A stretch of DNA of 64,000 nucleotides from an uncultured Thermomicrobiales bacterium (GCA_902806325.1 CADCWE010000031.1:16112-80111), one strand, 5' to 3'; shown: positions 1-64,000, numbered from the stretch's first letter. Program-made: numbers and translations. Notes: generated by a model from the sequence alone, not told the origin.

Positions 1-321
1 ACCGGGGCGCTCGCCGCCGGGGAGGTGCTGCGGCTCCCGGTCGCCCACGGTGAGGGCGCCTACTTCGCTGACGACGAGACGCTCGACCGGCTAGAGTCGA
101 CCGGGCGGATCGTCGCCCGCTACTGCGATCCCAGCGGTGCTGTCGCGGCCGCCGCCAACCCGAACGGGTCGGCGCGGGGGATTGCGGCTGTCGCCAACGA
201 GGCCGGCAACGTGGTCGGGATCATGCCGCACCCTGAGCGGGCGTCCGATCCCCTGATCGGCGGCGCCGACGGGCTGCGCCTGCTGCAGTCCGCGCTGGAC
301 TTCGTCCACGCCGCCGTCTAA
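1..321 (+). CDS. purQ: Phosphoribosylformylglycinamidine synthase glutaminase subunit PurQ, C-terminal fragment (gene starts upstream of window)
   Basis: Frame 1 is open from base 1. The tail 'VAHGEGAYF...[13 protein letters not shown]' is the His/Glu end of a class-I amidotransferase. It sits directly before purL. Confidence 0.85.
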
Positions 322-356
322 CTCGCTCGTTCGCCCGATCGAAGGAGCAACCCCCG

Positions 357-2591
357 TTGGCGATTGCCGAGGGCGCCTGGCGCGAGGTGGCGTTGAGCGA
401 CGACGAGTTCCGCCGGATCGTGACCCTGCTGGGGCGGGACCCATCGCCGGTCGAACTCGGCATGTTCGGCGCAATGTGGAGCGAGCACTGCGGCTACAAA
501 CACTCCCGCCCGTGGTTGCGCCTGCTGCCGACCGACGCGCCGTGGGTCCTGGAAGGACCGGGCGAGAACGCCGGCGCGGTCGATATCGGCGACGGGTTGG
601 CGGCGGTCTTTAAAGTCGAGTCGCACAACCACCCGAGCGCGGTCGAGCCGTACCAGGGGGCGGCGACCGGCGTCGGTGGCATCGTGCGCGACATCTTTAC
701 GATGGGCGCCCGGCCGGTGGCGCTGCTGGACGCGCTGCGGTTCGGACCCTTGGACGAGCCGCGCAATCGCTACTTGTTCGAGAACGTGGTCGGCGGGATC
801 GGCGGCTACGGGAACTGTTTGGGCATCCCGACCGTTGGCGGCGAGGTCTACTTCGACCCGTCGTTCAACGGCAACCCGCTGGTCAATGCGATGTGCGTCG
901 GCGTGGCCCGGCATGGCGACCTGATGCGGGCAAAGGCGAGCGGTCCGGGCAACGACTTGGTTCTAATCGGTGCCGACACCGGCCGCGACGGCCTGCACGG
1001 GGCCACCTTCGCTTCGGTCGACGATCCGAAGGCGTCTCACCGGGGCGTGATCCAGGTTGGCAACCCGTTCCTCGAAAAGCTGCTCTTGGAAGCGTGCTTG
1101 GAGCTCTTGCGAGGCGACGATATCGTGGCGATGCAGGACCTCGGCGCGGCCGGGTTGACCTCGTCGGTGGTCGAGTGCGCCAGCCGGGGCGGGGTCGGGG
1201 CGGAGATTGATGTCGCCCTGGTGCCCCGGCGGGAAACCGGGATGACGGCCTACGAGGTGATGCTCAGCGAGAGCCAGGAGCGGATGCTGTTGGTGGTTCG
1301 CCCCGAGGGGTTGGCGGGCGTGCGGGCGATCGTGGAGCGGTACGGGTTGCACGCCAGCGCGATCGGGCGCGTCACCGGCGACGGCTTGGTCCGGGTGCGC
1401 GACGGCGTCGAGGTGGTCGCGGAGGTGCCGGCGATGTTGTTCACCGACGCCTGCCCGACCTACCAGCCGGAGGCCCGGGAAGATCCGGGCATCGTGCGCC
1501 GCCGGACCGCGCCGCTCGACGACATCCCGGATCTGACGGATGGTGACGCGGGACGGCGGGTGCTGCTCGATCTGCTTGGATCGCCGAATGGGTGCAGCCG
1601 GCGCGCTATTTGGGAGCGCTACGATCACACGATCATGACCGGAACGGTCGTCGCGCCGGGCGCCGGGGACGCGGCCGTGCTGAGGCTGCGCGGATCGGCG
1701 CGCGGTGTGGCGATCGCCATCGATTGCAACTCGCGCTACTGCTCCCTGGACCCGGAACTCGGGGCACGGCACGCGGTCGCCGAAGCGGCACGCAACGTGT
1801 CGTGCGTGGGCGGACGCCCACTGGCGGTCACGAACTGTCTCAACTTCGGGAACCCTCAACGTCCGGCGAGGGCGTTCCAACTCCGGGAAGCGGTACGCGG
1901 GTTGGCGGCGGCTTGCCGCGGCCTGGACCTGCCGGTGGTCAGCGGCAACGTCAGTCTTTACAACGAGACGGCCGCCTCGGCGGTGATGCCGACCCCGACG
2001 GTCGGGGTCGTCGGCGTCCTCGACGACGCGACGCGCCACGCGACGATGGTCTGGCGGTCCGGGGACGAGATTCTCCTTGTCGGCGGCGACCGGCCCAGCC
2101 TTGGGGCGTCGGAGTACCTCGCGCGGATCCACGGGCGAACGGAGGGATCGCCGCCCGCGCTCGATCTCGACCGCGAAGCCGGGGTCCAGCGCGTCGTCCG
2201 GGACGCGATCGCCGCCGCAGCGTTGCGCACCGCTCACGATTGCGCCGAGGGCGGGTTGGCGGTGGCGCTCGCCGAGTTGGCGTTGGCCTCCGGCGTCGGG
2301 GCGACGATCGACGGCGAACCTCCCGCCGGGGCGACGAACCGACTCGACGAGCGGTGGTTCGGCGAGACGCCGTCGCGCATCCTGGCCGCCGGCGACGCGA
2401 GCGCGATCGCGGGGCTCGCCGAGCGGTGCCGAGCGGAAGGGATCGCGGCGTTCCGTTTGGGTTCGGCGCGTGGCGACCGGATGGCGATTAATGGTCTGGG
2501 CGAGTGGGACCTGGACGAACTCCGCGCCGTCCACGAGCGCGGCCTCGCGCCGTTGGAGGGAGTGAACGGACAGCCCGGCGTGGTACCATAA
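357..2591 (+). CDS. purL: Phosphoribosylformylglycinamidine synthase subunit PurL (FGAM synthase II)
   Basis: 744 aa with '[11 protein letters not shown]' and '[28 protein letters not shown]'. TTG start lies about 10 nt after GAAGGAG. Confidence 0.95.
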
Positions 2592-2626
2592 CGTCGGATT
2601 CGACGACGAGGGGTGGGGGCGCACGG

Positions 2627-4027
2627 ATGCACGACGACAAGCCGCGCGACGCTTGCGGCGTGTTTGGGATCTACGCCCCCGGCGAGGACGCCGCCCGGTT
2701 GACGTTTTTCGGTCTCTACGCGCTCCAGCACCGGGGCCAAGAGAGCGCCGGGATCGCGACCTCCAATGGGAAGAAGATCTCCGTCCGGACGCGGCTCGGG
2801 TTGGTCGGGCAGGCGTTCGCCGAGGACGATCTGGAGGACCTGCCCGGCGGGACCGCGATCGGGCATGCCCGATATTCGACCGCCGGCTCGAACAAGATCT
2901 GCAACGCCGGGCCACTGGTCGCCGATTCGCCGCTCGGGCCGATCGCCGTCTCGCACAACGGCAACCTGGTCAACGCCGCGCCCCTGCGCCGGGAACTCGA
3001 AGAGCGCGGCGAACGCTTCGTCACCTCGACCGACAGCGAAGTGCTGACGCGGATGATCGCGGCGGCGCCGGGCAACGATCTGCCGACCAAAATCCGGCGG
3101 GCGATGGGCCGCATGATCGGCGCGTTCAGCCTGACGGTGCTAACCCGTGACAGCCTGTACGCGGTGCGTGACCCGCTCGGCGTGCGGCCGTTGTGTCTCG
3201 GACGGTTGGGCCCGCATTGGGTTGTCGCCTCCGAAAGTTGCGCCCTGAGTACGATCGGGGCCGTCTACGAGCGCGAGGTCGAACCGGGCGAGATCGTCGA
3301 GATCGACGGCGACGGGATGCGGTCGCACGGCGCCGGAATGCCGCGTCCGCACGCGATGTGCTTGTTCGAACTGATCTATTTCGCCCGCCCGGACAGCCTG
3401 ATCCACGACCAGCGGCTCCACCTGGTCCGGCAGCGGATGGGAGAGGAGCTGGCGCGGGAGCACCCGGTCGACGCCGACGTGACCGTCGGGCTGCCGGACT
3501 CGGCGACGCCGGCGGCGATCGGCTACGCCCGCGCCTCGGGCATCCCCTACCAGGAAGCGCTGATCAAAAACCGCTACATCGGGCGGACCTTTATCCAACC
3601 GACCCAGCGGCTGCGCGAGACCGGGGTCTCGCTAAAATTCAACGCCCTGCCCGAGGTGCTGGCGGGGCGACGGGTGATCCTGGTCGACGACACGATCGTG
3701 CGCGGCACCACCAGCCGGCCGATCGTGCAACTGCTGCGCCAGGCCGGGGCGACCGAGGTTCACATGCGCGTCCACGCCCCGCCAATGGTTTCGCCGTGTT
3801 ACCTGGGGGTCGACCTGGCGAAGAAGGAAGACCTGATCGCCGCCAACCTGAGCGTGCCGGAGATCGGGCGCTTCATCGGCGTCGACAGCATCGGGTATCT
3901 GTCGCTGGACGGCCTGATGCGGGCGGTGGCGGTGCCCGGCGAAGGGTTTTGCACCGGCTGCTTGACCGGTGCCTACCCGGTTCCGGTGCAACTGGGGATG
4001 GACAAGCTGCTGTTGGAGCGCGTCTAG
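2627..4027 (+). CDS. purF: Amidophosphoribosyltransferase PurF
   Basis: 'DACGVFGI' N-terminal Cys nucleophile and 'VILVDDTIVRGTT' PRPP loop. I use ATG 2627, because the 41 upstream codons of the longest ORF overlap purL and are Arg/Pro-rich. Confidence 0.93.
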   Translation: MHDDKPRDACGVFGIYAPGEDAARLTFFGLYALQHRGQESAGIATSNGKKISVRTRLGLVGQAFAEDDLEDLPGGTAIGHARYSTAGSNKICNAGPLVADSPLGPIAVSHNGNLVNAAPLRRELEERGERFVTSTDSEVLTRMIAAAPGNDLPTKIRRAMGRMIGAFSLTVLTRDSLYAVRDPLGVRPLCLGRLGPHWVVASESCALSTIGAVYEREVEPGEIVEIDGDGMRSHGAGMPRPHAMCLFELIYFARPDSLIHDQRLHLVRQRMGEELAREHPVDADVTVGLPDSATPAAIGYARASGIPYQEALIKNRYIGRTFIQPTQRLRETGVSLKFNALPEVLAGRRVILVDDTIVRGTTSRPIVQLLRQAGATEVHMRVHAPPMVSPCYLGVDLAKKEDLIAANLSVPEIGRFIGVDSIGYLSLDGLMRAVAVPGEGFCTGCLTGAYPVPVQLGMDKLLLERV

Positions 4028-4051
4028 CCGTCCGTCAGACCGGAGCGGAAC

Positions 4052-5233
4052 GTGAGCGAAAGCCAGGAACCGAACGCCGCCGCGCTCGGCGAAGGGGCGG
4101 GAGAGCCGCTGAGAACGACGCCGCTGCGGGACCGCCACGCGGCCCTCGGGGCGCGCCTGGTCCCGTTCGCCGGGTGGGAGATGCCGGTCCAGTACGCCGG
4201 GATCATGGCCGAGCACCGGGCGGTGCGCGGGGCCGCCGGGTTGTTCGACCTCGGACACATGGGCCAGGTTGAGGTCTCCGGGCCGGACGCGTTGGCGTAC
4301 CTCCAAGCAGTGACCACCAACGACGTCGCCGCGCTGGCACCGGGGAAGGCGCAGTACTCGCTGCTGCCCAACGAGCGGGGCGGCGTGATCGACGACGTCA
4401 TCGTCTACCGGCGGCCGGACGGGGACGGCTACATGGTGGTGGTTAACGCATCCAACCGGGACAAAGACGTGGCCTGGCTGTTGCGCCACCGCGGGTTACG
4501 GCCTGACCTCGACGTCGCGGTCGAGGACCGCTCCGATCGGACCGGCATGATCGCGATTCAGGGACCGAAGGCGGCGGCGATCGTCGGCCGGTTGACGGAG
4601 GCCAAACTGGCGGCGATCGGCGATTTCGCCTGGGCCGGGGGCAGCGTGGCCGGGGTACCGGCGATGATCGCCCGCACCGGCTACACCGGCGAGGACGGCT
4701 TCGAGTTCTATACCGCACGGGACCGCGTCGGCGATCTGTGGGACGCGCTGCTCGAGGCCGGCGACGACGACGGGTTGATGCCGGTCGGATTGGGGGCGCG
4801 CGACACGCTGCGCCTCGAAGCGCGGATGCCGCTCTACGGGAACGAGCTTGCCGACGACATCGGCCCCCTCGAAGCGGGGTTGGGCTGGGCCGTCAAGTTG
4901 GACAAGGGGCCGTTCGTGGGCCGGGACGCGATCGCGGCGATGAAGGAGACCGGACCACCGCGGCGCACCGTCGGGTTTCGTTGCGTCGAACGGGGTGGCT
5001 CGCCGCGGTCCCACTTTCCGGTGTTGGCGGGCGGGCGGGAGATCGGCCGCGTCACCAGCGGCGCGATGTCGCCGACCCTCGGCCATAACATCGGCCTGGC
5101 CTTAATCGAGCAGGACGCGGCCGGGGTCGGCAAGCCGCTGGCGATCGACATCCGCGGTCGCCCGGTGGCGGCGGTGCAGGTCAAAACGCCCTTCTACAAG
5201 CGCGCCCGGCCCGAGACCGCGAGCGGACGGTAG
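4052..5233 (+). CDS. gcvT: Glycine cleavage system aminomethyltransferase GcvT
   Basis: 393 aa with 'ARTGYTGEDGFEF' and 'GLGARDTLRLEARMPLYGNEL'. GTG start. Confidence 0.93.
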   Translation: MSESQEPNAAALGEGAGEPLRTTPLRDRHAALGARLVPFAGWEMPVQYAGIMAEHRAVRGAAGLFDLGHMGQVEVSGPDALAYLQAVTTNDVAALAPGKAQYSLLPNERGGVIDDVIVYRRPDGDGYMVVVNASNRDKDVAWLLRHRGLRPDLDVAVEDRSDRTGMIAIQGPKAAAIVGRLTEAKLAAIGDFAWAGGSVAGVPAMIARTGYTGEDGFEFYTARDRVGDLWDALLEAGDDDGLMPVGLGARDTLRLEARMPLYGNELADDIGPLEAGLGWAVKLDKGPFVGRDAIAAMKETGPPRRTVGFRCVERGGSPRSHFPVLAGGREIGRVTSGAMSPTLGHNIGLALIEQDAAGVGKPLAIDIRGRPVAAVQVKTPFYKRARPETASGR

Positions 5234-5261
5234 TTCGACCGAAGACGAGAGGACAGACCCG

Positions 5262-5651
5262 ATGGCCGCGCCGAAGGACCTTCGCTTCACCAAAACCCAC
5301 GAGTGGCTGCGCCGGGACGGCGACGTGGTCACGATCGGGATCAGCGACCACGCCCAGAACGAGCTGGGCGACATTACCTACGTCGAGTTGCCGGAGCCGG
5401 GCGACGCGGTGTCGCGCAACGAGCCGTTCGGGGTGGTCGAATCGGTCAAGGCGGCGTCGGATGTTTTTGCCCCCGTGGACGGAGAGGTCGTCGAGCGCAA
5501 CGAGTCCGTGGTCGAGGCGCCAGACCTCGTCAACCGTTCCCCGTACGAGCAAGCCTGGCTGCTCAAGATTCGCCTCAACGACCCGGATCAGGTGGACCTG
5601 CTGATGGACGCCCCGGCCTACGACGTGTACGCCGAGACCGCCAAGCATTAG
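5262..5651 (+). CDS. gcvH: Glycine cleavage system H protein
   Basis: 129 aa with 'THEWL' and the lipoyl-lysine motif 'VESVKAASDVFAPVDGEV'. Confidence 0.95.
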   Translation: MAAPKDLRFTKTHEWLRRDGDVVTIGISDHAQNELGDITYVELPEPGDAVSRNEPFGVVESVKAASDVFAPVDGEVVERNESVVEAPDLVNRSPYEQAWLLKIRLNDPDQVDLLMDAPAYDVYAETAKH

Positions 5652-5684
5652 GGACGATCTCCCGACGAGAGGACCGGTTCCTGG

Positions 5685-7022
5685 ATGAGTTTTAACCCGC
5701 ACACCGACGACGATCGGACGGCGATGCTGGAAACGATCGGCGTGGCGTCGGTCGCCGACTTGTTCGCGGCGGTCGGCGCCGACGTCCGCTTTCCAACGCT
5801 CGATCTGCCGCCTCAGTTGACGGAGATGGAGGCGGCGGCTCGGATGGGGGCGCTGGCCGAGCGGAATCTGGCTCCTGCGGCGGGGATGACGTTTCTCGGC
5901 GCGGGCTCGTACCACCATTTCGTGCCGGCCACCGTCGGCCAGATCCTGGCCCGCGGCGAGTTCTACACCGCCTACACGCCCTACCAGCCCGAGGTCGCTC
6001 AAGGGACGTTGCAGGTCATCTACGAGTTCCAGAGTATGGTCGCGGCGCTGACCGGCATGGAGGTCGCCAACGCCTCGATGTACGACGGCGCCAGCGCGCT
6101 GGCCGAAGGCGCGTTGATGGGCGTCTCGTCGTCGAAAAAGCGGCACCGGATCGTGGTCGCCGGGACCGTTCACCCGCGATACCGGGAGGTGATGCGAACC
6201 TATCTGACCGGCTTGCCGGTGGAGTTGGTCGAGCTGCCGATCCCCGCGAACGGGTTCGTCTCTCGGGCCGAGGATCTGACGCCGTATCTCGACGACGAAC
6301 TGGCCTGCGTGGTGGTCCAGTATCCGAGCTTTTTCGGCGGGATCGAGGACGTGGCGGCCTTCGCCGAGGCGGCGCACGGCGCGGGCGGGTTGCTGGTCGT
6401 CGGCACCTACCCGGTGCCGTTGGGGCTGCTCAAGACGCCGGGAGAGCTGGGGGCAGACGTTGTCGCCGCCGAGGGTCAAGCACTGGGGGTGGCGCAGAGC
6501 TACGGTGGGCCGTACGTCGGTCTGCTGGCGACCAAGCAGAAGTTCGTCCGCCAGTTGCCGGGCCGGTTGGCCGGGATGACCCGCGACGCGGAAGGCAAGC
6601 GCGGCTTCGTGTTGGCGCTCCAAACGCGCGAGCAGCACATCAGGCGGGAAAAGGCGACCAGCAACATCTGCACTAACCAGGGGTTGATGGCGACGGCGGC
6701 AACGGTGCACATGGCGAGCCTGGGCCCGGAAGGGTTCCGCGAGGTCGCCAGCCGGTGTTACCAGAACGCGCACCACCTGGCGGAACGGGTGGCGGCGCTG
6801 GACGGGTACCGGGTGGCACTCGCGGCACCGTTCTTTCACGAGTTCGTCGTCGAGACGCCGGTGGCGGCGAAGGCGGTCAACGCGCGGTTGGCCGAAGCCG
6901 GCATCGTCGGCGGATACGACCTGGGAGCGCTCGACGCGGCGCTGGATCACCGGATGCTGTTGTGCGCCACCGAGTTGAACGACCGGGTCAGCATCGAGCG
7001 CTTCGTCGCCGCGCTGCGCTGA
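5685..7022 (+). CDS. gcvPA: Glycine dehydrogenase (decarboxylating) subunit 1, GcvPA
   Basis: 445 aa with 'FLGAGSYHHFVPA' and 'YTPYQPEVAQGTLQ'. This is the size and order expected for the N-terminal half of a split P protein. Confidence 0.92.
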   Translation: MSFNPHTDDDRTAMLETIGVASVADLFAAVGADVRFPTLDLPPQLTEMEAAARMGALAERNLAPAAGMTFLGAGSYHHFVPATVGQILARGEFYTAYTPYQPEVAQGTLQVIYEFQSMVAALTGMEVANASMYDGASALAEGALMGVSSSKKRHRIVVAGTVHPRYREVMRTYLTGLPVELVELPIPANGFVSRAEDLTPYLDDELACVVVQYPSFFGGIEDVAAFAEAAHGAGGLLVVGTYPVPLGLLKTPGELGADVVAAEGQALGVAQSYGGPYVGLLATKQKFVRQLPGRLAGMTRDAEGKRGFVLALQTREQHIRREKATSNICTNQGLMATAATVHMASLGPEGFREVASRCYQNAHHLAERVAALDGYRVALAAPFFHEFVVETPVAAKAVNARLAEAGIVGGYDLGALDAALDHRMLLCATELNDRVSIERFVAALR

Positions 7023-7040
7023 GCCGCGCCGGGCGGGTCG

Positions 7041-7069
7041 GAGCCGGCGGGCTCCAGGCCCGCCGGCTC
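7041..7069 (+). terminator. Hairpin after gcvPA: 12-bp perfect stem GAGCCGGCGGGC/GCCCGCCGGCTC, 5-nt loop
   Basis: Read directly from the sequence, 19 nt after the gcvPA stop. No U-tract follows. Confidence 0.5.
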
Positions 7070-7122
7070 GCCCGCACGACATATCCCACACGCCACTTCC
7101 GAAAGCGCAGGACGCGGGCCGC

Positions 7123-7131
7123 TGCTATACT
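7123..7131 (+). promoter_or_regulatory. Extended -10 element TGCTATACT upstream of der
   Basis: AT-rich nonamer in a GC-rich spacer, 92 nt before the der ATG. The identical nonamer occurs at four other gene 5' regions (see findings). Confidence 0.5.
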
Positions 7132-7222
7132 GCCGATCGCGATGGTTGGAACGATTGCTGGTTGGGGCAGCGGTCTTCGGATCGATCCCCCGGCAGCGGA
7201 GTAGCGCTGAGCGATTGAGCAG

Positions 7223-8560
7223 ATGACCAAACCGATCGTTGCCATCGTTGGTCGACCGAATGTCGGCAAATCCACCTTGTTCAACCGCCTGGTCGGCGAG
7301 CGACGGGCCATCGTCGAGGACGTGCCGGGGACCACCCGCGACCGGGTCTACGGCACCGCCGACTGGGGCGGTCTGGAATTCACGGTGGTCGACACCGCCG
7401 GTCTCCAGGACGACCGCGAGATCGCCGCGTCGTCTGTCACCGAGATCGCGCGCAGCACCCGCGCTCAGGCGACCAGCGCGATCGATGAGGCGGACGTGAT
7501 CGTCTTCGTCGTCGACGCCAAGGCCGGTCCAACCGCCGGCGACCACGAGGTCGCGGATCTGCTCCGCCGAGCCGACAAGCCGACGATTTTGGCGGCCAAC
7601 AAGGCCGACAGCATCGAGCGTCGCGACGGCGCGGTCGACTTCTATGACCTCGGGCTGGGCGAGCCGATCGCCGTCTCGGCCTACCACGGCTCTGGCTCCG
7701 GCGATCTGCTCGACCGGGTGGTCGAGGCGTTGCCGGAAAGCGAAGCGGAACAAGAGACCGAAGGGCCGCGGGTGGCGATCGCCGGTCGGCCCAACGTCGG
7801 CAAGAGCCGGCTACTCAATGCCCTGCTCGGTCAGGAGCGGGCGATCGTCAGCGACCAGCCGGGGACGACACGGGACAGCCTCGACACCCAGCTGATCTGG
7901 GCCGGGCAGCCGCTGACCTTGATCGATACCGCCGGCATCAGGCGGCGGGGCCGGGTCGAACCGGGAATCGAGCGCTTCAGCGTGATCCGCTCGATGCGGG
8001 CGATCGACCGCGCCGACGTGGTCTTGCTCTTGATCGACGCGGTCGAGGGCTTCACGGCCCAGGATCTGCACATCGCCGGATACGTCGAGGACCAGAAGAA
8101 GGGCATGGTCCTCGTCGTCAACAAGTGGGACCTGGTCGAGAAGACCGGCAGCACCATGGACGAGTACCGGGCCAAGGCGCAGGAAGCCCTCGACTTCATG
8201 CCCTACGTGCCGGTGGTCTTCATCTCCGCCAAGTTCGGGCAGCGGGTGCAGCAGGTGCTGGAAACCGCGTTGCTGGTGGTGGCCGAGCGGCAGAAGCGGG
8301 TCCCGACGGCGGCGTTGAACAAGCTGCTGCGCGAGTCGGTGGCCGCCCACCCGCCCCCGAGCAAGCCGGGCAAGTGGGTCAAGTTCTACTACGCGACCCA
8401 GGCCGACGTCTCGCCGCCAACGCTGGTCTTCTTCTGCAACACGCCGGGCCAAATCCACTTCTCCTACCGGCGGTTTCTGGAGAACAAGGTCCGGGAAACG
8501 TTCGGCTTTCTCGGCACTCCCATCCGGATGAGTTTTCGGGGCCGCGAGGAGGACGTCTGA
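7223..8560 (+). CDS. der: Ribosome-associated GTPase Der/EngA
   Basis: 445 aa with two G domains ('IVGRPNVGKSTL' and 'IAGRPNVGKSRL') and a C-terminal KH-like tail. Confidence 0.95.
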   Translation: MTKPIVAIVGRPNVGKSTLFNRLVGERRAIVEDVPGTTRDRVYGTADWGGLEFTVVDTAGLQDDREIAASSVTEIARSTRAQATSAIDEADVIVFVVDAKAGPTAGDHEVADLLRRADKPTILAANKADSIERRDGAVDFYDLGLGEPIAVSAYHGSGSGDLLDRVVEALPESEAEQETEGPRVAIAGRPNVGKSRLLNALLGQERAIVSDQPGTTRDSLDTQLIWAGQPLTLIDTAGIRRRGRVEPGIERFSVIRSMRAIDRADVVLLLIDAVEGFTAQDLHIAGYVEDQKKGMVLVVNKWDLVEKTGSTMDEYRAKAQEALDFMPYVPVVFISAKFGQRVQQVLETALLVVAERQKRVPTAALNKLLRESVAAHPPPSKPGKWVKFYYATQADVSPPTLVFFCNTPGQIHFSYRRFLENKVRETFGFLGTPIRMSFRGREEDV

Positions 8561-8561
8561 G

Positions 8562-9179
8562 GTGGGCGTTGCCGGGGGTCCGCTGCTGATCCTCGGTGCC
8601 TTCGCGCTCGGCGCGGTGCCGTGGGGCGTAGTCCTCGGCAAACTGTTCACCGGGGTGGACCTCCGCCGACACGGCAGCGGCTCGACCGGCACCACCAACG
8701 CCCTGCGGGTCTTGGGGTGGCGGATCTCGGTCCTGGTCTTCGTCCTGGATTTCCTCAAGGGGTTGCTGCCCGTCTTGGTGGCCCAATGGATGGGGGCGAA
8801 CGGCTGGGTGACGGCGTTGGCCGGCGTGGCCGCGACGGCCGGCCATTGCTGGTCGCCGTTCATCCGGTTCCGGGGGGGCAAGGGGATGGCCACCGGTGGC
8901 GGGGCGGCGGTCGGGATGGTGCCGTGGCTAATCTTGACGGCCGTGGCGATGGCGGTGATCGTCCTCCTGACGCGCTACGTCTCGCTTGCCTCGATCGCCA
9001 GCGCGATCCTCGTCAGTCTGCTCTTGGTTTTTTTCGGTCTCCGCGGTTGGTTGTCGTGGCAAACGGTGGTGGCGGTGGTGGCGATGGCATCTATTATCGT
9101 AATCCAACACCGGGGCAACATCCGGCGTCTCCTCAATGGCACCGAGCGCCGGATCGGGGAGCGGCCTACCGCGGCTTAG
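8562..9179 (+). CDS. plsY: Glycerol-3-phosphate acyltransferase PlsY
   Basis: 205 aa, polytopic, with 'HGSGSTGTTNALRVLG' and 'FRGGKGMATGGG'. GTG start 2 nt after the der stop. Confidence 0.9.
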   Translation: MGVAGGPLLILGAFALGAVPWGVVLGKLFTGVDLRRHGSGSTGTTNALRVLGWRISVLVFVLDFLKGLLPVLVAQWMGANGWVTALAGVAATAGHCWSPFIRFRGGKGMATGGGAAVGMVPWLILTAVAMAVIVLLTRYVSLASIASAILVSLLLVFFGLRGWLSWQTVVAVVAMASIIVIQHRGNIRRLLNGTERRIGERPTAA

Positions 9180-10177
9180 CGGCGGCGTTCATCGTCACCG
9201 TATCCGTTGGGGTGGCGCTGGAACCAATCCCAGGCGCTGCCGATCATCTGGTCCAGGTTCGACAAGGCGGGATCCCAGCCGAGTTCCGCTCGGGCGCGCG
9301 TGCTGTCGGCGACGAGAACCGGCGGATCGCCGGCCCTGCGGGGACCGTACTCGATCGGCAGGGCACGGCCGGTAACCCGCTCCACGGCATCGACGATCTG
9401 CTTAACCGAAAATCCGTCCTTGGTGCCAAGGTTGAAGGCGTGGGAGTGTTCGCCCGGCTGGTCGAGGTTCGCCAGGGCAAGGAGGTGGGCGTCCGCCAGG
9501 TCGACGACGTGGACGTAGTCGCGAATCGCGGTGCCGTCCGGGGTCGGGTAGTCGGTGCCGAAGACGGTGAAGCGGTCCCGTTTGCCGAGCAGGGTCAACA
9601 AGGCGACCGGAATGATGTGCGTTTCCGGATCGTGGTCCTCGCCGCGGTCGCGGGTGGCGCCCGCGACGTTGAAATACCGGAGGCAGGCGTAGCGGAGACC
9701 GTAGGCGGTTCCGTACCACTCCAGCATCTGCTCGACCATCAACTTCGAACGTCCGTACGGATTGATCGGACGTAGGTCGGCGCCCTCGGCGACCGGTTGC
9801 CGGTCGGGCATCCCGTACACGGAAGCAGTCGACGAGAAGACGACTCGTTCGACGTCATTGGCCCGCGCCTCCTCCAGCAGGTTGTGGCTGCCGACGGTGT
9901 TGATCGCAAAGTAGTCGGCCGGGCTGGTCATCGATTCGCCGACGAGGGTCGCCGCGGCGAAGTGGAGGATGGCGTCGGGCCGCGCTTCCCGGACCACCCG
10001 AGCGACCTGGTCCCGGTCTCGGAGGTCGGCGACGACCAACGGCACGCCGGGAGCGACGGCTTCGGGGTGTCCTCGCCAAACGTTGTCGAGGACGACGACA
10101 TCGTGGTTTTGGAGCAGCAAACGCTCGACCGCGACGCTGCCGATGTACCCGACCCCGCCGGTGACCAAAACCCGCAT
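9176..10177 (-). CDS. galE: UDP-glucose 4-epimerase GalE
   Basis: '[14 protein letters not shown]' Rossmann start and 'YGRSKLMVE' YxxxK. Start set at ATG 10177; the longest ORF adds 21 unlikely codons. The stop overlaps the plsY stop (TTAG). Confidence 0.9.
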
Positions 10178-10232
10178 GGTTGCCGTCTCCTTTACGACCG
10201 ATCGGTTGCGTCCCCGTTTTTCCTGGGCCCGA

Positions 10233-10241
10233 TGGTACACT
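10233..10241 (+). promoter_or_regulatory. Extended -10 element TGGTACACT upstream of glyA
   Basis: Lies in the galE/glyA divergent spacer, 93 nt before the glyA ATG, which has an AGGAG SD. Confidence 0.4.
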
Positions 10242-10333
10242 ACCGCCCCGACTCGCTATCCCCGCGATCCGTCCCCAACGGCGGCGTGTCGAATGCCCGG
10301 ACCGCCGATTTTGGCCACAGCAGGAGCGGACCC

Positions 10334-11617
10334 ATGGTGACTCTCGATCGACCGGCCAACGCCGACACGGACCCGATCGACGCTTGGGACGAGGAGGTGT
10401 TCGCCGCCATCGGCCGCGAGGAGCGGCGTCAGCGCGATGGGATCGAATTGATCGCCTCGGAGAACTTCACCAGCGCCGCGGTCCTGCGAGCGGTCGGCAC
10501 GGTGCTGACCAACAAGTACGCCGAAGGCTACGCCGGCAAGCGCTACTACGGCGGTTGCGAGTTCGTGGACCAGGTCGAGACGGTGGCGATCGAACGCGCG
10601 AGACGCCTGTTTGGGGCCGGGCACGCAAACGTCCAGCCGCACTCCGGCGCCAGCGCCAACATGGCCGCCTACCTGGCGTTGCTGGAGCCGGGGGATCGGA
10701 TCCTGGGCTTGAGCTTGCAAGAGGGCGGACACCTGACCCACGGTCTGAAGGTGAACTTCTCCGGGCGCTTGTTCGAAGCCCACCACTACGGCGTGGACCC
10801 GGCCACCGGCCTCCTCGATTACGACGCGATCCTGTCGCGGGCCAAGGAGGTTCGGCCCAAGGCGATCATCGCGGGGGCCAGCGCCTACAGCCGCCAGATT
10901 GATTTCGCCCGGTTCCGGGCGATCGCCGACGAGGTCGGCGCATTCCTTTTCGCCGACATCGCCCACCCGGCGGGGTTGATCGCCGCCGGGTTGCACCCGA
11001 CGCCGATCGGGCACGCCCACGTGACGACGACGACGACCCACAAGACGTTGCGCGGTCCCCGAGGCGGGATGATCTTGTGCGATGAGGAACGGGCCAAGGC
11101 GATCGACAAGAGCCTGTTCCCAGGGCTTCAAGGCGGTCCGCTGATGCACGTCATCGCCGGCAAGGCCGTCGCCTTCGGCGAAGCACTGCAACCGGCATTC
11201 AAAGACTACGCGCAAGCCGTGCTGGACCATGCTCAAACGTTGGCGACGACGCTCGCCGGGAGGGGCCTGCCGATCGTGTCGGGTGGAACCGATAACCACC
11301 TGATGCTGGTCGACGTCGGTGCGATGGGATTGAGCGGCAAGCGGGCCGAGTCCGTGCTCGACGGGGTCGGCATCACCGTCAACAAGAACACCATCCCCGG
11401 CGATACCCGCTCGCCGATGCAGACCAGCGGTCTTCGCCTGGGCACCCCGGCCGTGACGACGCGCGGATTCGGCCGGGACGATGTCCGGCGCGTTGGCGAC
11501 CTGATCGCCACCGTGTTAGAAGCCCCGCAGGACGAGCGGACCGCCGACCGGGTGCGGGAGGAGGTACGGGACCTGGCGACACGGTTCCCGCTGCCCGGAT
11601 TGGCGGCATCCGAGTAG
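10334..11617 (+). CDS. glyA: Serine hydroxymethyltransferase GlyA
   Basis: 'ELIASENF' and '[14 protein letters not shown]' (PLP lysine). ATG 10334 is preceded by AGGAG. The longer ORF from 9797 runs antisense through galE. Confidence 0.95.
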
Positions 11618-11643
11618 TTGGTCGCCGCAACAGATGACGTGTC

Positions 11644-11676
11644 GAAGCGCCGCGCCCCAACTGGGCGCGGCGCTTC
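11644..11676. terminator. Bidirectional hairpin: 14-bp perfect stem GAAGCGCCGCGCCC/GGGCGCGGCGCTTC, loop CAACT
   Basis: Sits between the convergent glyA stop (11617) and the stop of the small minus-strand ORF (11696). Confidence 0.6.
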
Positions 11677-11695
11677 GGCGGTCACCGCCGGACAT

Positions 11696-12058
11696 CTATT
11701 GCAGGAGCAGCTCGAAGCGGAGTTCGTCGCGCTCGGAGGCGGTGAGGCGCCGATCGACGACGCCGATCAAGGCGGCGACGAGGTGGGCGACCTGGTGCCC
11801 AAGCAACGTCCCGGCCACGGCACCAGCGACCCCGCCGACCGCGGTGCCGAGGAGAAAGGGATAAACGGCATTGGCGCCGCGCCCGGCGTCCGCGATGCCG
11901 GCCGCGCGGATCTGGTCCTCGACCGTAGGGATGGTGCCAGGGATCACCCCGTTCCTGCCTTCCGCGATTGCGACGACCCCGACCGGCAACGGCGCCGTCC
12001 GGTTCCTTAACGTTGCCACCGGCCGCGGTGGCGGGGCGGTCGTGGGCGTCGGCGCCAA
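11696..12058 (-). CDS. Small hypothetical protein with glycine-zipper hydrophobic segment
   Basis: Strong G/C third-position bias in this frame only. Contains 'LLGTAVGGVAGAVAGTLLGH'. TTG start at 12058; an alternative GTG at 11947 has an AGGA SD. Follows rsfS on the same strand. Confidence 0.45.
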   Translation of the reverse strand: MAPTPTTAPPPRPVATLRNRTAPLPVGVVAIAEGRNGVIPGTIPTVEDQIRAAGIADAGRGANAVYPFLLGTAVGGVAGAVAGTLLGHQVAHLVAALIGVVDRRLTASERDELRFELLLQ

Positions 12059-12082
12059 TGCGCCACCGTGCCGCGGCGTTGG

Positions 12083-12436
12083 TTACTGGATTGCGAGCAC
12101 GGTCTGGGCGTCGGACCAGCGGTCTTCCAGACGGTAGAAGGCGCGCTGCTCGACATCGAAGACGTGGACCATCACCGCCCCGTAGTCGAGCACAATCCAG
12201 CCCGAGGCGGCGTCGCCCTCGCTGCGCTCCGAGCGAATCCCCGCCTCGGTCAGCTTGTCGCCGATCTCGCGAGCGATCGCGCGGAGCTGGCGTTCGTTCT
12301 CTCCGGAGCAGATCACGAACAGGTCGGCGATCGGCGAGAGGGCCTGGATGTCGAGCACGACCGTGTCGGCGGCCGGTGTGTCGGCGATCACGTCGGCGAT
12401 ACGCAACGCGAGATCCCGGCTTTGGGGATCCGCCAT
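12083..12436 (-). CDS. rsfS: Ribosomal silencing factor RsfS
   Basis: 117 aa from ATG 12436, with 'VVLDIQALSPIADLFVICSGENERQLRAIA' and 'WIVLDYGAVMVHVF'. The upstream part of the longest ORF reads through tRNA genes. Confidence 0.9.
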   Translation of the reverse strand: MADPQSRDLALRIADVIADTPAADTVVLDIQALSPIADLFVICSGENERQLRAIAREIGDKLTEAGIRSERSEGDAASGWIVLDYGAVMVHVFDVEQRAFYRLEDRWSDAQTVLAIQ

Positions 12437-12595
12437 CGCGACGATAGACTCGCTGTCCTCGTCGTCCACGCCAGCGGCGGGACCGAGGAGGGCTTCTTCT
12501 TGGAGTGGCGAAATGGTCTCGGTATCGATGCCCGGCCTCCTCGGCTCCTTCGATACAGATGTACGAACACAACGAACGGACTTGCCGTCGCCCCA

Positions 12596-12601
12596 AGTAT
12601 A
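12596..12601 (-). promoter_or_regulatory. -10-like TATACT (minus strand) upstream of rsfS
   Basis: AGTATA on the plus strand, 160 nt upstream of the rsfS ATG and just downstream of tRNA-Met. Confidence 0.3.
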
Positions 12602-12636
12602 CGGCGGGGCAGGAGCGGCCACAAGGCCGGCCGCGG

Positions 12637-12708
12637 TGGGCCCGGCAGGGATCGAACCTGCGACCCTGGGGTTATGAGCCCCGTGCTCTGCCGCTGAGCT
12701 ACGGGCCC
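12637..12708 (-). tRNA. tRNA-Met (anticodon CAT); could also be a lysidine-modified tRNA-Ile2
   Basis: Reverse complement is GGGCCCGTAGCTCAGCGGCAGAGCACGGGGCTCATAACCCCAGGGTCGCAGGTTCGATCCCTGCCGGGCCCA. It folds as a cloverleaf with a GTTCGATCC T-arm and a paired 1:72 position, so it is not an initiator. CCA is not encoded. Confidence 0.9.
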
Positions 12709-12743
12709 GCGCGACGCCCGGTCGAAGAGCCGGCGGTCGGGCC

Positions 12744-12752
12744 ATGCTACCA
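12744..12752 (-). promoter_or_regulatory. Extended -10 element TGGTAGCAT (minus strand) upstream of tRNA-Met
   Basis: ATGCTACCA on the plus strand, 36 nt upstream of the mature tRNA 5' end. Confidence 0.45.
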
Positions 12753-12862
12753 CGCCGGCCCAATCCGTGGGCGAACCAGGACGACCGGTCTGGTCGGCGA
12801 GCGGTGCGCGCGACGGGGAACGAATTCCGCTCGCCGAGTAACAGCCGTCGACCGTTACCGGG

Positions 12863-12935
12863 AGCGGGGGACGGGACTCGAACCCGCGACAACCTGCTTG
12901 GAAGGCAGGCACTCTACCAACTGAGTTACCCCCGC
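12863..12935 (-). tRNA. tRNA-Gly (anticodon TCC)
   Basis: Reverse complement is GCGGGGGTAACTCAGTTGGTAGAGTGCCTGCCTTCCAAGCAGGTTGTCGCGGGTTCGAGTCCCGTCCCCCGCT. Anticodon loop is CTTCCAA. CCA is not encoded. Confidence 0.92.
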
Positions 12936-12962
12936 GAAACGACGGGCGGGCCGAACGGCCGG

Positions 12963-13036
12963 TCGGGGTGAGAGGATTCGAACCTCCGACCTCAGCGTCC
13001 CAAACGCCGCGCGCTGCCAGGCTGCGCCACACCCCG
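12963..13036 (-). tRNA. tRNA-Pro (anticodon TGG)
   Basis: Reverse complement is CGGGGTGTGGCGCAGCCTGGCAGCGCGCGGCGTTTGGGACGCTGAGGTCGGAGGTTCGAATCCTCTCACCCCGA. It lies 27 nt upstream of tRNA-Gly and is probably co-transcribed with it. CCA is not encoded. Confidence 0.92.
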
Positions 13037-13068
13037 AAGCGGACGGCCCGTTCCCCGTCGCGGCGACG

Positions 13069-13077
13069 AGTATAGCA
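13069..13077 (-). promoter_or_regulatory. Extended -10 element TGCTATACT (minus strand) upstream of tRNA-Pro/tRNA-Gly
   Basis: AGTATAGCA on the plus strand, 33 nt upstream of the tRNA-Pro 5' end. Confidence 0.55.
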
Positions 13078-13097
13078 GCCCGGCGGTCGCCGGGCTG
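13076..13097 (-). terminator. Hairpin after the 829-aa membrane protein gene: 9-bp stem CAGCCCGGC/GCCGGGCTG, 4-nt loop
   Basis: Lies 17 nt past the stop at 13114 and abuts the tRNA promoter element. Confidence 0.4.
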
Positions 13098-13113
13098 CGC
13101 TGGTCCGATGCCG

Positions 13114-15603
13114 TCAGACCGACCGGCGCAGGATCGCGACGTCCCCTTGGTCGAAGACCGTGCTCCATCCGGCGCCGGTGAGCGCGGAAAAGTCGCCCAC
13201 CTCGTAGGGAGGCGCGGGCGGAACGAGACAATCCCGGGAGACCCCCTCGCCGCGTTCGAGGTTCCCGACCACGAGCAGGGTGACGCCGTAGCGATCGAGC
13301 AACGCCGCGTCGGCCCGCTCGTACATCGTGGCGACGTCGGCCCGGCGGGGTTCGATCTGCGCCGCGAGTTCGGGCTGGCCGGAGCGCCACTGGCCTTCGT
13401 GGCCCGTCCAGCCGATCACGGTCGGCACCCCGGTGAACGTGGCGAAGCGGGCGAACAACGAGTTGTAGGTGCAGCGGCTGCTCGCTTCCAATAGCACGTC
13501 GTCCTCGTCGGCGTTGGCGCGCAGCCAGCGGATCGCCGCCGCCTCGTCGGGGAAGGCGTCTTCGACGTGCGCCAGCCCATCGAGGCCCCGCCAGCGGGCG
13601 AACTCGCCCGTCCAACGGTAGGAGGCGATGACCGGGTAGACCGACGCGGCGACAACCGCGACCGCGACCGCGCCGAACAGGGCCGGCCGAGCCGCCCACC
13701 GGGGGCGGGCTTCCCGCCACAGTTCGACGGTCGTCAGCGCCGTCGCGATCCCGAACAGCAGCCAAACCTGGTAGTACGCCTTGAACACCGTGTTCATCCG
13801 GCTGGCGCCGAAGCTGTCGCGGAGATAAAAAAACTCGCAGACCAGGATCAGACCGAAGCCGGCCGCGTACAGCATCGTTGCCGCGTTGCGCGGCGTCGGC
13901 GCGCGGTCGCGTTGCAACAACGCCAATGCTGCGACCAGGGGCACGCCGCAGAGCAGCACCACCGGCGCCGGCGTCGCCACGGCCACGCCGAAAAGGACGA
14001 GCGCTCCGATGCCGACCCTTTGGGCCCAGGCGCGACTCGGGCGACGGGGGACGAGCAAGCCGAGGCGGCCGCCGATCAGCCAGATCGCGAAGACGTACGG
14101 CAGCCCGAACATCGTCAAGAACTCGCCGGTCGAGGTCCGTTCCCACTCCACGGCGCCGATCGTCGTCAGGATCCGGGTCAGGACCGGGATGTCGCGCAAC
14201 CCCTCCGCCAACTGTTCGGGGCTGCCCGCCAAGAGCGGAACGAAGCGGACCCAGAACGGCGACCAGGCCAGGACCGAGACGGCAACCGTGCCGAGACCGG
14301 CCACGAGCCGGAACCCCGGCGCCAAGGTCGGCGATCCGAACCACAGCGCCGCCAGCGCGATCACGAGGAAGGTCGGGTAATCCCACGAGTTCAGCGGGTA
14401 GAGCGCGCCGAGCGCGACCGCGGCGATGCCGAAGTAGACCCAGGCGTCGCGCCCCGCGGCGAGACGCGCCCGGCGCGAGCCAAGTGTGGCGAAGGCGAAG
14501 GCGATGCTCAACGCCAGCGTGGTAAACGGCAGCGACATGACGTGGGGATGGTTGTCGCCGAGCAAGAAGCTGAAGAACGGGAATTCGTCGATCACGGTCC
14601 CGGGAACCCGTTCGTTGCCGACGATCCGGTAATCGACGATCACCCGGCTGGCGTTCCAGCCGATGCCTTCCCACCAGCCTTGGCGCCACGTTTCGCCGGG
14701 GTCGGCGAGGAACTCCCTGGCCCCGTACAGGTTCCCGCCAACCATGACCAGGAACGACGCGAGGAGCGCAGCAATGCCGGAGCGCCGGGCGGAGAGGCGT
14801 CCGCGGGAGGCGTTGAAGGCCAGCCCGCCGACGGCGACGACCGTGGTGCTGAACGTGGTGACCAGGGCCAGGTTATGGGCGACGGAGGAAGCCACCACGG
14901 CGAGCCGCCCGACGGTGCCGTGGATCAGGTAGCCGAGATAGTAGTAGTTGATCGGTTCGCCAGCGAACCACGGATCCGGAGGCGGCATCTCGACGGCGCG
15001 CTGACTGGCGGCCAGCAACGCGGCGTCCATCGGCTTCTCGGTGCTGTCCGCCGCCGGGGTGAAGCCGCGCAGCCAGAGATAGGCGAGGAAGACGCTCAGC
15101 GAGAGCAGCTCCGCGACCATGAGTCCGCGCAGCCACCCCTTGTCCGGCCGGCCACGGCTCAGGAGCAGCCCCCAGGAGAGCACCGAAAGCATCGCCATGG
15201 AGAGCCACAACCCGGCGGTGGAGTAGGGGACGGGCGACAGACTGCTGAGGAGCCAGAGCGGGAAAACGACGCCGAGCAGCGCCACCGCCCGCGCCGCGGA
15301 CGCGCCACGATCGGCCAGGTGGCCGAGCAGGAAATGGGCGATCGGCGCCAAGCCCCAGGTGGCGACAAGCAGCACCGCGTACCACCGAGCGGCTTCCGGA
15401 ACCCAGTTCACAGGCGCACCTGACGCGACGGCAAGCCGTTCATCCGCTACCGCCTGCGGCCACCCGGTAAACGGTTGTCGCGCCTTCCTGAAAAACAACC
15501 TCGAGCGCCGTGCCGACCATTTCGTCGAAGGCGGCGAGGCCATCGGCGGAGGCGTAAGGCGCGCCGTCGTCGCCCCGCCATTTGCGCTCGATGTCGCCGA
15601 CAA
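13114..15603 (-). CDS. Polytopic membrane protein of the DUF2298 / 'Chlor_Arch_YYY' type
   Basis: Up to 829 aa with many TM segments. Motifs: 'STEKPMDAALL', 'PPPDPWFAGEPINYYYLGY', 'IDEFPFFSFLLGDNHPH'. The longest-ORF start (15603) overlaps the upstream gene by 164 nt. A GTG at 15411, after CAGGTG, would remove the overlap. Confidence 0.8.
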   Translation of the reverse strand: MSATSSANGGATTARLTPPPMASPPSTKWSARRSRLFFRKARQPFTGWPQAVADERLAVASGAPVNWVPEAARWYAVLLVATWGLAPIAHFLLGHLADRGASAARAVALLGVVFPLWLLSSLSPVPYSTAGLWLSMAMLSVLSWGLLLSRGRPDKGWLRGLMVAELLSLSVFLAYLWLRGFTPAADSTEKPMDAALLAASQRAVEMPPPDPWFAGEPINYYYLGYLIHGTVGRLAVVASSVAHNLALVTTFSTTVVAVGGLAFNASRGRLSARRSGIAALLASFLVMVGGNLYGAREFLADPGETWRQGWWEGIGWNASRVIVDYRIVGNERVPGTVIDEFPFFSFLLGDNHPHVMSLPFTTLALSIAFAFATLGSRRARLAAGRDAWVYFGIAAVALGALYPLNSWDYPTFLVIALAALWFGSPTLAPGFRLVAGLGTVAVSVLAWSPFWVRFVPLLAGSPEQLAEGLRDIPVLTRILTTIGAVEWERTSTGEFLTMFGLPYVFAIWLIGGRLGLLVPRRPSRAWAQRVGIGALVLFGVAVATPAPVVLLCGVPLVAALALLQRDRAPTPRNAATMLYAAGFGLILVCEFFYLRDSFGASRMNTVFKAYYQVWLLFGIATALTTVELWREARPRWAARPALFGAVAVAVVAASVYPVIASYRWTGEFARWRGLDGLAHVEDAFPDEAAAIRWLRANADEDDVLLEASSRCTYNSLFARFATFTGVPTVIGWTGHEGQWRSGQPELAAQIEPRRADVATMYERADAALLDRYGVTLLVVGNLERGEGVSRDCLVPPAPPYEVGDFSALTGAGWSTVFDQGDVAILRRSV

Positions 15604-18600
15604 CGACGTACTCGACGTCGTACCGGCGCAGGATCGCCATCTTGTCGACCGGTTCGGTCGCGTTGTAGAGCGCCCGCAGATCTGCCACCCGCTCTTGGAG
15701 CCCTTCCGGGTAGCGCTGCTGGGAAAGGTGGTAGTCCCACCCGATGACGACCGGTAGGCCGGTGGCGATGGCGATCCGGCTCCCGTTGCCGCGGTACCCG
15801 CCGATGGCCGCTTCGGCGATGACGGGCGACCCGACGACGTGCTTGTTCAGCCAGTCGATCGCCGCCCGATCGCCGGCGAAGGAGATCTGTTCGGTGATCG
15901 CGGCGCCCGTGGCGTCGCGCCGCCCGGTCTCCACGGTCAGCGTGCCGTAGTCCATCCAATCGAGCCCATTCAGGGTTTGCGAGCCGAGGTCGTCGGTAAA
16001 GCGTTGGCGGAGACGGGGCCCGGTCGCGGTGACCGGGTAGACGAGGGACGCGGCCACGACCAGCACGGCAAGTCCCAGCCCCGCCCGGGACCATAGGGCG
16101 ACCGGCGACAGCGCGGTATGAGTACGGACCCAATCGTCATCGCGCGTCCCGGCGCCCAATCGCGACGCTGGGCCTACGATGCCAAGGGCGGCGGCGTCGG
16201 GTCGATCCCCACCCCCTCTGAGACGCGCGTCGGCGAGCATCCGGACGACGAAGGCGGCGGCGGCGATCGCCAGCAAAACCCATATCTGGTTGTAGAACTT
16301 GAATACCGTGTTCATCCGCTCGGCGTCGCCGCCGGCCAGGTTGTCGGCCACAAAGACGACCTCGATCCCGGCGGCCAGGGCGCAGGCGGTGCCGACCATC
16401 AGGCCGACGAATCGTTGGCCGATTCCCGTTCCAAAGACCCAGACGGCAACCGCCGCCGTCGCCATCGCCAGGGCGAGCGCCATGGTCGGCCGGTCCACCG
16501 CGAGCGCGGCACCGGCGGCGGTCAGCCCGGTTGCCAGGCCGCCGCGACCGGCCAGACGCGCCGTGCGGTCGTTTCGGCTGCCGATCGCGTACCAACCGGC
16601 CAATCCAAGAACGGCGGCGATCGTGGTGACGAATGCGGTCGTCAGGGCGGACGCGAGCGGCTCGTCGTTGCCCAGCACGGAGCCGCGGACGATTAGGATC
16701 GTCGCCAGCACCAGGAGGGGAAGGGCGGGATCGAGCAGCGGCGCGCCGGAGACGGAAATCCAGGCCACCAGCGCGGCGACGATCCCGATTCCCACCAGGA
16801 GCAGCAGTCCACCCAGGTGGTCCGCAAACTGCCAGAACGGCGACGGCACCCGCGTTCGCCCGAGTGACCCGAACAAGGCGACGTAGTGGGTGTGGAAGGG
16901 AAGGAATAACGCATAGGCCAGGGCGCCAAGTCCGGTCGCGAGACCGGCGGCAACGCCCAAGCGAACGGCCAACGGGCGGATCGCCGAGGTGGCCATAAAC
17001 AGGGCGGCGGCAGACAGGCCGAGGTACGTCGGCACGTCCCAAGCGTTCGTTGGCATCAACGACCCGACCGCAATCGCGAGTAGCACCAGACGCACGGTCA
17101 GGGCGGCGCCCAGGGCGGGGCGGCGGCGTGGCCGGCGCAACGCCAACGCCAATCCACGCGGATCGCGGGCCAGCGCATAGCCGATGGCGAGGACCAGGAC
17201 CGTGATTGGCAGCGCGACGACGTGAGCGTGGAGATCGGCGTAAAGGCCGGTGAAGAACGGGAACTCCGTGATGGTGTTATTGCCGAGGATCAGTCGGGTC
17301 GGATCCCAGGTGTAGTACCCGAACCCATCGCCGACGTCAGCCGGGCGGCGGAGGTACTGCACCAATCCGTCGAGGTTGCCGATCCCGACCAGGAAGAGCA
17401 CGCCGAGCGCGCCGGCCGGGATGGCGTAGCGGGCGCGGTGCACGAGATCCCGGCCAATGGTGGCGGCGAGGGCGAAACCGGTGCTGGCCAGCAACGCGAG
17501 CATGGTCGGCTGGGCGAGGTTGAAGGCGATCTCGCTCGGGATGCCGGTCACCTTGGCGCAGAATGCGACCAGATACAGACCGTAATAGTAGTAGTTGATA
17601 TACCCGCCGGCGTACCACGGATCGAGCGGCGGGAAGTGGGCGGAGCGGAGGATGCCGTTGAGGTGGGCGAATTCCATCGGCTTTTCGCCGCCCCAGATCG
17701 GGTGCCAGGAGTCCGGGTTAAGGTAGCGGAACAGGAGGAAAAGCGCGAAGACGAGCCAGAACGCCGCCTCGGTCCCGAGCGCGGTTCGCCGTTGTGCCGG
17801 GCGTACGGTCCATAGTTTCGTGCGTCGACGCCACCGTTCGCGGGCCGCCCAGCCGACAGCCGCCAGAACGAGGAGCGCCGCGGCGGCCCAAACCGCGCGG
17901 AAGGCGAAGAGGGGCAGGCTGGCCCCGATCCAGACGACATATCCCCCAAGAGTAAGAGAGATCAGTCTCGCAAACCCCCAGCCGGCATCGGCAAACCGGC
18001 CAAAGACCAATCCGGCGAGCGGCCAGCCGACGATTTGGAGGGCAGCAAGCAGGATCAGCCAGGCGCCTAGGGCGACCCAGGAATTGGAAGTCCAGGCGGC
18101 GCTCCACCGGGCGTCCGCGACCACCGGCAGTTCGCCGACCGGCTCATCGAGTTGGAGTTTGGTCTCCGGAGCGTGACGGGTGGGGCTGACCGGCGCCGCC
18201 GTCGCGTCCGCGAACAGCGCCGCGAAGGTTTCGCGATCGACCAGCCTTTCTTTCGCGAAGATGAGGACCCGGGGGTGGTCATAGTTGATGAACGATTCGT
18301 CGGCGTCGTGGTCGGAGATCGAGAACGGCCCGAGACTGGGGTAGCGGGTGAACTCCTTCTCTAACCGAAAGCCGAGTTCTCCGCTCTCCAAGAGGTCGTA
18401 GAATCGGGTCTGGACCGGGTAACGCCACGGGGAGCGGGGAACCGAGTCCATGACCCGGTTTGATGAAACCACGTAGTAGTCCACCTGGTCCAACCCGCGG
18501 TAGAGCATCTCGGTCGCCTGGGCGTCTCCGGTCGCCTCCAAGGCGGCGGCGAGTCGGTCGAGCGACGGGGCGATGCGTTCCGCCGGGTCAACCGTCGCCT

Positions 18601-20329
18601 CGTCGCGCAGGGCACGGGCGAGGGCGCGAGCGGCGTCCCCGAGTTCGTAATTGGGCGGCAGGAGCAGGAGATCTCCGGTGGCGTGGTCGAGGGCGTCGGC
18701 CAGTCGCTCGCGGTCTGGTTGGGACCAACGCCCGGTTTGGGTCGTCAGTTCGCGCAGCGAGGCGGCGGCGGATCGGTAGTCCAGGCGGTCGAGGGACTCG
18801 CCGGCCGATGCCGTGGCGTCGGTTGCGGCGAAGGCGGCGCCGATCGTCCGGAGATCGGCCGGGACGGGACGGTCGGCGTAGATATCGAACCAAACAGTCT
18901 CGAATTGGAAGTCCGCGCCGCTGAAGCCGGGTCCGAGGTTGGACGGCAGCGGGTCGTCCCAATACTCGCCGCTGAGGACGCTGCCCGGCGGCAGATTGGC
19001 GAACATCCAGCGGCTCGCCGCGAGGCGGGTGTTCTCGTGCGCGTAGATGGTCGAGAACGCGGCGGTCCAGAGTCCGGCCCCCGCCAGTAGCACCGCGCCT
19101 GCAAGCCCGGCCAGGCGCGGTCCACGCCAGCGCGCGAGGGCACCCCAGATCCCGTCGAGCGCCAACCCGGCCGCGACCGCCAAGACCGGGGTGAGCGGCG
19201 CCAGGTAGCGGAGGAACTTGGTTTCCGGCAGCGCGATCACCAGCGTGTAACCGAGGAACCAGGCCAACAGCAGCGCGCGGCCACCAGTCGGGTGACGCCA
19301 GAAGCGGTAGGCGAGCCACGGCAATCCGAGCAGCGCCAGGACGCCGGCGACCGGACCGAATCCGAAGCGGACCAACTGCTCCGCCTGGTACAGCATCGGC
19401 GTGGTGCCGACGTACTGCCGGGTGTAGGGGACGTCGATGATGCCGCGGACGATGTTGGCCTGCTCTTCGAGCGAGCGCCGGTACGGCCCCGGCGACAGCA
19501 GCGCGTACGGCTCGAACAGCGCGAAGCAGCCCAGCGCGGCGACACCGGCGACGGCGATCCGCTCCGGCGCCGCGGTCAACGCCGCGAGCGGGGTCGCCCC
19601 AGCCCGCCAGCGCCGCCAGACGTCGTAGACGACCGCGACGGCGACCACGCCACCCAGCGTGAAGACGCTGCCCTTGGTCGCCATCGCCAGCCCGAAGGCG
19701 GCGCCGGTGGCGGCGAACCAGCGCCGTTGCCCGCCCTCGGCGGCGCGGATCGCCCAGAGCAAGCAAAGGGCGACGAAAAACGTCAGCCAGGCGTCGGTGG
19801 TGAAGAAATGGGCGAGCTGGATCGACATCGGCGCCAGTGCGGCAACGACGGCGCCGAGCAGGCCAACCCGGCGGTTGAAGACGCGGGTGCCGATCAGGTA
19901 GACGATCAGGACCGTGCCGGTGTCGAGCAGGGCCGAGATCGGTCGCCCGATCAGGTAAATGTTGTCGTACCAGTGCCAGTCCCGGTCGCTGAACCAGGTC
20001 AGCACCTCCGCCACCGCGTCGACGACCAGCAGCGGCAGGGCGCCGTAGGCGAACCCCCGCGGGCGACCCTCGGCGTCGGGCGTGCGCGGGTTCAGGCCGC
20101 TCTTGTCCGGATCGAGGAGGTTAGAGAGCGGCGCGCCGTCGAGGAAGATGCGGGAGTAGGTGACGTCGGCGACGTGGCGCTCGTCGGGGTGCAAGTACCG
20201 GCCTTCGTCCCAGGTCAACCCGAACAAGCGCAGCGCCAGCGCGGCAACCAGCACCGCCCCGAGCGCGACGTGGTGGGGCCGCCGCGCGAGCGAGACGAGG
20301 ACGGTGCGGAATGCGATCATGGCGCCCAT
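15440..20329 (-). CDS. Giant membrane protein (~1629 aa): N-terminal GT-C-like multi-TM module fused to a DUF2298 / 'Chlor_Arch_YYY' module
   Basis: Start taken at ATG 20329 ('[12 protein letters not shown]...'), followed by 'RYLHPDERH' after TM1. The C-terminal half has '[40 protein letters not shown]' and '[16 protein letters not shown]'. The 150 codons upstream in the longest ORF are Arg/Pro junk that runs antisense into fmt. Confidence 0.8.
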   Translation of the reverse strand: [1629 protein letters not shown]

Positions 20330-20445
20330 TCTAGCCACCAGGCGACGCGCGGTCGAGGCGTCCCGCCGCGCCGGAGGTCGCCGATCGGTCCCATCGTCGC
20401 CGCACGCGGGCGAACCCCCCGGCCAACAACGCAGGAACGAGAAGC

Positions 20446-21459
20446 ATGACAGAAACGGCGGGCACCATCGAATCGCGGTTGAAGATCGCCTTTTTTGGCA
20501 CCCCCGCGTTCGCCGTCCCGGCGTTGGAACGCTTGGCGGGGGACGAGCGGTTCGTTGTTGCCCTGGTGGTGACCCAACCGGACCGACCGGCGGGCCGCGG
20601 GCGCTCGCTGGTCGCCTCGCCGGTGAAACGGGCGGCGGAGCAGCTCGGATTAACCGTTTACCAGCCGGACGGCCTGCGCGCTGCCGCGGGGCGCGAACCG
20701 CTGGCGGTGCTGGAGGCCGACCTCTTCGTCGTTGCCGCCTACGGCCTGATCTTCGGCCGGAGAACGTTGGCGTTGCCACGGCTGGGCTGTCTCAACCTCC
20801 ACGCTTCGGTGTTGCCCCGCCACCGGGGGGCCAGCCCGATCGCGGCGGCGATCCTGAGCGGCGACGGGAGAACTGGCGTTTCGCTGATGGCGATGGAGCC
20901 GGGGTTGGACAACGGTCCCGTGATCGCGGTACGCCAGACGGTCATCACCGGGGACGACACGACCGCGTCGTTGACCGAGCGGCTGGCGGAGATCGGCGCC
21001 CGATTGGCGACGGAGGCGATCCCGGAGTTCGCGGCGGGCCGGCTGCCGGCGGTTTCCCAACCGGTCGTCGGCGTCACCGTCACCCGCCCGCTGACCAAGG
21101 CGGACGGGTGGCTGGATTGGACGCGATCGGCGAAGGACCTCGAGCGCCAGGTACGGGCGATGTGGCCGTGGCCGCGGGCGTGGACGACGCTGCGCGACGT
21201 GCCGTTGCAAATCCACCGGGCAACGGTGGTTGACCGGACCGGGGCCGACGAACCCGGCTCGATCCAGCTCCTCGGGGGCACCGTTTCGGTTCGCTGCGGA
21301 CAGGGCGCCTTGCGGCTCGACTCGGTGCAGCGCGCGGGCGGGCGGCCCGTTTCCGGACCCGCGTTGATTGCTGGCGGTCAGGTAAACGCGGACGATCGGA
21401 TGGGTGATGGCACCGCGCCCGCCGCCCCTGCCGAACCGATCGTCCAAGAGGTGAAATAA
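20446..21459 (+). CDS. fmt: Methionyl-tRNA formyltransferase
   Basis: 337 aa with 'KIAFFGTPAFAVP' and 'LNLHASVLPRHRGASPI'. Confidence 0.93.
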   Translation: MTETAGTIESRLKIAFFGTPAFAVPALERLAGDERFVVALVVTQPDRPAGRGRSLVASPVKRAAEQLGLTVYQPDGLRAAAGREPLAVLEADLFVVAAYGLIFGRRTLALPRLGCLNLHASVLPRHRGASPIAAAILSGDGRTGVSLMAMEPGLDNGPVIAVRQTVITGDDTTASLTERLAEIGARLATEAIPEFAAGRLPAVSQPVVGVTVTRPLTKADGWLDWTRSAKDLERQVRAMWPWPRAWTTLRDVPLQIHRATVVDRTGADEPGSIQLLGGTVSVRCGQGALRLDSVQRAGGRPVSGPALIAGGQVNADDRMGDGTAPAAPAEPIVQEVK

Positions 21460-21866
21460 CCCCGCGCCAAGCAGGAGAGCGCCCCCTCGCCCGCGGTGTT
21501 TCGATGCCGCCGGGTAGAATGCGGATAACTATGGTTGAGCGAACATCCCCCGGCGGTGGTTGATACCGGACATAATACCGAATTGATCGGTAGCCGTTTG
21601 TCATAACCTGACCGTACTCGGACTTGGATGCCTTGCGCGAGAGCGGGAGCCCGCCGATTCCGCCCCGGCGTTGGCCGGCGCCGGGCGACACCATTGCGCC
21701 AGAGCCTATAACAGCGGTCGACACGCGGCGACTTCCGCGAAGCCAGGCGCACGCCGGTCCTGCGTCCAGTACGCCACACGAAACGTTTCGAGCGCCATCC
21801 GCGACCCGTCTCGGCCGACCGTCGGTCATGCTGCACCGAGGGCGGCGGTCCGGTTGCGTTAACGGG

Positions 21867-21895
21867 CCGGCGCCGGCCACAACGGCCGGCGCCGG
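21867..21895. terminator. Hairpin: 12-bp perfect stem CCGGCGCCGGCC/GGCCGGCGCCGG, loop ACAAC
   Basis: Lies 47 nt beyond the stop of the minus-strand sortase-like gene, at the 3' end of the non-coding gap. Confidence 0.45.
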
Positions 21896-21941
21896 GTTGC
21901 GATGGTATGGCGACGAGGCGACCATCGTCCAAAGGCCGAAC

Positions 21942-22958
21942 CTACTCCTCCGACTGGAGGAACTCCTCCGCCACGTACCCCTCGTTGCCCTCTTCATCGG
22001 CAACGTTCAACCAGACGCGTTCGCCATCGTTGACCGCGTTGCCGATCACCGTGAGGCGGGCGCCTTGCGGCAGCACCGCCAGCACCTCGGCATCGGTCGA
22101 GGCGTCGACGCGCAGGTTGACCTCCGCCTCGGTCACGGTGACGAATCCGCCTTCTTCGAACCCGGACTCGACGACATCGTCCGCGATATCGTCCTGGGCG
22201 GCGTCCTCGGCCGCCTCGTCGTCCGCGTCGACGGCCACGGCGGAGTCATCGCCGCGGCTGATTGCCACCCCGACGGCACGAACGACGGTCCGCGACAGGT
22301 ACTCCCCGGTCGCCGCGTCGAACTCGCCGCCGCAGGTGATCAGGGTCAAGGCCTCGCCGTCGGTCGGGCCGACGATCTCCTGGATCTGCTCCGGCGTGAT
22401 CGTCGCCATTTCGTAGGTCTGCATCCAGTCGACCTCGTAGGTCAACGTGGTGCCGTCGCCGGCGGAGACGACGATCTCGTCGCCGGCGACCACGTTGCGC
22501 AGGTTGTAGAGCACGGCCGGTCCGACGTCCCAGTAGTCGACGTGCCCGGCCATCACGGCGTTGCCGCCCTGTCCCGGCTTGGCGGTCTGCTCGTACCACG
22601 AGACGACGAACGGGCCGGTCGGGTTCTGCATCACGCCGTCGACAATCTGCACCGTTTCGACCGGCGCGTCAACGAACGCCGCGGGGATCGCTATTCCGAG
22701 CGGCAGAACCCCATCGAGCTGGATCGCCGGAGCCGGGTTAAGGCCGATCGGCCCCGGCCGGAGCCCGTCGGTGGTCGGAACCTCGCCGATGCCGTCGGTT
22801 AACAGGCTCGCGCTCGCCGCCAGCACGCTCGACAGCGACAACGCGGCACACAGCAGCGCCATGGCGGCGAGACGGCGCCCGTGGGCGGCGAACCGGCGCG
22901 CGGAGGCTTTCGGACGGTCGGTGGTCGGGCTGGGTACCATGCCTTGCTCCAGGCCCAC
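21942..22958 (-). CDS. Sortase-family transpeptidase with acidic linker and C-terminal SH3b-like domain
   Basis: Signal anchor 'LAAMALLCAALSLSSVLAA'. Catalytic triad context 'AVMAGHVDYW', 'ALTLITCGG' and 'LSRTVVRAV'. An acidic linker 'DADDEAAEDAAQDDIADD' is followed by 'VNLRVDASTDAEVLAVLPQGARLTVIG...WLNV...GYVAEEFL'. Confidence 0.75.
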   Translation of the reverse strand: MGLEQGMVPSPTTDRPKASARRFAAHGRRLAAMALLCAALSLSSVLAASASLLTDGIGEVPTTDGLRPGPIGLNPAPAIQLDGVLPLGIAIPAAFVDAPVETVQIVDGVMQNPTGPFVVSWYEQTAKPGQGGNAVMAGHVDYWDVGPAVLYNLRNVVAGDEIVVSAGDGTTLTYEVDWMQTYEMATITPEQIQEIVGPTDGEALTLITCGGEFDAATGEYLSRTVVRAVGVAISRGDDSAVAVDADDEAAEDAAQDDIADDVVESGFEEGGFVTVTEAEVNLRVDASTDAEVLAVLPQGARLTVIGNAVNDGERVWLNVADEEGNEGYVAEEFLQSEE

Positions 22959-23106
22959 GGTGGGGCGGTTTGACAGCGAGCATCGCCGCTTGACAGGACG
23001 TGATGTGCGTGCGAATAGCGTAGCGCCTGCGGTGGCTAGGGCACAAGATCCCGGATCGGCCAGTTTTCCACCGCTTCGGCGCGGAGGGTCTCGGCCGGTC
23101 GCGCAC

Positions 23107-23112
23107 TATACT
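23107..23112 (+). promoter_or_regulatory. -10-like TATACT upstream of the spermidine-synthase-like gene
   Basis: AT-rich hexamer 60 nt before ATG 23172. No convincing -35. Confidence 0.3.
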
Positions 23113-23171
23113 GAACGCCTCGCCCGCCAACGCCGTTTCGCCTTCGCCGCGAAGGAACCCCCTCCCAAACC

Positions 23172-24782
23172 ATGGTCGCTACCCCCTCTCCGGTCGAAGC
23201 CTTCGCGTCCCAAACCGGCGCTGTGGCGCGCGTTACCGCTCCCGCCCCGTTCTTGCGCCCGATCGTCTTCTTCGGCGGGGTGAGTTCGATCGGGATCGAA
23301 CTATCGGCGTCGCGTTTGATCGCCCCCTACTTTGGCGGCTCGACGTTTATCTGGGCCAACCTGATCGGCCTAACGTTGGCCTTTCTCTCCATCGGCTACG
23401 CCATCGGCGGCCGGGTCGCCGACCGCTACCCCGACCCGCGGGTGCTCTACACCGCGACGGCGGTCGCCGCCTTCGCCGCCGGTCTGATCCCGGTTCTGGC
23501 GCGGCCGATCTTCTCCGCGTCGTTGGGGGCGTTCGACCGCTTGGCCGTCGGCGCCTTCTACGGTTCACTGCTCGGGGTGCTGGTCTTATTCGCCGTCCCG
23601 ATCACGCTGCTCGGGTTCGTCACCCCATACGCAATCCGGCTGCGCTTGGATGCGATCGCCCACGCCGGCCACACCGCCGGCGGCATCTACGCCTTGTCCA
23701 CCGTTGGCTCGATCGCGGGCAGTTTTCTGCCGGTGATCGTCCTGATCCCGCTCTTCGGCACCGCGCGGACCTTCCTCATCCTGAGCTTGGCGCTGTTGAT
23801 TCCGTCGGTGCTGGGCCTGATCGCGGTCGGCGCCCGCGGCCGGGCGGCGGTGGCGGTCGGGCTGATGGTCGCGCTCGGGGTCGTGGCGACCATCGCCGCC
23901 GAGGGCAGGATTAAGCCGCCGGATCGGGGCCGTCTCCTCTACGAGACCGAATCCGAGTACAACTACATCCAGGTCCTGGAAGATGACGGCCGCACCCTGC
24001 TCGCGCTCAACGAGGGCCATGCCGTTCACTCCATCTACGACCCGGAGCGCCTGCTGACCGGCGGCCCCTGGGACTACTTCATGGCCGGACCGCTGTTCAC
24101 GCCGGATGCCGGACCGGACGCAGTTGACACCGCGCTCCTGATCGGTCTGGCCGCGGGCACGGTGGCACGGCAACTGGAATCCGCCTACCCGGGGATCACG
24201 ATCGACGGCGTCGAGATCGACCCAGAGATCGCCCGCGTCGGCCGGGAGTATTTTGCGATGGAGTCGCCGAACCTCGACGTCATCGTCGAAGACGGGCGGT
24301 ACTTCTTGCGGACAACGACGGAGCGCTACGATCTGATCGGCGTTGACGCCTACCGCCAGCCGTACATCCCGTTCCAACTCACGTCTCGAGAATTTTTCCA
24401 AGAGGTCGCCGACCGCCTCACCCCGGGTGGCGTCGCGGTGGTCAACGTCGGCCGCACCCGCACCGACTACCGGCTGGTGGACGTGATCGCCTCGACGATG
24501 CGCGATGTCTACCCGACGGTCTTCGCGATCGACGTCGAGGGGTACACCAACACGATCGTCGTCGGAACCAACGCGCCGTCGCCGCCCGGCGCCTTTGCCA
24601 AGAACGCGGCCCGGTTGGCTCCCGATTCGGAACTCGGTCAGATCGCGGCAACCGCGCTGGCCACCGGCAACATCCGGGAGGTCTCGCCCGGTGGGCGCGT
24701 GTTTACCGACGACCACGCGCCGGTCGAACTGGTGGTGGACCAGATCATCCTCGACGTGGCGCGCCAGGGAGACGACCCGTGA
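23172..24782 (+). CDS. Fused polytopic membrane domain / spermidine synthase-like methyltransferase-fold protein
   Basis: 536 aa. The N-terminal ~230 aa are multi-TM. The C-terminal part has 'LLIGLAAGTVARQL', 'IDGVEIDPEI', 'YDLIGVDAY' and 'TPGGVAVVNV', an aminopropyltransferase-like fold. Confidence 0.75.
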   Translation: MVATPSPVEAFASQTGAVARVTAPAPFLRPIVFFGGVSSIGIELSASRLIAPYFGGSTFIWANLIGLTLAFLSIGYAIGGRVADRYPDPRVLYTATAVAAFAAGLIPVLARPIFSASLGAFDRLAVGAFYGSLLGVLVLFAVPITLLGFVTPYAIRLRLDAIAHAGHTAGGIYALSTVGSIAGSFLPVIVLIPLFGTARTFLILSLALLIPSVLGLIAVGARGRAAVAVGLMVALGVVATIAAEGRIKPPDRGRLLYETESEYNYIQVLEDDGRTLLALNEGHAVHSIYDPERLLTGGPWDYFMAGPLFTPDAGPDAVDTALLIGLAAGTVARQLESAYPGITIDGVEIDPEIARVGREYFAMESPNLDVIVEDGRYFLRTTTERYDLIGVDAYRQPYIPFQLTSREFFQEVADRLTPGGVAVVNVGRTRTDYRLVDVIASTMRDVYPTVFAIDVEGYTNTIVVGTNAPSPPGAFAKNAARLAPDSELGQIAATALATGNIREVSPGGRVFTDDHAPVELVVDQIILDVARQGDDP

Positions 24783-25657
24783 CCGAAACATCCGGCGTGA
24801 TGGTGCTCGACCCGGCGTTTCCCACTCCACGGGATGGCTCCGCGCCAGAGCCGCACTGTCAAGGGCCACCGCGGCCGCTCAAAAGCGCCCTGCTCGACGC
24901 GGTGCCCGGCGTCGTCCACGGGATCACGGGACGGGTGCCCGGACTCGGCGCGGCGGACGGCAACGTCGCCTACAGCGCGCCGCGTGATCGGCAAGACGCC
25001 TGGTTGATGCGACAACGCTGGTGCGCTGCGCTCGGACTCGACGCCGCCCGCTTGGCGGTCTTGGGCCAGATCCACGGCGCGGCGGTGCGGAAGGTGGGCG
25101 CCGATGACGCCGGGTCTGGCGCACGACCGGCCACCGATCCGGCGGGTTACGGCGATGCCCTGATCTCGGACGAACCCGGCGTCGTCCTGATGACGTTGCA
25201 CGCCGACTGTTTGCCCCTGCTGCTGGTGGACCCGGATCGCCCGGCCGTGGCCGCGGTCCACGCCGGGTGGCGAGGTACGGTCGCCGACATCGCCGGAGCG
25301 ACCGTTGCGGGGATGCGGCGCGCCTTCGGCAGCGATCCAGCGCGCTTGCTCGGCTACATCGGCCCGACGATCGGACCGGACTGCTACGAGGTCGGTCCGG
25401 AGGTGGCGGAGGCGTGGCTTGCCGTGGCGCCGGACGGCCAGGCGTCACTGCGGGACACCGGCTCCCGGCCGTCGTTCGATCTCCGGCGGGCGAATCGTCA
25501 CCTGCTGGCGGCGGCCGGACTCGAACCCGCCCGGATCGAGGTCAGTTCCATCTGTACCCGCCACGACGGCGACGCCTGGTTCTCGCACCGCGGTCAGGGT
25601 CCGGCGACGGGCCGCTTCGGGGCCATCATCGCCCTGGCGGACCGAGACGGGGACTGA
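24779..25657 (+). CDS. pgeF: Peptidoglycan editing factor PgeF / YfiH-family (DUF152) protein
   Basis: 'QIHGAAV', 'HADCLPLLL', 'HAGWRGT' and 'CTRHDGDAWFSHR'. GTGA overlap with the upstream stop. Confidence 0.85.
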   Translation: MTETSGVMVLDPAFPTPRDGSAPEPHCQGPPRPLKSALLDAVPGVVHGITGRVPGLGAADGNVAYSAPRDRQDAWLMRQRWCAALGLDAARLAVLGQIHGAAVRKVGADDAGSGARPATDPAGYGDALISDEPGVVLMTLHADCLPLLLVDPDRPAVAAVHAGWRGTVADIAGATVAGMRRAFGSDPARLLGYIGPTIGPDCYEVGPEVAEAWLAVAPDGQASLRDTGSRPSFDLRRANRHLLAAAGLEPARIEVSSICTRHDGDAWFSHRGQGPATGRFGAIIALADRDGD

Positions 25658-25658
25658 G

Positions 25659-26342
25659 ATGGCGCTGGCCCAACGCATCGCCAAGGTGCACGAACGGATC
25701 GCCCGCGCCACCGAGCGGGCCGGACGCGACCCGGCGTCGGTAACCCTCGTCGCGGTCTCGAAGACGGTCGACCGGGAGTCGGTGGACGAAGCCTACCGGC
25801 ACGGGCTGCGCCATTTCGGCGAGAATCGAGTGCTCGACGCGGTCGAGAAGTACGCCACGCCGCTGCCAGAAGACGCCTCCCTCCACCTGATCGGCCAACT
25901 CCAAACCAACAAGGCCAAACCGGCCGCCGGTCTCTTCGACCTCGTCGAGTCGGTGGATCGCCCGTCGCTGGTCGGTGCGCTGGCCAAGGAGGGCATGCGG
26001 CTCGGGCGGCCGATTCCGATCTTGCTCCAGGTCAACATCTCCGGGGAAGAGCAAAAAGCGGGCTGCGACGAGGCCGCGGCCGACATGCTGGCTGATTCGA
26101 TTCTGACCGAACCGTCGCTCGCGCTGCGCGGGCTGATGACGATCGCGCCGCTGGTCGCCGATCCCGAGCACGTGCGGCCCGTGTTCCGCGGTCTGCGCGA
26201 GTTGCGTGACCGGCTCCAGATTCGCCATCCAGAATCGAGGCTCGACATCCTTTCGATGGGGATGTCGAACGACTACCCGGTCGCGATCGAGGAAGGCGCG
26301 ACCCACGTTCGGGTGGGCCGCGCCGTGTTCGAACGCAACTAA
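25659..26342 (+). CDS. yggS: PLP-binding homeostasis protein YggS family
   Basis: ATG 25659 lies 1 nt after the pgeF stop. Motifs: 'LVAVSKT', 'HFGENRV', 'HLIGQLQTNK', 'LSMGMSNDY'. Confidence 0.9.
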   Translation: MALAQRIAKVHERIARATERAGRDPASVTLVAVSKTVDRESVDEAYRHGLRHFGENRVLDAVEKYATPLPEDASLHLIGQLQTNKAKPAAGLFDLVESVDRPSLVGALAKEGMRLGRPIPILLQVNISGEEQKAGCDEAAADMLADSILTEPSLALRGLMTIAPLVADPEHVRPVFRGLRELRDRLQIRHPESRLDILSMGMSNDYPVAIEEGATHVRVGRAVFERN

Positions 26343-26359
26343 CAGGCCAAGCGGCGCGC

Positions 26360-29209
26360 CTACGGGGTCGGAGTAGGCGTTCCCGCACCGGGCGTGGCTT
26401 CCGCCAGCCGGACCAAAATCGCCTCGATCGCGTCCTGCTCCCGGCCGTAGGCGGTCCAGTCGCCGCTCTCGAGGGCGGCTTGGCCGCGGGTGAAGGCAGC
26501 GAGCGCCTGCTGGGCGAGGTCGGCGTCCGCGCCGGTCGGTGGGGCGTCTTGGGGCTGCGTCGCCGGGTCGATGGCGCCCGGGTCGGGAGCAGCTTCGAGC
26601 GGACCGGCGGCGTCGGCCGACCCGCTGGCGATGGCTTGGAGCGCTTCCTCCAGCGTCGGACGCATCACGACGCGCTCGCTTGTGGCGGCGATCACCCGGC
26701 GCAGTTCCGGCAGGCCGGCGCCGCTGGCGGTGGCGCGCAGGTAGAGCGGTTGGACGTAGAGCAACCCGTCGCCGATCGGGATCACCAGCATATTGCCCCG
26801 GATCACTTCCGAACCGGCCTGATCCCACAGCGTGATCTGGGACGAAATCTCCGGTTCTTGGCTGATCCGGGCGGCGATCTGCTCCGGTCCGAACACGGTC
26901 ACTTGGCGCGGGAACCCATAAACGACGAGTCCATGGGAGCCGTCGGGCGCCGTCCGCGCCGCCATCCAAGCGGTCATGTTTTGTCGCTCTTGCTGACCAC
27001 CGGGGGTAAACGGCAGGATCAAAGCGAACTCGGACTTCTGCTCGCCGGGGAGGGTCAAGGAGACGTAGTACGGCTCCATGCGGAGCGTTTCCTCGCCTTG
27101 GCGCTCGCGGGCGATCGCCCACCGGTCGTCGCTGTTGTAGAAGGCCTGGGCATCGGTGACGTGGTAGGCGGCAAACACCTCAGTTTGGACGTCGAACAGC
27201 AGCTCCGGGTAGCGGAAGTGGGCGGCGATCGTCGGCGACACCTCGGCGACGGGGCGGAACAGGTCCGGGTAGATGTCGGCGTAGGCGTCGGCGATCGGGT
27301 CGGCGACGTTGGTGCGGTAGAAGGTGGTCGTGCCGTCGTAGGCGTCGATCGTCACCTTGACGCTGTTGCGGACGTAGTTAATGCCCCGGGTCGGCGTCGC
27401 GTCGGGGTAGCGGCTGCTGGTGGTGTAGGCGTCGATCACCCAGACCAGGCGACCGTCGGCGATCACCAGGTACGGATCCGGATCGTAGTCGAGGAACGGG
27501 GCGATGGCGCGGACGCGCTCGCCGATCTCGCGCCGCAGCAGCAACTTCGAGTCGTCGGTCAGGGCGCCGCTGAGGAGGACGTTGCGGTCGCGCAGGAACA
27601 CGGCGGCGACCAGCTTGGTCCCGAAGTTGGACAGTTCGATCGCCCCCCGGCCCGCGCCCTCGTAGCGGGCCGGCTCATTGGCCAGGCCGGTGAACTCTTC
27701 TTGCTCGGTGTCGACGATCACCCAATCCTCGGCGCTCTCGCCGAAGTAGATCTCCGGCCGGGTCACGACCAGCGGGTCGTTCTCGACCGGGGGACCGGTG
27801 CGGGTCGGCGGGATATCGGCGAGCAGAAAGGGAGGCAAGCCCCGGTTGTCGACCTGGCTGACCGGGCTGACGACCAGGCCGTAGCCGTGGGTGTAAGCGA
27901 GGTGGCGGTTGTTCCAGTTCTTGGCGTTTTCCGGCAATCCGGCGAGGTTGAGTTCTCGGGCCGAGAGCAGCACCTGGGTCAACTCGCCGCCCAGGTCGTA
28001 ACGGTCGATGTCGACGTCCCGGAACGCGTAGTACGGGGCAAAGGCTTGCAATTGCTGGTAGGTCGGTCCGATCACTCGGTAGTCCCAAAGTCGGATGTTG
28101 TCGACGGTGGTCGGTTGGGCCTGGATCGATCCAGGGGCCGGTTCTCCCTGCCCGGAAAGGTCGCGCACCGTCACGGCGTCCAATCCGTACGCCTGGCGGG
28201 TGAAGGCGATGTTGTCCTCGATGAACGGTCGCTCGCGGCGCAACTCGCTCGGATCGACCACGGTCCGCTGCACCGCCGCCGGGTAGATCACGCCGAGCAA
28301 GACACCAAAGGCCGCCCAGGCGATCAGGGCGCCCGCCAGCAGGCGCAACCGGCGCACGTAGGCGTTGACCACCAGCAGGACGGCGGCGACGGTCGTGACC
28401 GCCGCCAGGGCGTAGTTCGCCCACCGCTGGGCGTTGACGTCCGTGTAGCCGGCGCCGAAGACGAAGCCCCGGGTCGAGAACAGCAACTCGTAGTTGGCGA
28501 GCACGTACCCGGCGGCAAAGGTCAGCAAGACCCCGCCCAGCAGCGCGAAGACGTGGATCCGCATCTGATCGGGCACCGACCGCCAGTTGGCCGGTCGCAT
28601 CCCCAGCCGGAGCGCGTAGATGAGGGCGACGCCGATCGCGGTCGCGATCAGGAGGGCGGTCAGGCCGCCGCGCACCGCCTGCAGCACCGGCAGCGTGAAC
28701 ATATAAAAGCCGACATCGCGCCCAAAAATCGGGTCATCGATCCCGAACGACCCCCCGTTCCGGAACAGCAACCACTGCTCCCAGCGCGCGGCGCCGGACG
28801 ACCCGGCGGACAACGCGACGAGCGCCGTCGCCGCCAAGAGCAGCCAAACCAGCAACCGCTCGCCCAGCGGCGCGGCGCCGCCTACCGGTCGGGCGCGACG
28901 GGTCCGGCGGAGCGCAAAGACCAGATTGGCGAGGAAGAACCCGCCCGCCAACACGCCAAAGAGCGCGAACAGCGTCACCTGCGAGACGTACCGGGTGACC
29001 AGCACCGAACGGTAGCCGACCGAGCCGAACCACCACCAGTTGACCCAAAACGCGGCGGTGGCGAAGACGACCACGAACAGCACGACGAAGAACGCCGCCG
29101 TGATTAACATCCGCCGGGTGGAGGGGGAAACCCCGAACGACGGCAATGATGGGCGCGGCGGCACGCCCGGATTTGGGCGCCGGTTTTGGTTGGGCGGTAG
29201 GTTAAACAC
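26360..29209 (-). CDS. UPF0182-family large membrane protein
   Basis: 949 aa. The N-terminal ~300 aa are multi-TM ('FWVNWWWFGSVGY'), followed by a large soluble region with 'IRLWDYRV', 'NMTAWMAART' and 'LYVQPLYLRA'. Confidence 0.8.
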   Translation of the reverse strand: MFNLPPNQNRRPNPGVPPRPSLPSFGVSPSTRRMLITAAFFVVLFVVVFATAAFWVNWWWFGSVGYRSVLVTRYVSQVTLFALFGVLAGGFFLANLVFALRRTRRARPVGGAAPLGERLLVWLLLAATALVALSAGSSGAARWEQWLLFRNGGSFGIDDPIFGRDVGFYMFTLPVLQAVRGGLTALLIATAIGVALIYALRLGMRPANWRSVPDQMRIHVFALLGGVLLTFAAGYVLANYELLFSTRGFVFGAGYTDVNAQRWANYALAAVTTVAAVLLVVNAYVRRLRLLAGALIAWAAFGVLLGVIYPAAVQRTVVDPSELRRERPFIEDNIAFTRQAYGLDAVTVRDLSGQGEPAPGSIQAQPTTVDNIRLWDYRVIGPTYQQLQAFAPYYAFRDVDIDRYDLGGELTQVLLSARELNLAGLPENAKNWNNRHLAYTHGYGLVVSPVSQVDNRGLPPFLLADIPPTRTGPPVENDPLVVTRPEIYFGESAEDWVIVDTEQEEFTGLANEPARYEGAGRGAIELSNFGTKLVAAVFLRDRNVLLSGALTDDSKLLLRREIGERVRAIAPFLDYDPDPYLVIADGRLVWVIDAYTTSSRYPDATPTRGINYVRNSVKVTIDAYDGTTTFYRTNVADPIADAYADIYPDLFRPVAEVSPTIAAHFRYPELLFDVQTEVFAAYHVTDAQAFYNSDDRWAIARERQGEETLRMEPYYVSLTLPGEQKSEFALILPFTPGGQQERQNMTAWMAARTAPDGSHGLVVYGFPRQVTVFGPEQIAARISQEPEISSQITLWDQAGSEVIRGNMLVIPIGDGLLYVQPLYLRATASGAGLPELRRVIAATSERVVMRPTLEEALQAIASGSADAAGPLEAAPDPGAIDPATQPQDAPPTGADADLAQQALAAFTRGQAALESGDWTAYGREQDAIEAILVRLAEATPGAGTPTPTP

Positions 29210-29259
29210 GGAGCGATGTCACCTCTGACTGTGCCAGTCTGGCACCGGCGGGGCGGGGG

Positions 29260-29269
29260 ATGCTAGCAT
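29260..29269. promoter_or_regulatory. Perfect 10-nt palindrome ATGCTAGCAT, which reads as extended -10 TGCTAGCAT on both strands
   Basis: Lies in the divergent spacer, 51 nt from the UPF0182 GTG (29209) and 126 nt from the MBL ATG (29395). Confidence 0.4.
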
Positions 29270-29394
29270 CCGGAACGAGCCGGGCGGGGCACTCAAGGTA
29301 GGACGGCAATGGGTCACCAGCCGGGACATCGTACCATCATCAGCCGAGGGTTCGCGCTCCGGAGGGACGCGCCTGCTCGATCTGGTAGCGGCGG

Positions 29395-30204
29395 ATGACC
29401 GTGACGGTACGCAGCCTGGGCAGCGGCAGCTCCGGCAACGCGCTGCTGGTCGAGAGCGACCACGCCGCGATTTTGGTCGATTGCGGCCTTTCCCCGAGGC
29501 AGTTGGACGCCGGGTTGCGCGACTGCGGTCGAACCCCGTCCGAACTCGCCGCCGTCCTCCTGACCCACGAACACAGCGACCATATCCGGGGACTGGCCTG
29601 GATCGCGAAGACCGGGGTGCGGATCATCGGCACCGCCGGGACCGTAACCGCGGCGGGAACTCCTGCCGCGAACCGGGAGGAAATCCGGGCCAATCGTCCG
29701 CTAGCCATCGCCGGGCTTTGCGTGACGGCGCTCGGCGTCTCCCACGACGCGGCCGAACCGGTCGGGTTTCACATCTCGGGCGTCGGCGGCACCGTGACCG
29801 TGGTCACCGACCTCGGGCACGGCGACGAGGCGCTGCACGATCCGCTCTCGGTCTCCGACCTGATCGTGCTCGAAGCCAACCACGACGAGGCGATGCTGCG
29901 CCGCGGTCCGTATCCGCCGCACTTGAAGCGGCGCGTCCTGTCCCGCGTCGGCCACCTGTCGAACGCCGACTGCTCGCAAATGCTGGCCGAAGCGCTGGCG
30001 CACGGGTCGGGGAGCCGCACCATCTGGCTTGCCCACCTTTCCCAGACCAACAACCGGCCGGAACTGGCGACGCGAACGGTCGCCGCCCGGTTGGTCGCCG
30101 GTGGCCTCACCCATCGCGTCGAACCTTTGCCCCGAACCAGGGTCGGGCCGATCTGGCGTTCGGACGAGGCCCCGCAGATCGCCATTCAATTGCCGCTGTT
30201 GTAG
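29395..30204 (+). CDS. MBL-fold metallo-hydrolase (YycJ-like)
   Basis: 269 aa with 'SLGSGSSGNALLVE', 'LLTHEHSDHIRG' and 'GHLSN'. Confidence 0.85.
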   Translation: MTVTVRSLGSGSSGNALLVESDHAAILVDCGLSPRQLDAGLRDCGRTPSELAAVLLTHEHSDHIRGLAWIAKTGVRIIGTAGTVTAAGTPAANREEIRANRPLAIAGLCVTALGVSHDAAEPVGFHISGVGGTVTVVTDLGHGDEALHDPLSVSDLIVLEANHDEAMLRRGPYPPHLKRRVLSRVGHLSNADCSQMLAEALAHGSGSRTIWLAHLSQTNNRPELATRTVAARLVAGGLTHRVEPLPRTRVGPIWRSDEAPQIAIQLPLL

Positions 30205-30266
30205 CGGTCTCCAACGCCGAACGGGCAGCGCTACCGGTCCCCAGCGATCCAGCGACCGTTCGCCGG

Positions 30267-30272
30267 TATACT
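30267..30272 (+). promoter_or_regulatory. -10-like TATACT upstream of small membrane protein gene
   Basis: AT-rich hexamer in the 186-nt spacer after the MBL gene. Confidence 0.3.
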
Positions 30273-30389
30273 CGACGTGAGCGGCGGTCAGCCGCCGCGA
30301 CTTCACGACAACCTGCTCGAACGAAAGGGTGTCCCCTGAGCGCGTTTCTGGTCCTCCACGATCGCCTCGCGACCTCGACGTTGCTGTTC

Positions 30390-30704
30390 ATGGCCGCGCT
30401 CGGCGTCTGGGGATGCTGGACGTACGTTCGCGGTGGGTCGCTGTCTGGCAGCCTAGCCGGCGCCTTCGTGATCGGCCAGGGCCTGGTCGTGGTGCAGGCG
30501 GCGGCGGGCATCGCGCTCTACTTGGGGGGGCACCGACCGGCGACCTCCGTTCACTACCTCTACGGGGTGACCGCGATCCTGGTGCTGCCGTTCGTCTGGT
30601 CCTACATGAAAGACCGGCATCCCCGTCAAGGGTTGCTGCTGTACAGCCTGCTGGCGCTGTTCGTGGCCGGATTGGCGGTACGTGGGATGGCGACCGGCGG
30701 TTAA
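30390..30704 (+). CDS. Small hydrophobic membrane protein (about 104-122 aa), unknown function
   Basis: Three or four predicted TM stretches ('MAALGVWGCW', 'AFVIGQGLVVVQAAAGIALYL', 'VTAILVLPFVW', 'LLLYSLLALFVAGLAV'). The start is uncertain: ATG 30390, TTG 30381, or CTG 30336 behind GAAAGGG. Confidence 0.55.
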   Translation: MAALGVWGCWTYVRGGSLSGSLAGAFVIGQGLVVVQAAAGIALYLGGHRPATSVHYLYGVTAILVLPFVWSYMKDRHPRQGLLLYSLLALFVAGLAVRGMATGG

Positions 30705-30818
30705 GCACCGACAACAGGGTTTGACCCGAGCGTCGCGCGGTACGACGCCGTAGGTCGTCGGCGTTGATCGCTGTTGTGGTCTATTAATGCCAGATGTTGT
30801 TGCCTTTGCGTCAAAATG

Positions 30819-30847
30819 TTGACAGGCTTGTGGCCTGCGCGTACAAT
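30819..30847 (+). promoter_or_regulatory. Near-consensus sigma-70-type promoter TTGACA-17 nt-TACAAT
   Basis: TTGACA at 30819-30824, exactly 17 nt of spacer, TACAAT at 30842-30847. GGAAGGAG follows at 30898-30905 and GTG at 30911. Confidence 0.7.
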
Positions 30848-30910
30848 CCGACCGTACAGTCTGGCACGTACGCCGCAAGCGACGCCCAACATGCGCCGGA
30901 AGGAGCCATC

Positions 30911-31435
30911 GTGGAGGCCGATCCTCGGGACTACCAGGATGTGATCGACCAGGCCCTGCAACTGGTCTACAGCCACCACCATCGGCTGGTTTCGCAACTG
31001 TTTCCGGCGGCGTTTCAACCGCTGTCACTCGAACAGTTGCGGCAGGGTCCGCTTGGGCAAGACCTGACCAAGCTGTCCCAACTGGCGCGCGGTCAGGTGC
31101 GCGTGGCCCGGGAAGGGGTGCTGGACGCGATCGAGTCGGTGTTGCAGTTGCTGTTTTGGCCCGCCGCCGCCGACGACTACACGGTTCCCCGTTCGTTCTG
31201 GGACACGGACCTCGGGCGGATGATGGCCCTCGCCAAGTACCGCGCGTTCGAGCCGAACGAACTGGTCAGCATCGGCAACGCGGCCCAGCAACTCGGCGTC
31301 ACCCGCCCGACGATCTACCGCTGGATGGACGACCGGACGCTCAACTACGTCCGCGACGACATGAGCGGGCGCACCTTTGTCGTCCGCCGCGACATCGACA
31401 ACCTGAAGAAGGTGGCGGCAGAGTACTCGGCCTAG
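30911..31435 (+). CDS. Hypothetical protein with C-terminal MerR/excisionase-type helix-turn-helix
   Basis: 174 aa from GTG 30911. The promoter lies inside the longest ORF, so the 30794 start is rejected. C-terminus: 'LVSIGNAAQQLGVTRPTIYRWMDDRTLNYVRDDMSGRTFVVRRDIDNL'. I do not recognise the N-terminal ~115 aa. Confidence 0.7.
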   Translation: MEADPRDYQDVIDQALQLVYSHHHRLVSQLFPAAFQPLSLEQLRQGPLGQDLTKLSQLARGQVRVAREGVLDAIESVLQLLFWPAAADDYTVPRSFWDTDLGRMMALAKYRAFEPNELVSIGNAAQQLGVTRPTIYRWMDDRTLNYVRDDMSGRTFVVRRDIDNLKKVAAEYSA

Positions 31436-31472
31436 CCGGTCGGGCGCCGTGCGCGACAAGTGGGCTGACTCG

Positions 31473-31517
31473 AACGATGGCCGGGGGCGATGGGCGCCCC
31501 CGGCCATCGTTTGTTGT
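31473..31517 (+). terminator. Intrinsic terminator: 16-17-bp perfect stem AACGATGGCCGGGGGC(G)/(C)GCCCCCGGCCATCGTT followed by TGTTGT
   Basis: Read directly from the sequence, 38 nt after the HTH gene stop. It is the only hairpin in the window with a T-rich tail. Confidence 0.75.
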
Positions 31518-31571
31518 CCGCGGGTGCCACGACGGGGACCGATCGTTCCCCATGGGTAGGGACGGTTGCAA

Positions 31572-32801
31572 TCAGCATCCGGACGACGCCTCGGTCCCGA
31601 ACAGTCCGTCGGTCGCGACGACGTGGCCCCGGCGTAGGTAGACCCGCGGCACCCGCGGCGCGATCCCGCTGACCAGTTCGTAGCCGATGGTGTCCATGGT
31701 CCGCGCGAGGTCGTCCCAACCGGGCGCTCCGGTTTCCGGAGGACCGACGACAACGACCGGATCGCCGACCTCGACGGGGTGTCCGGTCGGCAAGCCGACC
31801 ACGGTTTGATCCATGCTGACTCGCCCCCTAACCGGCGCAGGGAACCCGCCGATGCCCATCGCCGCCCGGTTGGAGAGGCCCCGTCGGTAGCCGTCGGCGT
31901 AGCCGATCGGGACCAGCGCGGCGCGCTCCGCCGCTCCGGCCCGATAGGTGTGGCCGTAGCCGACGCCGTCGTCCGCGTGGAGATCCACCACGCGCGCGAC
32001 CCGGCTGACAAGGCTCATCGCTGGTCTCACCCCCGGCGGTACGCCCTCCGCCGCCGGAGCGAGACCGTAGAGCGCGATCCCGACCCGCACCAGGCCGCGG
32101 TCGAACCGGCGGTCGCGCAAGACGGCGGCGCTGTTGGCGGCGTGGACCAGTCCGGCTGGGATCCCAGCGCGGTCCAGATCGTCCAACACCGTGTCCAGCA
32201 GCGCGTCCTGGCGGTCGGTGAGGTCGGAGTCCGGATCGTCGGCGGCGGCGAAGTGGGTGAACACCCCGGACAGCGTCAAACCCGGCGCGGCAACGATCGC
32301 TCGCGCCAGGGCAACGGCCCCGTCCGCCGTCGCGCCGAAGCGGCGCATCCCTGTGTCCAGCTTGAGATGGAGCGAGGCGGGACTGTTCAGCGGGAGTCGG
32401 GCGGCCGTCATCGCGACCGCCCGGGCGAACAGCGGATCGGCGACCGCCAGCGCCAGATCGGACCGCAGCGCCTCCGAGATCTCGGCGTCGCCGATCGGGC
32501 CGAGGACGAGCACCGGCGCGTCGATCCCCGCAGCGCGCAGGGCGCGCCCCTCGTCGACCGTGGCGACCGCGAGGTGGCTGGCGCCGTGCTCAAGCGCGGC
32601 ACGCGCGACCCGAGTGGCGCCGTGACCATAGCCGTTGGCCTTGACCACCGCCATCAGCTCCGTGCCGGGGCCGATCAGGCGGCGGAAATGGGCGGCGTTC
32701 TCGGCGATCGCGTCGAGATCAACGACCGCGCGGGTGACCCGACCCGGGCCGGTAAAAACCTCGGGCGGGAGGAACCCGACCCTACGGTCCGTCGTCGCCA
32801 C
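31572..32801 (-). CDS. alr: Alanine racemase
   Basis: 409 aa with 'MAVVKANGYGHG' (PLP lysine) and 'GYADGYRR'. GTG start overlaps the CBS gene stop by 20 nt. Confidence 0.93.
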   Translation of the reverse strand: MATTDRRVGFLPPEVFTGPGRVTRAVVDLDAIAENAAHFRRLIGPGTELMAVVKANGYGHGATRVARAALEHGASHLAVATVDEGRALRAAGIDAPVLVLGPIGDAEISEALRSDLALAVADPLFARAVAMTAARLPLNSPASLHLKLDTGMRRFGATADGAVALARAIVAAPGLTLSGVFTHFAAADDPDSDLTDRQDALLDTVLDDLDRAGIPAGLVHAANSAAVLRDRRFDRGLVRVGIALYGLAPAAEGVPPGVRPAMSLVSRVARVVDLHADDGVGYGHTYRAGAAERAALVPIGYADGYRRGLSNRAAMGIGGFPAPVRGRVSMDQTVVGLPTGHPVEVGDPVVVVGPPETGAPGWDDLARTMDTIGYELVSGIAPRVPRVYLRRGHVVATDGLFGTEASSGC

Positions 32802-33306
32802 CGCCGCTTCCGGTCGCCTCGGGCGAACGCTCCATCCGGGCGATCACGCGCACCAGATCGGCCCGGCTGACGATGCCGACCAGCGCGTGCGCGTCGTCGA
32901 CCACCGGCACCGGGTTGACTCCCTGTTCCAGCATCAGCGTCGCCAACTGGGAGAGCGTGGCGGAGGCGAGGATGTTGTAGACGGGAGAGGTCATCAGGTC
33001 ATCGGCGGTCGTCGCCAAGACGTGGCGCAGATCCTCCTCGAAGTCGCGCCCACCGTCGGCGACGAAGATCGCGTCGAAGAACGGCACGGTGGTCGGCACC
33101 GTGACCTCGGCTTGGCGGGCGATCAGGTCCAATTCGGCGACGATGCCGACGACCTCGCCGTTCGCCACCACCGGCAGACCGGGCAACCCCGACTCCGCCA
33201 ATCGGGCGGCGACGATCGCGATCGAGTCCTCGCGGTCTAGCGTCGGCACGTCGGTTCGCATCAGATCGGCGACCGTCGGGTCGCCGACAATCTCTCGCTC
33301 ATCCAC
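32782..33306 (-). CDS. CBS domain-pair protein
   Basis: 174 aa from GTG 33306, with a GTGGATGA overlap onto the nnrD stop. Two CBS repeats: 'VADLMRTDVPTL...GLPVVANGEVVGIVAELDL' and 'DLMTSPVYNI...PVPVVDDAHALVGIVSRADL'. Confidence 0.8.
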   Translation of the reverse strand: MDEREIVGDPTVADLMRTDVPTLDREDSIAIVAARLAESGLPGLPVVANGEVVGIVAELDLIARQAEVTVPTTVPFFDAIFVADGGRDFEEDLRHVLATTADDLMTSPVYNILASATLSQLATLMLEQGVNPVPVVDDAHALVGIVSRADLVRVIARMERSPEATGSGGGDDGP

Positions 33307-34354
33307 GGCCGGCTCCCGCGGAGTCACTGGGCGCCCGTTCCAACGCGGCCAGCTCTTCGGCAATCGCAGGCGGCAGGTCGCTGGCGACCAGACCAAGGGT
33401 GCCGAATCGCCGCTCGACTCGCCGCGCCGCGCGACCACCGACGAAGACGGCCAGCGCCGCCGCGTCCACCGGCGCCAGACCTTGGGCAAGGAACGCGCCG
33501 ATCGTGCCGGCCAGCACGTCCCCCGTTCCGGCGGAGGCGAGCGACGGCGGGGCATCCTCGGCGATCAACGTCCGGTCGCCGTCGGACACCACGGTGTGGC
33601 CGTACTTGAACACGACAACCTGGTCCCATGACCGCGAGGCCTCGCGCGCCGTCCCCACCGGATCGGCGACGATCTCGTCGGGCTCCTTCCCCAGCAGGCG
33701 CGCCATCTCCCCGACGTGCGGGGTGAGGACGGCTTGGCGGGCGGGGAACCTATCCCGCCAACCGTCCTGTTTGGCCAACCAATTGAGTCCGTCGGCGTCG
33801 ATCACCACCGGTTTGGCGATCCCGACCGGTGGCGGCGCTTCGGCTTCCGGCTCCTCACGGGTCGCGTTGGTCGCGAACCCGATCGCGCCGCGAAAGCCGA
33901 CCGCTCGCGACCCGCCGATCCCGAACAGCGCCGCCAGCAGCGCCGTCGAGGTCTCGTCGTCGCCCAAACCGGGGCCGACCAGGAGGGCGGTCGACCGGTC
34001 GAGTTTGGCTTTGATCAACTCGACCGCCTTCCGGCCACCGCCGCCGGAGTCCGACTCCGGCAGCAGCACGAACGCCGCCTCGGGCACGTTGGCGGCGATC
34101 GCCCCGGCGATCCCGCGGGGCACGGCGAGGGACACGATCCCGGCCCCCGCCCGTCCCGCCGCCATGGCGCACAAGGCCGGGGCGCCGACGAATCCCGGCG
34201 AACCGGCGACGATCACCAGCCCGCCGACGCCCCACTTGTGGGCGCCGTAAGCGCGGCTGGGCAGCACCGACCGCGCGTACGCCTCGTCGATGATCGCGTC
34301 GCCCGGCCCAAGGTGGGCCCGTTCTCCCCGTTGGGTTTCGATCGCCGAACTCAC
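33299..34354 (-). CDS. nnrD: ADP-dependent NAD(P)H-hydrate dehydratase (YjeF C-terminal-type, no epimerase domain)
   Basis: 'HKWGVGGLVIVAGSPGFVGAPALCAMAA' and 'GTGDVLAGTIGAFLAQG'. GTG start 1 nt after the acpS stop. Confidence 0.85.
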   Translation of the reverse strand: MSSAIETQRGERAHLGPGDAIIDEAYARSVLPSRAYGAHKWGVGGLVIVAGSPGFVGAPALCAMAAGRAGAGIVSLAVPRGIAGAIAANVPEAAFVLLPESDSGGGGRKAVELIKAKLDRSTALLVGPGLGDDETSTALLAALFGIGGSRAVGFRGAIGFATNATREEPEAEAPPPVGIAKPVVIDADGLNWLAKQDGWRDRFPARQAVLTPHVGEMARLLGKEPDEIVADPVGTAREASRSWDQVVVFKYGHTVVSDGDRTLIAEDAPPSLASAGTGDVLAGTIGAFLAQGLAPVDAAALAVFVGGRAARRVERRFGTLGLVASDLPPAIAEELAALERAPSDSAGAGRG

Positions 34355-34355
34355 C

Positions 34356-34883
34356 CTACTTGCCCTTTCGTTGTGCCGAATCGGCGACCGAATCCGGGTG
34401 CCGCGTTCGTGGCCAAGACGCGGGTTGGGCGGCCGAAACCGGAATCGCCGGGCCGTTGGTGGCGACGACGAAGGCCATCGCGTCGGTCCGCGAATGCGTC
34501 AGCGAGACGCTGAAATGATTGAGTCCGAGAGCGGCGGCGCGGTCGGCAGCCCGGCCGTGCAAGATCAAGACCGGTTTGCCGCGCCGATTGGACAGCACTT
34601 CCATTTCCTGCCACCGGATGCCGACGATGCCGGTTCCCAGCGCTTTGGACGTCGCCTCCTTGGCGGCGAAGCGGGCCGCGAGCTCGGAGACCCGGTGCCG
34701 GTAGCGGTCTCGTTCGCGCTCGGTGTAGACCCGGCGCAAGAACCGCTCCCCAAAATCGTCGATCGCCCGCTGGATGCGGGGGATCTCGATCAGGTCGACC
34801 CCAACGGCGACGGCACCGGACCGCTCCGGGTCGAACTCGGGGGCGTAGCGGTGGGCCGCCGCGCCGTTGTCGTCCTCGATCAC
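34356..34883 (-). CDS. acpS: Holo-[acyl-carrier-protein] synthase AcpS (with N- and C-terminal extensions)
   Basis: 'VGVDLIEIPRI', 'FAAKEATSKALGTG' and 'SLTHSRTDAMAFVV'. GTG 34883 is the first usable start downstream of the tgt stop. The start is uncertain. Confidence 0.75.
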   Translation of the reverse strand: MIEDDNGAAAHRYAPEFDPERSGAVAVGVDLIEIPRIQRAIDDFGERFLRRVYTERERDRYRHRVSELAARFAAKEATSKALGTGIVGIRWQEMEVLSNRRGKPVLILHGRAADRAAALGLNHFSVSLTHSRTDAMAFVVATNGPAIPVSAAQPASWPRTRHPDSVADSAQRKGK

Positions 34884-34963
34884 GATTCCGCCGCACCTTC
34901 CACGTTCCGTCGCGTCGCCCGCCGGATTGTAGTCCCCGGCGGGAAACCCGCCAATCCACGCCC

Positions 34964-36157
<1,194 letters not shown>

Positions 36158-36177
36158 CGCGCGATCGACCGAGGGTC

Positions 36178-36852
36178 ATGGTGGGCGATCGGTTTCGGGT
36201 CATCCTGCAACGGCGCGCCTTTGCGCTGCTCTACGGGGCGTTGGCGCCCGTCTACGACCGGTTCACGGAGTGGCTGTTTCTGGGCGAGTGGGCGCGGTGG
36301 CAGAATTCCGCCTTGCCGCCGCTCGCGGGCGCCCGGGTCGTCGTCGAACTCGGGTGCGGCACCGGCGCCCTGGCCGAGAACGGGGGCAACGGCCGCACCT
36401 GGTTGGCGCTGGACGCCTCGCCCCGGATGCTGGCGGTCGCGCGGCGGCGCCTCGGCCCGGCGTGCCTGATCCGAGCCGACACCCGCGTCATGCCCGTGCG
36501 GACCGGAAGCGTCGATGCGATCGTGGCCACTTTTCCGGGACCGTTCATCGTCGCACCAGAAACCGGGCGGGAACTCCAGCGGGTCGTCAAACGGGATGGT
36601 CTCCTGGTGATCGTCCTCGACGGGGAGCTGGCGGCGGACGGATCCAACCGGAAGTGGCGCCGCTGGGCGCTGCGGCGTTTCTACGGCCGCAAGCCAGGAA
36701 CGCCGCCGGCGATCCGATTCGCCGGGTTCGACGGCGGCACGGAGGAGATCCAAACCACGCACGGCCGCGCCACGCTCTACATCGGTCGAGCGATCTCGGA
36801 AGCGACCAACCAGGACCAGGACCAGATTCAGAGGGGACGCTTCTTGGTATAG
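36178..36852 (+). CDS. Class I SAM-dependent methyltransferase
   Basis: 'VVELGCGTGALAE' motif I and 'DAIVATF'. ATG 36178 is chosen because the longest ORF start lies inside tgt. Confidence 0.7.
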   Translation: MVGDRFRVILQRRAFALLYGALAPVYDRFTEWLFLGEWARWQNSALPPLAGARVVVELGCGTGALAENGGNGRTWLALDASPRMLAVARRRLGPACLIRADTRVMPVRTGSVDAIVATFPGPFIVAPETGRELQRVVKRDGLLVIVLDGELAADGSNRKWRRWALRRFYGRKPGTPPAIRFAGFDGGTEEIQTTHGRATLYIGRAISEATNQDQDQIQRGRFLV

Positions 36853-37439
36853 GTCGTGGCGAGGCGGCGTTGGCGGGCGCGGGCCAGTGCCTCGGTCCGT
36901 TCGGGGCCGGCCGTGGCCGGCGGCGGCGCTGCCTGCCGAGCGCTGACCGAGGGGCGCTTCATGACCGGTTCGTCGTCCATCTCCGACACGTCGGCCAGGG
37001 GATCGGCCTTGGTTGCCATCACCGCCACGGCCTTGTTCGCGCCGTTGGTGGGCTTGGGTTTGGCCGAGGCGGCGGCCGTCTTGGCCGCGGTGACCGATCG
37101 TTTTGCGGCGGTCGCTGGTTTGGCGGTCCCGCTCTTGGTCGCGGTGGCGGACTTGGCCGCACCGGTGGCCGAATTGAGGTCTTTTTTGACGCTGGACGTG
37201 ACGTTGGCAACCTGGCCCTTGATCCCGGTCAACTCGCCGGTGACGGAGTTCTTGATGTCCTGGGCCTCGTTGATCGTCTTCTCGAACTCACCGGTCAACT
37301 CGGAAGTCATGCGGCGGAAATCCCGCACCGCCTTGCCCATCTGCCCCGCCACCTCGGGCAGCTTCCCCGGGCCAAAGACGATCAAGGCGACGACCATGAT
37401 CAGGCCCAACTCCCAGGTTCCGATGCCGAAAAAACCCAT
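36828..37439 (-). CDS. tatA: Twin-arginine translocase TatA/E-family protein with long low-complexity tail
   Basis: '[43 protein letters not shown]' followed by ~140 aa of Ala/Lys/Thr-rich tail. 203 aa from ATG 37439. Confidence 0.85.
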
Positions 37440-37501
37440 GCTTGGTGTCCTCTGGCCGCTCCGGCGCGGCGGGATCGCGTCGTGGCACAATTCGACCGAG
37501 T

Positions 37502-37510
37502 AGTATAGCA
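37502..37510 (-). promoter_or_regulatory. Extended -10 element TGCTATACT (minus strand) upstream of tatA
   Basis: AGTATAGCA on the plus strand, 63 nt upstream of the tatA ATG. Confidence 0.5.
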
Positions 37511-37594
37511 CCCGGCCTTGGGGATCCCCGGCAGCAGCGATCCAGCCGCGGTTCGGCGGACAACGATTCCGACAACGGGTGGAGCAAACGGTTC

Positions 37595-39130
37595 ATGCGC
37601 ATCATCGTCGGATTGGGCAACCCGGGGCGGGAGTACGCGGCGACCCGGCACAACATCGGATTTCTGGTGGCCGACGAGCTCCACCGCCGCTGCGGCAGCC
37701 CCGGGTTCCGCAAGCGGTTCAAATCGGAGATCGCCGAGGGGATCCTCGGCGGCGAAAAGGTCGTCCTGGTCAAACCGCAAACCTTCATGAATCTGAGCGG
37801 CAACGCCGTGCGCGAGGTCGTCAACTGGTACCACATGCCGCTCAACGAGGTGCTGGTCGTGCTCGACGACCTCGACCTCCCGTTCGGGGCGACCAGGATG
37901 CGGCCGTCGGGCAGCCCCGGCGGCCACAACGGATTGGCGTCCATCTGCGAGCAGGTGGGGAGCCGCGAGGTCCCGCGGCTACGGATCGGGATCGGCCGCG
38001 GGCGTTCGTCCGCTTCTTCCCACGTCCTGGCGCGGTTCAGCGCCGACGAAGAAAAAGAGGTACCCGGTCTGGTCGAGACCGCCGCCGACGGCGTCGAGAC
38101 CTGGATCCGAGGGGGCATCGTCGAAGCGATGAACAGGATTAATCCCGTCGCGTCGAAACCGGAACCGAACGCGAAGCCTCCCCGACCGCCTGCGCCGGCC
38201 CCCCGCACCGTCTCCGGCGGCTCGGGAACCCCGGTACCGGCCGCGGACCACCACGGGATCGCCGCCGTCGCCGTGATCGGCGCCGGCACGATGGGCACCG
38301 GCATCGCCCAGGTCGTTGCCGAGGCGGGTCTTCCGGTGACGCTGATCGACCAGGAGCGGGGATGCCTCGACCGGGCGCTCGCCTCTCTCGCCCAGAACTG
38401 GTCGCGCGCGGTCGCCAAAGCGCGCCTGACCGAAAACCAGGCCGCGACCGCGACCGCGTCGGTGCGCGCGAGCCTGAACCGCGGCGAGGCATCGGGAGCC
38501 GACCTGGTGATCGAGGCGGTGAGCGAGGACCTGGCGGCCAAGACGGCGCTCTTCCGCGATCTGGACGCGATCCTCAAGCCGGCGGCGATTCTGGCCTCGA
38601 ACACCTCCTCGATCTCGATCACCGCCCTCGGCGCCGCGACGACGCGGCCGGATCGGGTGATCGGGATGCACTTCTTCAACCCGGTGCCGGTGATGCGGTT
38701 GGTGGAGGTCGTGCGGGGAGAACGCACCGGCGCCGACACCGCCCGCCGCGTCGTCGCCACGGCGACGGCCTGGGGCAAATCGCCGGTCGAAGTCAACGAT
38801 TACCCCGGCTTCGTCTCCAACCGGGTCCTGCTGCCGATGATCAACGAGGCAATCTTCTGCCTGTCGGAAGGGGTGGCCGGGCGCGACGCCATCGACGCGG
38901 TGATGACCCTCGGCATGGCCCACCCGATGGGACCGTTGGCGTTGGCCGACTTGATCGGCCTCGACGTTTGCCTTCAGATCTTGCTCGTCTTGCAGCGTGA
39001 CCTCGGCGACGACAAGTACCGACCCGCTCCCCTCTTGCGCCGCCTGGTCGCGGCCGGCAAACTGGGCCGCAAAAGCGGAGAGGGGTTTTATGTCTATTCG
39101 AGCGGTCCGGGCGAACGATCCGGTGGATAG
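37595..39130 (+). CDS. pth: Single ORF encoding peptidyl-tRNA hydrolase fused through a Pro-rich linker to 3-hydroxybutyryl-CoA dehydrogenase
   Basis: ATG 37595 after GGTGGAG. Residues 1-183 are Pth ('IIVGLGNPG', 'TRHNIGF', 'GGHNGL'). Residues 184-220 are the linker '[37 protein letters not shown]'. Residues 221-511 are Hbd ('[14 protein letters not shown]', 'SNTSSISIT', '[17 protein letters not shown]'). There is no in-frame stop between the domains. Confidence 0.8.
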
Positions 39131-39149
39131 CGGCGCACGGGAGCCGGCG

Positions 39150-39584
39150 ATGGACGGGGACCGAACCGAACCCGGGACGCGCCCGATCCGGGTGCTGATC
39201 GCCAAACCGGGCCTGGACGGGCACGACCGCGGCGCCAAGGTGGTGGCGCGGGCGCTGCGCGACGCCGGGTTCGAGGTCATCTACACCGGTCTGTTCCAGA
39301 CGCCGGAGATGATCGCGACCGCCGCCAGCCAGGAGGACGTCGACGTCGTCGGGCTCAGCATCCTCTCCGGTGCCCACCTGGCGCTGTTTCCCAGGATTAT
39401 GGACGCGCTGCGGGCGAACGGGATGGACGACGTGCTGGTGATCGCCGGCGGCACCATCCCCGACGAGGACGTGCCGCTGGTGCGAGACCTCGGCGTGGCG
39501 GCGGTATTCGGCCCCGGAACGTCCCTGCGCGAGGCCGTCGCGTTCATCCGCGACCACGCCCCACGCCGGGACGGCCCCGCGTGA
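39150..39584 (+). CDS. Cobalamin-binding small subunit/domain of an acyl-CoA mutase (methylmalonyl-CoA mutase C-terminal type)
   Basis: 144 aa from ATG 39150 (GGGAG SD), with '[24 protein letters not shown]' (DxHxxG), 'GLSILSGAH' and 'VIAGGTIP'. Confidence 0.88.
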
Positions 39585-40585
39585 GCGACCGTTCTGAAGC
39601 CGCGGGGATCGCGCTCGGGGAACGGCTGCTGGCCGGAGACCGGCGGACGCTGGCCCGCCTCCTCAGCCACGTCGAAGCCGAAGATGCCGTCGGTCGCGCC
39701 GGACTAACACGCGTCTACCCCGCCACCGGTCGCGGGCACCGGATCGGCGTCACCGGACCGCCCGGCGCCGGCAAGAGCACCCTGGTCAACGCCGTGATCG
39801 GCGTCTACCGGGACCTGGGGCGCCAGGTTGGGGTGCTCGCGATCGATCCGTCCAGCCCGCTGACCGGCGGCGCGACGCTCGGCGATCGGATCCGGATGGT
39901 GGACCGTTACGCCGACGAGGGGGTCTTCATCCGGTCCCTGGCGTCGCGCGGTCAGCGCGGGGGGCTGGCGCGGGCGACCATCGCCGCCGCCCACCTGCTC
40001 GACGCCGCCGGCTTCGACCCGATCCTGATCGAGACCGTCGGCGCCGGCCAGGACGAGGTGGCCATCGCCGCCGCCGCGCACTCGGTGGTGGTGGTCCAGG
40101 TTCCCGGTCTCGGCGACGACATCCAAACGATCAAGGCCGGCATCCTAGAAATCGGCGACCTGCTGGTGGTCAACAAAGCCGACCGCCCCGGCGCCGAGAT
40201 CACGGCGCGCGACCTGCGGCGCATGCTCGCCCTCGGCACCGGTGCGAAACCCTGGACGCCGCCCGTTCTGCTGACCTCTGCTTCCACCGGGCAGGGCGTG
40301 GTCGAACTTCAGGGCGCGCTGGACGTCCACCGCTCGGCGCTCGAAACGACCCCGGCCGGGCACGGCGCCACCGGTTCGGCGTGGGACGAGCGCGTGCGGG
40401 GCATCGCCGGCGGGGAAGTCAGGGCGCTCCTGCGGATCACGCTGGAGCGGTGGCTTGATCGGGGAGGACGCGACGGTACGGTCGTCGCCGCGATCGCGGA
40501 CGTGGCGAGCCGGCGGCGAACCGCGACCGACGCCGCGGAAGCGCTCGTCAGGGGCGCCGTGCGTGACCTGGATCCGGCGGGGTGA
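39581..40585 (+). CDS. meaB: Methylmalonyl-CoA mutase-associated G-protein chaperone MeaB/ArgK
   Basis: '[14 protein letters not shown]', 'ETVGAGQDE' and 'LVVNKADR'. GTGA overlap with the upstream stop. Confidence 0.9.
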
Positions 40586-41366
40586 CGCCGCCGCGGGCGG
40601 CGGCGGCGCGGTTGGCGATCAGCGCCGCCATCGCCCCGGCGCCGATCCCGTTGTCGACGTTGACCACCGCCAGGCCCGGGGCGCACGATTGCAGCATCGC
40701 GTAGAGCGCACCGACGCCGTCGCCGCCGACGCCGTAGCCGACCGAGGTCGGCAGCCCGATCACCGGCACGCCGACCAACCCCGCCACCACCGACGGCAAC
40801 GCTCCGTCCATCCCGGCGGCGACCACGATCGCGTCCACTCCGCCGGCGACCATCGCTTCCAGCGGTTCGACCAGGCGGTGCAGTCCCGCCACGCCAACGT
40901 CCCACGCCTGGACCACGGCGCAGCCCATCTCCTCGGCCATCGTCGCCGCTTCCAGCGCTGTCGCCGCGTCGGAGGAACCGGCCGCCAGCAGACCGATCCG
41001 GCCTCCGCTGACCGGTGGTTGAGCGCCGCCTGCCGCGACCACGACGATGCCGGCTCGCTCGACCTGCCGCACGGCGTAGCGGGTCGCCAACCGCGTCGCC
41101 ACCGCCCGCCCGATCTCCGGGCTGCAGCGGCTCGCCAGCGCCCGGTGATCCGGTCCGATCGCGACCAGCCGCTCCAGCGCGAAAACCAGTTCTTCGACCG
41201 TCTTGTGCCCTCCCAGGACCACCTCCGGAATCCCGGTGCGCCGTCGCCGGTCGGGGTCGAGCCTGAGAGGGAGATCCTGCCCGGGATCGCCAACCGAGAC
41301 ATCGGCCGCCCGTGCCAGCGCCGCACGGACGGCGTCAAACGGGCGCGTCGGCGGTCCCTCGCTCAT
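40548..41366 (-). CDS. larB: LarB-type (PurE-like) nickel-pincer cofactor biosynthesis carboxylase/hydrolase
   Basis: 272 aa from ATG 41366, with an ATGA overlap onto the tlyA stop. Motifs: 'DPDRRRRTGIPEVVLGGHKT' and 'VVAAGMDGALPSVVAGLVGVPVIGLPTSVGYG'. Confidence 0.8.
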   Translation of the reverse strand: MSEGPPTRPFDAVRAALARAADVSVGDPGQDLPLRLDPDRRRRTGIPEVVLGGHKTVEELVFALERLVAIGPDHRALASRCSPEIGRAVATRLATRYAVRQVERAGIVVVAAGGAQPPVSGGRIGLLAAGSSDAATALEAATMAEEMGCAVVQAWDVGVAGLHRLVEPLEAMVAGGVDAIVVAAGMDGALPSVVAGLVGVPVIGLPTSVGYGVGGDGVGALYAMLQSCAPGLAVVNVDNGIGAGAMAALIANRAAAARGGVTPPDPGHARRP

Positions 41367-42172
41367 GTCGCCAGCTCCGCCGCTTCGGCCAACGCGGCGG
41401 CGATGAGCGGCGCCGCGTCGGTCGGTTCCCGGTCGAGCGTCAGCGCGGCCAGAAACTCGACATTGCCGGCCGGTCCTCGTAGCGGTGACGCGGTCAAACC
41501 CTGGATCGAAAAGCCATTCTCGGTCGCCGCCGCGAGGACTGTTTCCAGCACCTGGCGGTGGATCGCCGCGTCTTTGACGACACCGCCTTTGCCGACGTCG
41601 CGGCGCCCGGCCTCGAACTGCGGCTTGATCAGCGGCACGCACCGACCACCGGAGATCAGGACCTTCGCCGCGACCGGGAAGATCACGCCGAGCGAGATGA
41701 ACGAGACATCAATCACCACCAGGTCCACGGGTTCCGGCAGCCGGTCAAGGTAGCGGGCGTTCAGCCGTTCCATCACCGTCACCCGCGGGTCCTGCCGCAG
41801 GCGCGCGTCCAGTTGCCCGTACCCCACGTCGACGGCGTAGACGCGGGACACGCCGCCTTGAAGCAGGCAATCGGTAAAACCGCCGGTGCTCGCCCCAAAG
41901 TCGGCCGCGACCAGCCCGATCGGCACGATCCGGAAGCGGTCCAGGGCGTGGGCGAGTTTGTCTCCGCCGCGGCTGACGAACCGGGGACGCGCCGCCAGTT
42001 CGACCGCGTCCGCCGGCCGCACCGGGGCGCCCGCCCGGACCACCGTGGCGCCGTTGACTTGGACATCCCCGGCCAGGATCAAGGCTCGCGCTCGGCTCCT
42101 GGTGTTGGCCAATCCCCGCGCCACGACTGCCTCGTCGAGCCGCGCCTTGCCCACCGGCACGACGGCCGTCAC
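41363..42172 (-). CDS. tlyA: TlyA-family rRNA 2'-O-methyltransferase
   Basis: S4-like '[26 protein letters not shown]' and FtsJ motif '[14 protein letters not shown]'. GTG 42172 has a GTGA overlap with the ruvC stop. Confidence 0.88.
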
Positions 42173-42669
42173 CGGTCGTCCGCGGCGGCGGCGCGCGCAA
42201 GGAACGGCGCCGTCTGGGCGTGGCAAAGCGCGACCGCGAGGGCGTCGGCGGCGTCGTCTGGCTGCGGTGCCTGTGCCAGTCCCAGGATCAAGCGGACCAT
42301 CTCCTGCATCTGACGCTTGTCCGCCTTACCGTAGCCGACCACCGCGTGCTTCACCTCCGACGGGCTGTACTCGACGACCGGCACCCCGGCGCGGGCGGCG
42401 GCGAGCAGGACCACGCCCCGGGCCTGGCCGACCGCGATCGCCGTCGTAACGTTGCGGGCGAAGAACAACTGCTCCACCGCCAACACGTCGGGCCGGTGCT
42501 CGTCGAGCAGCTCGGTCGTGCGGTCGAACAGGTCGACCAACCGATCCGGCATCGGTCGATCGGGCTGGGTGGCGACCACGCCGAAGTCGAGCAGGCGCGG
42601 TTCCTGGTCTCCGGCGATGACCCCGTACCCGAGGAGCGCCGTTCCGGGGTCGATGCCGAGGGTGATCAC
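42169..42669 (-). CDS. ruvC: Crossover junction endodeoxyribonuclease RuvC
   Basis: 166 aa with '[17 protein letters not shown]' and '[12 protein letters not shown]'. Confidence 0.93.
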
Positions 42670-42706
42670 GGGTGGGGGTTCCTGGCGCGAGACGCGACGC
42701 GAGGCC

Positions 42707-43453
42707 TTATCCGACCGCGGCCAACACGTCGTCGGAGATGTCGAGGTTGGTGTAGACCGTTTGCACGTCGTCGAGGTCCTCGAGCCGCTCGACGAGGCGA
42801 ATCGCCTTCACCGCCGCGTCCGGATCCGCTTCCAACAGCGCCTTTGGGCGCATGGTCAGTTCGGCCGACTCGATCTCGTAGCCGGCATCGGACAAGGCTT
42901 CTTGGACCACGTGCAGGCCTTGCGGCTCGGTGTAGACCTCGACCAAGCCGTCGTCGGTCAGCACGTCGATCGCGCCGGCGTCGATCGCCACCAAGGCGAT
43001 CTCGTCGGGGTCGGCTGAACCCGGCGTGACCACAACCAGACCGACCTGGTCGAACATCCAGCCGACGCTACCGGATTCGCCGAGTGTTCCGCCGGCGCGG
43101 GTCAAGACCGCCCGGACCTCGCCGACGGTGCGGTTGCGGTTGTCGGTCATCGCCTGGATGATCAACGCGGTGCCGCCCGGACCGTACCCCTCGTAGGTGA
43201 TCTCGTCGAACTGTTCGCCGCCCGATCCACCCGCTCCGCGCTCGATCGCGCGATCAATGTTCTCCTTCGGCATGTTCTCGGTGCGCGCCTTCTGTACCGC
43301 AAGCCGGAGCCGGAAGTTGGCGTCCGGATCGGGCGATCCGGCCCGCACCGAGACCGTGATCTCGCGCGCCAGTTTGGTGAACAACTGGCCCCGCTTGGCG
43401 TCGGCGGCGCCTTTTTTCCGCTTGATCGTCGACCATTTCGAGTGTCCGGACAT
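42707..43453 (-). CDS. yebC: YebC/PmpR-family DNA-binding regulator
   Basis: ATG 43453, with '[32 protein letters not shown]'. The rest of the 386-aa ORF upstream is spacer read-through. Confidence 0.93.
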
Positions 43454-43498
43454 AAGACCGATTGCTCCTAAGCCGATGCGGGTCGTCTCGCTTCGGGA

Positions 43499-43507
43499 AG
43501 TATAGCA
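43499..43507 (-). promoter_or_regulatory. Extended -10 element TGCTATACT (minus strand) upstream of yebC-ruvC-tlyA-larB
   Basis: AGTATAGCA on the plus strand, 46 nt upstream of the yebC ATG. Confidence 0.55.
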
Positions 43508-43555
43508 CCGGCGTTCGGGGGTTCCATTCCGGTGCCGGAATGGGAGCTGGACCCC

Positions 43556-43584
43556 TTGAAACGTGCGTAAACCTCCGCTAGACT
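43556..43584 (+). promoter_or_regulatory. Sigma-70-type promoter TTGAAA-17 nt-TAGACT for rpoD
   Basis: Hexamers at 43556-43561 and 43579-43584 with exactly 17 nt of spacer. Implies a leader of about 215 nt. Confidence 0.55.
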
Positions 43585-43805
43585 GCGGAGCATCGGGTAG
43601 GTCTACACAAATCGAGAAGCCGGGGAGGGGTATGCCAAGCCATCGTGCCCGTCGCGTTCGGAGCGGATCGCCGTAGCGTTGTCCGTTGCCCGCCGCCCGC
43701 CGGTTGGGTTCGCCGGTTCCGGTCTCGACCTGCATTCGCCGCGCATCGCCAACGTCCCCAACGTCGCGCCAGCGCTGCGCTCGCCCACAGGTGGTGAAGC
43801 GTTCG

Positions 43806-44957
43806 ATGGTTACCACGCTGATCGCCAAAGGCAAAAACCAAGGGTTCCTGCTGTCCGACGAGATCATCGCCGCGTTTCCTGACCCCGAAGAGCACCTGGA
43901 ACGACTCGACGAGTTTTATTCTTCGCTCGTCGCCGAAGGCATCGAGGTCCTCGACCAAGCGCCCGTCAAACCGGTCGCCGCGGCATCATCGACCGCGAAG
44001 GTCCGCGACCACGCGGCCGAGCGGGCCGAACACGACGAGGCGATCGCGGTTGGCGTCAGCGATTCCGTCCGCCTTTACCTCCAGGAGATCGGTGAGACCG
44101 ACCTCCTGACGATGGCGGAGGAAGTCTGGCTCGCCAAGCGGATGGACCGCGGGAAGCAGGCCGAGCAGCGCCTCCTCCTCGACCTGTGCAGCCTGGAAGA
44201 CCGGGAGTCGCTGGAAGCCGACCGGCTCGACGGCGACCGCGCCCGCGCCCACCTGATCCAAGCCAACCTTCGCCTCGTCGTCTCCGTCGCCAAAAAGTAC
44301 GTCGGCCGCGGTTTGTCGTTCCTGGATCTGATTCAGGAAGGCAACATCGGACTGATGAAGGCGACCGACAAATTCGATTACACGCGAGGATTCAAGTTCA
44401 GCACGTACGCCACCTGGTGGATCCGGCAAGCGATCACCCGCGCCATCTCCGATCAGAGCCGGACGATCCGGCTCCCGGTCCACGTCGGCGAAACCATCAA
44501 CCGGGTCAAGAAAACCGGCCACCGCCTGCAGCAGATCCTGGAGCGGGAACCGACCCAGGAAGAGATCGCCCGGGTGATGGACATCACCGACGAGAAGGTG
44601 CGCCAGGTCCTTGACGTCGCCCGCCATCCGGTCTCCCTCGAAGCCCCCGTCGGCCAAGACGGCGACGCCTTCCTCGGCGACTTCATCGAGGACGAGTCGC
44701 TGCCCGCCCCGCTGGAACTGGCCTCCCAACAGTTGCTCAAGGCCCAGATTGGGGACGCTCTGAACAAGTTGACCGAGCGCGAACGCAAGATCATCCTCCT
44801 CCGCTTCGGCCTCGAAGACGGCCGCTTCCGCACGCTGGAAGAGGTCGGCCGCGAGTTCGGCATCACCCGCGAACGGATCCGGCAAATCGAAGCGAAGGCG
44901 CTGCGCAAGCTGCGCCACCCCAGTTACAGTCGCAAGTTGCGGGGGTACTTGGAATAG
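43806..44957 (+). CDS. rpoD: Primary (housekeeping) RNA polymerase sigma factor
   Basis: 383 aa from ATG 43806. Motifs: '[13 protein letters not shown]', '[14 protein letters not shown]', 'TIRLPVH', '[30 protein letters not shown]'. Confidence 0.93.
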
Positions 44958-45027
44958 CCGCGCGCGAAACCAGCGGTCTCCACCGCATCTTGCTCTCCCC
45001 CATGCTTCGGGTCTTTCCGAACGAGGC

Positions 45028-45068
45028 GAGGAATCTCGTTGTCCCTGTCGTGGAACACGAGATTCCTC
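45028..45068. terminator. Hairpin: 12-bp perfect stem GAGGAATCTCGT/ACGAGATTCCTC with 17-nt loop
   Basis: Lies between convergent rpoD and fabF. The stem has unusually low GC for this genome. It could be a terminator or a protein-binding inverted repeat. Confidence 0.4.
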
Positions 45069-45196
45069 ACGTTGCGCCTGACCGAACGTTCGGCCAGAGG
45101 CGGATCGGCGCGGACCGCCTTTCCTGCCCGGTGGCGCCCTCGAGGGGCAGGACCACGCGGGATTGAGCGGACGAAGCCAGAGTCAGGCGTTTCCCG

Positions 45197-46444
45197 CTAT
45201 GGCGCCCGCAGAATCAGCGACACGTTGTGCCCGCCAAACCCCATCGAGTTGGTCATCGCTGTCCGCAGCGGGGCGGACCGCGCCTCGTTCGGCACGTAAT
45301 CGAGGTCGCAGGCCGGGTCCGGCTCGAACTGGTTGATCGTCGGTGGGATGCAACCGTCGCGCAGGGCGAGGACGCAGATCGCCGCTTCCAGCGATCCCGC
45401 CGCCCCGAGCAGGTGGCCGGTCATGGACTTGGTCGAGCTGATCGGCAGCCGGGCCGCGTGGTCGCCGAAGGCGCGCTTGATCGCCAGCGTTTCCAGCTTC
45501 TCGTTCAGCTGGGTCGAGGTCCCATGGGCGTTCAGGTAGTCGATCTCGTCCGGACGCGTCCGCGCGTCCGCCAGCGCCAGCGTCATCGCCCGCGCCGCGC
45601 CGTCTCCGTCCGGCGCCGGTTGGACCATGTGGTTGGCGTCATCGGTCGTAGCATAGCCCGCGACCTCGGCCAGGATCGTCGCGCCGCGTCGTTCGGCCCG
45701 ATCCCACTCCTCCAGCACCAGAACGGCGCCGCCTTCGGCGATCACGAAGCCGTCGCGGCCGGCGTCGAACGGCCGGCTGGCCGTCGCCGGTTCGTCGTTG
45801 CGGGTCGATAACGCGCCCATCGCGTTGAACCCGCCCACCCCCAGTTTCGTCACCGCGGCCTCGCCGCCTCCGGCGATCATCGCGTCTGCCAGCCCGAGCC
45901 GGATCATGGTCGTCGCCTCGCCGATCGCATGGGCCGATGAGGCGCAGGCGGAAACGGTCGCCAGGTTCGGTCCCTTGGCGCCGATCGCGATCGCCACCAA
46001 GCCGGCCGCCATGTTCGGCAGCAGCATCGGAATAAAGAACGGATTCATCCGGGACGGCCCGTGCGCGGCCAACGTTTCCGCGCCCTGCTCGATGGTCTCC
46101 ACCCCGCCCATCGCGGTGCCGATGAGGCAACCGACCCGCGTCGCGTCCTCCTGCTTCGCGTCGAAACCGGCCATGGCGACCGCTTCGAGCGCGGCGACGA
46201 CGCAAAACTGGCTGTAGCGGTCCATCCGCCGCGCCTCTTTGCGCCCCAAGGTCGCCACCGGATCGAAGCCGGTTACCTCGCCCGCGAACCGGGTCGCAAA
46301 ACCCGTCGGATCGAACCGCGTGATCGGTCCAATCCCCGATCGTCCGTCTCGGACCGCGGCCCACGCCGCCCCGGCGGTGTTCCCGGTCGGACAAACGACC
46401 CCGACACCGGTGACCGCAACCCTTCTTCTGGATCCTTGGTCCAT
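45197..46444 (-). CDS. fabF: 3-oxoacyl-[ACP] synthase II
   Basis: ATG 46444 after GGGAGGA. Motifs: 'VSACASSAHAIG' (active Cys), 'NAHGTST', 'NSMGFGGHN'. Confidence 0.93.
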   Translation of the reverse strand: MDQGSRRRVAVTGVGVVCPTGNTAGAAWAAVRDGRSGIGPITRFDPTGFATRFAGEVTGFDPVATLGRKEARRMDRYSQFCVVAALEAVAMAGFDAKQEDATRVGCLIGTAMGGVETIEQGAETLAAHGPSRMNPFFIPMLLPNMAAGLVAIAIGAKGPNLATVSACASSAHAIGEATTMIRLGLADAMIAGGGEAAVTKLGVGGFNAMGALSTRNDEPATASRPFDAGRDGFVIAEGGAVLVLEEWDRAERRGATILAEVAGYATTDDANHMVQPAPDGDGAARAMTLALADARTRPDEIDYLNAHGTSTQLNEKLETLAIKRAFGDHAARLPISSTKSMTGHLLGAAGSLEAAICVLALRDGCIPPTINQFEPDPACDLDYVPNEARSAPLRTAMTNSMGFGGHNVSLILRAP

Positions 46445-46821
46445 GACCGCATCCTCCCTCATTGCCGTGGCAAATGATAGATCGTTTTGGGGCGAAGGGG
46501 ATATGTCGTGCGGCCGGCGCTCCTGTGCGCCCGTCTCCACGTCTCCACGTTGCCGCCTTGTCCTACCCCGGTGACCGTGCTACCCTCCCTTCGCGGCTGG
46601 CCCTGCGGTGTTCGTGATGATCTTCGTGGTCTTGAGCCAACAGAAAATAGCCGGGAGCTGCTAGCCGGGAGCGACCGCTCGCGGGGTTGTGGCGCCCACC
46701 TGCGAAAGCAGGTTCAAGGCTCCGATGCACACGGCACAGGCGGGGTCCGCCGCCTTCCTTCCGCTCCCGCTGACCCGCCCACCGCCATCCGATCACCCCG
46801 CTCTCCAGTACAGGAACGCCC

Positions 46822-47868
46822 GTGATCGCCATCGTCCACGGCCCCGACGCCGCCACCGCGCGGGCCGAGGTCGCCGCCCTCGTTCGCGCCCACGACCCGG
46901 CGGGGACCAGCACGTCCCGCCTGGATGGTCGGGTCGTCGGCGTGCCCCAAATCCTTGGGGCCGTCGCCAGCGTCGGCTTCTTCGCGGAGCCGCGCGTGAT
47001 CGTGGTCGAGGATTTCCTGTCCCGCACGGCCAAAACCCAAGACGGCGACGCCGACGCCAAAGGCAAACCCGCCACCGATTTCGCGGCGCTGTTTGCCGCC
47101 GTGCCCGCCGATAACGTCCTGGTGTTCCTCGACCAGACGCTCGCCGCGCTCCCGGTGGCCGTCCGCAAGTCGCTCCCTGCGCAGGCGCGGGTCATCGCCT
47201 GCGAGCCACCTCGCGGTGCCGCCCTGATCGATTGGCTGGTGCGCATCGCCAAAGACAACGACGCGGACCTTTCGCCCCGAGTCGCGCGTGGCCTCGCTGA
47301 GCGCCTCTACCCGCAAACTTGGTCCACCAAACCGAACAACCCGGCCTTCGACCGCCCGCCCGACCTCGATCGCCTCGCCAACGAGATCGCCAAACTCGCC
47401 CTCGCCACCCACCCGTCACCGATCTCCAGCGACGTGATCGACGCCATGGTCCCCGCCGGCGACAACGACCAACTGTTCCGCTTCGCCGAAGCCGTTGCCG
47501 CCGGCGCGGTCGGCCCGGCCACCGTCGAGTTGGGTCGCTTGCTCGACGCCGGGGAAGAGCCGTTCAAGCTGGCCGCCCAGGTCCAACAGCAAGCGGAGCT
47601 GGCGATCGTCGCCGCGGCGGCGGGCGGCCGCGCTGATCCGGTCGGCATCGGGAAAGCATTGGGCCTGACCAACCCGAACCGCATGATCGGCGTTGTCAAC
47701 GCCCAGCGGCGGTTGCCGCCCGGGATGCCGCGTGCCGCGCTGGGCGCCGCCATCGCGTCCGACCGCGGCATCAAGCGCGGTCTCCTGCGGCAACCCGAGG
47801 ACTCACTGTACGCGCTCATCGCCGCGACCGGGTCGGCCGCCGGCACGCCAAAACGGGGCGACACTTAA
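46822..47868 (+). CDS. holA: DNA polymerase III delta subunit
   Basis: 348 aa. It aligns by eye to B. subtilis HolA blocks ('FFAEPRVIVVED', 'LDRLANEIAKLAL', 'LFRFAEAVAAG...LLDAGEEPFKLAAQV'). The classic holA/rpsT convergent synteny supports the call. Confidence 0.75.
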   Translation: MIAIVHGPDAATARAEVAALVRAHDPAGTSTSRLDGRVVGVPQILGAVASVGFFAEPRVIVVEDFLSRTAKTQDGDADAKGKPATDFAALFAAVPADNVLVFLDQTLAALPVAVRKSLPAQARVIACEPPRGAALIDWLVRIAKDNDADLSPRVARGLAERLYPQTWSTKPNNPAFDRPPDLDRLANEIAKLALATHPSPISSDVIDAMVPAGDNDQLFRFAEAVAAGAVGPATVELGRLLDAGEEPFKLAAQVQQQAELAIVAAAAGGRADPVGIGKALGLTNPNRMIGVVNAQRRLPPGMPRAALGAAIASDRGIKRGLLRQPEDSLYALIAATGSAAGTPKRGDT

Positions 47869-47918
47869 GTGCCGCCCCGCCGGGTCGTCGCATTTGCCCG
47901 GGAACCGGAGCCGCGTCG

Positions 47919-48200
47919 CTACGCCGAGGCGGCCGTCGCGCCCATCCGGTTGAACTTCGCCATCAGGCGGGACTTGCGGCGCGCCGCGTTGTTGCTGTGG
48001 ATGACGCCCTTGCTGGCGACCCGGTCCAACATGCTGATCGCGTCGCCAACCGCCGCCGTCGCGGTGTCCTGGTCGCCGGCGCGGATCGCCAGCTCCGCCT
48101 TCTTGACGAACGTCCGCGCCGCCGTCCGATACGGACGATTCCGCGCCCGCCGCCGCTCCGACACCCGGATCCGCTTCCTCGCCGATTTGCTGTTTGCCAA
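47919..48200 (-). CDS. rpsT: 30S ribosomal protein S20
   Basis: The TTG start at 48200 gives '(M)ANSKSARKRIRVSERRRARNR...', which matches the canonical S20 N-terminus. The longest ORF (GTG 48254) adds 18 non-homologous residues. Confidence 0.88.
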   Translation of the reverse strand: MANSKSARKRIRVSERRRARNRPYRTAARTFVKKAELAIRAGDQDTATAAVGDAISMLDRVASKGVIHSNNAARRKSRLMAKFNRMGATAASA

Positions 48201-48287
48201 CCCGAACCGCCCTTCGCTGGTCTCGTTACCGTTCGACTCTATCCGATCGGGCACGCCAACACGCGGCGCCCACGATGCGCTGGCCGC

Positions 48288-48316
48288 ATCCTACCAGAAC
48301 GGGCACGCTGACTCAA
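48288..48316 (-). promoter_or_regulatory. Promoter TTGAGT-17 nt-(TGG)TAGGAT on minus strand for rpsT
   Basis: The plus strand reads ATCCTACCA at 48288-48296 and ACTCAA at 48311-48316. Confidence 0.5.
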
Positions 48317-48467
48317 GGGTGCCCGGGGGACGGTCGTGACCGCGCCAGGACGGTCGTTCCCGATCGCCCGTCGCCCGAACGCGGCCGCCACGGATGTCGG
48401 GCCGATGCACGCCGCCCCAACGGCCGAGTTGCCGACCGCCGAATTACCGGCGGTGCAGTCGTCGGTG

Positions 48468-50048
48468 ATGCGCAGCGCAGCCGTGATCGGGATCGCGTTC
48501 ATCCTCAGCCGCCTGCTCGGCGTCGCCCGCGAGATCATCCTCGGCTACCAGTTCGGCACCAGCGGCGAGTACGACGCCTACGTCGCCGCGTTCCGGGTCC
48601 CAGACCTGTTGTTCCTGGTCATCATGGCCGGATCGTTCGGATCCGCCTTCATCCCGATCTTCGGCGGGATGCTGGTCCGGGGTGACCGGCGCGGCGCCTG
48701 GCGCCTTGCGTCGGCGGTAATCAACCTCTCGGTGCTGATCACCATCGCATTCTCGTTGGTCTGCATGATCCTGGCCGAACCGCTGGTTCGCTACGTCGTC
48801 GCGCCGGGTCTGAGCCCGGAGAACCGCGCCATCTGCGTCGATACGATGCGGGTGCTGCTGCTCTCGCCGATCCTGCTCGGGCTCGGCATCGCCGCCAAGG
48901 GTATCCTCGAGGCCCATCACCGGTTTGGGCTGGCCGCACTCGCCCCGCTCGTCTACAACGCCGCAATCATCGGAGGAGCGCTGGCCCTCGGCCCGACCTT
49001 AGGCGTCTTTGGCGTCGCGACCGGCGTGCTGATCGGCGCCCTCGGCCACGTCGCAATCCAGATTCCCGGGCTGATCCATGCCGGCATACGCTACACGCCC
49101 CGGTTTAGCCTCCGTACGGAAGGGTTGGCCCAGGTCGGGCGCCTCCTCCTGCCACGCGTGATTGGCCAGGCGGCGTTCCAGGTCAACTTCATCGCCGTCC
49201 AGTACTTCGCCTCGAACGCCGGCGAAGGCCGGGTCTCGGCGCTCAACTACGCCTGGCAACTCATGATGCTGCCCCACGGCGTGATTGCGCTCAGCATCTC
49301 GACCGTCATTTTCCCGACCATGGCTCAGCTCTTCAGCCAAGGTAAGACCGACGAGTTGCAAGCGACGTTCGGTCGCGCCTTGCGCCCCCTGCTGTTCCTC
49401 AGCGTCCCCTCCGCCGTCGGGCTGTTCGCGTTCCGAACCCCGATCGTACAGACCATCTTCCAGCGCGGCGAGTTCGACGCCGGATCGACGCGGATGGTCG
49501 GCGAGGCGCTCGTCTTTCTCGGCCTCGGGCTGGTGTTTTACGCCTTGGTCGAGATCCTGACCCGCGCCTTCTACGCGATGCACGACACCCGGACTCCGGT
49601 CATCGCCGCCGTCGTCATCATCGTCCTCAACGTCGCACTGGCGGCGGCCTTGGTCGGTCCGCTCGACCTGGGGGGACTGGCGCTCGGGTTGACGGCGACG
49701 ACCGGGATCGAGGCGCTGATCCTCCTCTACGTGCTCCACCGACGGATCGGCGCCCTTTCGCCGGAGTTCGCCGCCTGGTTTGCCCGGCTGGCATTGGCCG
49801 CCACGCCAATGGCGTTGCTGGCCAACGGCGTTGCTCATCGGTTGACCCGCGCCACCGAACCCGGCGTCGCCGCCCGACCGGTGCAGTTCGCGTTGCTCGG
49901 GTTCGCGTTGGCGCTCGCCGGGGGCACGTTCGCCGTCGCCGCGTCGTGGCTCCGGCTGGAGGAGTTGGACGAGACGCTGGACCGGGTCGCCGCCCGCGCC
50001 CCGGCCCTGGCGCGACCGGTCCGCCTTGCCCTCGGTCGTCGCCCCTAA
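48468..50048 (+). CDS. murJ: Lipid II flippase MurJ/MviN
   Basis: 'MRSAAVIGIAFILSRLLGVAREIILGYQFGTSGEYDAYVAAFRVPDLLF' with about 14 TM segments. The longest ORF starts at 48336, inside the rpsT promoter region. The start is uncertain. Confidence 0.88.
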   Translation: MRSAAVIGIAFILSRLLGVAREIILGYQFGTSGEYDAYVAAFRVPDLLFLVIMAGSFGSAFIPIFGGMLVRGDRRGAWRLASAVINLSVLITIAFSLVCMILAEPLVRYVVAPGLSPENRAICVDTMRVLLLSPILLGLGIAAKGILEAHHRFGLAALAPLVYNAAIIGGALALGPTLGVFGVATGVLIGALGHVAIQIPGLIHAGIRYTPRFSLRTEGLAQVGRLLLPRVIGQAAFQVNFIAVQYFASNAGEGRVSALNYAWQLMMLPHGVIALSISTVIFPTMAQLFSQGKTDELQATFGRALRPLLFLSVPSAVGLFAFRTPIVQTIFQRGEFDAGSTRMVGEALVFLGLGLVFYALVEILTRAFYAMHDTRTPVIAAVVIIVLNVALAAALVGPLDLGGLALGLTATTGIEALILLYVLHRRIGALSPEFAAWFARLALAATPMALLANGVAHRLTRATEPGVAARPVQFALLGFALALAGGTFAVAASWLRLEELDETLDRVAARAPALARPVRLALGRRP

Positions 50049-50057
50049 GCGCTGCGC

Positions 50058-50063
50058 TATACT
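50058..50063 (+). promoter_or_regulatory. -10-like TATACT upstream of lepA
   Basis: In the context GCGCTATACT, 70 nt before ATG 50133. It argues against the 50067 start. Confidence 0.35.
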
Positions 50064-50132
50064 TTCGTGGCGGCGTTCGCGCCCCAACCACCTCCGAACC
50101 GTGACACGACGCGCGACCAACGAAACCGGCGT

Positions 50133-51998
<1,866 letters not shown>

Positions 51999-51999
51999 C

Positions 52000-53331
52000 A
52001 TGACCGCCGCCGTGACGGTGGTCGGTCTCGGCCCCGGTTCCCCTGACCTGCGCACGCTCCGCGCTCAGGCACGCCTCGACGCGGCGCGACGAATCATCCT
52101 TCGGACCGGCGTTCACCCCGGTCTCGACGACCTCCTCGGCGATCCGCGCGTGACCGCCTGCGACGACCTCTACGACCGCCTCGACACGTTCGACGCGGTC
52201 TACGATGCCGTCGCCGCGCGCGTCCTCGACGCCGCGGACACAGGGCCGGTGGTTCTTGCCGTTCCGGGGCATCCGCGCTTCGGCGAGGCCAGCGTTACCC
52301 GACTGATCGGCTCGTGTGCGAAACGCGGCCTGAGCCTCGAAGTCGTGGACGGCATCAGTGCCCTGGATGTCGTGGCCACCGCGCTGGACATCGACCCGCT
52401 GAGCGCGCAGCTCCAAATCGTGGACGCCGCCGCCCTCGAAGCCACGCTCGACCGGGAACCCTACGCCGGGGGATTGCTGGCGCTGGATCCGACCCGACCC
52501 TGTCTCGTGACTCAGGTCTACGGTCCCGCCATTGCCTCCTCGGTCAAAATCGCCCTCGGGCGTCGCTATCCCGACGATCACCCGATCGTCCTCGTCGGTT
52601 CGGCGGGAGTGGACGGTGAGGGGACGACGGTTGCCTGCCCGCTCCACCGGATCGATCGCCAATCGGTCGACCACCTGAGCAGCGTCTGGGTGGCGGCGAT
52701 GGACCCCTTAACGTCCACGCGCGCTCCCGAAACGTTGCAACGGATCGTCGCCACGTTGCGAGCGCCGGGCGGGTGTCCCTGGGATCGCGCCCAGACCCAT
52801 GGCTCGCTGCGCGGTGCCGTCCTCGAAGAAGCCTACGAAACGGTCGACGCCATCGACACCGGAGACGCCGAGAACCTTGCCGAGGAGTTGGGCGATCTGG
52901 TGCTGCAAGCGTTCATGCACGCCCAGATCGCCGAGGAAGCCGGGTCGTTCGCGATCGAGGACGTCTTCGCTCACGTCTCCGAAAAGCTCGTCCGTCGCCA
53001 TCCGCACGTCTTCGCCACGGCCACCGCCGAGACACCCGATGACGTGGTGGCGACCTGGAACCGGGTCAAGGCCGAGGAACGGCGGGCCAAGTCTCCGGCG
53101 GGATCGTCGCCCTCTCCGCCCGGCGACGGTTTGCCGCGTTCGATGCCCGCCCTGCTCAGGGCCGCCATGGTGCTCCGTGACCACACGGCCCCCTCCTCGG
53201 TCCCGCATGAACCGGAGGACGTGCTCGGCGACCGTCTGCTCGCGGCGGTCACCGCGTTGGCCGCCGCCGGCCATGACCCCGAACGGGCGCTCAACGACGC
53301 CCTGACCCGAAGCCGGAACCGCACGACCTAG
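52000..53331 (+). CDS. YabN-type protein: tetrapyrrole-methylase-like domain fused to MazG NTP pyrophosphohydrolase domain
   Basis: N-terminal 'VTVVGLGPGSPDLRT...VLAVPGHP'. C-terminal 'GCPWDRAQTH', 'EEAYETVDAI', 'EELGDLVLQ', 'RRHPHVF'. Confidence 0.85.
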   Translation: MTAAVTVVGLGPGSPDLRTLRAQARLDAARRIILRTGVHPGLDDLLGDPRVTACDDLYDRLDTFDAVYDAVAARVLDAADTGPVVLAVPGHPRFGEASVTRLIGSCAKRGLSLEVVDGISALDVVATALDIDPLSAQLQIVDAAALEATLDREPYAGGLLALDPTRPCLVTQVYGPAIASSVKIALGRRYPDDHPIVLVGSAGVDGEGTTVACPLHRIDRQSVDHLSSVWVAAMDPLTSTRAPETLQRIVATLRAPGGCPWDRAQTHGSLRGAVLEEAYETVDAIDTGDAENLAEELGDLVLQAFMHAQIAEEAGSFAIEDVFAHVSEKLVRRHPHVFATATAETPDDVVATWNRVKAEERRAKSPAGSSPSPPGDGLPRSMPALLRAAMVLRDHTAPSSVPHEPEDVLGDRLLAAVTALAAAGHDPERALNDALTRSRNRTT

Positions 53332-53387
53332 TGCTCGTCGGAAACCGCGATCCGCACCGTCTGAGCTAGCCGGAGGAAGACCCGACC

Positions 53388-55205
53388 GTGTCCCCAACCT
53401 ATCCGTCCGACGTCGACCCCGCCGTCATCGGCCGCCTGACCTGTGGCTCCCTCCGCGCCGTAAACGTCGGCGAACGCGTCGAGCTGAGGGGGTGGCTCAA
53501 CCGGCGGCGAGATTTTGGTGGCCTGGTCTTTCTAGACGTGCGGGACCGGTTCGGGGTGACCCAGGTGGTGTTCAATCCCGAACACCAGGCGGCGGCGCAC
53601 GCCGCCGCCAGCGATGTCCGGAACGAGTACGTCGTCCGCGTGTCGGGCACCGTTCGCCGCCGTCCCGCAGGGACCGAGAACCCGAAGCTGGTTACCGGCG
53701 AGATCGAGATCGATGGTGACGCGATCGAGGTCCTGAACCCGTCCAAGACCGTGCCATTCAACGTCAACGACGACGCAGAGGTGGACGAGAGCCTGCGCCT
53801 GCAGTACCGCTACCTCGATCTGCGCCGACCCACGATGCAGGCCAACGTGATCCTGCGCCACCGCTTGGTCAAGCACATGCGCGACTACCTCGACGCCCGC
53901 GGTTTTGTCGAGGTCGAAACGCCGCTGCTGATCAAGAGCACCCCCGAGGGCGCCCGCGACTTCTTGGTGCCCAGCAGCAGCGCGCCCGGGACGTTCTATG
54001 CCCTGCCCCAATCACCGCAACAGTTGAAGCAGTTGCTGATGGTCGCCGGTTTTGACCGCTACTTCCAGATCGCCCGCTGCTTTCGCGACGAGGCCCAACG
54101 CGCCGACCGCCAACCGGAGTTCACCCAGCTCGACATCGAGATGTCGTTCGTCGACGAAGTCGACGTGATGGGATTGGCCGAGGACCTCTACAGAGAATTG
54201 GTCGAAACCCACACCGCCAAGCGTCTCCTCGCCAAGCCCTTCCCGCGTCTGACCTACGCCGAAGCGATGGAACGCTTCGGCATCGACCGGCCAGACCTCC
54301 GGTTTGGCGTCGAACTTCATGACGTCTCGGCGGCGCTCGCCGACACCGGGTTTCAGGCGTTCAAAGGCGTACTCGCGGCCGGCGGCCGGGTCAAGGCGAT
54401 CGTCGTCCCCGGCTGCGCGGCCTACACCAGGCGCGAGCTCGACGAACTGACCGAGTTCGCCAAACGCTCCGGCGCGAAGGGACTGGCCACCATCGCGCTC
54501 ACCGAGGAAGGTGTCCGGTCCCCGATCGCCAAGTTCCTGTCCAAGTACGAACTCACCGCCTTGACCGGAGGCATCGGCGCCGAACGCGGCGACCTGGTGC
54601 TGTTGGTCGCGGACAGCCCGGCGGTCGTCGCCAAAACGCTGGCGGCGTTGCGGACCGAGCTCGGCACTCGCCTCGGACTCGTCGACCAAGACGTGCTCGC
54701 GTTCTGCTGGGTCACGGACTTTCCGCTGCTGGAATGGGACGAAGAAGGCAACCGCTGGGACGCCACCCACAACCCCTTCTCCGGCTATGCCATGCCCGAC
54801 GAGCATCTCCTGGAGACCGACCCGGGCGCGGTCCGCGCCAAGCAATACGACCTGGTCTGCAACGGCCACGAGGTCGGCGGCGGCAGCGTCCGCATCCACC
54901 AGCGGGCAGCCCAGGAGCGCGTCTTTGCGCTGATGGGGCACCGCCCCGAAGATCAGCAAGACCGCTTCGGTGCCCTGCTCGACGCGCTGGAGTACGGCGC
55001 CCCCCCCCACGGCGGCGTGGCGATGGGGATCGACCGCACCGTGATGCTGTTTGCCGACGAGGACAACATTCGCGAGGTGATCGCGTTCCCAAAAAATCAA
55101 CGCGGGGCCGACCTGATGTTCGACGCTCCCGCCCCGGTCACAGCGGAGCAGTTGGACGATCTCGGTCTCCAACTGGCGCCGGCCGATCCGCCGTCAACCA
55201 TCTGA
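53388..55205 (+). CDS. aspS: Aspartyl-tRNA synthetase
   Basis: 605 aa with '[22 protein letters not shown]', '[11 protein letters not shown]', '[20 protein letters not shown]' and 'GGGSVRIH'. Confidence 0.95.
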
Positions 55206-55225
55206 CGTTATGGCGGGGCATAGGA

Positions 55226-56761
55226 CTAAGGGGATATGTCGTTCGAGGGGACGTTAGGCGGCGGACCCCCGTGATAGCCGCGCGCCGCCAGCGCCCGCCG
55301 CGCGGCGGCGTCCTCGTCCCAGGGTCGCTTCTCCCGGCCCCAAATGATGCTGCCTTCGTGCCCCTTGCCGGCCAGCAGCACGCAGTCGCCCGGTTTGGCC
55401 ATCGCGATGGCGCGCTCGACGGCCTGTTCGCGGTCGACCAGCCGCGCGAACGTCGTCCCTTCTTTGCCACCCACGGCGACCGCTCCGGCCGCGATCTCGG
55501 CCACGATCGCCTCCGGGTCCTCGAACCGGGGATCCTCGCTCGTAAAGACGGAGAAATCCGCCAGTTCTGTCGCCGCGGCGCCCTGCACCGCTCGCTTCTC
55601 GACATCCCGCTCCCCGGCGCTGCCCATGACCAAGATCAACCGTCCCCCCGGCGTCAGCGTCCGCAACAGGCCGAGCACCTTGCGCAACGACTCCGGGGTG
55701 TGCGCGTAGTCGATGACCACCGAGAACGGTTGGCCCTCGTCGACCCGCGCCATCCGGCCCGGCACCGGCGGCGCCTGCGCCAATCCTTCGCCGATCTGGG
55801 CCAGTTCCATCCCCGCTGCCAGCGCGACCCCCGCCGCGCAGAGGGCGTTCGCGACGTTGAACCCGCCGATGTACGGCAAGCGGATCGCCACGCGTTCGCC
55901 GAACGCATCGAGTCGGAACCGCGATCCCGTCGCGCTCAATCGAACGTCACTCGCCGTGACCTCGGCCTCGCGGTCCATCCCGAAGCGGACGATTGTGGCC
56001 CCCTTAGCATAGGGAACCATCTCGGCTGCGCCCGGATCGTCCGCGTTGATCACCGCGACCCCGCCAACCGCCCCCACGCGCTCGAACAAGATCGCCTTCG
56101 CCCGCCGGTAGGCCGCGATGGTCTTGTGGTGCTCCAGGTGCTCGTGGGTGATGTTGGTCACGGCGCCGACGCCGAACCGCACCCCGTCCAGGCGGTGAAG
56201 ATCCAACCCGTGGGAGGTTGCCTCCAGCACCGCCCAATCGACGCCGGCGTCAGCCATCCGGCGCAAATACCGCTGGATGTCGGCGGATTCCGGCGTCGTT
56301 TGCCGCGTGCCGTGCGTCAAGACCTCGTCGCCAACGCGCAACGAAACGGTACCGACCATCCCCGTCCGCCTGCCGGCTCGCCTTAAGATGGAATCGACAA
56401 GATAGCTGGTCGTGGTCTTACCGTCCGTGCCGGTGATTCCGATCACGCCGAGACCGCGCGAGGGGTGTCCATAGAACGCGGCGGCCAGCGGCGCGAGAGC
56501 GGCCCGGCTGTCGGGTACGATCAGGACGGGCGCCGGAATCGGAAGCGGACGTTCGGCCAACACGGCGGCGGCGCCCCGGGAGACAGCCTCCGCAGCGTAA
56601 TCATGACCATCGGCGTCGCCGCCAACCAGCGCGGCGAACAGGAATCCCGGTTCGACCGCTCGAGAATCGTAGACCACTCCCCCGATGACGACATCGTCTG
56701 CCCGGGCGATTTGGATCCCGAGTTCGGACGCCAACGCGGACAGCCTGACGGAGCGATCCAC
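55226..56761 (-). CDS. murE: UDP-N-acetylmuramoyl-L-alanyl-D-glutamate--2,6-diaminopimelate (or L-Lys) ligase MurE
   Basis: 'DSRAVEPGFLFAAL', 'GITGTDGKTTTS' and 'DYAHTP'. GTG 56761 lies 5 nt after the upstream stop. The amino-acid specificity was not determined. Confidence 0.9.
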   Translation of the reverse strand: MDRSVRLSALASELGIQIARADDVVIGGVVYDSRAVEPGFLFAALVGGDADGHDYAAEAVSRGAAAVLAERPLPIPAPVLIVPDSRAALAPLAAAFYGHPSRGLGVIGITGTDGKTTTSYLVDSILRRAGRRTGMVGTVSLRVGDEVLTHGTRQTTPESADIQRYLRRMADAGVDWAVLEATSHGLDLHRLDGVRFGVGAVTNITHEHLEHHKTIAAYRRAKAILFERVGAVGGVAVINADDPGAAEMVPYAKGATIVRFGMDREAEVTASDVRLSATGSRFRLDAFGERVAIRLPYIGGFNVANALCAAGVALAAGMELAQIGEGLAQAPPVPGRMARVDEGQPFSVVIDYAHTPESLRKVLGLLRTLTPGGRLILVMGSAGERDVEKRAVQGAAATELADFSVFTSEDPRFEDPEAIVAEIAAGAVAVGGKEGTTFARLVDREQAVERAIAMAKPGDCVLLAGKGHEGSIIWGREKRPWDEDAAARRALAARGYHGGPPPNVPSNDISP

Positions 56762-56766
56762 CCGGC

Positions 56767-57843
56767 CTAGCCCCGTCCGACCACGAACCGCCTCGCGGCC
56801 CAGGCCAAAACCGGGCGATAGCGCCGCTCCAGGCTCGGCGGATATCCGACGATCTCGCCCCCGAACCGGACCTTGAAGATGTAGAGCCCGCGCCAATCGT
56901 CCCCGGACGTTCCGGCGACGCGGTCAACCTCCTCGCTGCTGGCGGCCGGATCCTGGGACGGTATACCCCAAAGATCGTAGGTGTTGCACCCCGCCTCGCG
57001 CGCCCAGCGCATCGCCTCGAATTGGAGCAGGAACGCCGCGCCGTGCGCCCGGTGCTTGGTCGACGAGCCGCCGTACATGTAGACCGCCTCCGAACCGAAA
57101 CGCGCCGACATGACCGCCGCGGCGACGACGCCGTCGATCCGCGCGAACAACAGCACCGCCGCGTCTCCAAACAGTTGCAGAAAGTCGTCGTAATAGGCGC
57201 GGTCGTGGATCCCGAATTCGTTGCGCTCCGACGTGTCGCGCAGCAGGTCGTAAAACACGTCGAGCGAGGCGCCGCCTCCCTCCGCCTTTTCCACCGTCAC
57301 GCCACGGCGCTGGGCAAGCCGCACGTTGTAGCGGGTCTTCTGATGCATCTGGCCAAGCAGCGCCTCGTCGTCGAGCAGCGGAACCTTGACGGTCCGGCTT
57401 GGCTGATAATGTTCGGGACCGCGCACAAATCCGGCATCGCGGTAGGTTCCTGGCAGCCCCAACGACCCGTTGGATTCGACGATCAGGCTCAAGGCGCGAT
57501 GGTCCCGGCACCGGGCGTCCAATGCATCGACCAAGACGGGAAAGACCGCCCCCCGGTCACCTTCGAGAACCGGTCCCCTCGGCACGTACGCCTGACTGAC
57601 CGGTCCGCGATGGCGAAACAGCACCTGTGCCAATCCGCGCCCGTGGGGCGTTTCCACGCGGACCCGCTCGACCTCCCATCCGTGGCGGTGCTTCAATTCG
57701 CCCCATTGCCATGATTGGAGCAGATGACCACCGGCGCGGACCGCCGCCTCGTTCCAGCCCCGTTCGCCGTCGGCGGTGCCGCCCGTTCGCCGAGGCGCGA
57801 TCGGTGCCGCCTCCCGAACCTCCCCGAATCGAGATGGTGTCAC
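56767..57843 (-). CDS. FemAB/FemX-family peptidoglycan aminoacyl-tRNA-dependent transferase
   Basis: 358 aa with 'HLLQSWQWGELKHRHGW', 'MHQKTRYNVRLAQR', 'YMYGGSSTKHRAHGAAFLLQFEAMRWA' and 'LYIFKVRFGG'. Confidence 0.8.
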   Translation of the reverse strand: MTPSRFGEVREAAPIAPRRTGGTADGERGWNEAAVRAGGHLLQSWQWGELKHRHGWEVERVRVETPHGRGLAQVLFRHRGPVSQAYVPRGPVLEGDRGAVFPVLVDALDARCRDHRALSLIVESNGSLGLPGTYRDAGFVRGPEHYQPSRTVKVPLLDDEALLGQMHQKTRYNVRLAQRRGVTVEKAEGGGASLDVFYDLLRDTSERNEFGIHDRAYYDDFLQLFGDAAVLLFARIDGVVAAAVMSARFGSEAVYMYGGSSTKHRAHGAAFLLQFEAMRWAREAGCNTYDLWGIPSQDPAASSEEVDRVAGTSGDDWRGLYIFKVRFGGEIVGYPPSLERRYRPVLAWAARRFVVGRG

Positions 57844-58808
57844 GGCCCGAACCGCAGCGGATCCACCGCCAACAACGCCTCTTCGATCACGGCCTCGATT
57901 AACTCGGCATCGGGATGCTCGTCGTCATCCCCGAGTTCGCGCAGAATCCGAGCCGCTTCGGGACCACCGATCCGGCCAAGGGCGACGACGACGGCTTGTC
58001 GGATGTCCGTCTCGAGGGCGTCCTCGTAAATCATCTCCGCCAGCGGCGCCAGCGCCCGATCGTCGCCCAGTTCGCCGCAGGCCTGCACGGCCTCGAACCG
58101 CATTTCCGCGTCGTCGGAGCCGATCTCGGCCAACAGATCGGGCAGCCAGCGGGCATCCCCGCTACGGCCCATCGCCGCCACCGCCCCGAGACGCGCCGCT
58201 TCGTCGTCGCCGTCGTAGGCGTCGCGGATCGCGCCCGCAATCCGCCCGTCGGTACCGAATCCGCCGACCGCCTCGATCGCACGTCGGCGGACCAGTTCTG
58301 TTTCCGCGTCGTCCTCGGCGATGGCGAGCAGCCCCACGCGCAACGGGTCGTCGTCCACGACGGGTTCGCGTCCCACCGTGAGATCGACGAATCGGACCAG
58401 GCCCCGTGCCGCCTCGGCCCGCACGTCCTGGGACGGGTCGGTCGCCGCCAGAGCCAAGAACCGATCTCGCAAATCGAGCCCTTCGTCTTCCCAGAGACCC
58501 GAGACCGCGCGCTGGCGGACCACCGGCGACGGATCGTCCAACGCCAACCGGAGCACGCGGCCGAAGTTCAACTCGATCCGGTCCTCGCTCAGTTCCCCGA
58601 TTTGGCGAACCAGCGCCTCGCGAACGCCGTCGTCCAGCGACGGCCAAGTACGGGCGACGCGGGACACGGCGTCCCTGCTCAGGTCCGACAGCCGGGCCAC
58701 CTCGACCGGCCGGACCCGTCCGTCGCGCAGCGAACCGAGGACCTCATCGAGCGTTGGGCCGTCGTCAGGAGGTGGTACCGCGAACGTAGGTGTAGGCATC
58801 GGTCCCAT
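57840..58808 (-). CDS. HEAT-repeat protein
   Basis: Repeated 'D(P/A)..VR..A...LG..G' units, for example 'DDPSPVVRQRAVSGL', 'DPSQDVRAEAARGL' and 'DDAEMRFEAVQACGELGD'. ATG 58808 (or 58799) overlaps the upstream gene. The stop overlaps the fem start (GTGA). Confidence 0.6.
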   Translation of the reverse strand: MGPMPTPTFAVPPPDDGPTLDEVLGSLRDGRVRPVEVARLSDLSRDAVSRVARTWPSLDDGVREALVRQIGELSEDRIELNFGRVLRLALDDPSPVVRQRAVSGLWEDEGLDLRDRFLALAATDPSQDVRAEAARGLVRFVDLTVGREPVVDDDPLRVGLLAIAEDDAETELVRRRAIEAVGGFGTDGRIAGAIRDAYDGDDEAARLGAVAAMGRSGDARWLPDLLAEIGSDDAEMRFEAVQACGELGDDRALAPLAEMIYEDALETDIRQAVVVALGRIGGPEAARILRELGDDDEHPDAELIEAVIEEALLAVDPLRFGP

Positions 58809-60531
58809 CGGTGTCGCGGGCGAACGCGCCCGTGTCGTCGTTGTCCAGGATCGAGCGCAGCAGGCGTTCAGAGAAGGGACGCTCGATGTTGACGGCGGCG
58901 AGGAGCGAGCTGAACGAGGCCGAGAAGCCCGGCGTTTCGCTTTGGTCGCCGATCCGCTCGAACGTCGCCGCAACCACCGCCTCGGGACGCCGCCGCACCT
59001 TCTCGTCCAACGGCTTCTCTCCGCCCAGGCGCGGGTAGCGCTCTTCGGTCAGCGTCAGTTCGTCTTCCACCCCGCAGGCGAAGCTGATCGGTCGGAAGAC
59101 GTAGCGCAACGCGCGACGCTCGTCCAACTCCAACAGCCGCGCGCTCTGGTTGCCGCCGGACAGGTACTCGACGGTGTAGTGACCGTCGTTGTCGGTCCGG
59201 TTGATCGAGATCAACGCCCCGGGCACCAGGTTCTCGGAGAAAAAGTCGTCGAGGCCGAGGATGAATCCGCCCCGGTTCGGCGTCGGATAGCGCAGTTCGA
59301 CCAGGTAAGTGGTATACGACTGGGGCGTCTCGAACGTCAGCACCACCGACCGCTGGTCCGGCAGCAATGGCGCCGGTAGAAGCGCCTGCATCCGGGCGTC
59401 GTAGGGCAGCAGCCCGTGGTAGTACTCGTAGAAAGTCACGACGTGGTCGACCGATGCCACCGTCCGGTACTCCGGCTCGGCCGGCAGTTCCTCGCTCAGG
59501 AAGCGGTAGTCGGTGCCGATCTCGTTCGGCTTCCGGCGGCTGGTGCCGATCTGCGGCAGGCTGCTCGTGCTCCAGAACCGTTGATTGGTCGTGCCGACGA
59601 AATCGAACTCCCGGTGCTCCCGCGACAACCGGAAGTTGACCGCGAACCGGAGCAGATCGAACTCGGGGGTTCCCGGTCGTACCGACAGCACGTCCTGCAC
59701 CAGGACATCGTCGGTCAGCGGTTGCTCCTGCTCCTGGATGTACTCCTTCATCCGGCGCAGGTCGCCCCGGCTGAACCGCGGCACCCGATCCTCGACCATC
59801 CACTGCTCGCCGAAGTTGGCGATCCGTGGATCCGCCCGCAACCGCTCGGACAACGCGGTCGCCAGCTCCCGGTCGTCGACCTCGGACACGTCGGATGTGG
59901 ACGGCGCCGCCGGGACAACGATCGTCCGCGCGACGACGGGTTCGGCAACCGGTTCCTCGACCTGATCCGGCGACGCCACCTCGGCGGCCAGCGCCGGTTC
60001 GACGAACACCTCGACCGGTGCCATCGCCGGAGACTCCGCCTCGACGCCGATGGCCTCCGTTTCGTCGTCCTCGTCATCGTCCATCGCCAAGTCGCCCAGT
60101 TGGGACGCCAACGACGCCCAACTTGGATCGACTCGGACCCGCTCCCGCTGCGGCGGCAAGGGGTTCTCCGGCTTCGGCAACGGCGTCATCAAGCGCTTGG
60201 CGAAGGAATGGCTACTGGCGGGGCGCTCCGCGGTCAATGCCCGCCCGGAGCGGGTCGTCGCCACCAGACGAAGATCACCGGCTTCCTCAATCCCGAAGAC
60301 GCCGGGGTTGGCCGCGACCGCGGCCAAAATCCGCTCCTCGGTGATCGCGGTCCCGTCATCGCCGGTCCGGGCGAAAAACGCGACCAACGACTCGAGGGAG
60401 ACCCGGATCGGCGCATCGGCCGACATGTAATGACCGTGGACGGCGACGGCCGCAAAAAGGCGCTCGGCATCGGCGCGCACAGCGCCGGTCCCCGTCAGGG
60501 TCGGCGCCGCTTGTTCGAGCTGGGTGACCAT
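58765..60531 (-). CDS. Hypothetical protein, 588 aa, no domain recognised
   Basis: ATG 60531 lies 10 nt after GGGGAG. This frame has consistent G/C third-position bias. It has an acidic central tract 'LAMDDDEDDETEAIGVEAE' and a C-terminal half rich in Tyr/Phe, which looks beta-rich. Confidence 0.7.
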   Translation of the reverse strand: MVTQLEQAAPTLTGTGAVRADAERLFAAVAVHGHYMSADAPIRVSLESLVAFFARTGDDGTAITEERILAAVAANPGVFGIEEAGDLRLVATTRSGRALTAERPASSHSFAKRLMTPLPKPENPLPPQRERVRVDPSWASLASQLGDLAMDDDEDDETEAIGVEAESPAMAPVEVFVEPALAAEVASPDQVEEPVAEPVVARTIVVPAAPSTSDVSEVDDRELATALSERLRADPRIANFGEQWMVEDRVPRFSRGDLRRMKEYIQEQEQPLTDDVLVQDVLSVRPGTPEFDLLRFAVNFRLSREHREFDFVGTTNQRFWSTSSLPQIGTSRRKPNEIGTDYRFLSEELPAEPEYRTVASVDHVVTFYEYYHGLLPYDARMQALLPAPLLPDQRSVVLTFETPQSYTTYLVELRYPTPNRGGFILGLDDFFSENLVPGALISINRTDNDGHYTVEYLSGGNQSARLLELDERRALRYVFRPISFACGVEDELTLTEERYPRLGGEKPLDEKVRRRPEAVVAATFERIGDQSETPGFSASFSSLLAAVNIERPFSERLLRSILDNDDTGAFARDTDGTDAYTYVRGTTS

Positions 60532-60601
60532 AGATCGGTTGCTCCCCGTTGTGGGCGGTAACGTTGGGCACGACGAGGCGGATGTCGGAGGCCGCCGGTG
60601 G

Positions 60602-60730
60602 CTAGGCGCGCCCAGATTTGACGCGGAAGGCGTCGATTAACTGCTGGGTGGTCAGCGGTTGGGGCGAGTTGCGGAGCAGGGTCAACAGGTAAGCAACGTC
60701 GTCGTCGTTGAGTTTAATCGCGGTGGCCAT
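60602..60730 (-). CDS. Candidate small protein, 42 aa (below the ORF-track cut-off)
   Basis: ATG 60730 lies 3-4 nt after GGAGAG. It translates to MATAIKLNDDDVAYLLTLLRNSPQPLTTQQLIDAFRVKSGRA and ends in TAG. Third positions are mostly G/C. It sits 70 nt upstream of the 588-aa gene on the same strand. Confidence 0.45.
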   Translation of the reverse strand: MATAIKLNDDDVAYLLTLLRNSPQPLTTQQLIDAFRVKSGRA

Positions 60731-60892
60731 GCACTCTCCATCGCACTGGGGCGAAACGTAGCCGAAACCGACCTCGGCTCGGGCCGGGTCGTCAACCGGC
60801 CAAGTGTAGTCCGGACGGCCGGCTTCCGCCAGTCAACCGTGCGGGGAAGGGCGGTCACAGGGCCTCGCCTGACCGGCCGGCCGCGGGGCCGG

Positions 60893-60901
60893 TGCTATAC
60901 T
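60893..60901 (+). promoter_or_regulatory. Extended -10 element TGCTATACT upstream of yvcK
   Basis: Lies 46 nt before ATG 60947, inside the discarded N-terminal part of the longest ORF. Confidence 0.5.
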
Positions 60902-60946
60902 CCGGCCCACGCTACGAGGGTTGCCGGTTCCGGTCGGCGATACCGG

Positions 60947-62395
60947 ATGAACCATCGGCGAGTTCGCACGAGAGGCACCGCCCTGCGCGCTTGGCGAACC
61001 TGGCTCCGCCCCGGGATGCTGATCAAGCGGTGGCTCGCGCTGTTCATGCTCAGCGTGACCGTCACCAGCTTGGCGCTCGCGATGGCGCTGGCCTGGGTCT
61101 ACCGGAGCTACGATTTTCCCAGCCCGACCCAGGACCTGGTTCGCGGGTTGACGTTGCAGTTCGTGCCCCATCCGTTCCGGGAAGTGATCGTTTTGATAGC
61201 CGGGGTGGGGCTGCTGGCGACCTCATTCTGGGGGCTCAGCCGGTCCTTGATCGTGCCATTGATGGCGGGATCGCCGGCCGGACGCGACCTGGTCGATATC
61301 GTCGCCGAGCACCGCTTCGGACCGGTGCGGCCGGAACTGAACGTCGTCACCCTCGGCGGCGGGACGGGACTCTCCACCCTGCTCCGAGGGCTCAAGCACT
61401 GCGACGCCGGGTTGACCGCGATCGTCACCGTGGCCGACGACGGTGGCTCCACCGGCCGCATCCGCGAGGAGTTCAACATGCCGGCGCCGGGCGACATCCG
61501 TAACTGCATCGTCGCCCTCGCCGACGCCGAGTCCACCGTCGGCCGCCTCTTCCAATACCGCTTCGACCAGGAAGGGTCTCAGCTCGACGGCCACTCGTTT
61601 GGCAACCTGTTCATCACCGCCTTGACCCAGGTCACCGGCAGCTTCGAGCAAGCCGTGATCGAGTCAGGACGGGTGTTGGCGGTACGCGGCCGGGTCCTCC
61701 CCTCTACGCTCGCCAACGTCCGCCTCAGCGCCGAACTGATTGATGGTTCGGTGGTCCACGGCGAGTCCTCGATCGCGCACAAGCAGGCCCCGATCAAGCG
61801 CGTCTTTCTGGAGCCCGACGCCCCGGACGGCTACGAACCGGCGTTCACGGCGATCATCAACGCGGACTTGATCGTGCTCGGGCCGGGCAGTCTCTACACC
61901 AGCGTGCTGCCGAACCTGCTCGTCGGCGGCGTCGTCGAGGCCATCCGGTGGTCCCGCGGCACCGTCGTCTACGTCTGTAACGTCGCCACCCAGCAAGGCG
62001 AAACCGACCACTTCGGAGCCGCCGACCACGTCCGCGCTATCGTCTCCCAACTCGGACCCCGGACCCTCCACTACGCCCTCGTCAATTCGAACCCCGCCGC
62101 CGCGGCGGCGATTGCCCCGGAGCTGGGCGTCGACGCGGTGCTCGATGTCGGGTTGGATGCGTTGGCCCGCGAACACGGTTTCACCGTCGTCGCCCGCGAT
62201 GTCGTCAACGACCGCAACCCCCTTCGCCACGATCCCGAGAAGTTGGCCGCCGCGTTGGTCGAAATCGCGCGCGGCGTCACCGTCGCGACGACCGCCGCCG
62301 TTGATCGAGTCACCGACATCCGGGTGTTCGGCGACGCCCAGGTGCCCGCGGTGGTGGGTGGCTCGGCACCCGTTTCCGACTATCACGCCTCGTAG
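60947..62395 (+). CDS. yvcK: YvcK/CofD-family (UPF0052, 'gluconeogenesis factor') protein with ~130-aa N-terminal two-TM extension
   Basis: '[20 protein letters not shown]' and '[31 protein letters not shown]'. The N-terminal hydrophobic stretches are '[23 protein letters not shown]' and '[18 protein letters not shown]'. An alternative start is ATG 61016. Confidence 0.85.
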
Positions 62396-62433
62396 GCAGC
62401 CACGGCGTCAGCGGCATGAAAGAGGAGCGATTC

Positions 62434-63462
62434 ATGGTCTACCGGATCGGCATCAACGGCTTCGGTCGCATCGGTCGTCAGGTGTTCAAGGCGATCGACG
62501 AGGGAGGCTTTTCCGACCTGTTTGAGGTGGTCGCCGTCAACGACCTGACCGAACCGGCTAGCCTCGCCCACCTGCTGAAATACGACTCCACCTACGGCCG
62601 CTACGACGCCGAGATCGCCGCGACCGACGGCGGCATTGCGGTCAACGGTCGGACCGTCAAGGTCTTCTCCGAAAAAGATCCCGCGCTGTTGCCGTGGGCG
62701 GCAGAGAACGTGGATCTCGTCGTCGAATCAACCGGTCGATACACCGACGCGGCGAAGGCGAAAGGGCACGTCACCGCAGGCGCCAAGAAGGTGGTCATCT
62801 CGGCCCCGGCAACCGGCGAAGATCTGACGGTGGTGCTCGGCGTGAACGAGGAGGCCTACGATCCCGCCACGCACCACATCGTCTCCAACGCCTCCTGCAC
62901 CACCAACTGCCTCGCCCCGGTGGCCAAAATCGTCCTCGACAACTTCGGCATCAAGCGCGGTCTGATGACCACGGTCCACTCCTACACCGCCGATCAGGTG
63001 CTCGTCGACGGCCCGCACAAGGACCTCCGCCGCGCCCGATCCGCCGCCGCCAACATCGTCCCCACCACCACCGGCGCCGCCCGCGCCCTTTCCCTGGTGA
63101 TCCCGGAGTTGAAAGGCAAGTTCGACGGGTTTTCGCTCAGAGTTCCCACCCCAACGGTTTCGGTCGTGGACTTTGTTGCCGAAACGGAACGACCGGCAAC
63201 CGTCGACGGGTTAAACGCCGCCTTCCGCGCCGCCTCCGCAAGCGACACGATGGGCGGCATCCTCGGCTTCAGCGACGAGCCCCTCGTTTCCAGCGATTAC
63301 CGCCAGGACCCCCGTTCCTCGATCGTCGACGGTCCTTCGACGATGGTCATCGGCGAGACGCTGGTTAAGGTGATCGCCTGGTACGACAACGAATGGGGGT
63401 ACTCGTGCCGGGTGGCTGACCTCGTTGCCCTGATCTGCGAAGCGGGATTCCCGGCCGAGTAG
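62434..63462 (+). CDS. gap: Glyceraldehyde-3-phosphate dehydrogenase
   Basis: ATG 62434 lies 7 nt after AAGAGGAG. Motifs: '[11 protein letters not shown]' and '[12 protein letters not shown]'. Confidence 0.95.
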
Positions 63463-63553
63463 CCGAGACGGGGCGCCGAGAACGACCGGCGGACGTGGCG
63501 GTTCCTTTGTTCTCCCCGCCTCGCGATCTCCCCGTCTCGCCCCTGAGGTGCCG

Positions 63554-64000
63554 ATGCTAAAGCAAACCGTCGCCGCCGCGGACGTGGCGGGAAAGCGCGT
63601 GCTGCTGCGCGTCGATTTCAATGTTCCCCTCGACGGTGGGGCCATCTCCGACGACACCCGGATCCGGGCCGCGCTGCCGACCATCCGGCTCCTTAGAGAA
63701 CGCGGTGCCCGCGTCGTCCTGATAAGCCATCTGGGGCGACCGAAAGGCAGACGGACCGACACCCTCTCGCTCCGCCCGATCGCCGCGCGGGTGTCGGAGC
63801 TATTGGGCGGCGTTCCGGTCCGGTTCATCGATCAGGTCGTTGGGGAGGTCGCCGAATCGGCTGCGGCCGGGCTGGCCGACGGCGACGTGCTCCTCTTGGA
63901 AAACCTGCGATTCGAACACGGCGAAGAGCGCAACGACCCGGACCTAGCCCAGGCGCTGGCCCGCCTCGGCGACATCTTCGTCAACGACGCATTCGGTGCC
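63554..64000 (+). CDS. pgk: Phosphoglycerate kinase, N-terminal fragment (runs off window end)
   Basis: ATG 63554 after GAGGTG. Motifs: '[12 protein letters not shown]', 'ISHLGRPKG' and the final 'VNDAFGA'. The frame stays open to base 64000. Confidence 0.9.

Follow-up and report, generated by a model that had tools for sequence, protein, structure and literature searches.

The predicted GT-C fold of DUF2298/YYY modules in a conserved gene pair of Thermomicrobiales

What is the role of two very large membrane proteins encoded side by side in a Thermomicrobiales bacterium, and do they belong together? Both carry the YYY/DUF2298 signature of a family that is already catalogued without an assigned function; membership itself is not new, and no functional study of DUF2298/TIGR03662 was found in the literature searched. 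A sequence-only reading of the locus had proposed a paired, lipid-carrier-dependent transferase acting on the envelope, a view supported as a reading by the family models, predicted GT-C folds, outer loops and pairing described below. In the 64-kb stretch of DNA analysed here (the window), two co-directional minus-strand genes occupy positions 13114-20329, with the following layout:

15440..20329, minus strand: large gene, ATG 20329 ('MGAMIAF') to TGA 15440, 1629 aa; from N- to C-terminus, a PMT_2-like GT-C module (predicted fold), a soluble domain and a DUF2298/YYY module
15412..15439, minus strand: intergenic spacer of 28 nt, holding an AGGTG Shine-Dalgarno-like site
13114..15411, minus strand: small gene, 765 aa, a stand-alone small-type DUF2298/YYY protein with predicted GT-C fold
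20330..20445: divergent intergenic region of 116 bp, shared with fmt (20446-21459, plus strand)

The two open reading frames fill the interval as originally described, both with a coding-type GC3 (0.83-0.88), and the reading of the large protein as 1629 aa from 'MGAMIAF' agrees with P0121, of the same length and 100% identical. For the small gene, the likely start is GTG 15411 ('MNWVPEAARWY'), which has the AGGTG 5 nt upstream, coincides with position 1 of the family profile and gives a protein 99% identical to P0001 (765 aa). The start of the longest ORF, TTG 15603, is a purely mechanical choice, rejected on the length of P0001 and the AGGTG site. The earlier claim that the genes have no spacer was essentially right, although with the GTG start the exact gap is 28 nt; likewise, a start overlapping the stop at 15440 holds true for the longest ORF, but TTG 15603 is an unlikely initiation codon.

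The expected DUF2298/YYY model was found on both proteins above the curated cut-offs, and the YYY block is in this way confirmed as the DUF2298/Chlor_Arch_YYY signature. PF10060 (DUF2298) gave 343 and 348 bits in the two proteins against a cut-off of 27.8 (E-values of ~1e-102, 3.5e-102 for the large protein, and 1e-103), and TIGR03662 (Chlor_Arch_YYY) gave 451 bits in the large and 484 bits in the small protein against 300.25. Both are full members of the DUF2298/TIGR03662 family, with no difference in membership, and both show the YYYxG motif in one of the formats of DUF2298 proteins, either polytopic with ~700-900 residues or a multi-module fusion. All the motifs previously listed were located in the stated order in the two proteins (EKPMD/EKPME, PPPDPWFAG/PPLDPWYAG, INYYYLG/INYYYYG, DEFPFFS/TEFPFFT and HPH/HAH), INYYYLG being the version of the small and INYYYYG that of the large protein. 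Over 117 DUF2298 modules, including archaeal ones, 22 residues are invariant (Y156, Y157 and G160 are invariant in this set), mostly charged or aromatic residues of outer loops (E, D, H, R, K), and every one of the 22 is kept in both window copies. The family counts 8030 representatives at the 50% identity level matching DUF2298 at E<=1e-3, and the window proteins and their relatives, which include Methanosarcinaceae members, fit its described distribution in Chloroflexota and Archaea. A PMT_2/GT39-like model had also been anticipated at the N-terminus of the large protein, where two family models do exceed their cut-offs: PMT_2 (PF13231) at aa 131-251, with 52.4 bits against 26.1 (E 9e-14), and PMT (PF02366), a partial match with 33.2 bits against 22.7 (E 5e-8).

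The large protein can be divided into the following parts:

19049..20329, minus strand: N-module, aa 1-427, with 11 predicted TM helices and the N-terminus inside; PMT_2 family, predicted GT-C fold
20180..20191, minus strand: HPDE motif (aa 47-50) directly after TM1, in the N-module's first extracytoplasmic loop; candidate catalytic Asp-Glu
18089..19048, minus strand: soluble middle domain, aa 428-747, predicted extracytoplasmic, with 23 K/R against 44 D/E
18530..18862, minus strand: helical insertion of ~110 aa, aa ~490-600, inside the middle domain; lineage-specific
15443..18088, minus strand: large-type DUF2298/YYY module, aa 748-1629, from family models and motifs
Large-type motifs, minus strand: EKPME 17672-17686, PPLDPW 17615-17632, INYYYY 17582-17599 and EFPFF 17252-17266
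Further large-type motifs, minus strand: HAH 17222-17230, NAWD 17036-17047 and RMNTVFK 16298-16318

These limits revise the sizes given before, an N-terminal membrane module of ~560 aa (instead ~aa 1-427, 11 TM) and a hydrophilic segment of ~270 aa (instead 320 aa, ~aa 428-747). The motif 'LHPDERH' after TM1 was confirmed, and its HPDE core (D49-E50) is invariant in 52 homologues. The loop that carries it (aa 38-129) has a net acidic charge and is flanked by two K/R-rich stretches, the N-terminus on one side and the TM2-TM3 turn on the other; averaging the positive-inside rule over the 52 homologues predicts it as extracytoplasmic, in line with the acidic loop proposed outside the membrane. 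In the middle domain, W457-D458 is invariant, ~30 residues beyond the N-module's final TM helix, and the helical insertion, all-helical in the model, has an alignment occupancy of only ~0.35 across the 52 homologues.

For the small protein, 16 TM helices are predicted with both termini outside, together with these elements:

14938..15039, minus strand: long outer loop following TM4, with two short helices
Loop motifs, minus strand: EKPMD 15025-15039, PPPDPW 14968-14985 and INYYY 14938-14952
14542..14586, minus strand: EFPFF...GDNHPH block in the second long outer loop, with invariant E276, D286, H288 and H290
13780..13800, minus strand: RMNTVFK block in an outer loop, with invariant R538, N540, T541, F543 and K544
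13117..13626, minus strand: C-terminal alpha/beta domain, aa 596-765, predicted extracytoplasmic

In the predicted structure, the first of these loops, with E125 and D129 at its opening, is reminiscent of loop EL1 in GT-C enzymes, the EFPFF...GDNHPH block is a candidate metal or substrate site and the RMNTVFK block a candidate phosphate-binding site. Among small-type homologues, C647 and C728 are invariant. The topology, obtained with the positive-inside rule averaged over homologue alignments, is internally consistent, with short K/R-rich loops all inside and the conserved motifs (HPDE on the one hand, and EKPM, DPW, NYYY, EFPFF, DxHxH and RMNTxFK on the other) all predicted on the outer face. 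Moreover, an outside location of the middle domain implies that the first helix of the large-type DUF2298 module must run outside-to-inside, in agreement with the small protein, whose separately derived topology is N-out. The three modules of the operon add up to ~43 TM helices.

The structural models extend the earlier proposal, which had expected GT-C folds. The AF2 model of the N-module (pLDDT 91) gave 35 matches at E<1e-3 in a Foldseek search against the PDB, all of them GT-C proteins (STT3, AglB, Pmt4, ArnT, ALG12, PglB), with a TMt of 0.59 and an rmsd of 5.9 for Pmt4. For the model of the small protein (pLDDT 89, pTM 0.93), the best 10 matches were exclusively GT-C with probability 1.00, the GT-C matches comprising AftA, DPY19, AglB, STT3, ArnT, Pmt4, Pmt1/2 and ALG3, and below them came transporters with probability <=0.2. 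The best structural match of DUF2298 was AftA (PDB 8if8; E 1.7e-6, TMt 0.51, 11-13% identity). The Foldseek TM-scores are modest (0.3-0.5) and the structures compared are predicted ones. The models thus point to a GT-C fold for the DUF2298 module itself, which goes beyond the earlier note and is new here, and the operon is predicted to encode three GT-C-fold modules because both the PMT_2 and the DUF2298 modules find GT-C matches.

Sequence comparisons delimit how far this kinship goes. Searches of PDB chains with both proteins and a 56-sequence profile returned nothing meaningful, and none of the 56 small-type members matched a GT-C family of Pfam, even with the threshold relaxed to E<=5. An hhalign comparison of the N-module with the DUF2298 profile was not significant (the only signal, of 22% probability, was weak and local, where the last TM helices meet the soluble domain), nor was that of the middle domain with the C-terminal domain of the small protein; the PMT_2 and DUF2298 module types are therefore related at the fold level at most. 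In addition, the acidic loop of DUF2298 follows the fourth and not the first TM helix, a variation on the first-loop rule of GT-C proteins, so that three extra helices must be assumed for DUF2298 as a GT-C protein. With these limits, the predicted GT-C placement suggests a function for the DUF2298 family.

We consider it rather probable that the operon encodes a membrane glycosyltransferase assembly of three GT-C-fold modules, working at the outer face with polyprenyl-phosphate-linked sugars, for which we infer transferase activity. A PMT_2-type module would be joined via the extracytoplasmic soluble domain to the large-type DUF2298 module, and the separately encoded small-type paralogue would supply the third module. 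Each of them would bind a sugar (or glycan) on polyprenyl phosphate, already flipped to the outer leaflet, and pass it to an envelope acceptor, either protein or glycan. Catalysis might rely on the invariant acidic D49/E50 of the long outer loop in the PMT_2 module, and on E125, D146, E276 and D286 with H288/H290 in the DUF2298 modules, where R538/K544 might hold the lipid phosphate. The three modules would presumably act as one complex or in sequence; both the donor type and the roles of individual residues are putative.

The polyprenyl-phosphate donor is suggested by analogy with archaea: of six loci there, four have a GT2 gene resembling Dol-P-hexose synthases directly next to the DUF2298 gene, and a fifth has one ~2 kb upstream of it. 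Three of the four abutting genes (L077, L078 and L080) are fused to an LPG_synthase_TM flippase-like domain; the GT2 fusion gene of L077 overlaps the DUF2298 start by 4 nt, and the GT2 gene of Methanoperedens does so by 10 nt. These neighbouring GT2 genes resemble synthases of monophosphate-linked sugars (of the Dol-P-hexose, Und-P-Ara4FN and AglJ types), and in one locus an S-layer protein gene is found two genes upstream. Such an arrangement of GT2, flippase-like and DUF2298 components would follow the logic of the three-component systems (polyprenyl-P-sugar synthase, flippase and GT-C enzyme; e.g. Gtr, Arn, GT136), an established pathway (PMC11127046). The likeness lies in the translational coupling of archaeal DUF2298 genes to GT2 synthase-like genes. 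On the other hand, a synthase or flippase is not adjacent in this window or in other Thermomicrobiales, the flippase-like domain of the relatives is of the LPG_synthase_TM and not of the MATE type (PMC11127046), and the GT-C component is triplicated in the window operon. The 64-kb window holds no GT2 synthase, flippase-like or GtrA genes, its content being housekeeping and including MurJ and MurE-like genes, and no GT2 or flippase-like gene was found adjoining any of the Thermomicrobiales pairs; in several other Chloroflexota loci, GT2 and/or LPG_synthase_TM genes do occur in the vicinity.

Not every GT-C-fold protein is a transferase, PIG-U, found among the Foldseek matches of the N-module, being one example and Agl23 possibly another, and this counts against a transferase reading. 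Following the example of archaeal Agl23, one or more modules could translocate or chaperone lipid-linked sugars as flippases or scramblases. The precedent comes from Haloarcula Agl23, which when purified translocated lipid-linked Man5GlcNAc2 in liposomes and was proposed to flip hexose-P-dolichol (PMC11182771), and no separate flippase-like gene accompanies the Thermomicrobiales loci. The resemblance of the N-module to Agl23 is weak and local, however, covering aa 129-248 with 25.8 bits for TIGR03663, far below the cut-off of 126.25, and the N-module is not a member of this family. Moreover, the charged residues that are invariant are grouped in outer loops instead of lining a transmembrane path, and the archaeal DUF2298 genes adjoin a dedicated flippase-like domain, next to which a second flippase would be redundant, all of which makes translocation an unlikely role.

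It is quite unlikely that only the PMT_2 module is catalytic, for example as a bacterial protein O-mannosyltransferase or an ArnT-like enzyme, with DUF2298 as a GT-C-like scaffold or substrate-binding subunit comparable to PIG-U in the GPI transamidase. The PMT_2 and PMT scores above cut-off, the invariant DE motif, the existence of non-catalytic GT-C folds such as PIG-U and the lack of sequence similarity of DUF2298 to any characterised glycosyltransferase would fit such a division of labour. Nevertheless, in archaea and many Chloroflexota, DUF2298 occurs alone, without a PMT_2 partner, coupled to GT2 synthase-like genes, and its 22 invariant residues, mostly charged or aromatic and in outer loops, fit the pattern expected for an active site better than that of a scaffold.

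An enzyme similar to oligosaccharyltransferases or ligases, moving a whole, already assembled glycan in one step from polyprenyl diphosphate to a protein or polymer, instead of one sugar at a time from a monophosphate carrier, would account for STT3 and AglB having the best E-values for the N-module and matching the DUF2298 model too, as well as for the S-layer gene near one archaeal locus. The invariant W457-D458 stands roughly where oligosaccharyltransferases carry WWDYG, ~30 residues past the last TM helix, yet the large protein has neither an STT3 Pfam match nor WWDYG, the nearest sequence being EYWDD. Against this option also speak the archaeal GT2 neighbours, resembling monophosphate-sugar synthases, and the best fold match of DUF2298, AftA, which uses a monophosphate-linked donor; we regard it as improbable.

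The two genes were found to be neighbours in most relatives, a frequent but not obligatory association. In 40 of 66 informative Chloroflexota loci the fusion gene lies directly upstream of a small-type gene, a figure that becomes 40-48 of 66 with six further loci cut by a contig end and two without a detectable N-module; there are also 24 solo DUF2298 loci (small-type or undifferentiated). Four of five sampled fusion genes are paired, and the stop-to-start gap has a median of 5 nt in 49 related loci. That the genes are mere neighbours, independent paralogues with no common function, is highly improbable, in spite of the 24 solo loci and the one fusion gene lacking a small partner, given a fusion-then-small order kept over several Chloroflexota classes with gaps mostly <=60 nt and often overlapping stop and start codons, and the fusion of further DUF2298 copies into the same polypeptide in Roseiflexaceae and Anaerolineae (up to four modules). 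In 27 of the 34 loci informative on this point, fmt is the divergent neighbour of the fusion gene, and the locus corresponds to a conserved core-gene synteny and not to a variable glycan island, which suggests a housekeeping envelope function in Thermomicrobiales. For galE, 3 kb upstream and previously taken as a hint, a role as functional partner was rejected: three tRNA genes, rsfS and, on the opposite strand, glyA lie between, and the same housekeeping order occurs in a relative. The mechanical ORF at 12388-13032, past the end of the small gene, was rejected as a gene, since it reads through tRNA genes.

Returning to the transferase assembly, among the closest characterised relatives of its N-module are PMT_2/PMT enzymes (GT39 and ArnT-like GT83), with which it shares family-model matches and the invariant Asp-Glu in the first outer loop, Pmt4 and ArnT being among the closest structural matches of its model. 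Unlike them, it has no MIR domain or PMT_4TMC (no Pfam match in the large protein at E<=0.1) and is fused to a second GT-C-fold module. AftA, the mycobacterial priming arabinofuranosyltransferase, is a polytopic GT-C enzyme that takes part in making envelope polysaccharide (PMC10265970). DUF2298 is likewise polytopic and a structural match, but it has no detectable sequence homology to AftA, ~16 TM helices with three extra ones before the acidic loop, and another motif set. Genes of TIGR03663 often co-occur with those of TIGR03662, according to the TIGRFAMs description, a co-occurrence that the PMT_2-DUF2298 fusion would echo.

The architecture is unusual, with two GT-C modules per polypeptide and an obligate-looking paralogue, and we know of no characterised GT-C enzyme having two or more GT-C modules per polypeptide plus a paralogue. 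Such a modular organization could help to explain how successive extracytoplasmic glycosylation steps are arranged. More tentatively, and with considerable doubt, DUF2298 might represent an unrecognised GT-C family with its own motif set, three extra N-terminal helices and no sequence similarity to CAZy GT-C families; in Chloroflexota, assembly lines of 3-4 modules with PMT_2 might build, stepwise at the outer membrane face, a core envelope glycan or glycoprotein modification of these monoderm and unusual bacteria, and in methanogens and Methanoperedens a single module might complete a Dol-P-sugar pathway, possibly for S-layer glycosylation. For the DUF2298 family, the present analysis contributes a predicted GT-C fold, a topology model, a set of family-wide invariant residues and a gene context. 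Its placement among GT-C proteins provides a concrete, testable hypothesis for a sizeable family, supported by acidic, histidine and basic invariant residues predicted to face outwards and by the synthase and flippase-like neighbours in archaea. The cell wall chemistry of Chloroflexota such as the Thermomicrobiales is atypical and poorly understood, and this hypothesis bears on envelope biogenesis in these bacteria as well as on how methanogens and ANME-type archaea glycosylate their surfaces.

The two genes of the pair lie in the same orientation on the minus strand (13114-20329), with a codon-position GC typical of real genes (window GC, 68-70%):

20329-15440, minus strand: large gene, from ATG ('MGAMIAF') to TGA, 1629 aa
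from 15411, minus strand: small gene, GTG start, 765 aa

The large gene carries GGTGG 5 nt 5' of its ATG at 20329, is separated from the divergent fmt by an intergenic region of 116 bp, and encodes a 1629-aa protein identical to P0121, a database protein from a metagenome contig. The longest ORF of the small gene opens at TTG 15603, within the large gene, which is a merely mechanical start; preferred is GTG 15411, the earliest in-frame start codon past the large-gene stop, which has AGGTG upstream at a 5-nt spacing and agrees with both the family-profile start and the database protein P0001 (765 aa, 99% identical). The overlap described in the sequence-only reading is thus mechanical, and gives way to a spacer of 28 nt.

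Both genes are ordinary members of an already catalogued family, for which no functional work was found in the literature searched. Their products exceed the curated cut-off of the Pfam DUF2298 model (E-values of 3.5e-102 and 1.5e-103) and that of TIGR03662 Chlor_Arch_YYY (451 and 484 bits, cut-off 300), and the five motifs listed from the sequence were all recovered in identical order in both. Residues 128-251 of the large protein also match PMT_2 (52 bits, cut-off 26) and PMT (33 bits, cut-off 23), with a sub-threshold match of this protein to TIGR03663/Agl23 (26 versus 126 bits). The identity between the two DUF2298 modules is only 30-34%, which makes them old paralogues. No sequence relative of solved structure was found for either protein or for a 56-sequence profile.

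The small protein was modelled in AlphaFold2 with 55 homologues as input (pLDDT 89, pTM 0.93), and in a Foldseek search of the PDB the ten best matches of this model were all GT-C glycosyltransferases, led by AftA (E 1.7e-6, TMt 0.51) and including the C-mannosyltransferase DPY19, archaeal AglB, yeast and human STT3, ArnT, Pmt4 and Pmt1/2. ALG3 followed at rank 13 with a probability of 0.87 (1.00 for the other GT-C matches), and below these the list drops to unrelated transporters with probabilities of at most 0.2. Moreover, a model of residues 1-800 of the large protein (pLDDT 91) retrieved 35 matches at E<1e-3, all of them GT-C enzymes, among which were STT3 (2.7e-9), AglB, Pmt4 (TMt 0.59, rmsd 5.9), ArnT, ALG12, PglB, DPY19 and AftA. 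These models indicate that the GT-C fold very probably extends to the DUF2298 module and is not confined to the N-terminal one, so that the operon would encode three GT-C-fold modules.

Topology was predicted from hydropathy and K/R counts averaged across alignments. The N-module is predicted to have 11 transmembrane helices and an inside N-terminus, with the invariant HPDE (residues 47-50) in an outside-facing, net-acidic first loop of 92 residues. The middle domain (residues 428-747; 320 residues, K/R 23, D/E 44) is also predicted outside, and therefore the DUF2298 module that follows must open with an outside-to-inside helix; the independent prediction for the small protein gives a first helix of this orientation, and the two analyses agree. 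Within this extracytoplasmic domain, an all-helical insertion of ~110 residues (window 18530-18862, large protein residues ~490-600) occurs in only ~35% of the homologous fusion proteins, a subset of ~1600 aa. For the small protein, 16 transmembrane helices with both termini outside are predicted; all short K/R-rich loops would face inside, and the outer loops would hold every invariant motif: EKPMD, PPPDPW, INYYY, EFPFF, D286-x-H288-x-H290, NSWD and RMNTVFK. GT-C enzymes have an EL1 loop with two juxtamembrane helices, which the EKPMD loop would resemble in its two short helices (residues 126-138 and 159-171). Since this putatively EL1-like loop comes after the fourth helix, DUF2298 seems to carry three additional helices at its N-terminal end relative to GT-C enzymes.

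A set of 117 DUF2298 modules, drawn from the small type, the large type, other Chloroflexota and archaea, shares 22 invariant residues, and both window copies keep every one of them (small-protein numbering):

Membrane region and outer loops: E125, D146, Y156, Y157, G160, N227, E276, P278, D286, H288, H290, N341, R538, N540, T541, F543, K544, W550
C-terminal domain: G661, R689, G716, E719

Such an acidic, histidine and basic pattern in the outer loops would look like that expected of an active site for a phospho-sugar donor, the roles of individual residues being what we infer. In the large protein, W457-D458 ('EYWDD', window 18956-18961) is invariant and lies ~30 residues past the last helix of the PMT_2-like module, roughly the place where oligosaccharyltransferases have WWDYG; the large-type DUF2298 module shows 'LDWMDYG' soon after its own last helix. 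Neither matches the oligosaccharyltransferase motif, and both are a lead only.

The gene context of distant relatives has the same architecture as the three-component extracytoplasmic glycosylation systems, composed of a lipid-sugar synthase, a flippase and a GT-C transferase (PMC11127046). In three loci of Methanocellales and Methanosarcinaceae (L077, L078 and L080), a GT2-LPG_synthase_TM fusion gene is immediately upstream of the DUF2298 gene, overlapping its start by 4 nt in L077. Its GT2 domain resembles dolichyl- and undecaprenyl-phosphate sugar transferases (DPhHxTase, AglJ, ArnC, PgfS and PpgS), and its flippase-like part corresponds to LPG_synthase_TM/TIGR00374. Methanoperedens has a GT2 gene that runs 10 nt past the DUF2298 start, another archaeon has one 2 kb upstream, and several Chloroflexota loci outside Thermomicrobiales have GT2 and/or LPG_synthase_TM genes nearby. 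The archaeal locus L088 (contig JAIYSY010000049.1, 2589-8909) comprises an S-layer gene (PF07752 and PGF-CTERM), a 395-aa gene with no Pfam match, DUF2298 after a 3-nt spacer, and a methyltransferase; this order, with the S-layer gene two genes upstream, is a hint of S-layer glycoproteins as a possible target of DUF2298 in archaea.

The best-supported reading, which we hold to be reasonably probable, is a glycosyltransferase assembly that would work outside the membrane with polyprenyl-phosphate sugars, formed by the PMT_2-type module, its fused large-type DUF2298 module and the small-type partner; activity, donor and acceptor are putative. The earlier inference of a paired transferase was sound in this regard; more tentatively, the three modules may be parts of a single complex or work one after another. 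A flippase-like role competes with this reading, as purified Agl23 moved lipid-linked oligosaccharide across the membrane (PMC11182771). The DUF2298 modules might also be non-catalytic scaffolds, for which PIG-U, among the fold matches of the N-module, is a precedent. An oligosaccharyltransferase- or ligase-like enzyme moving the glycan en bloc is favoured by the STT3 and AglB fold matches, but neither WWDYG nor a match to the STT3 model is present.

That the two genes are unrelated neighbours is the weakest alternative, to be set beside a survey of their linkage over 80 loci (one genome per species), analysed with custom HMMs for the N-module, the middle domain and both DUF2298 types. The fusion gene was directly upstream of the small-type gene in 40 of the 66 loci with enough upstream sequence, 6 more being cut by a contig end, 2 having no detectable N-module and 24 being solo. 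The pair is present in Thermomicrobiales, Sphaerobacter, Nitrolancea, Thermomicrobium, Thermalbibacter, Ktedonobacterales, Anaerolineae, Roseiflexaceae and Thermoflexus (here with the genes 3 kb apart), at a median stop-to-start distance of ~5 nt (at most 60 nt in 46/49), and four of five independently sampled fusion genes had the small gene downstream. Pairing is the rule and not an obligation, because Thermomicrobiales also have solo small-type genes in unrelated contexts. Larger fusions were found in Roseiflexaceae (L068, 3-10415) and Anaerolineae (L067 and L074), where an ORF of at least 2590 aa joins a PMT_2-like module, the middle domain and two DUF2298 modules, with a third DUF2298 gene coming after it; in a 50% representative library, some proteins reach 2744 aa and match DUF2298 over 2-4 stretches.

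The extracytoplasmic assembly favoured here is encoded among housekeeping genes (pur, gcv, der, plsY, a galE-like epimerase, glyA, rsfS and three tRNA genes), and past the pair come fmt, a sortase, a spermine-synthase-like membrane protein, pgeF-like and yggS-like genes and UPF0182. The tRNA cluster (12635-13036) is directly downstream of the small gene:

12961-13036, minus strand: tRNA-Pro(TGG)
12861-12935, minus strand: tRNA-Gly(TCC)
12635-12708, minus strand: tRNA-Met(CAT)

A 214-aa ORF at 12388-13032 is a mechanical read-through of these tRNA genes. The epimerase gene galE, noted earlier as lying 3 kb upstream, is outside the transcription unit of the pair, and no GT2 synthase or flippase-like gene was found within the 64-kb window. 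Of the 34 loci that were informative, 27 have a divergent fmt adjoining the fusion gene; in L037 and L041 fmt comes after the small gene instead. On the fusion-gene side, the block of fmt, spermine-synthase-like, Cu-oxidase_4 (PgeF-like) and YggS-like genes is strongly conserved (window 20446-29209; related loci L001, L002 and L084), followed by UPF0182 in the window, L001 and L084. The sortase gene (21942-22958, minus strand; C-terminal SH3_3), between fmt and the 536-aa spermine-synthase-like protein (23172-24782), looks like a local insertion, since these two genes directly adjoin in L001, L002 and L084. Genes for the MurJ lipid II flippase and a Mur ligase (48336-50048 and 55226-56896) also occur, and the organism is therefore predicted to make lipid-carried peptidoglycan precursors.

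The conservation of this core-gene order suggests that the role of the pair is a housekeeping one and that it is not part of a variable island of surface-glycan genes. What the tools and literature searched had so far left uncatalogued for this family is a DUF2298 module that would itself be GT-C-like, bearing a distinct motif set plus three additional helices, its arrangement in arrays of three to four modules, and archaeal members that complete a synthase-flippase-transferase gene set.
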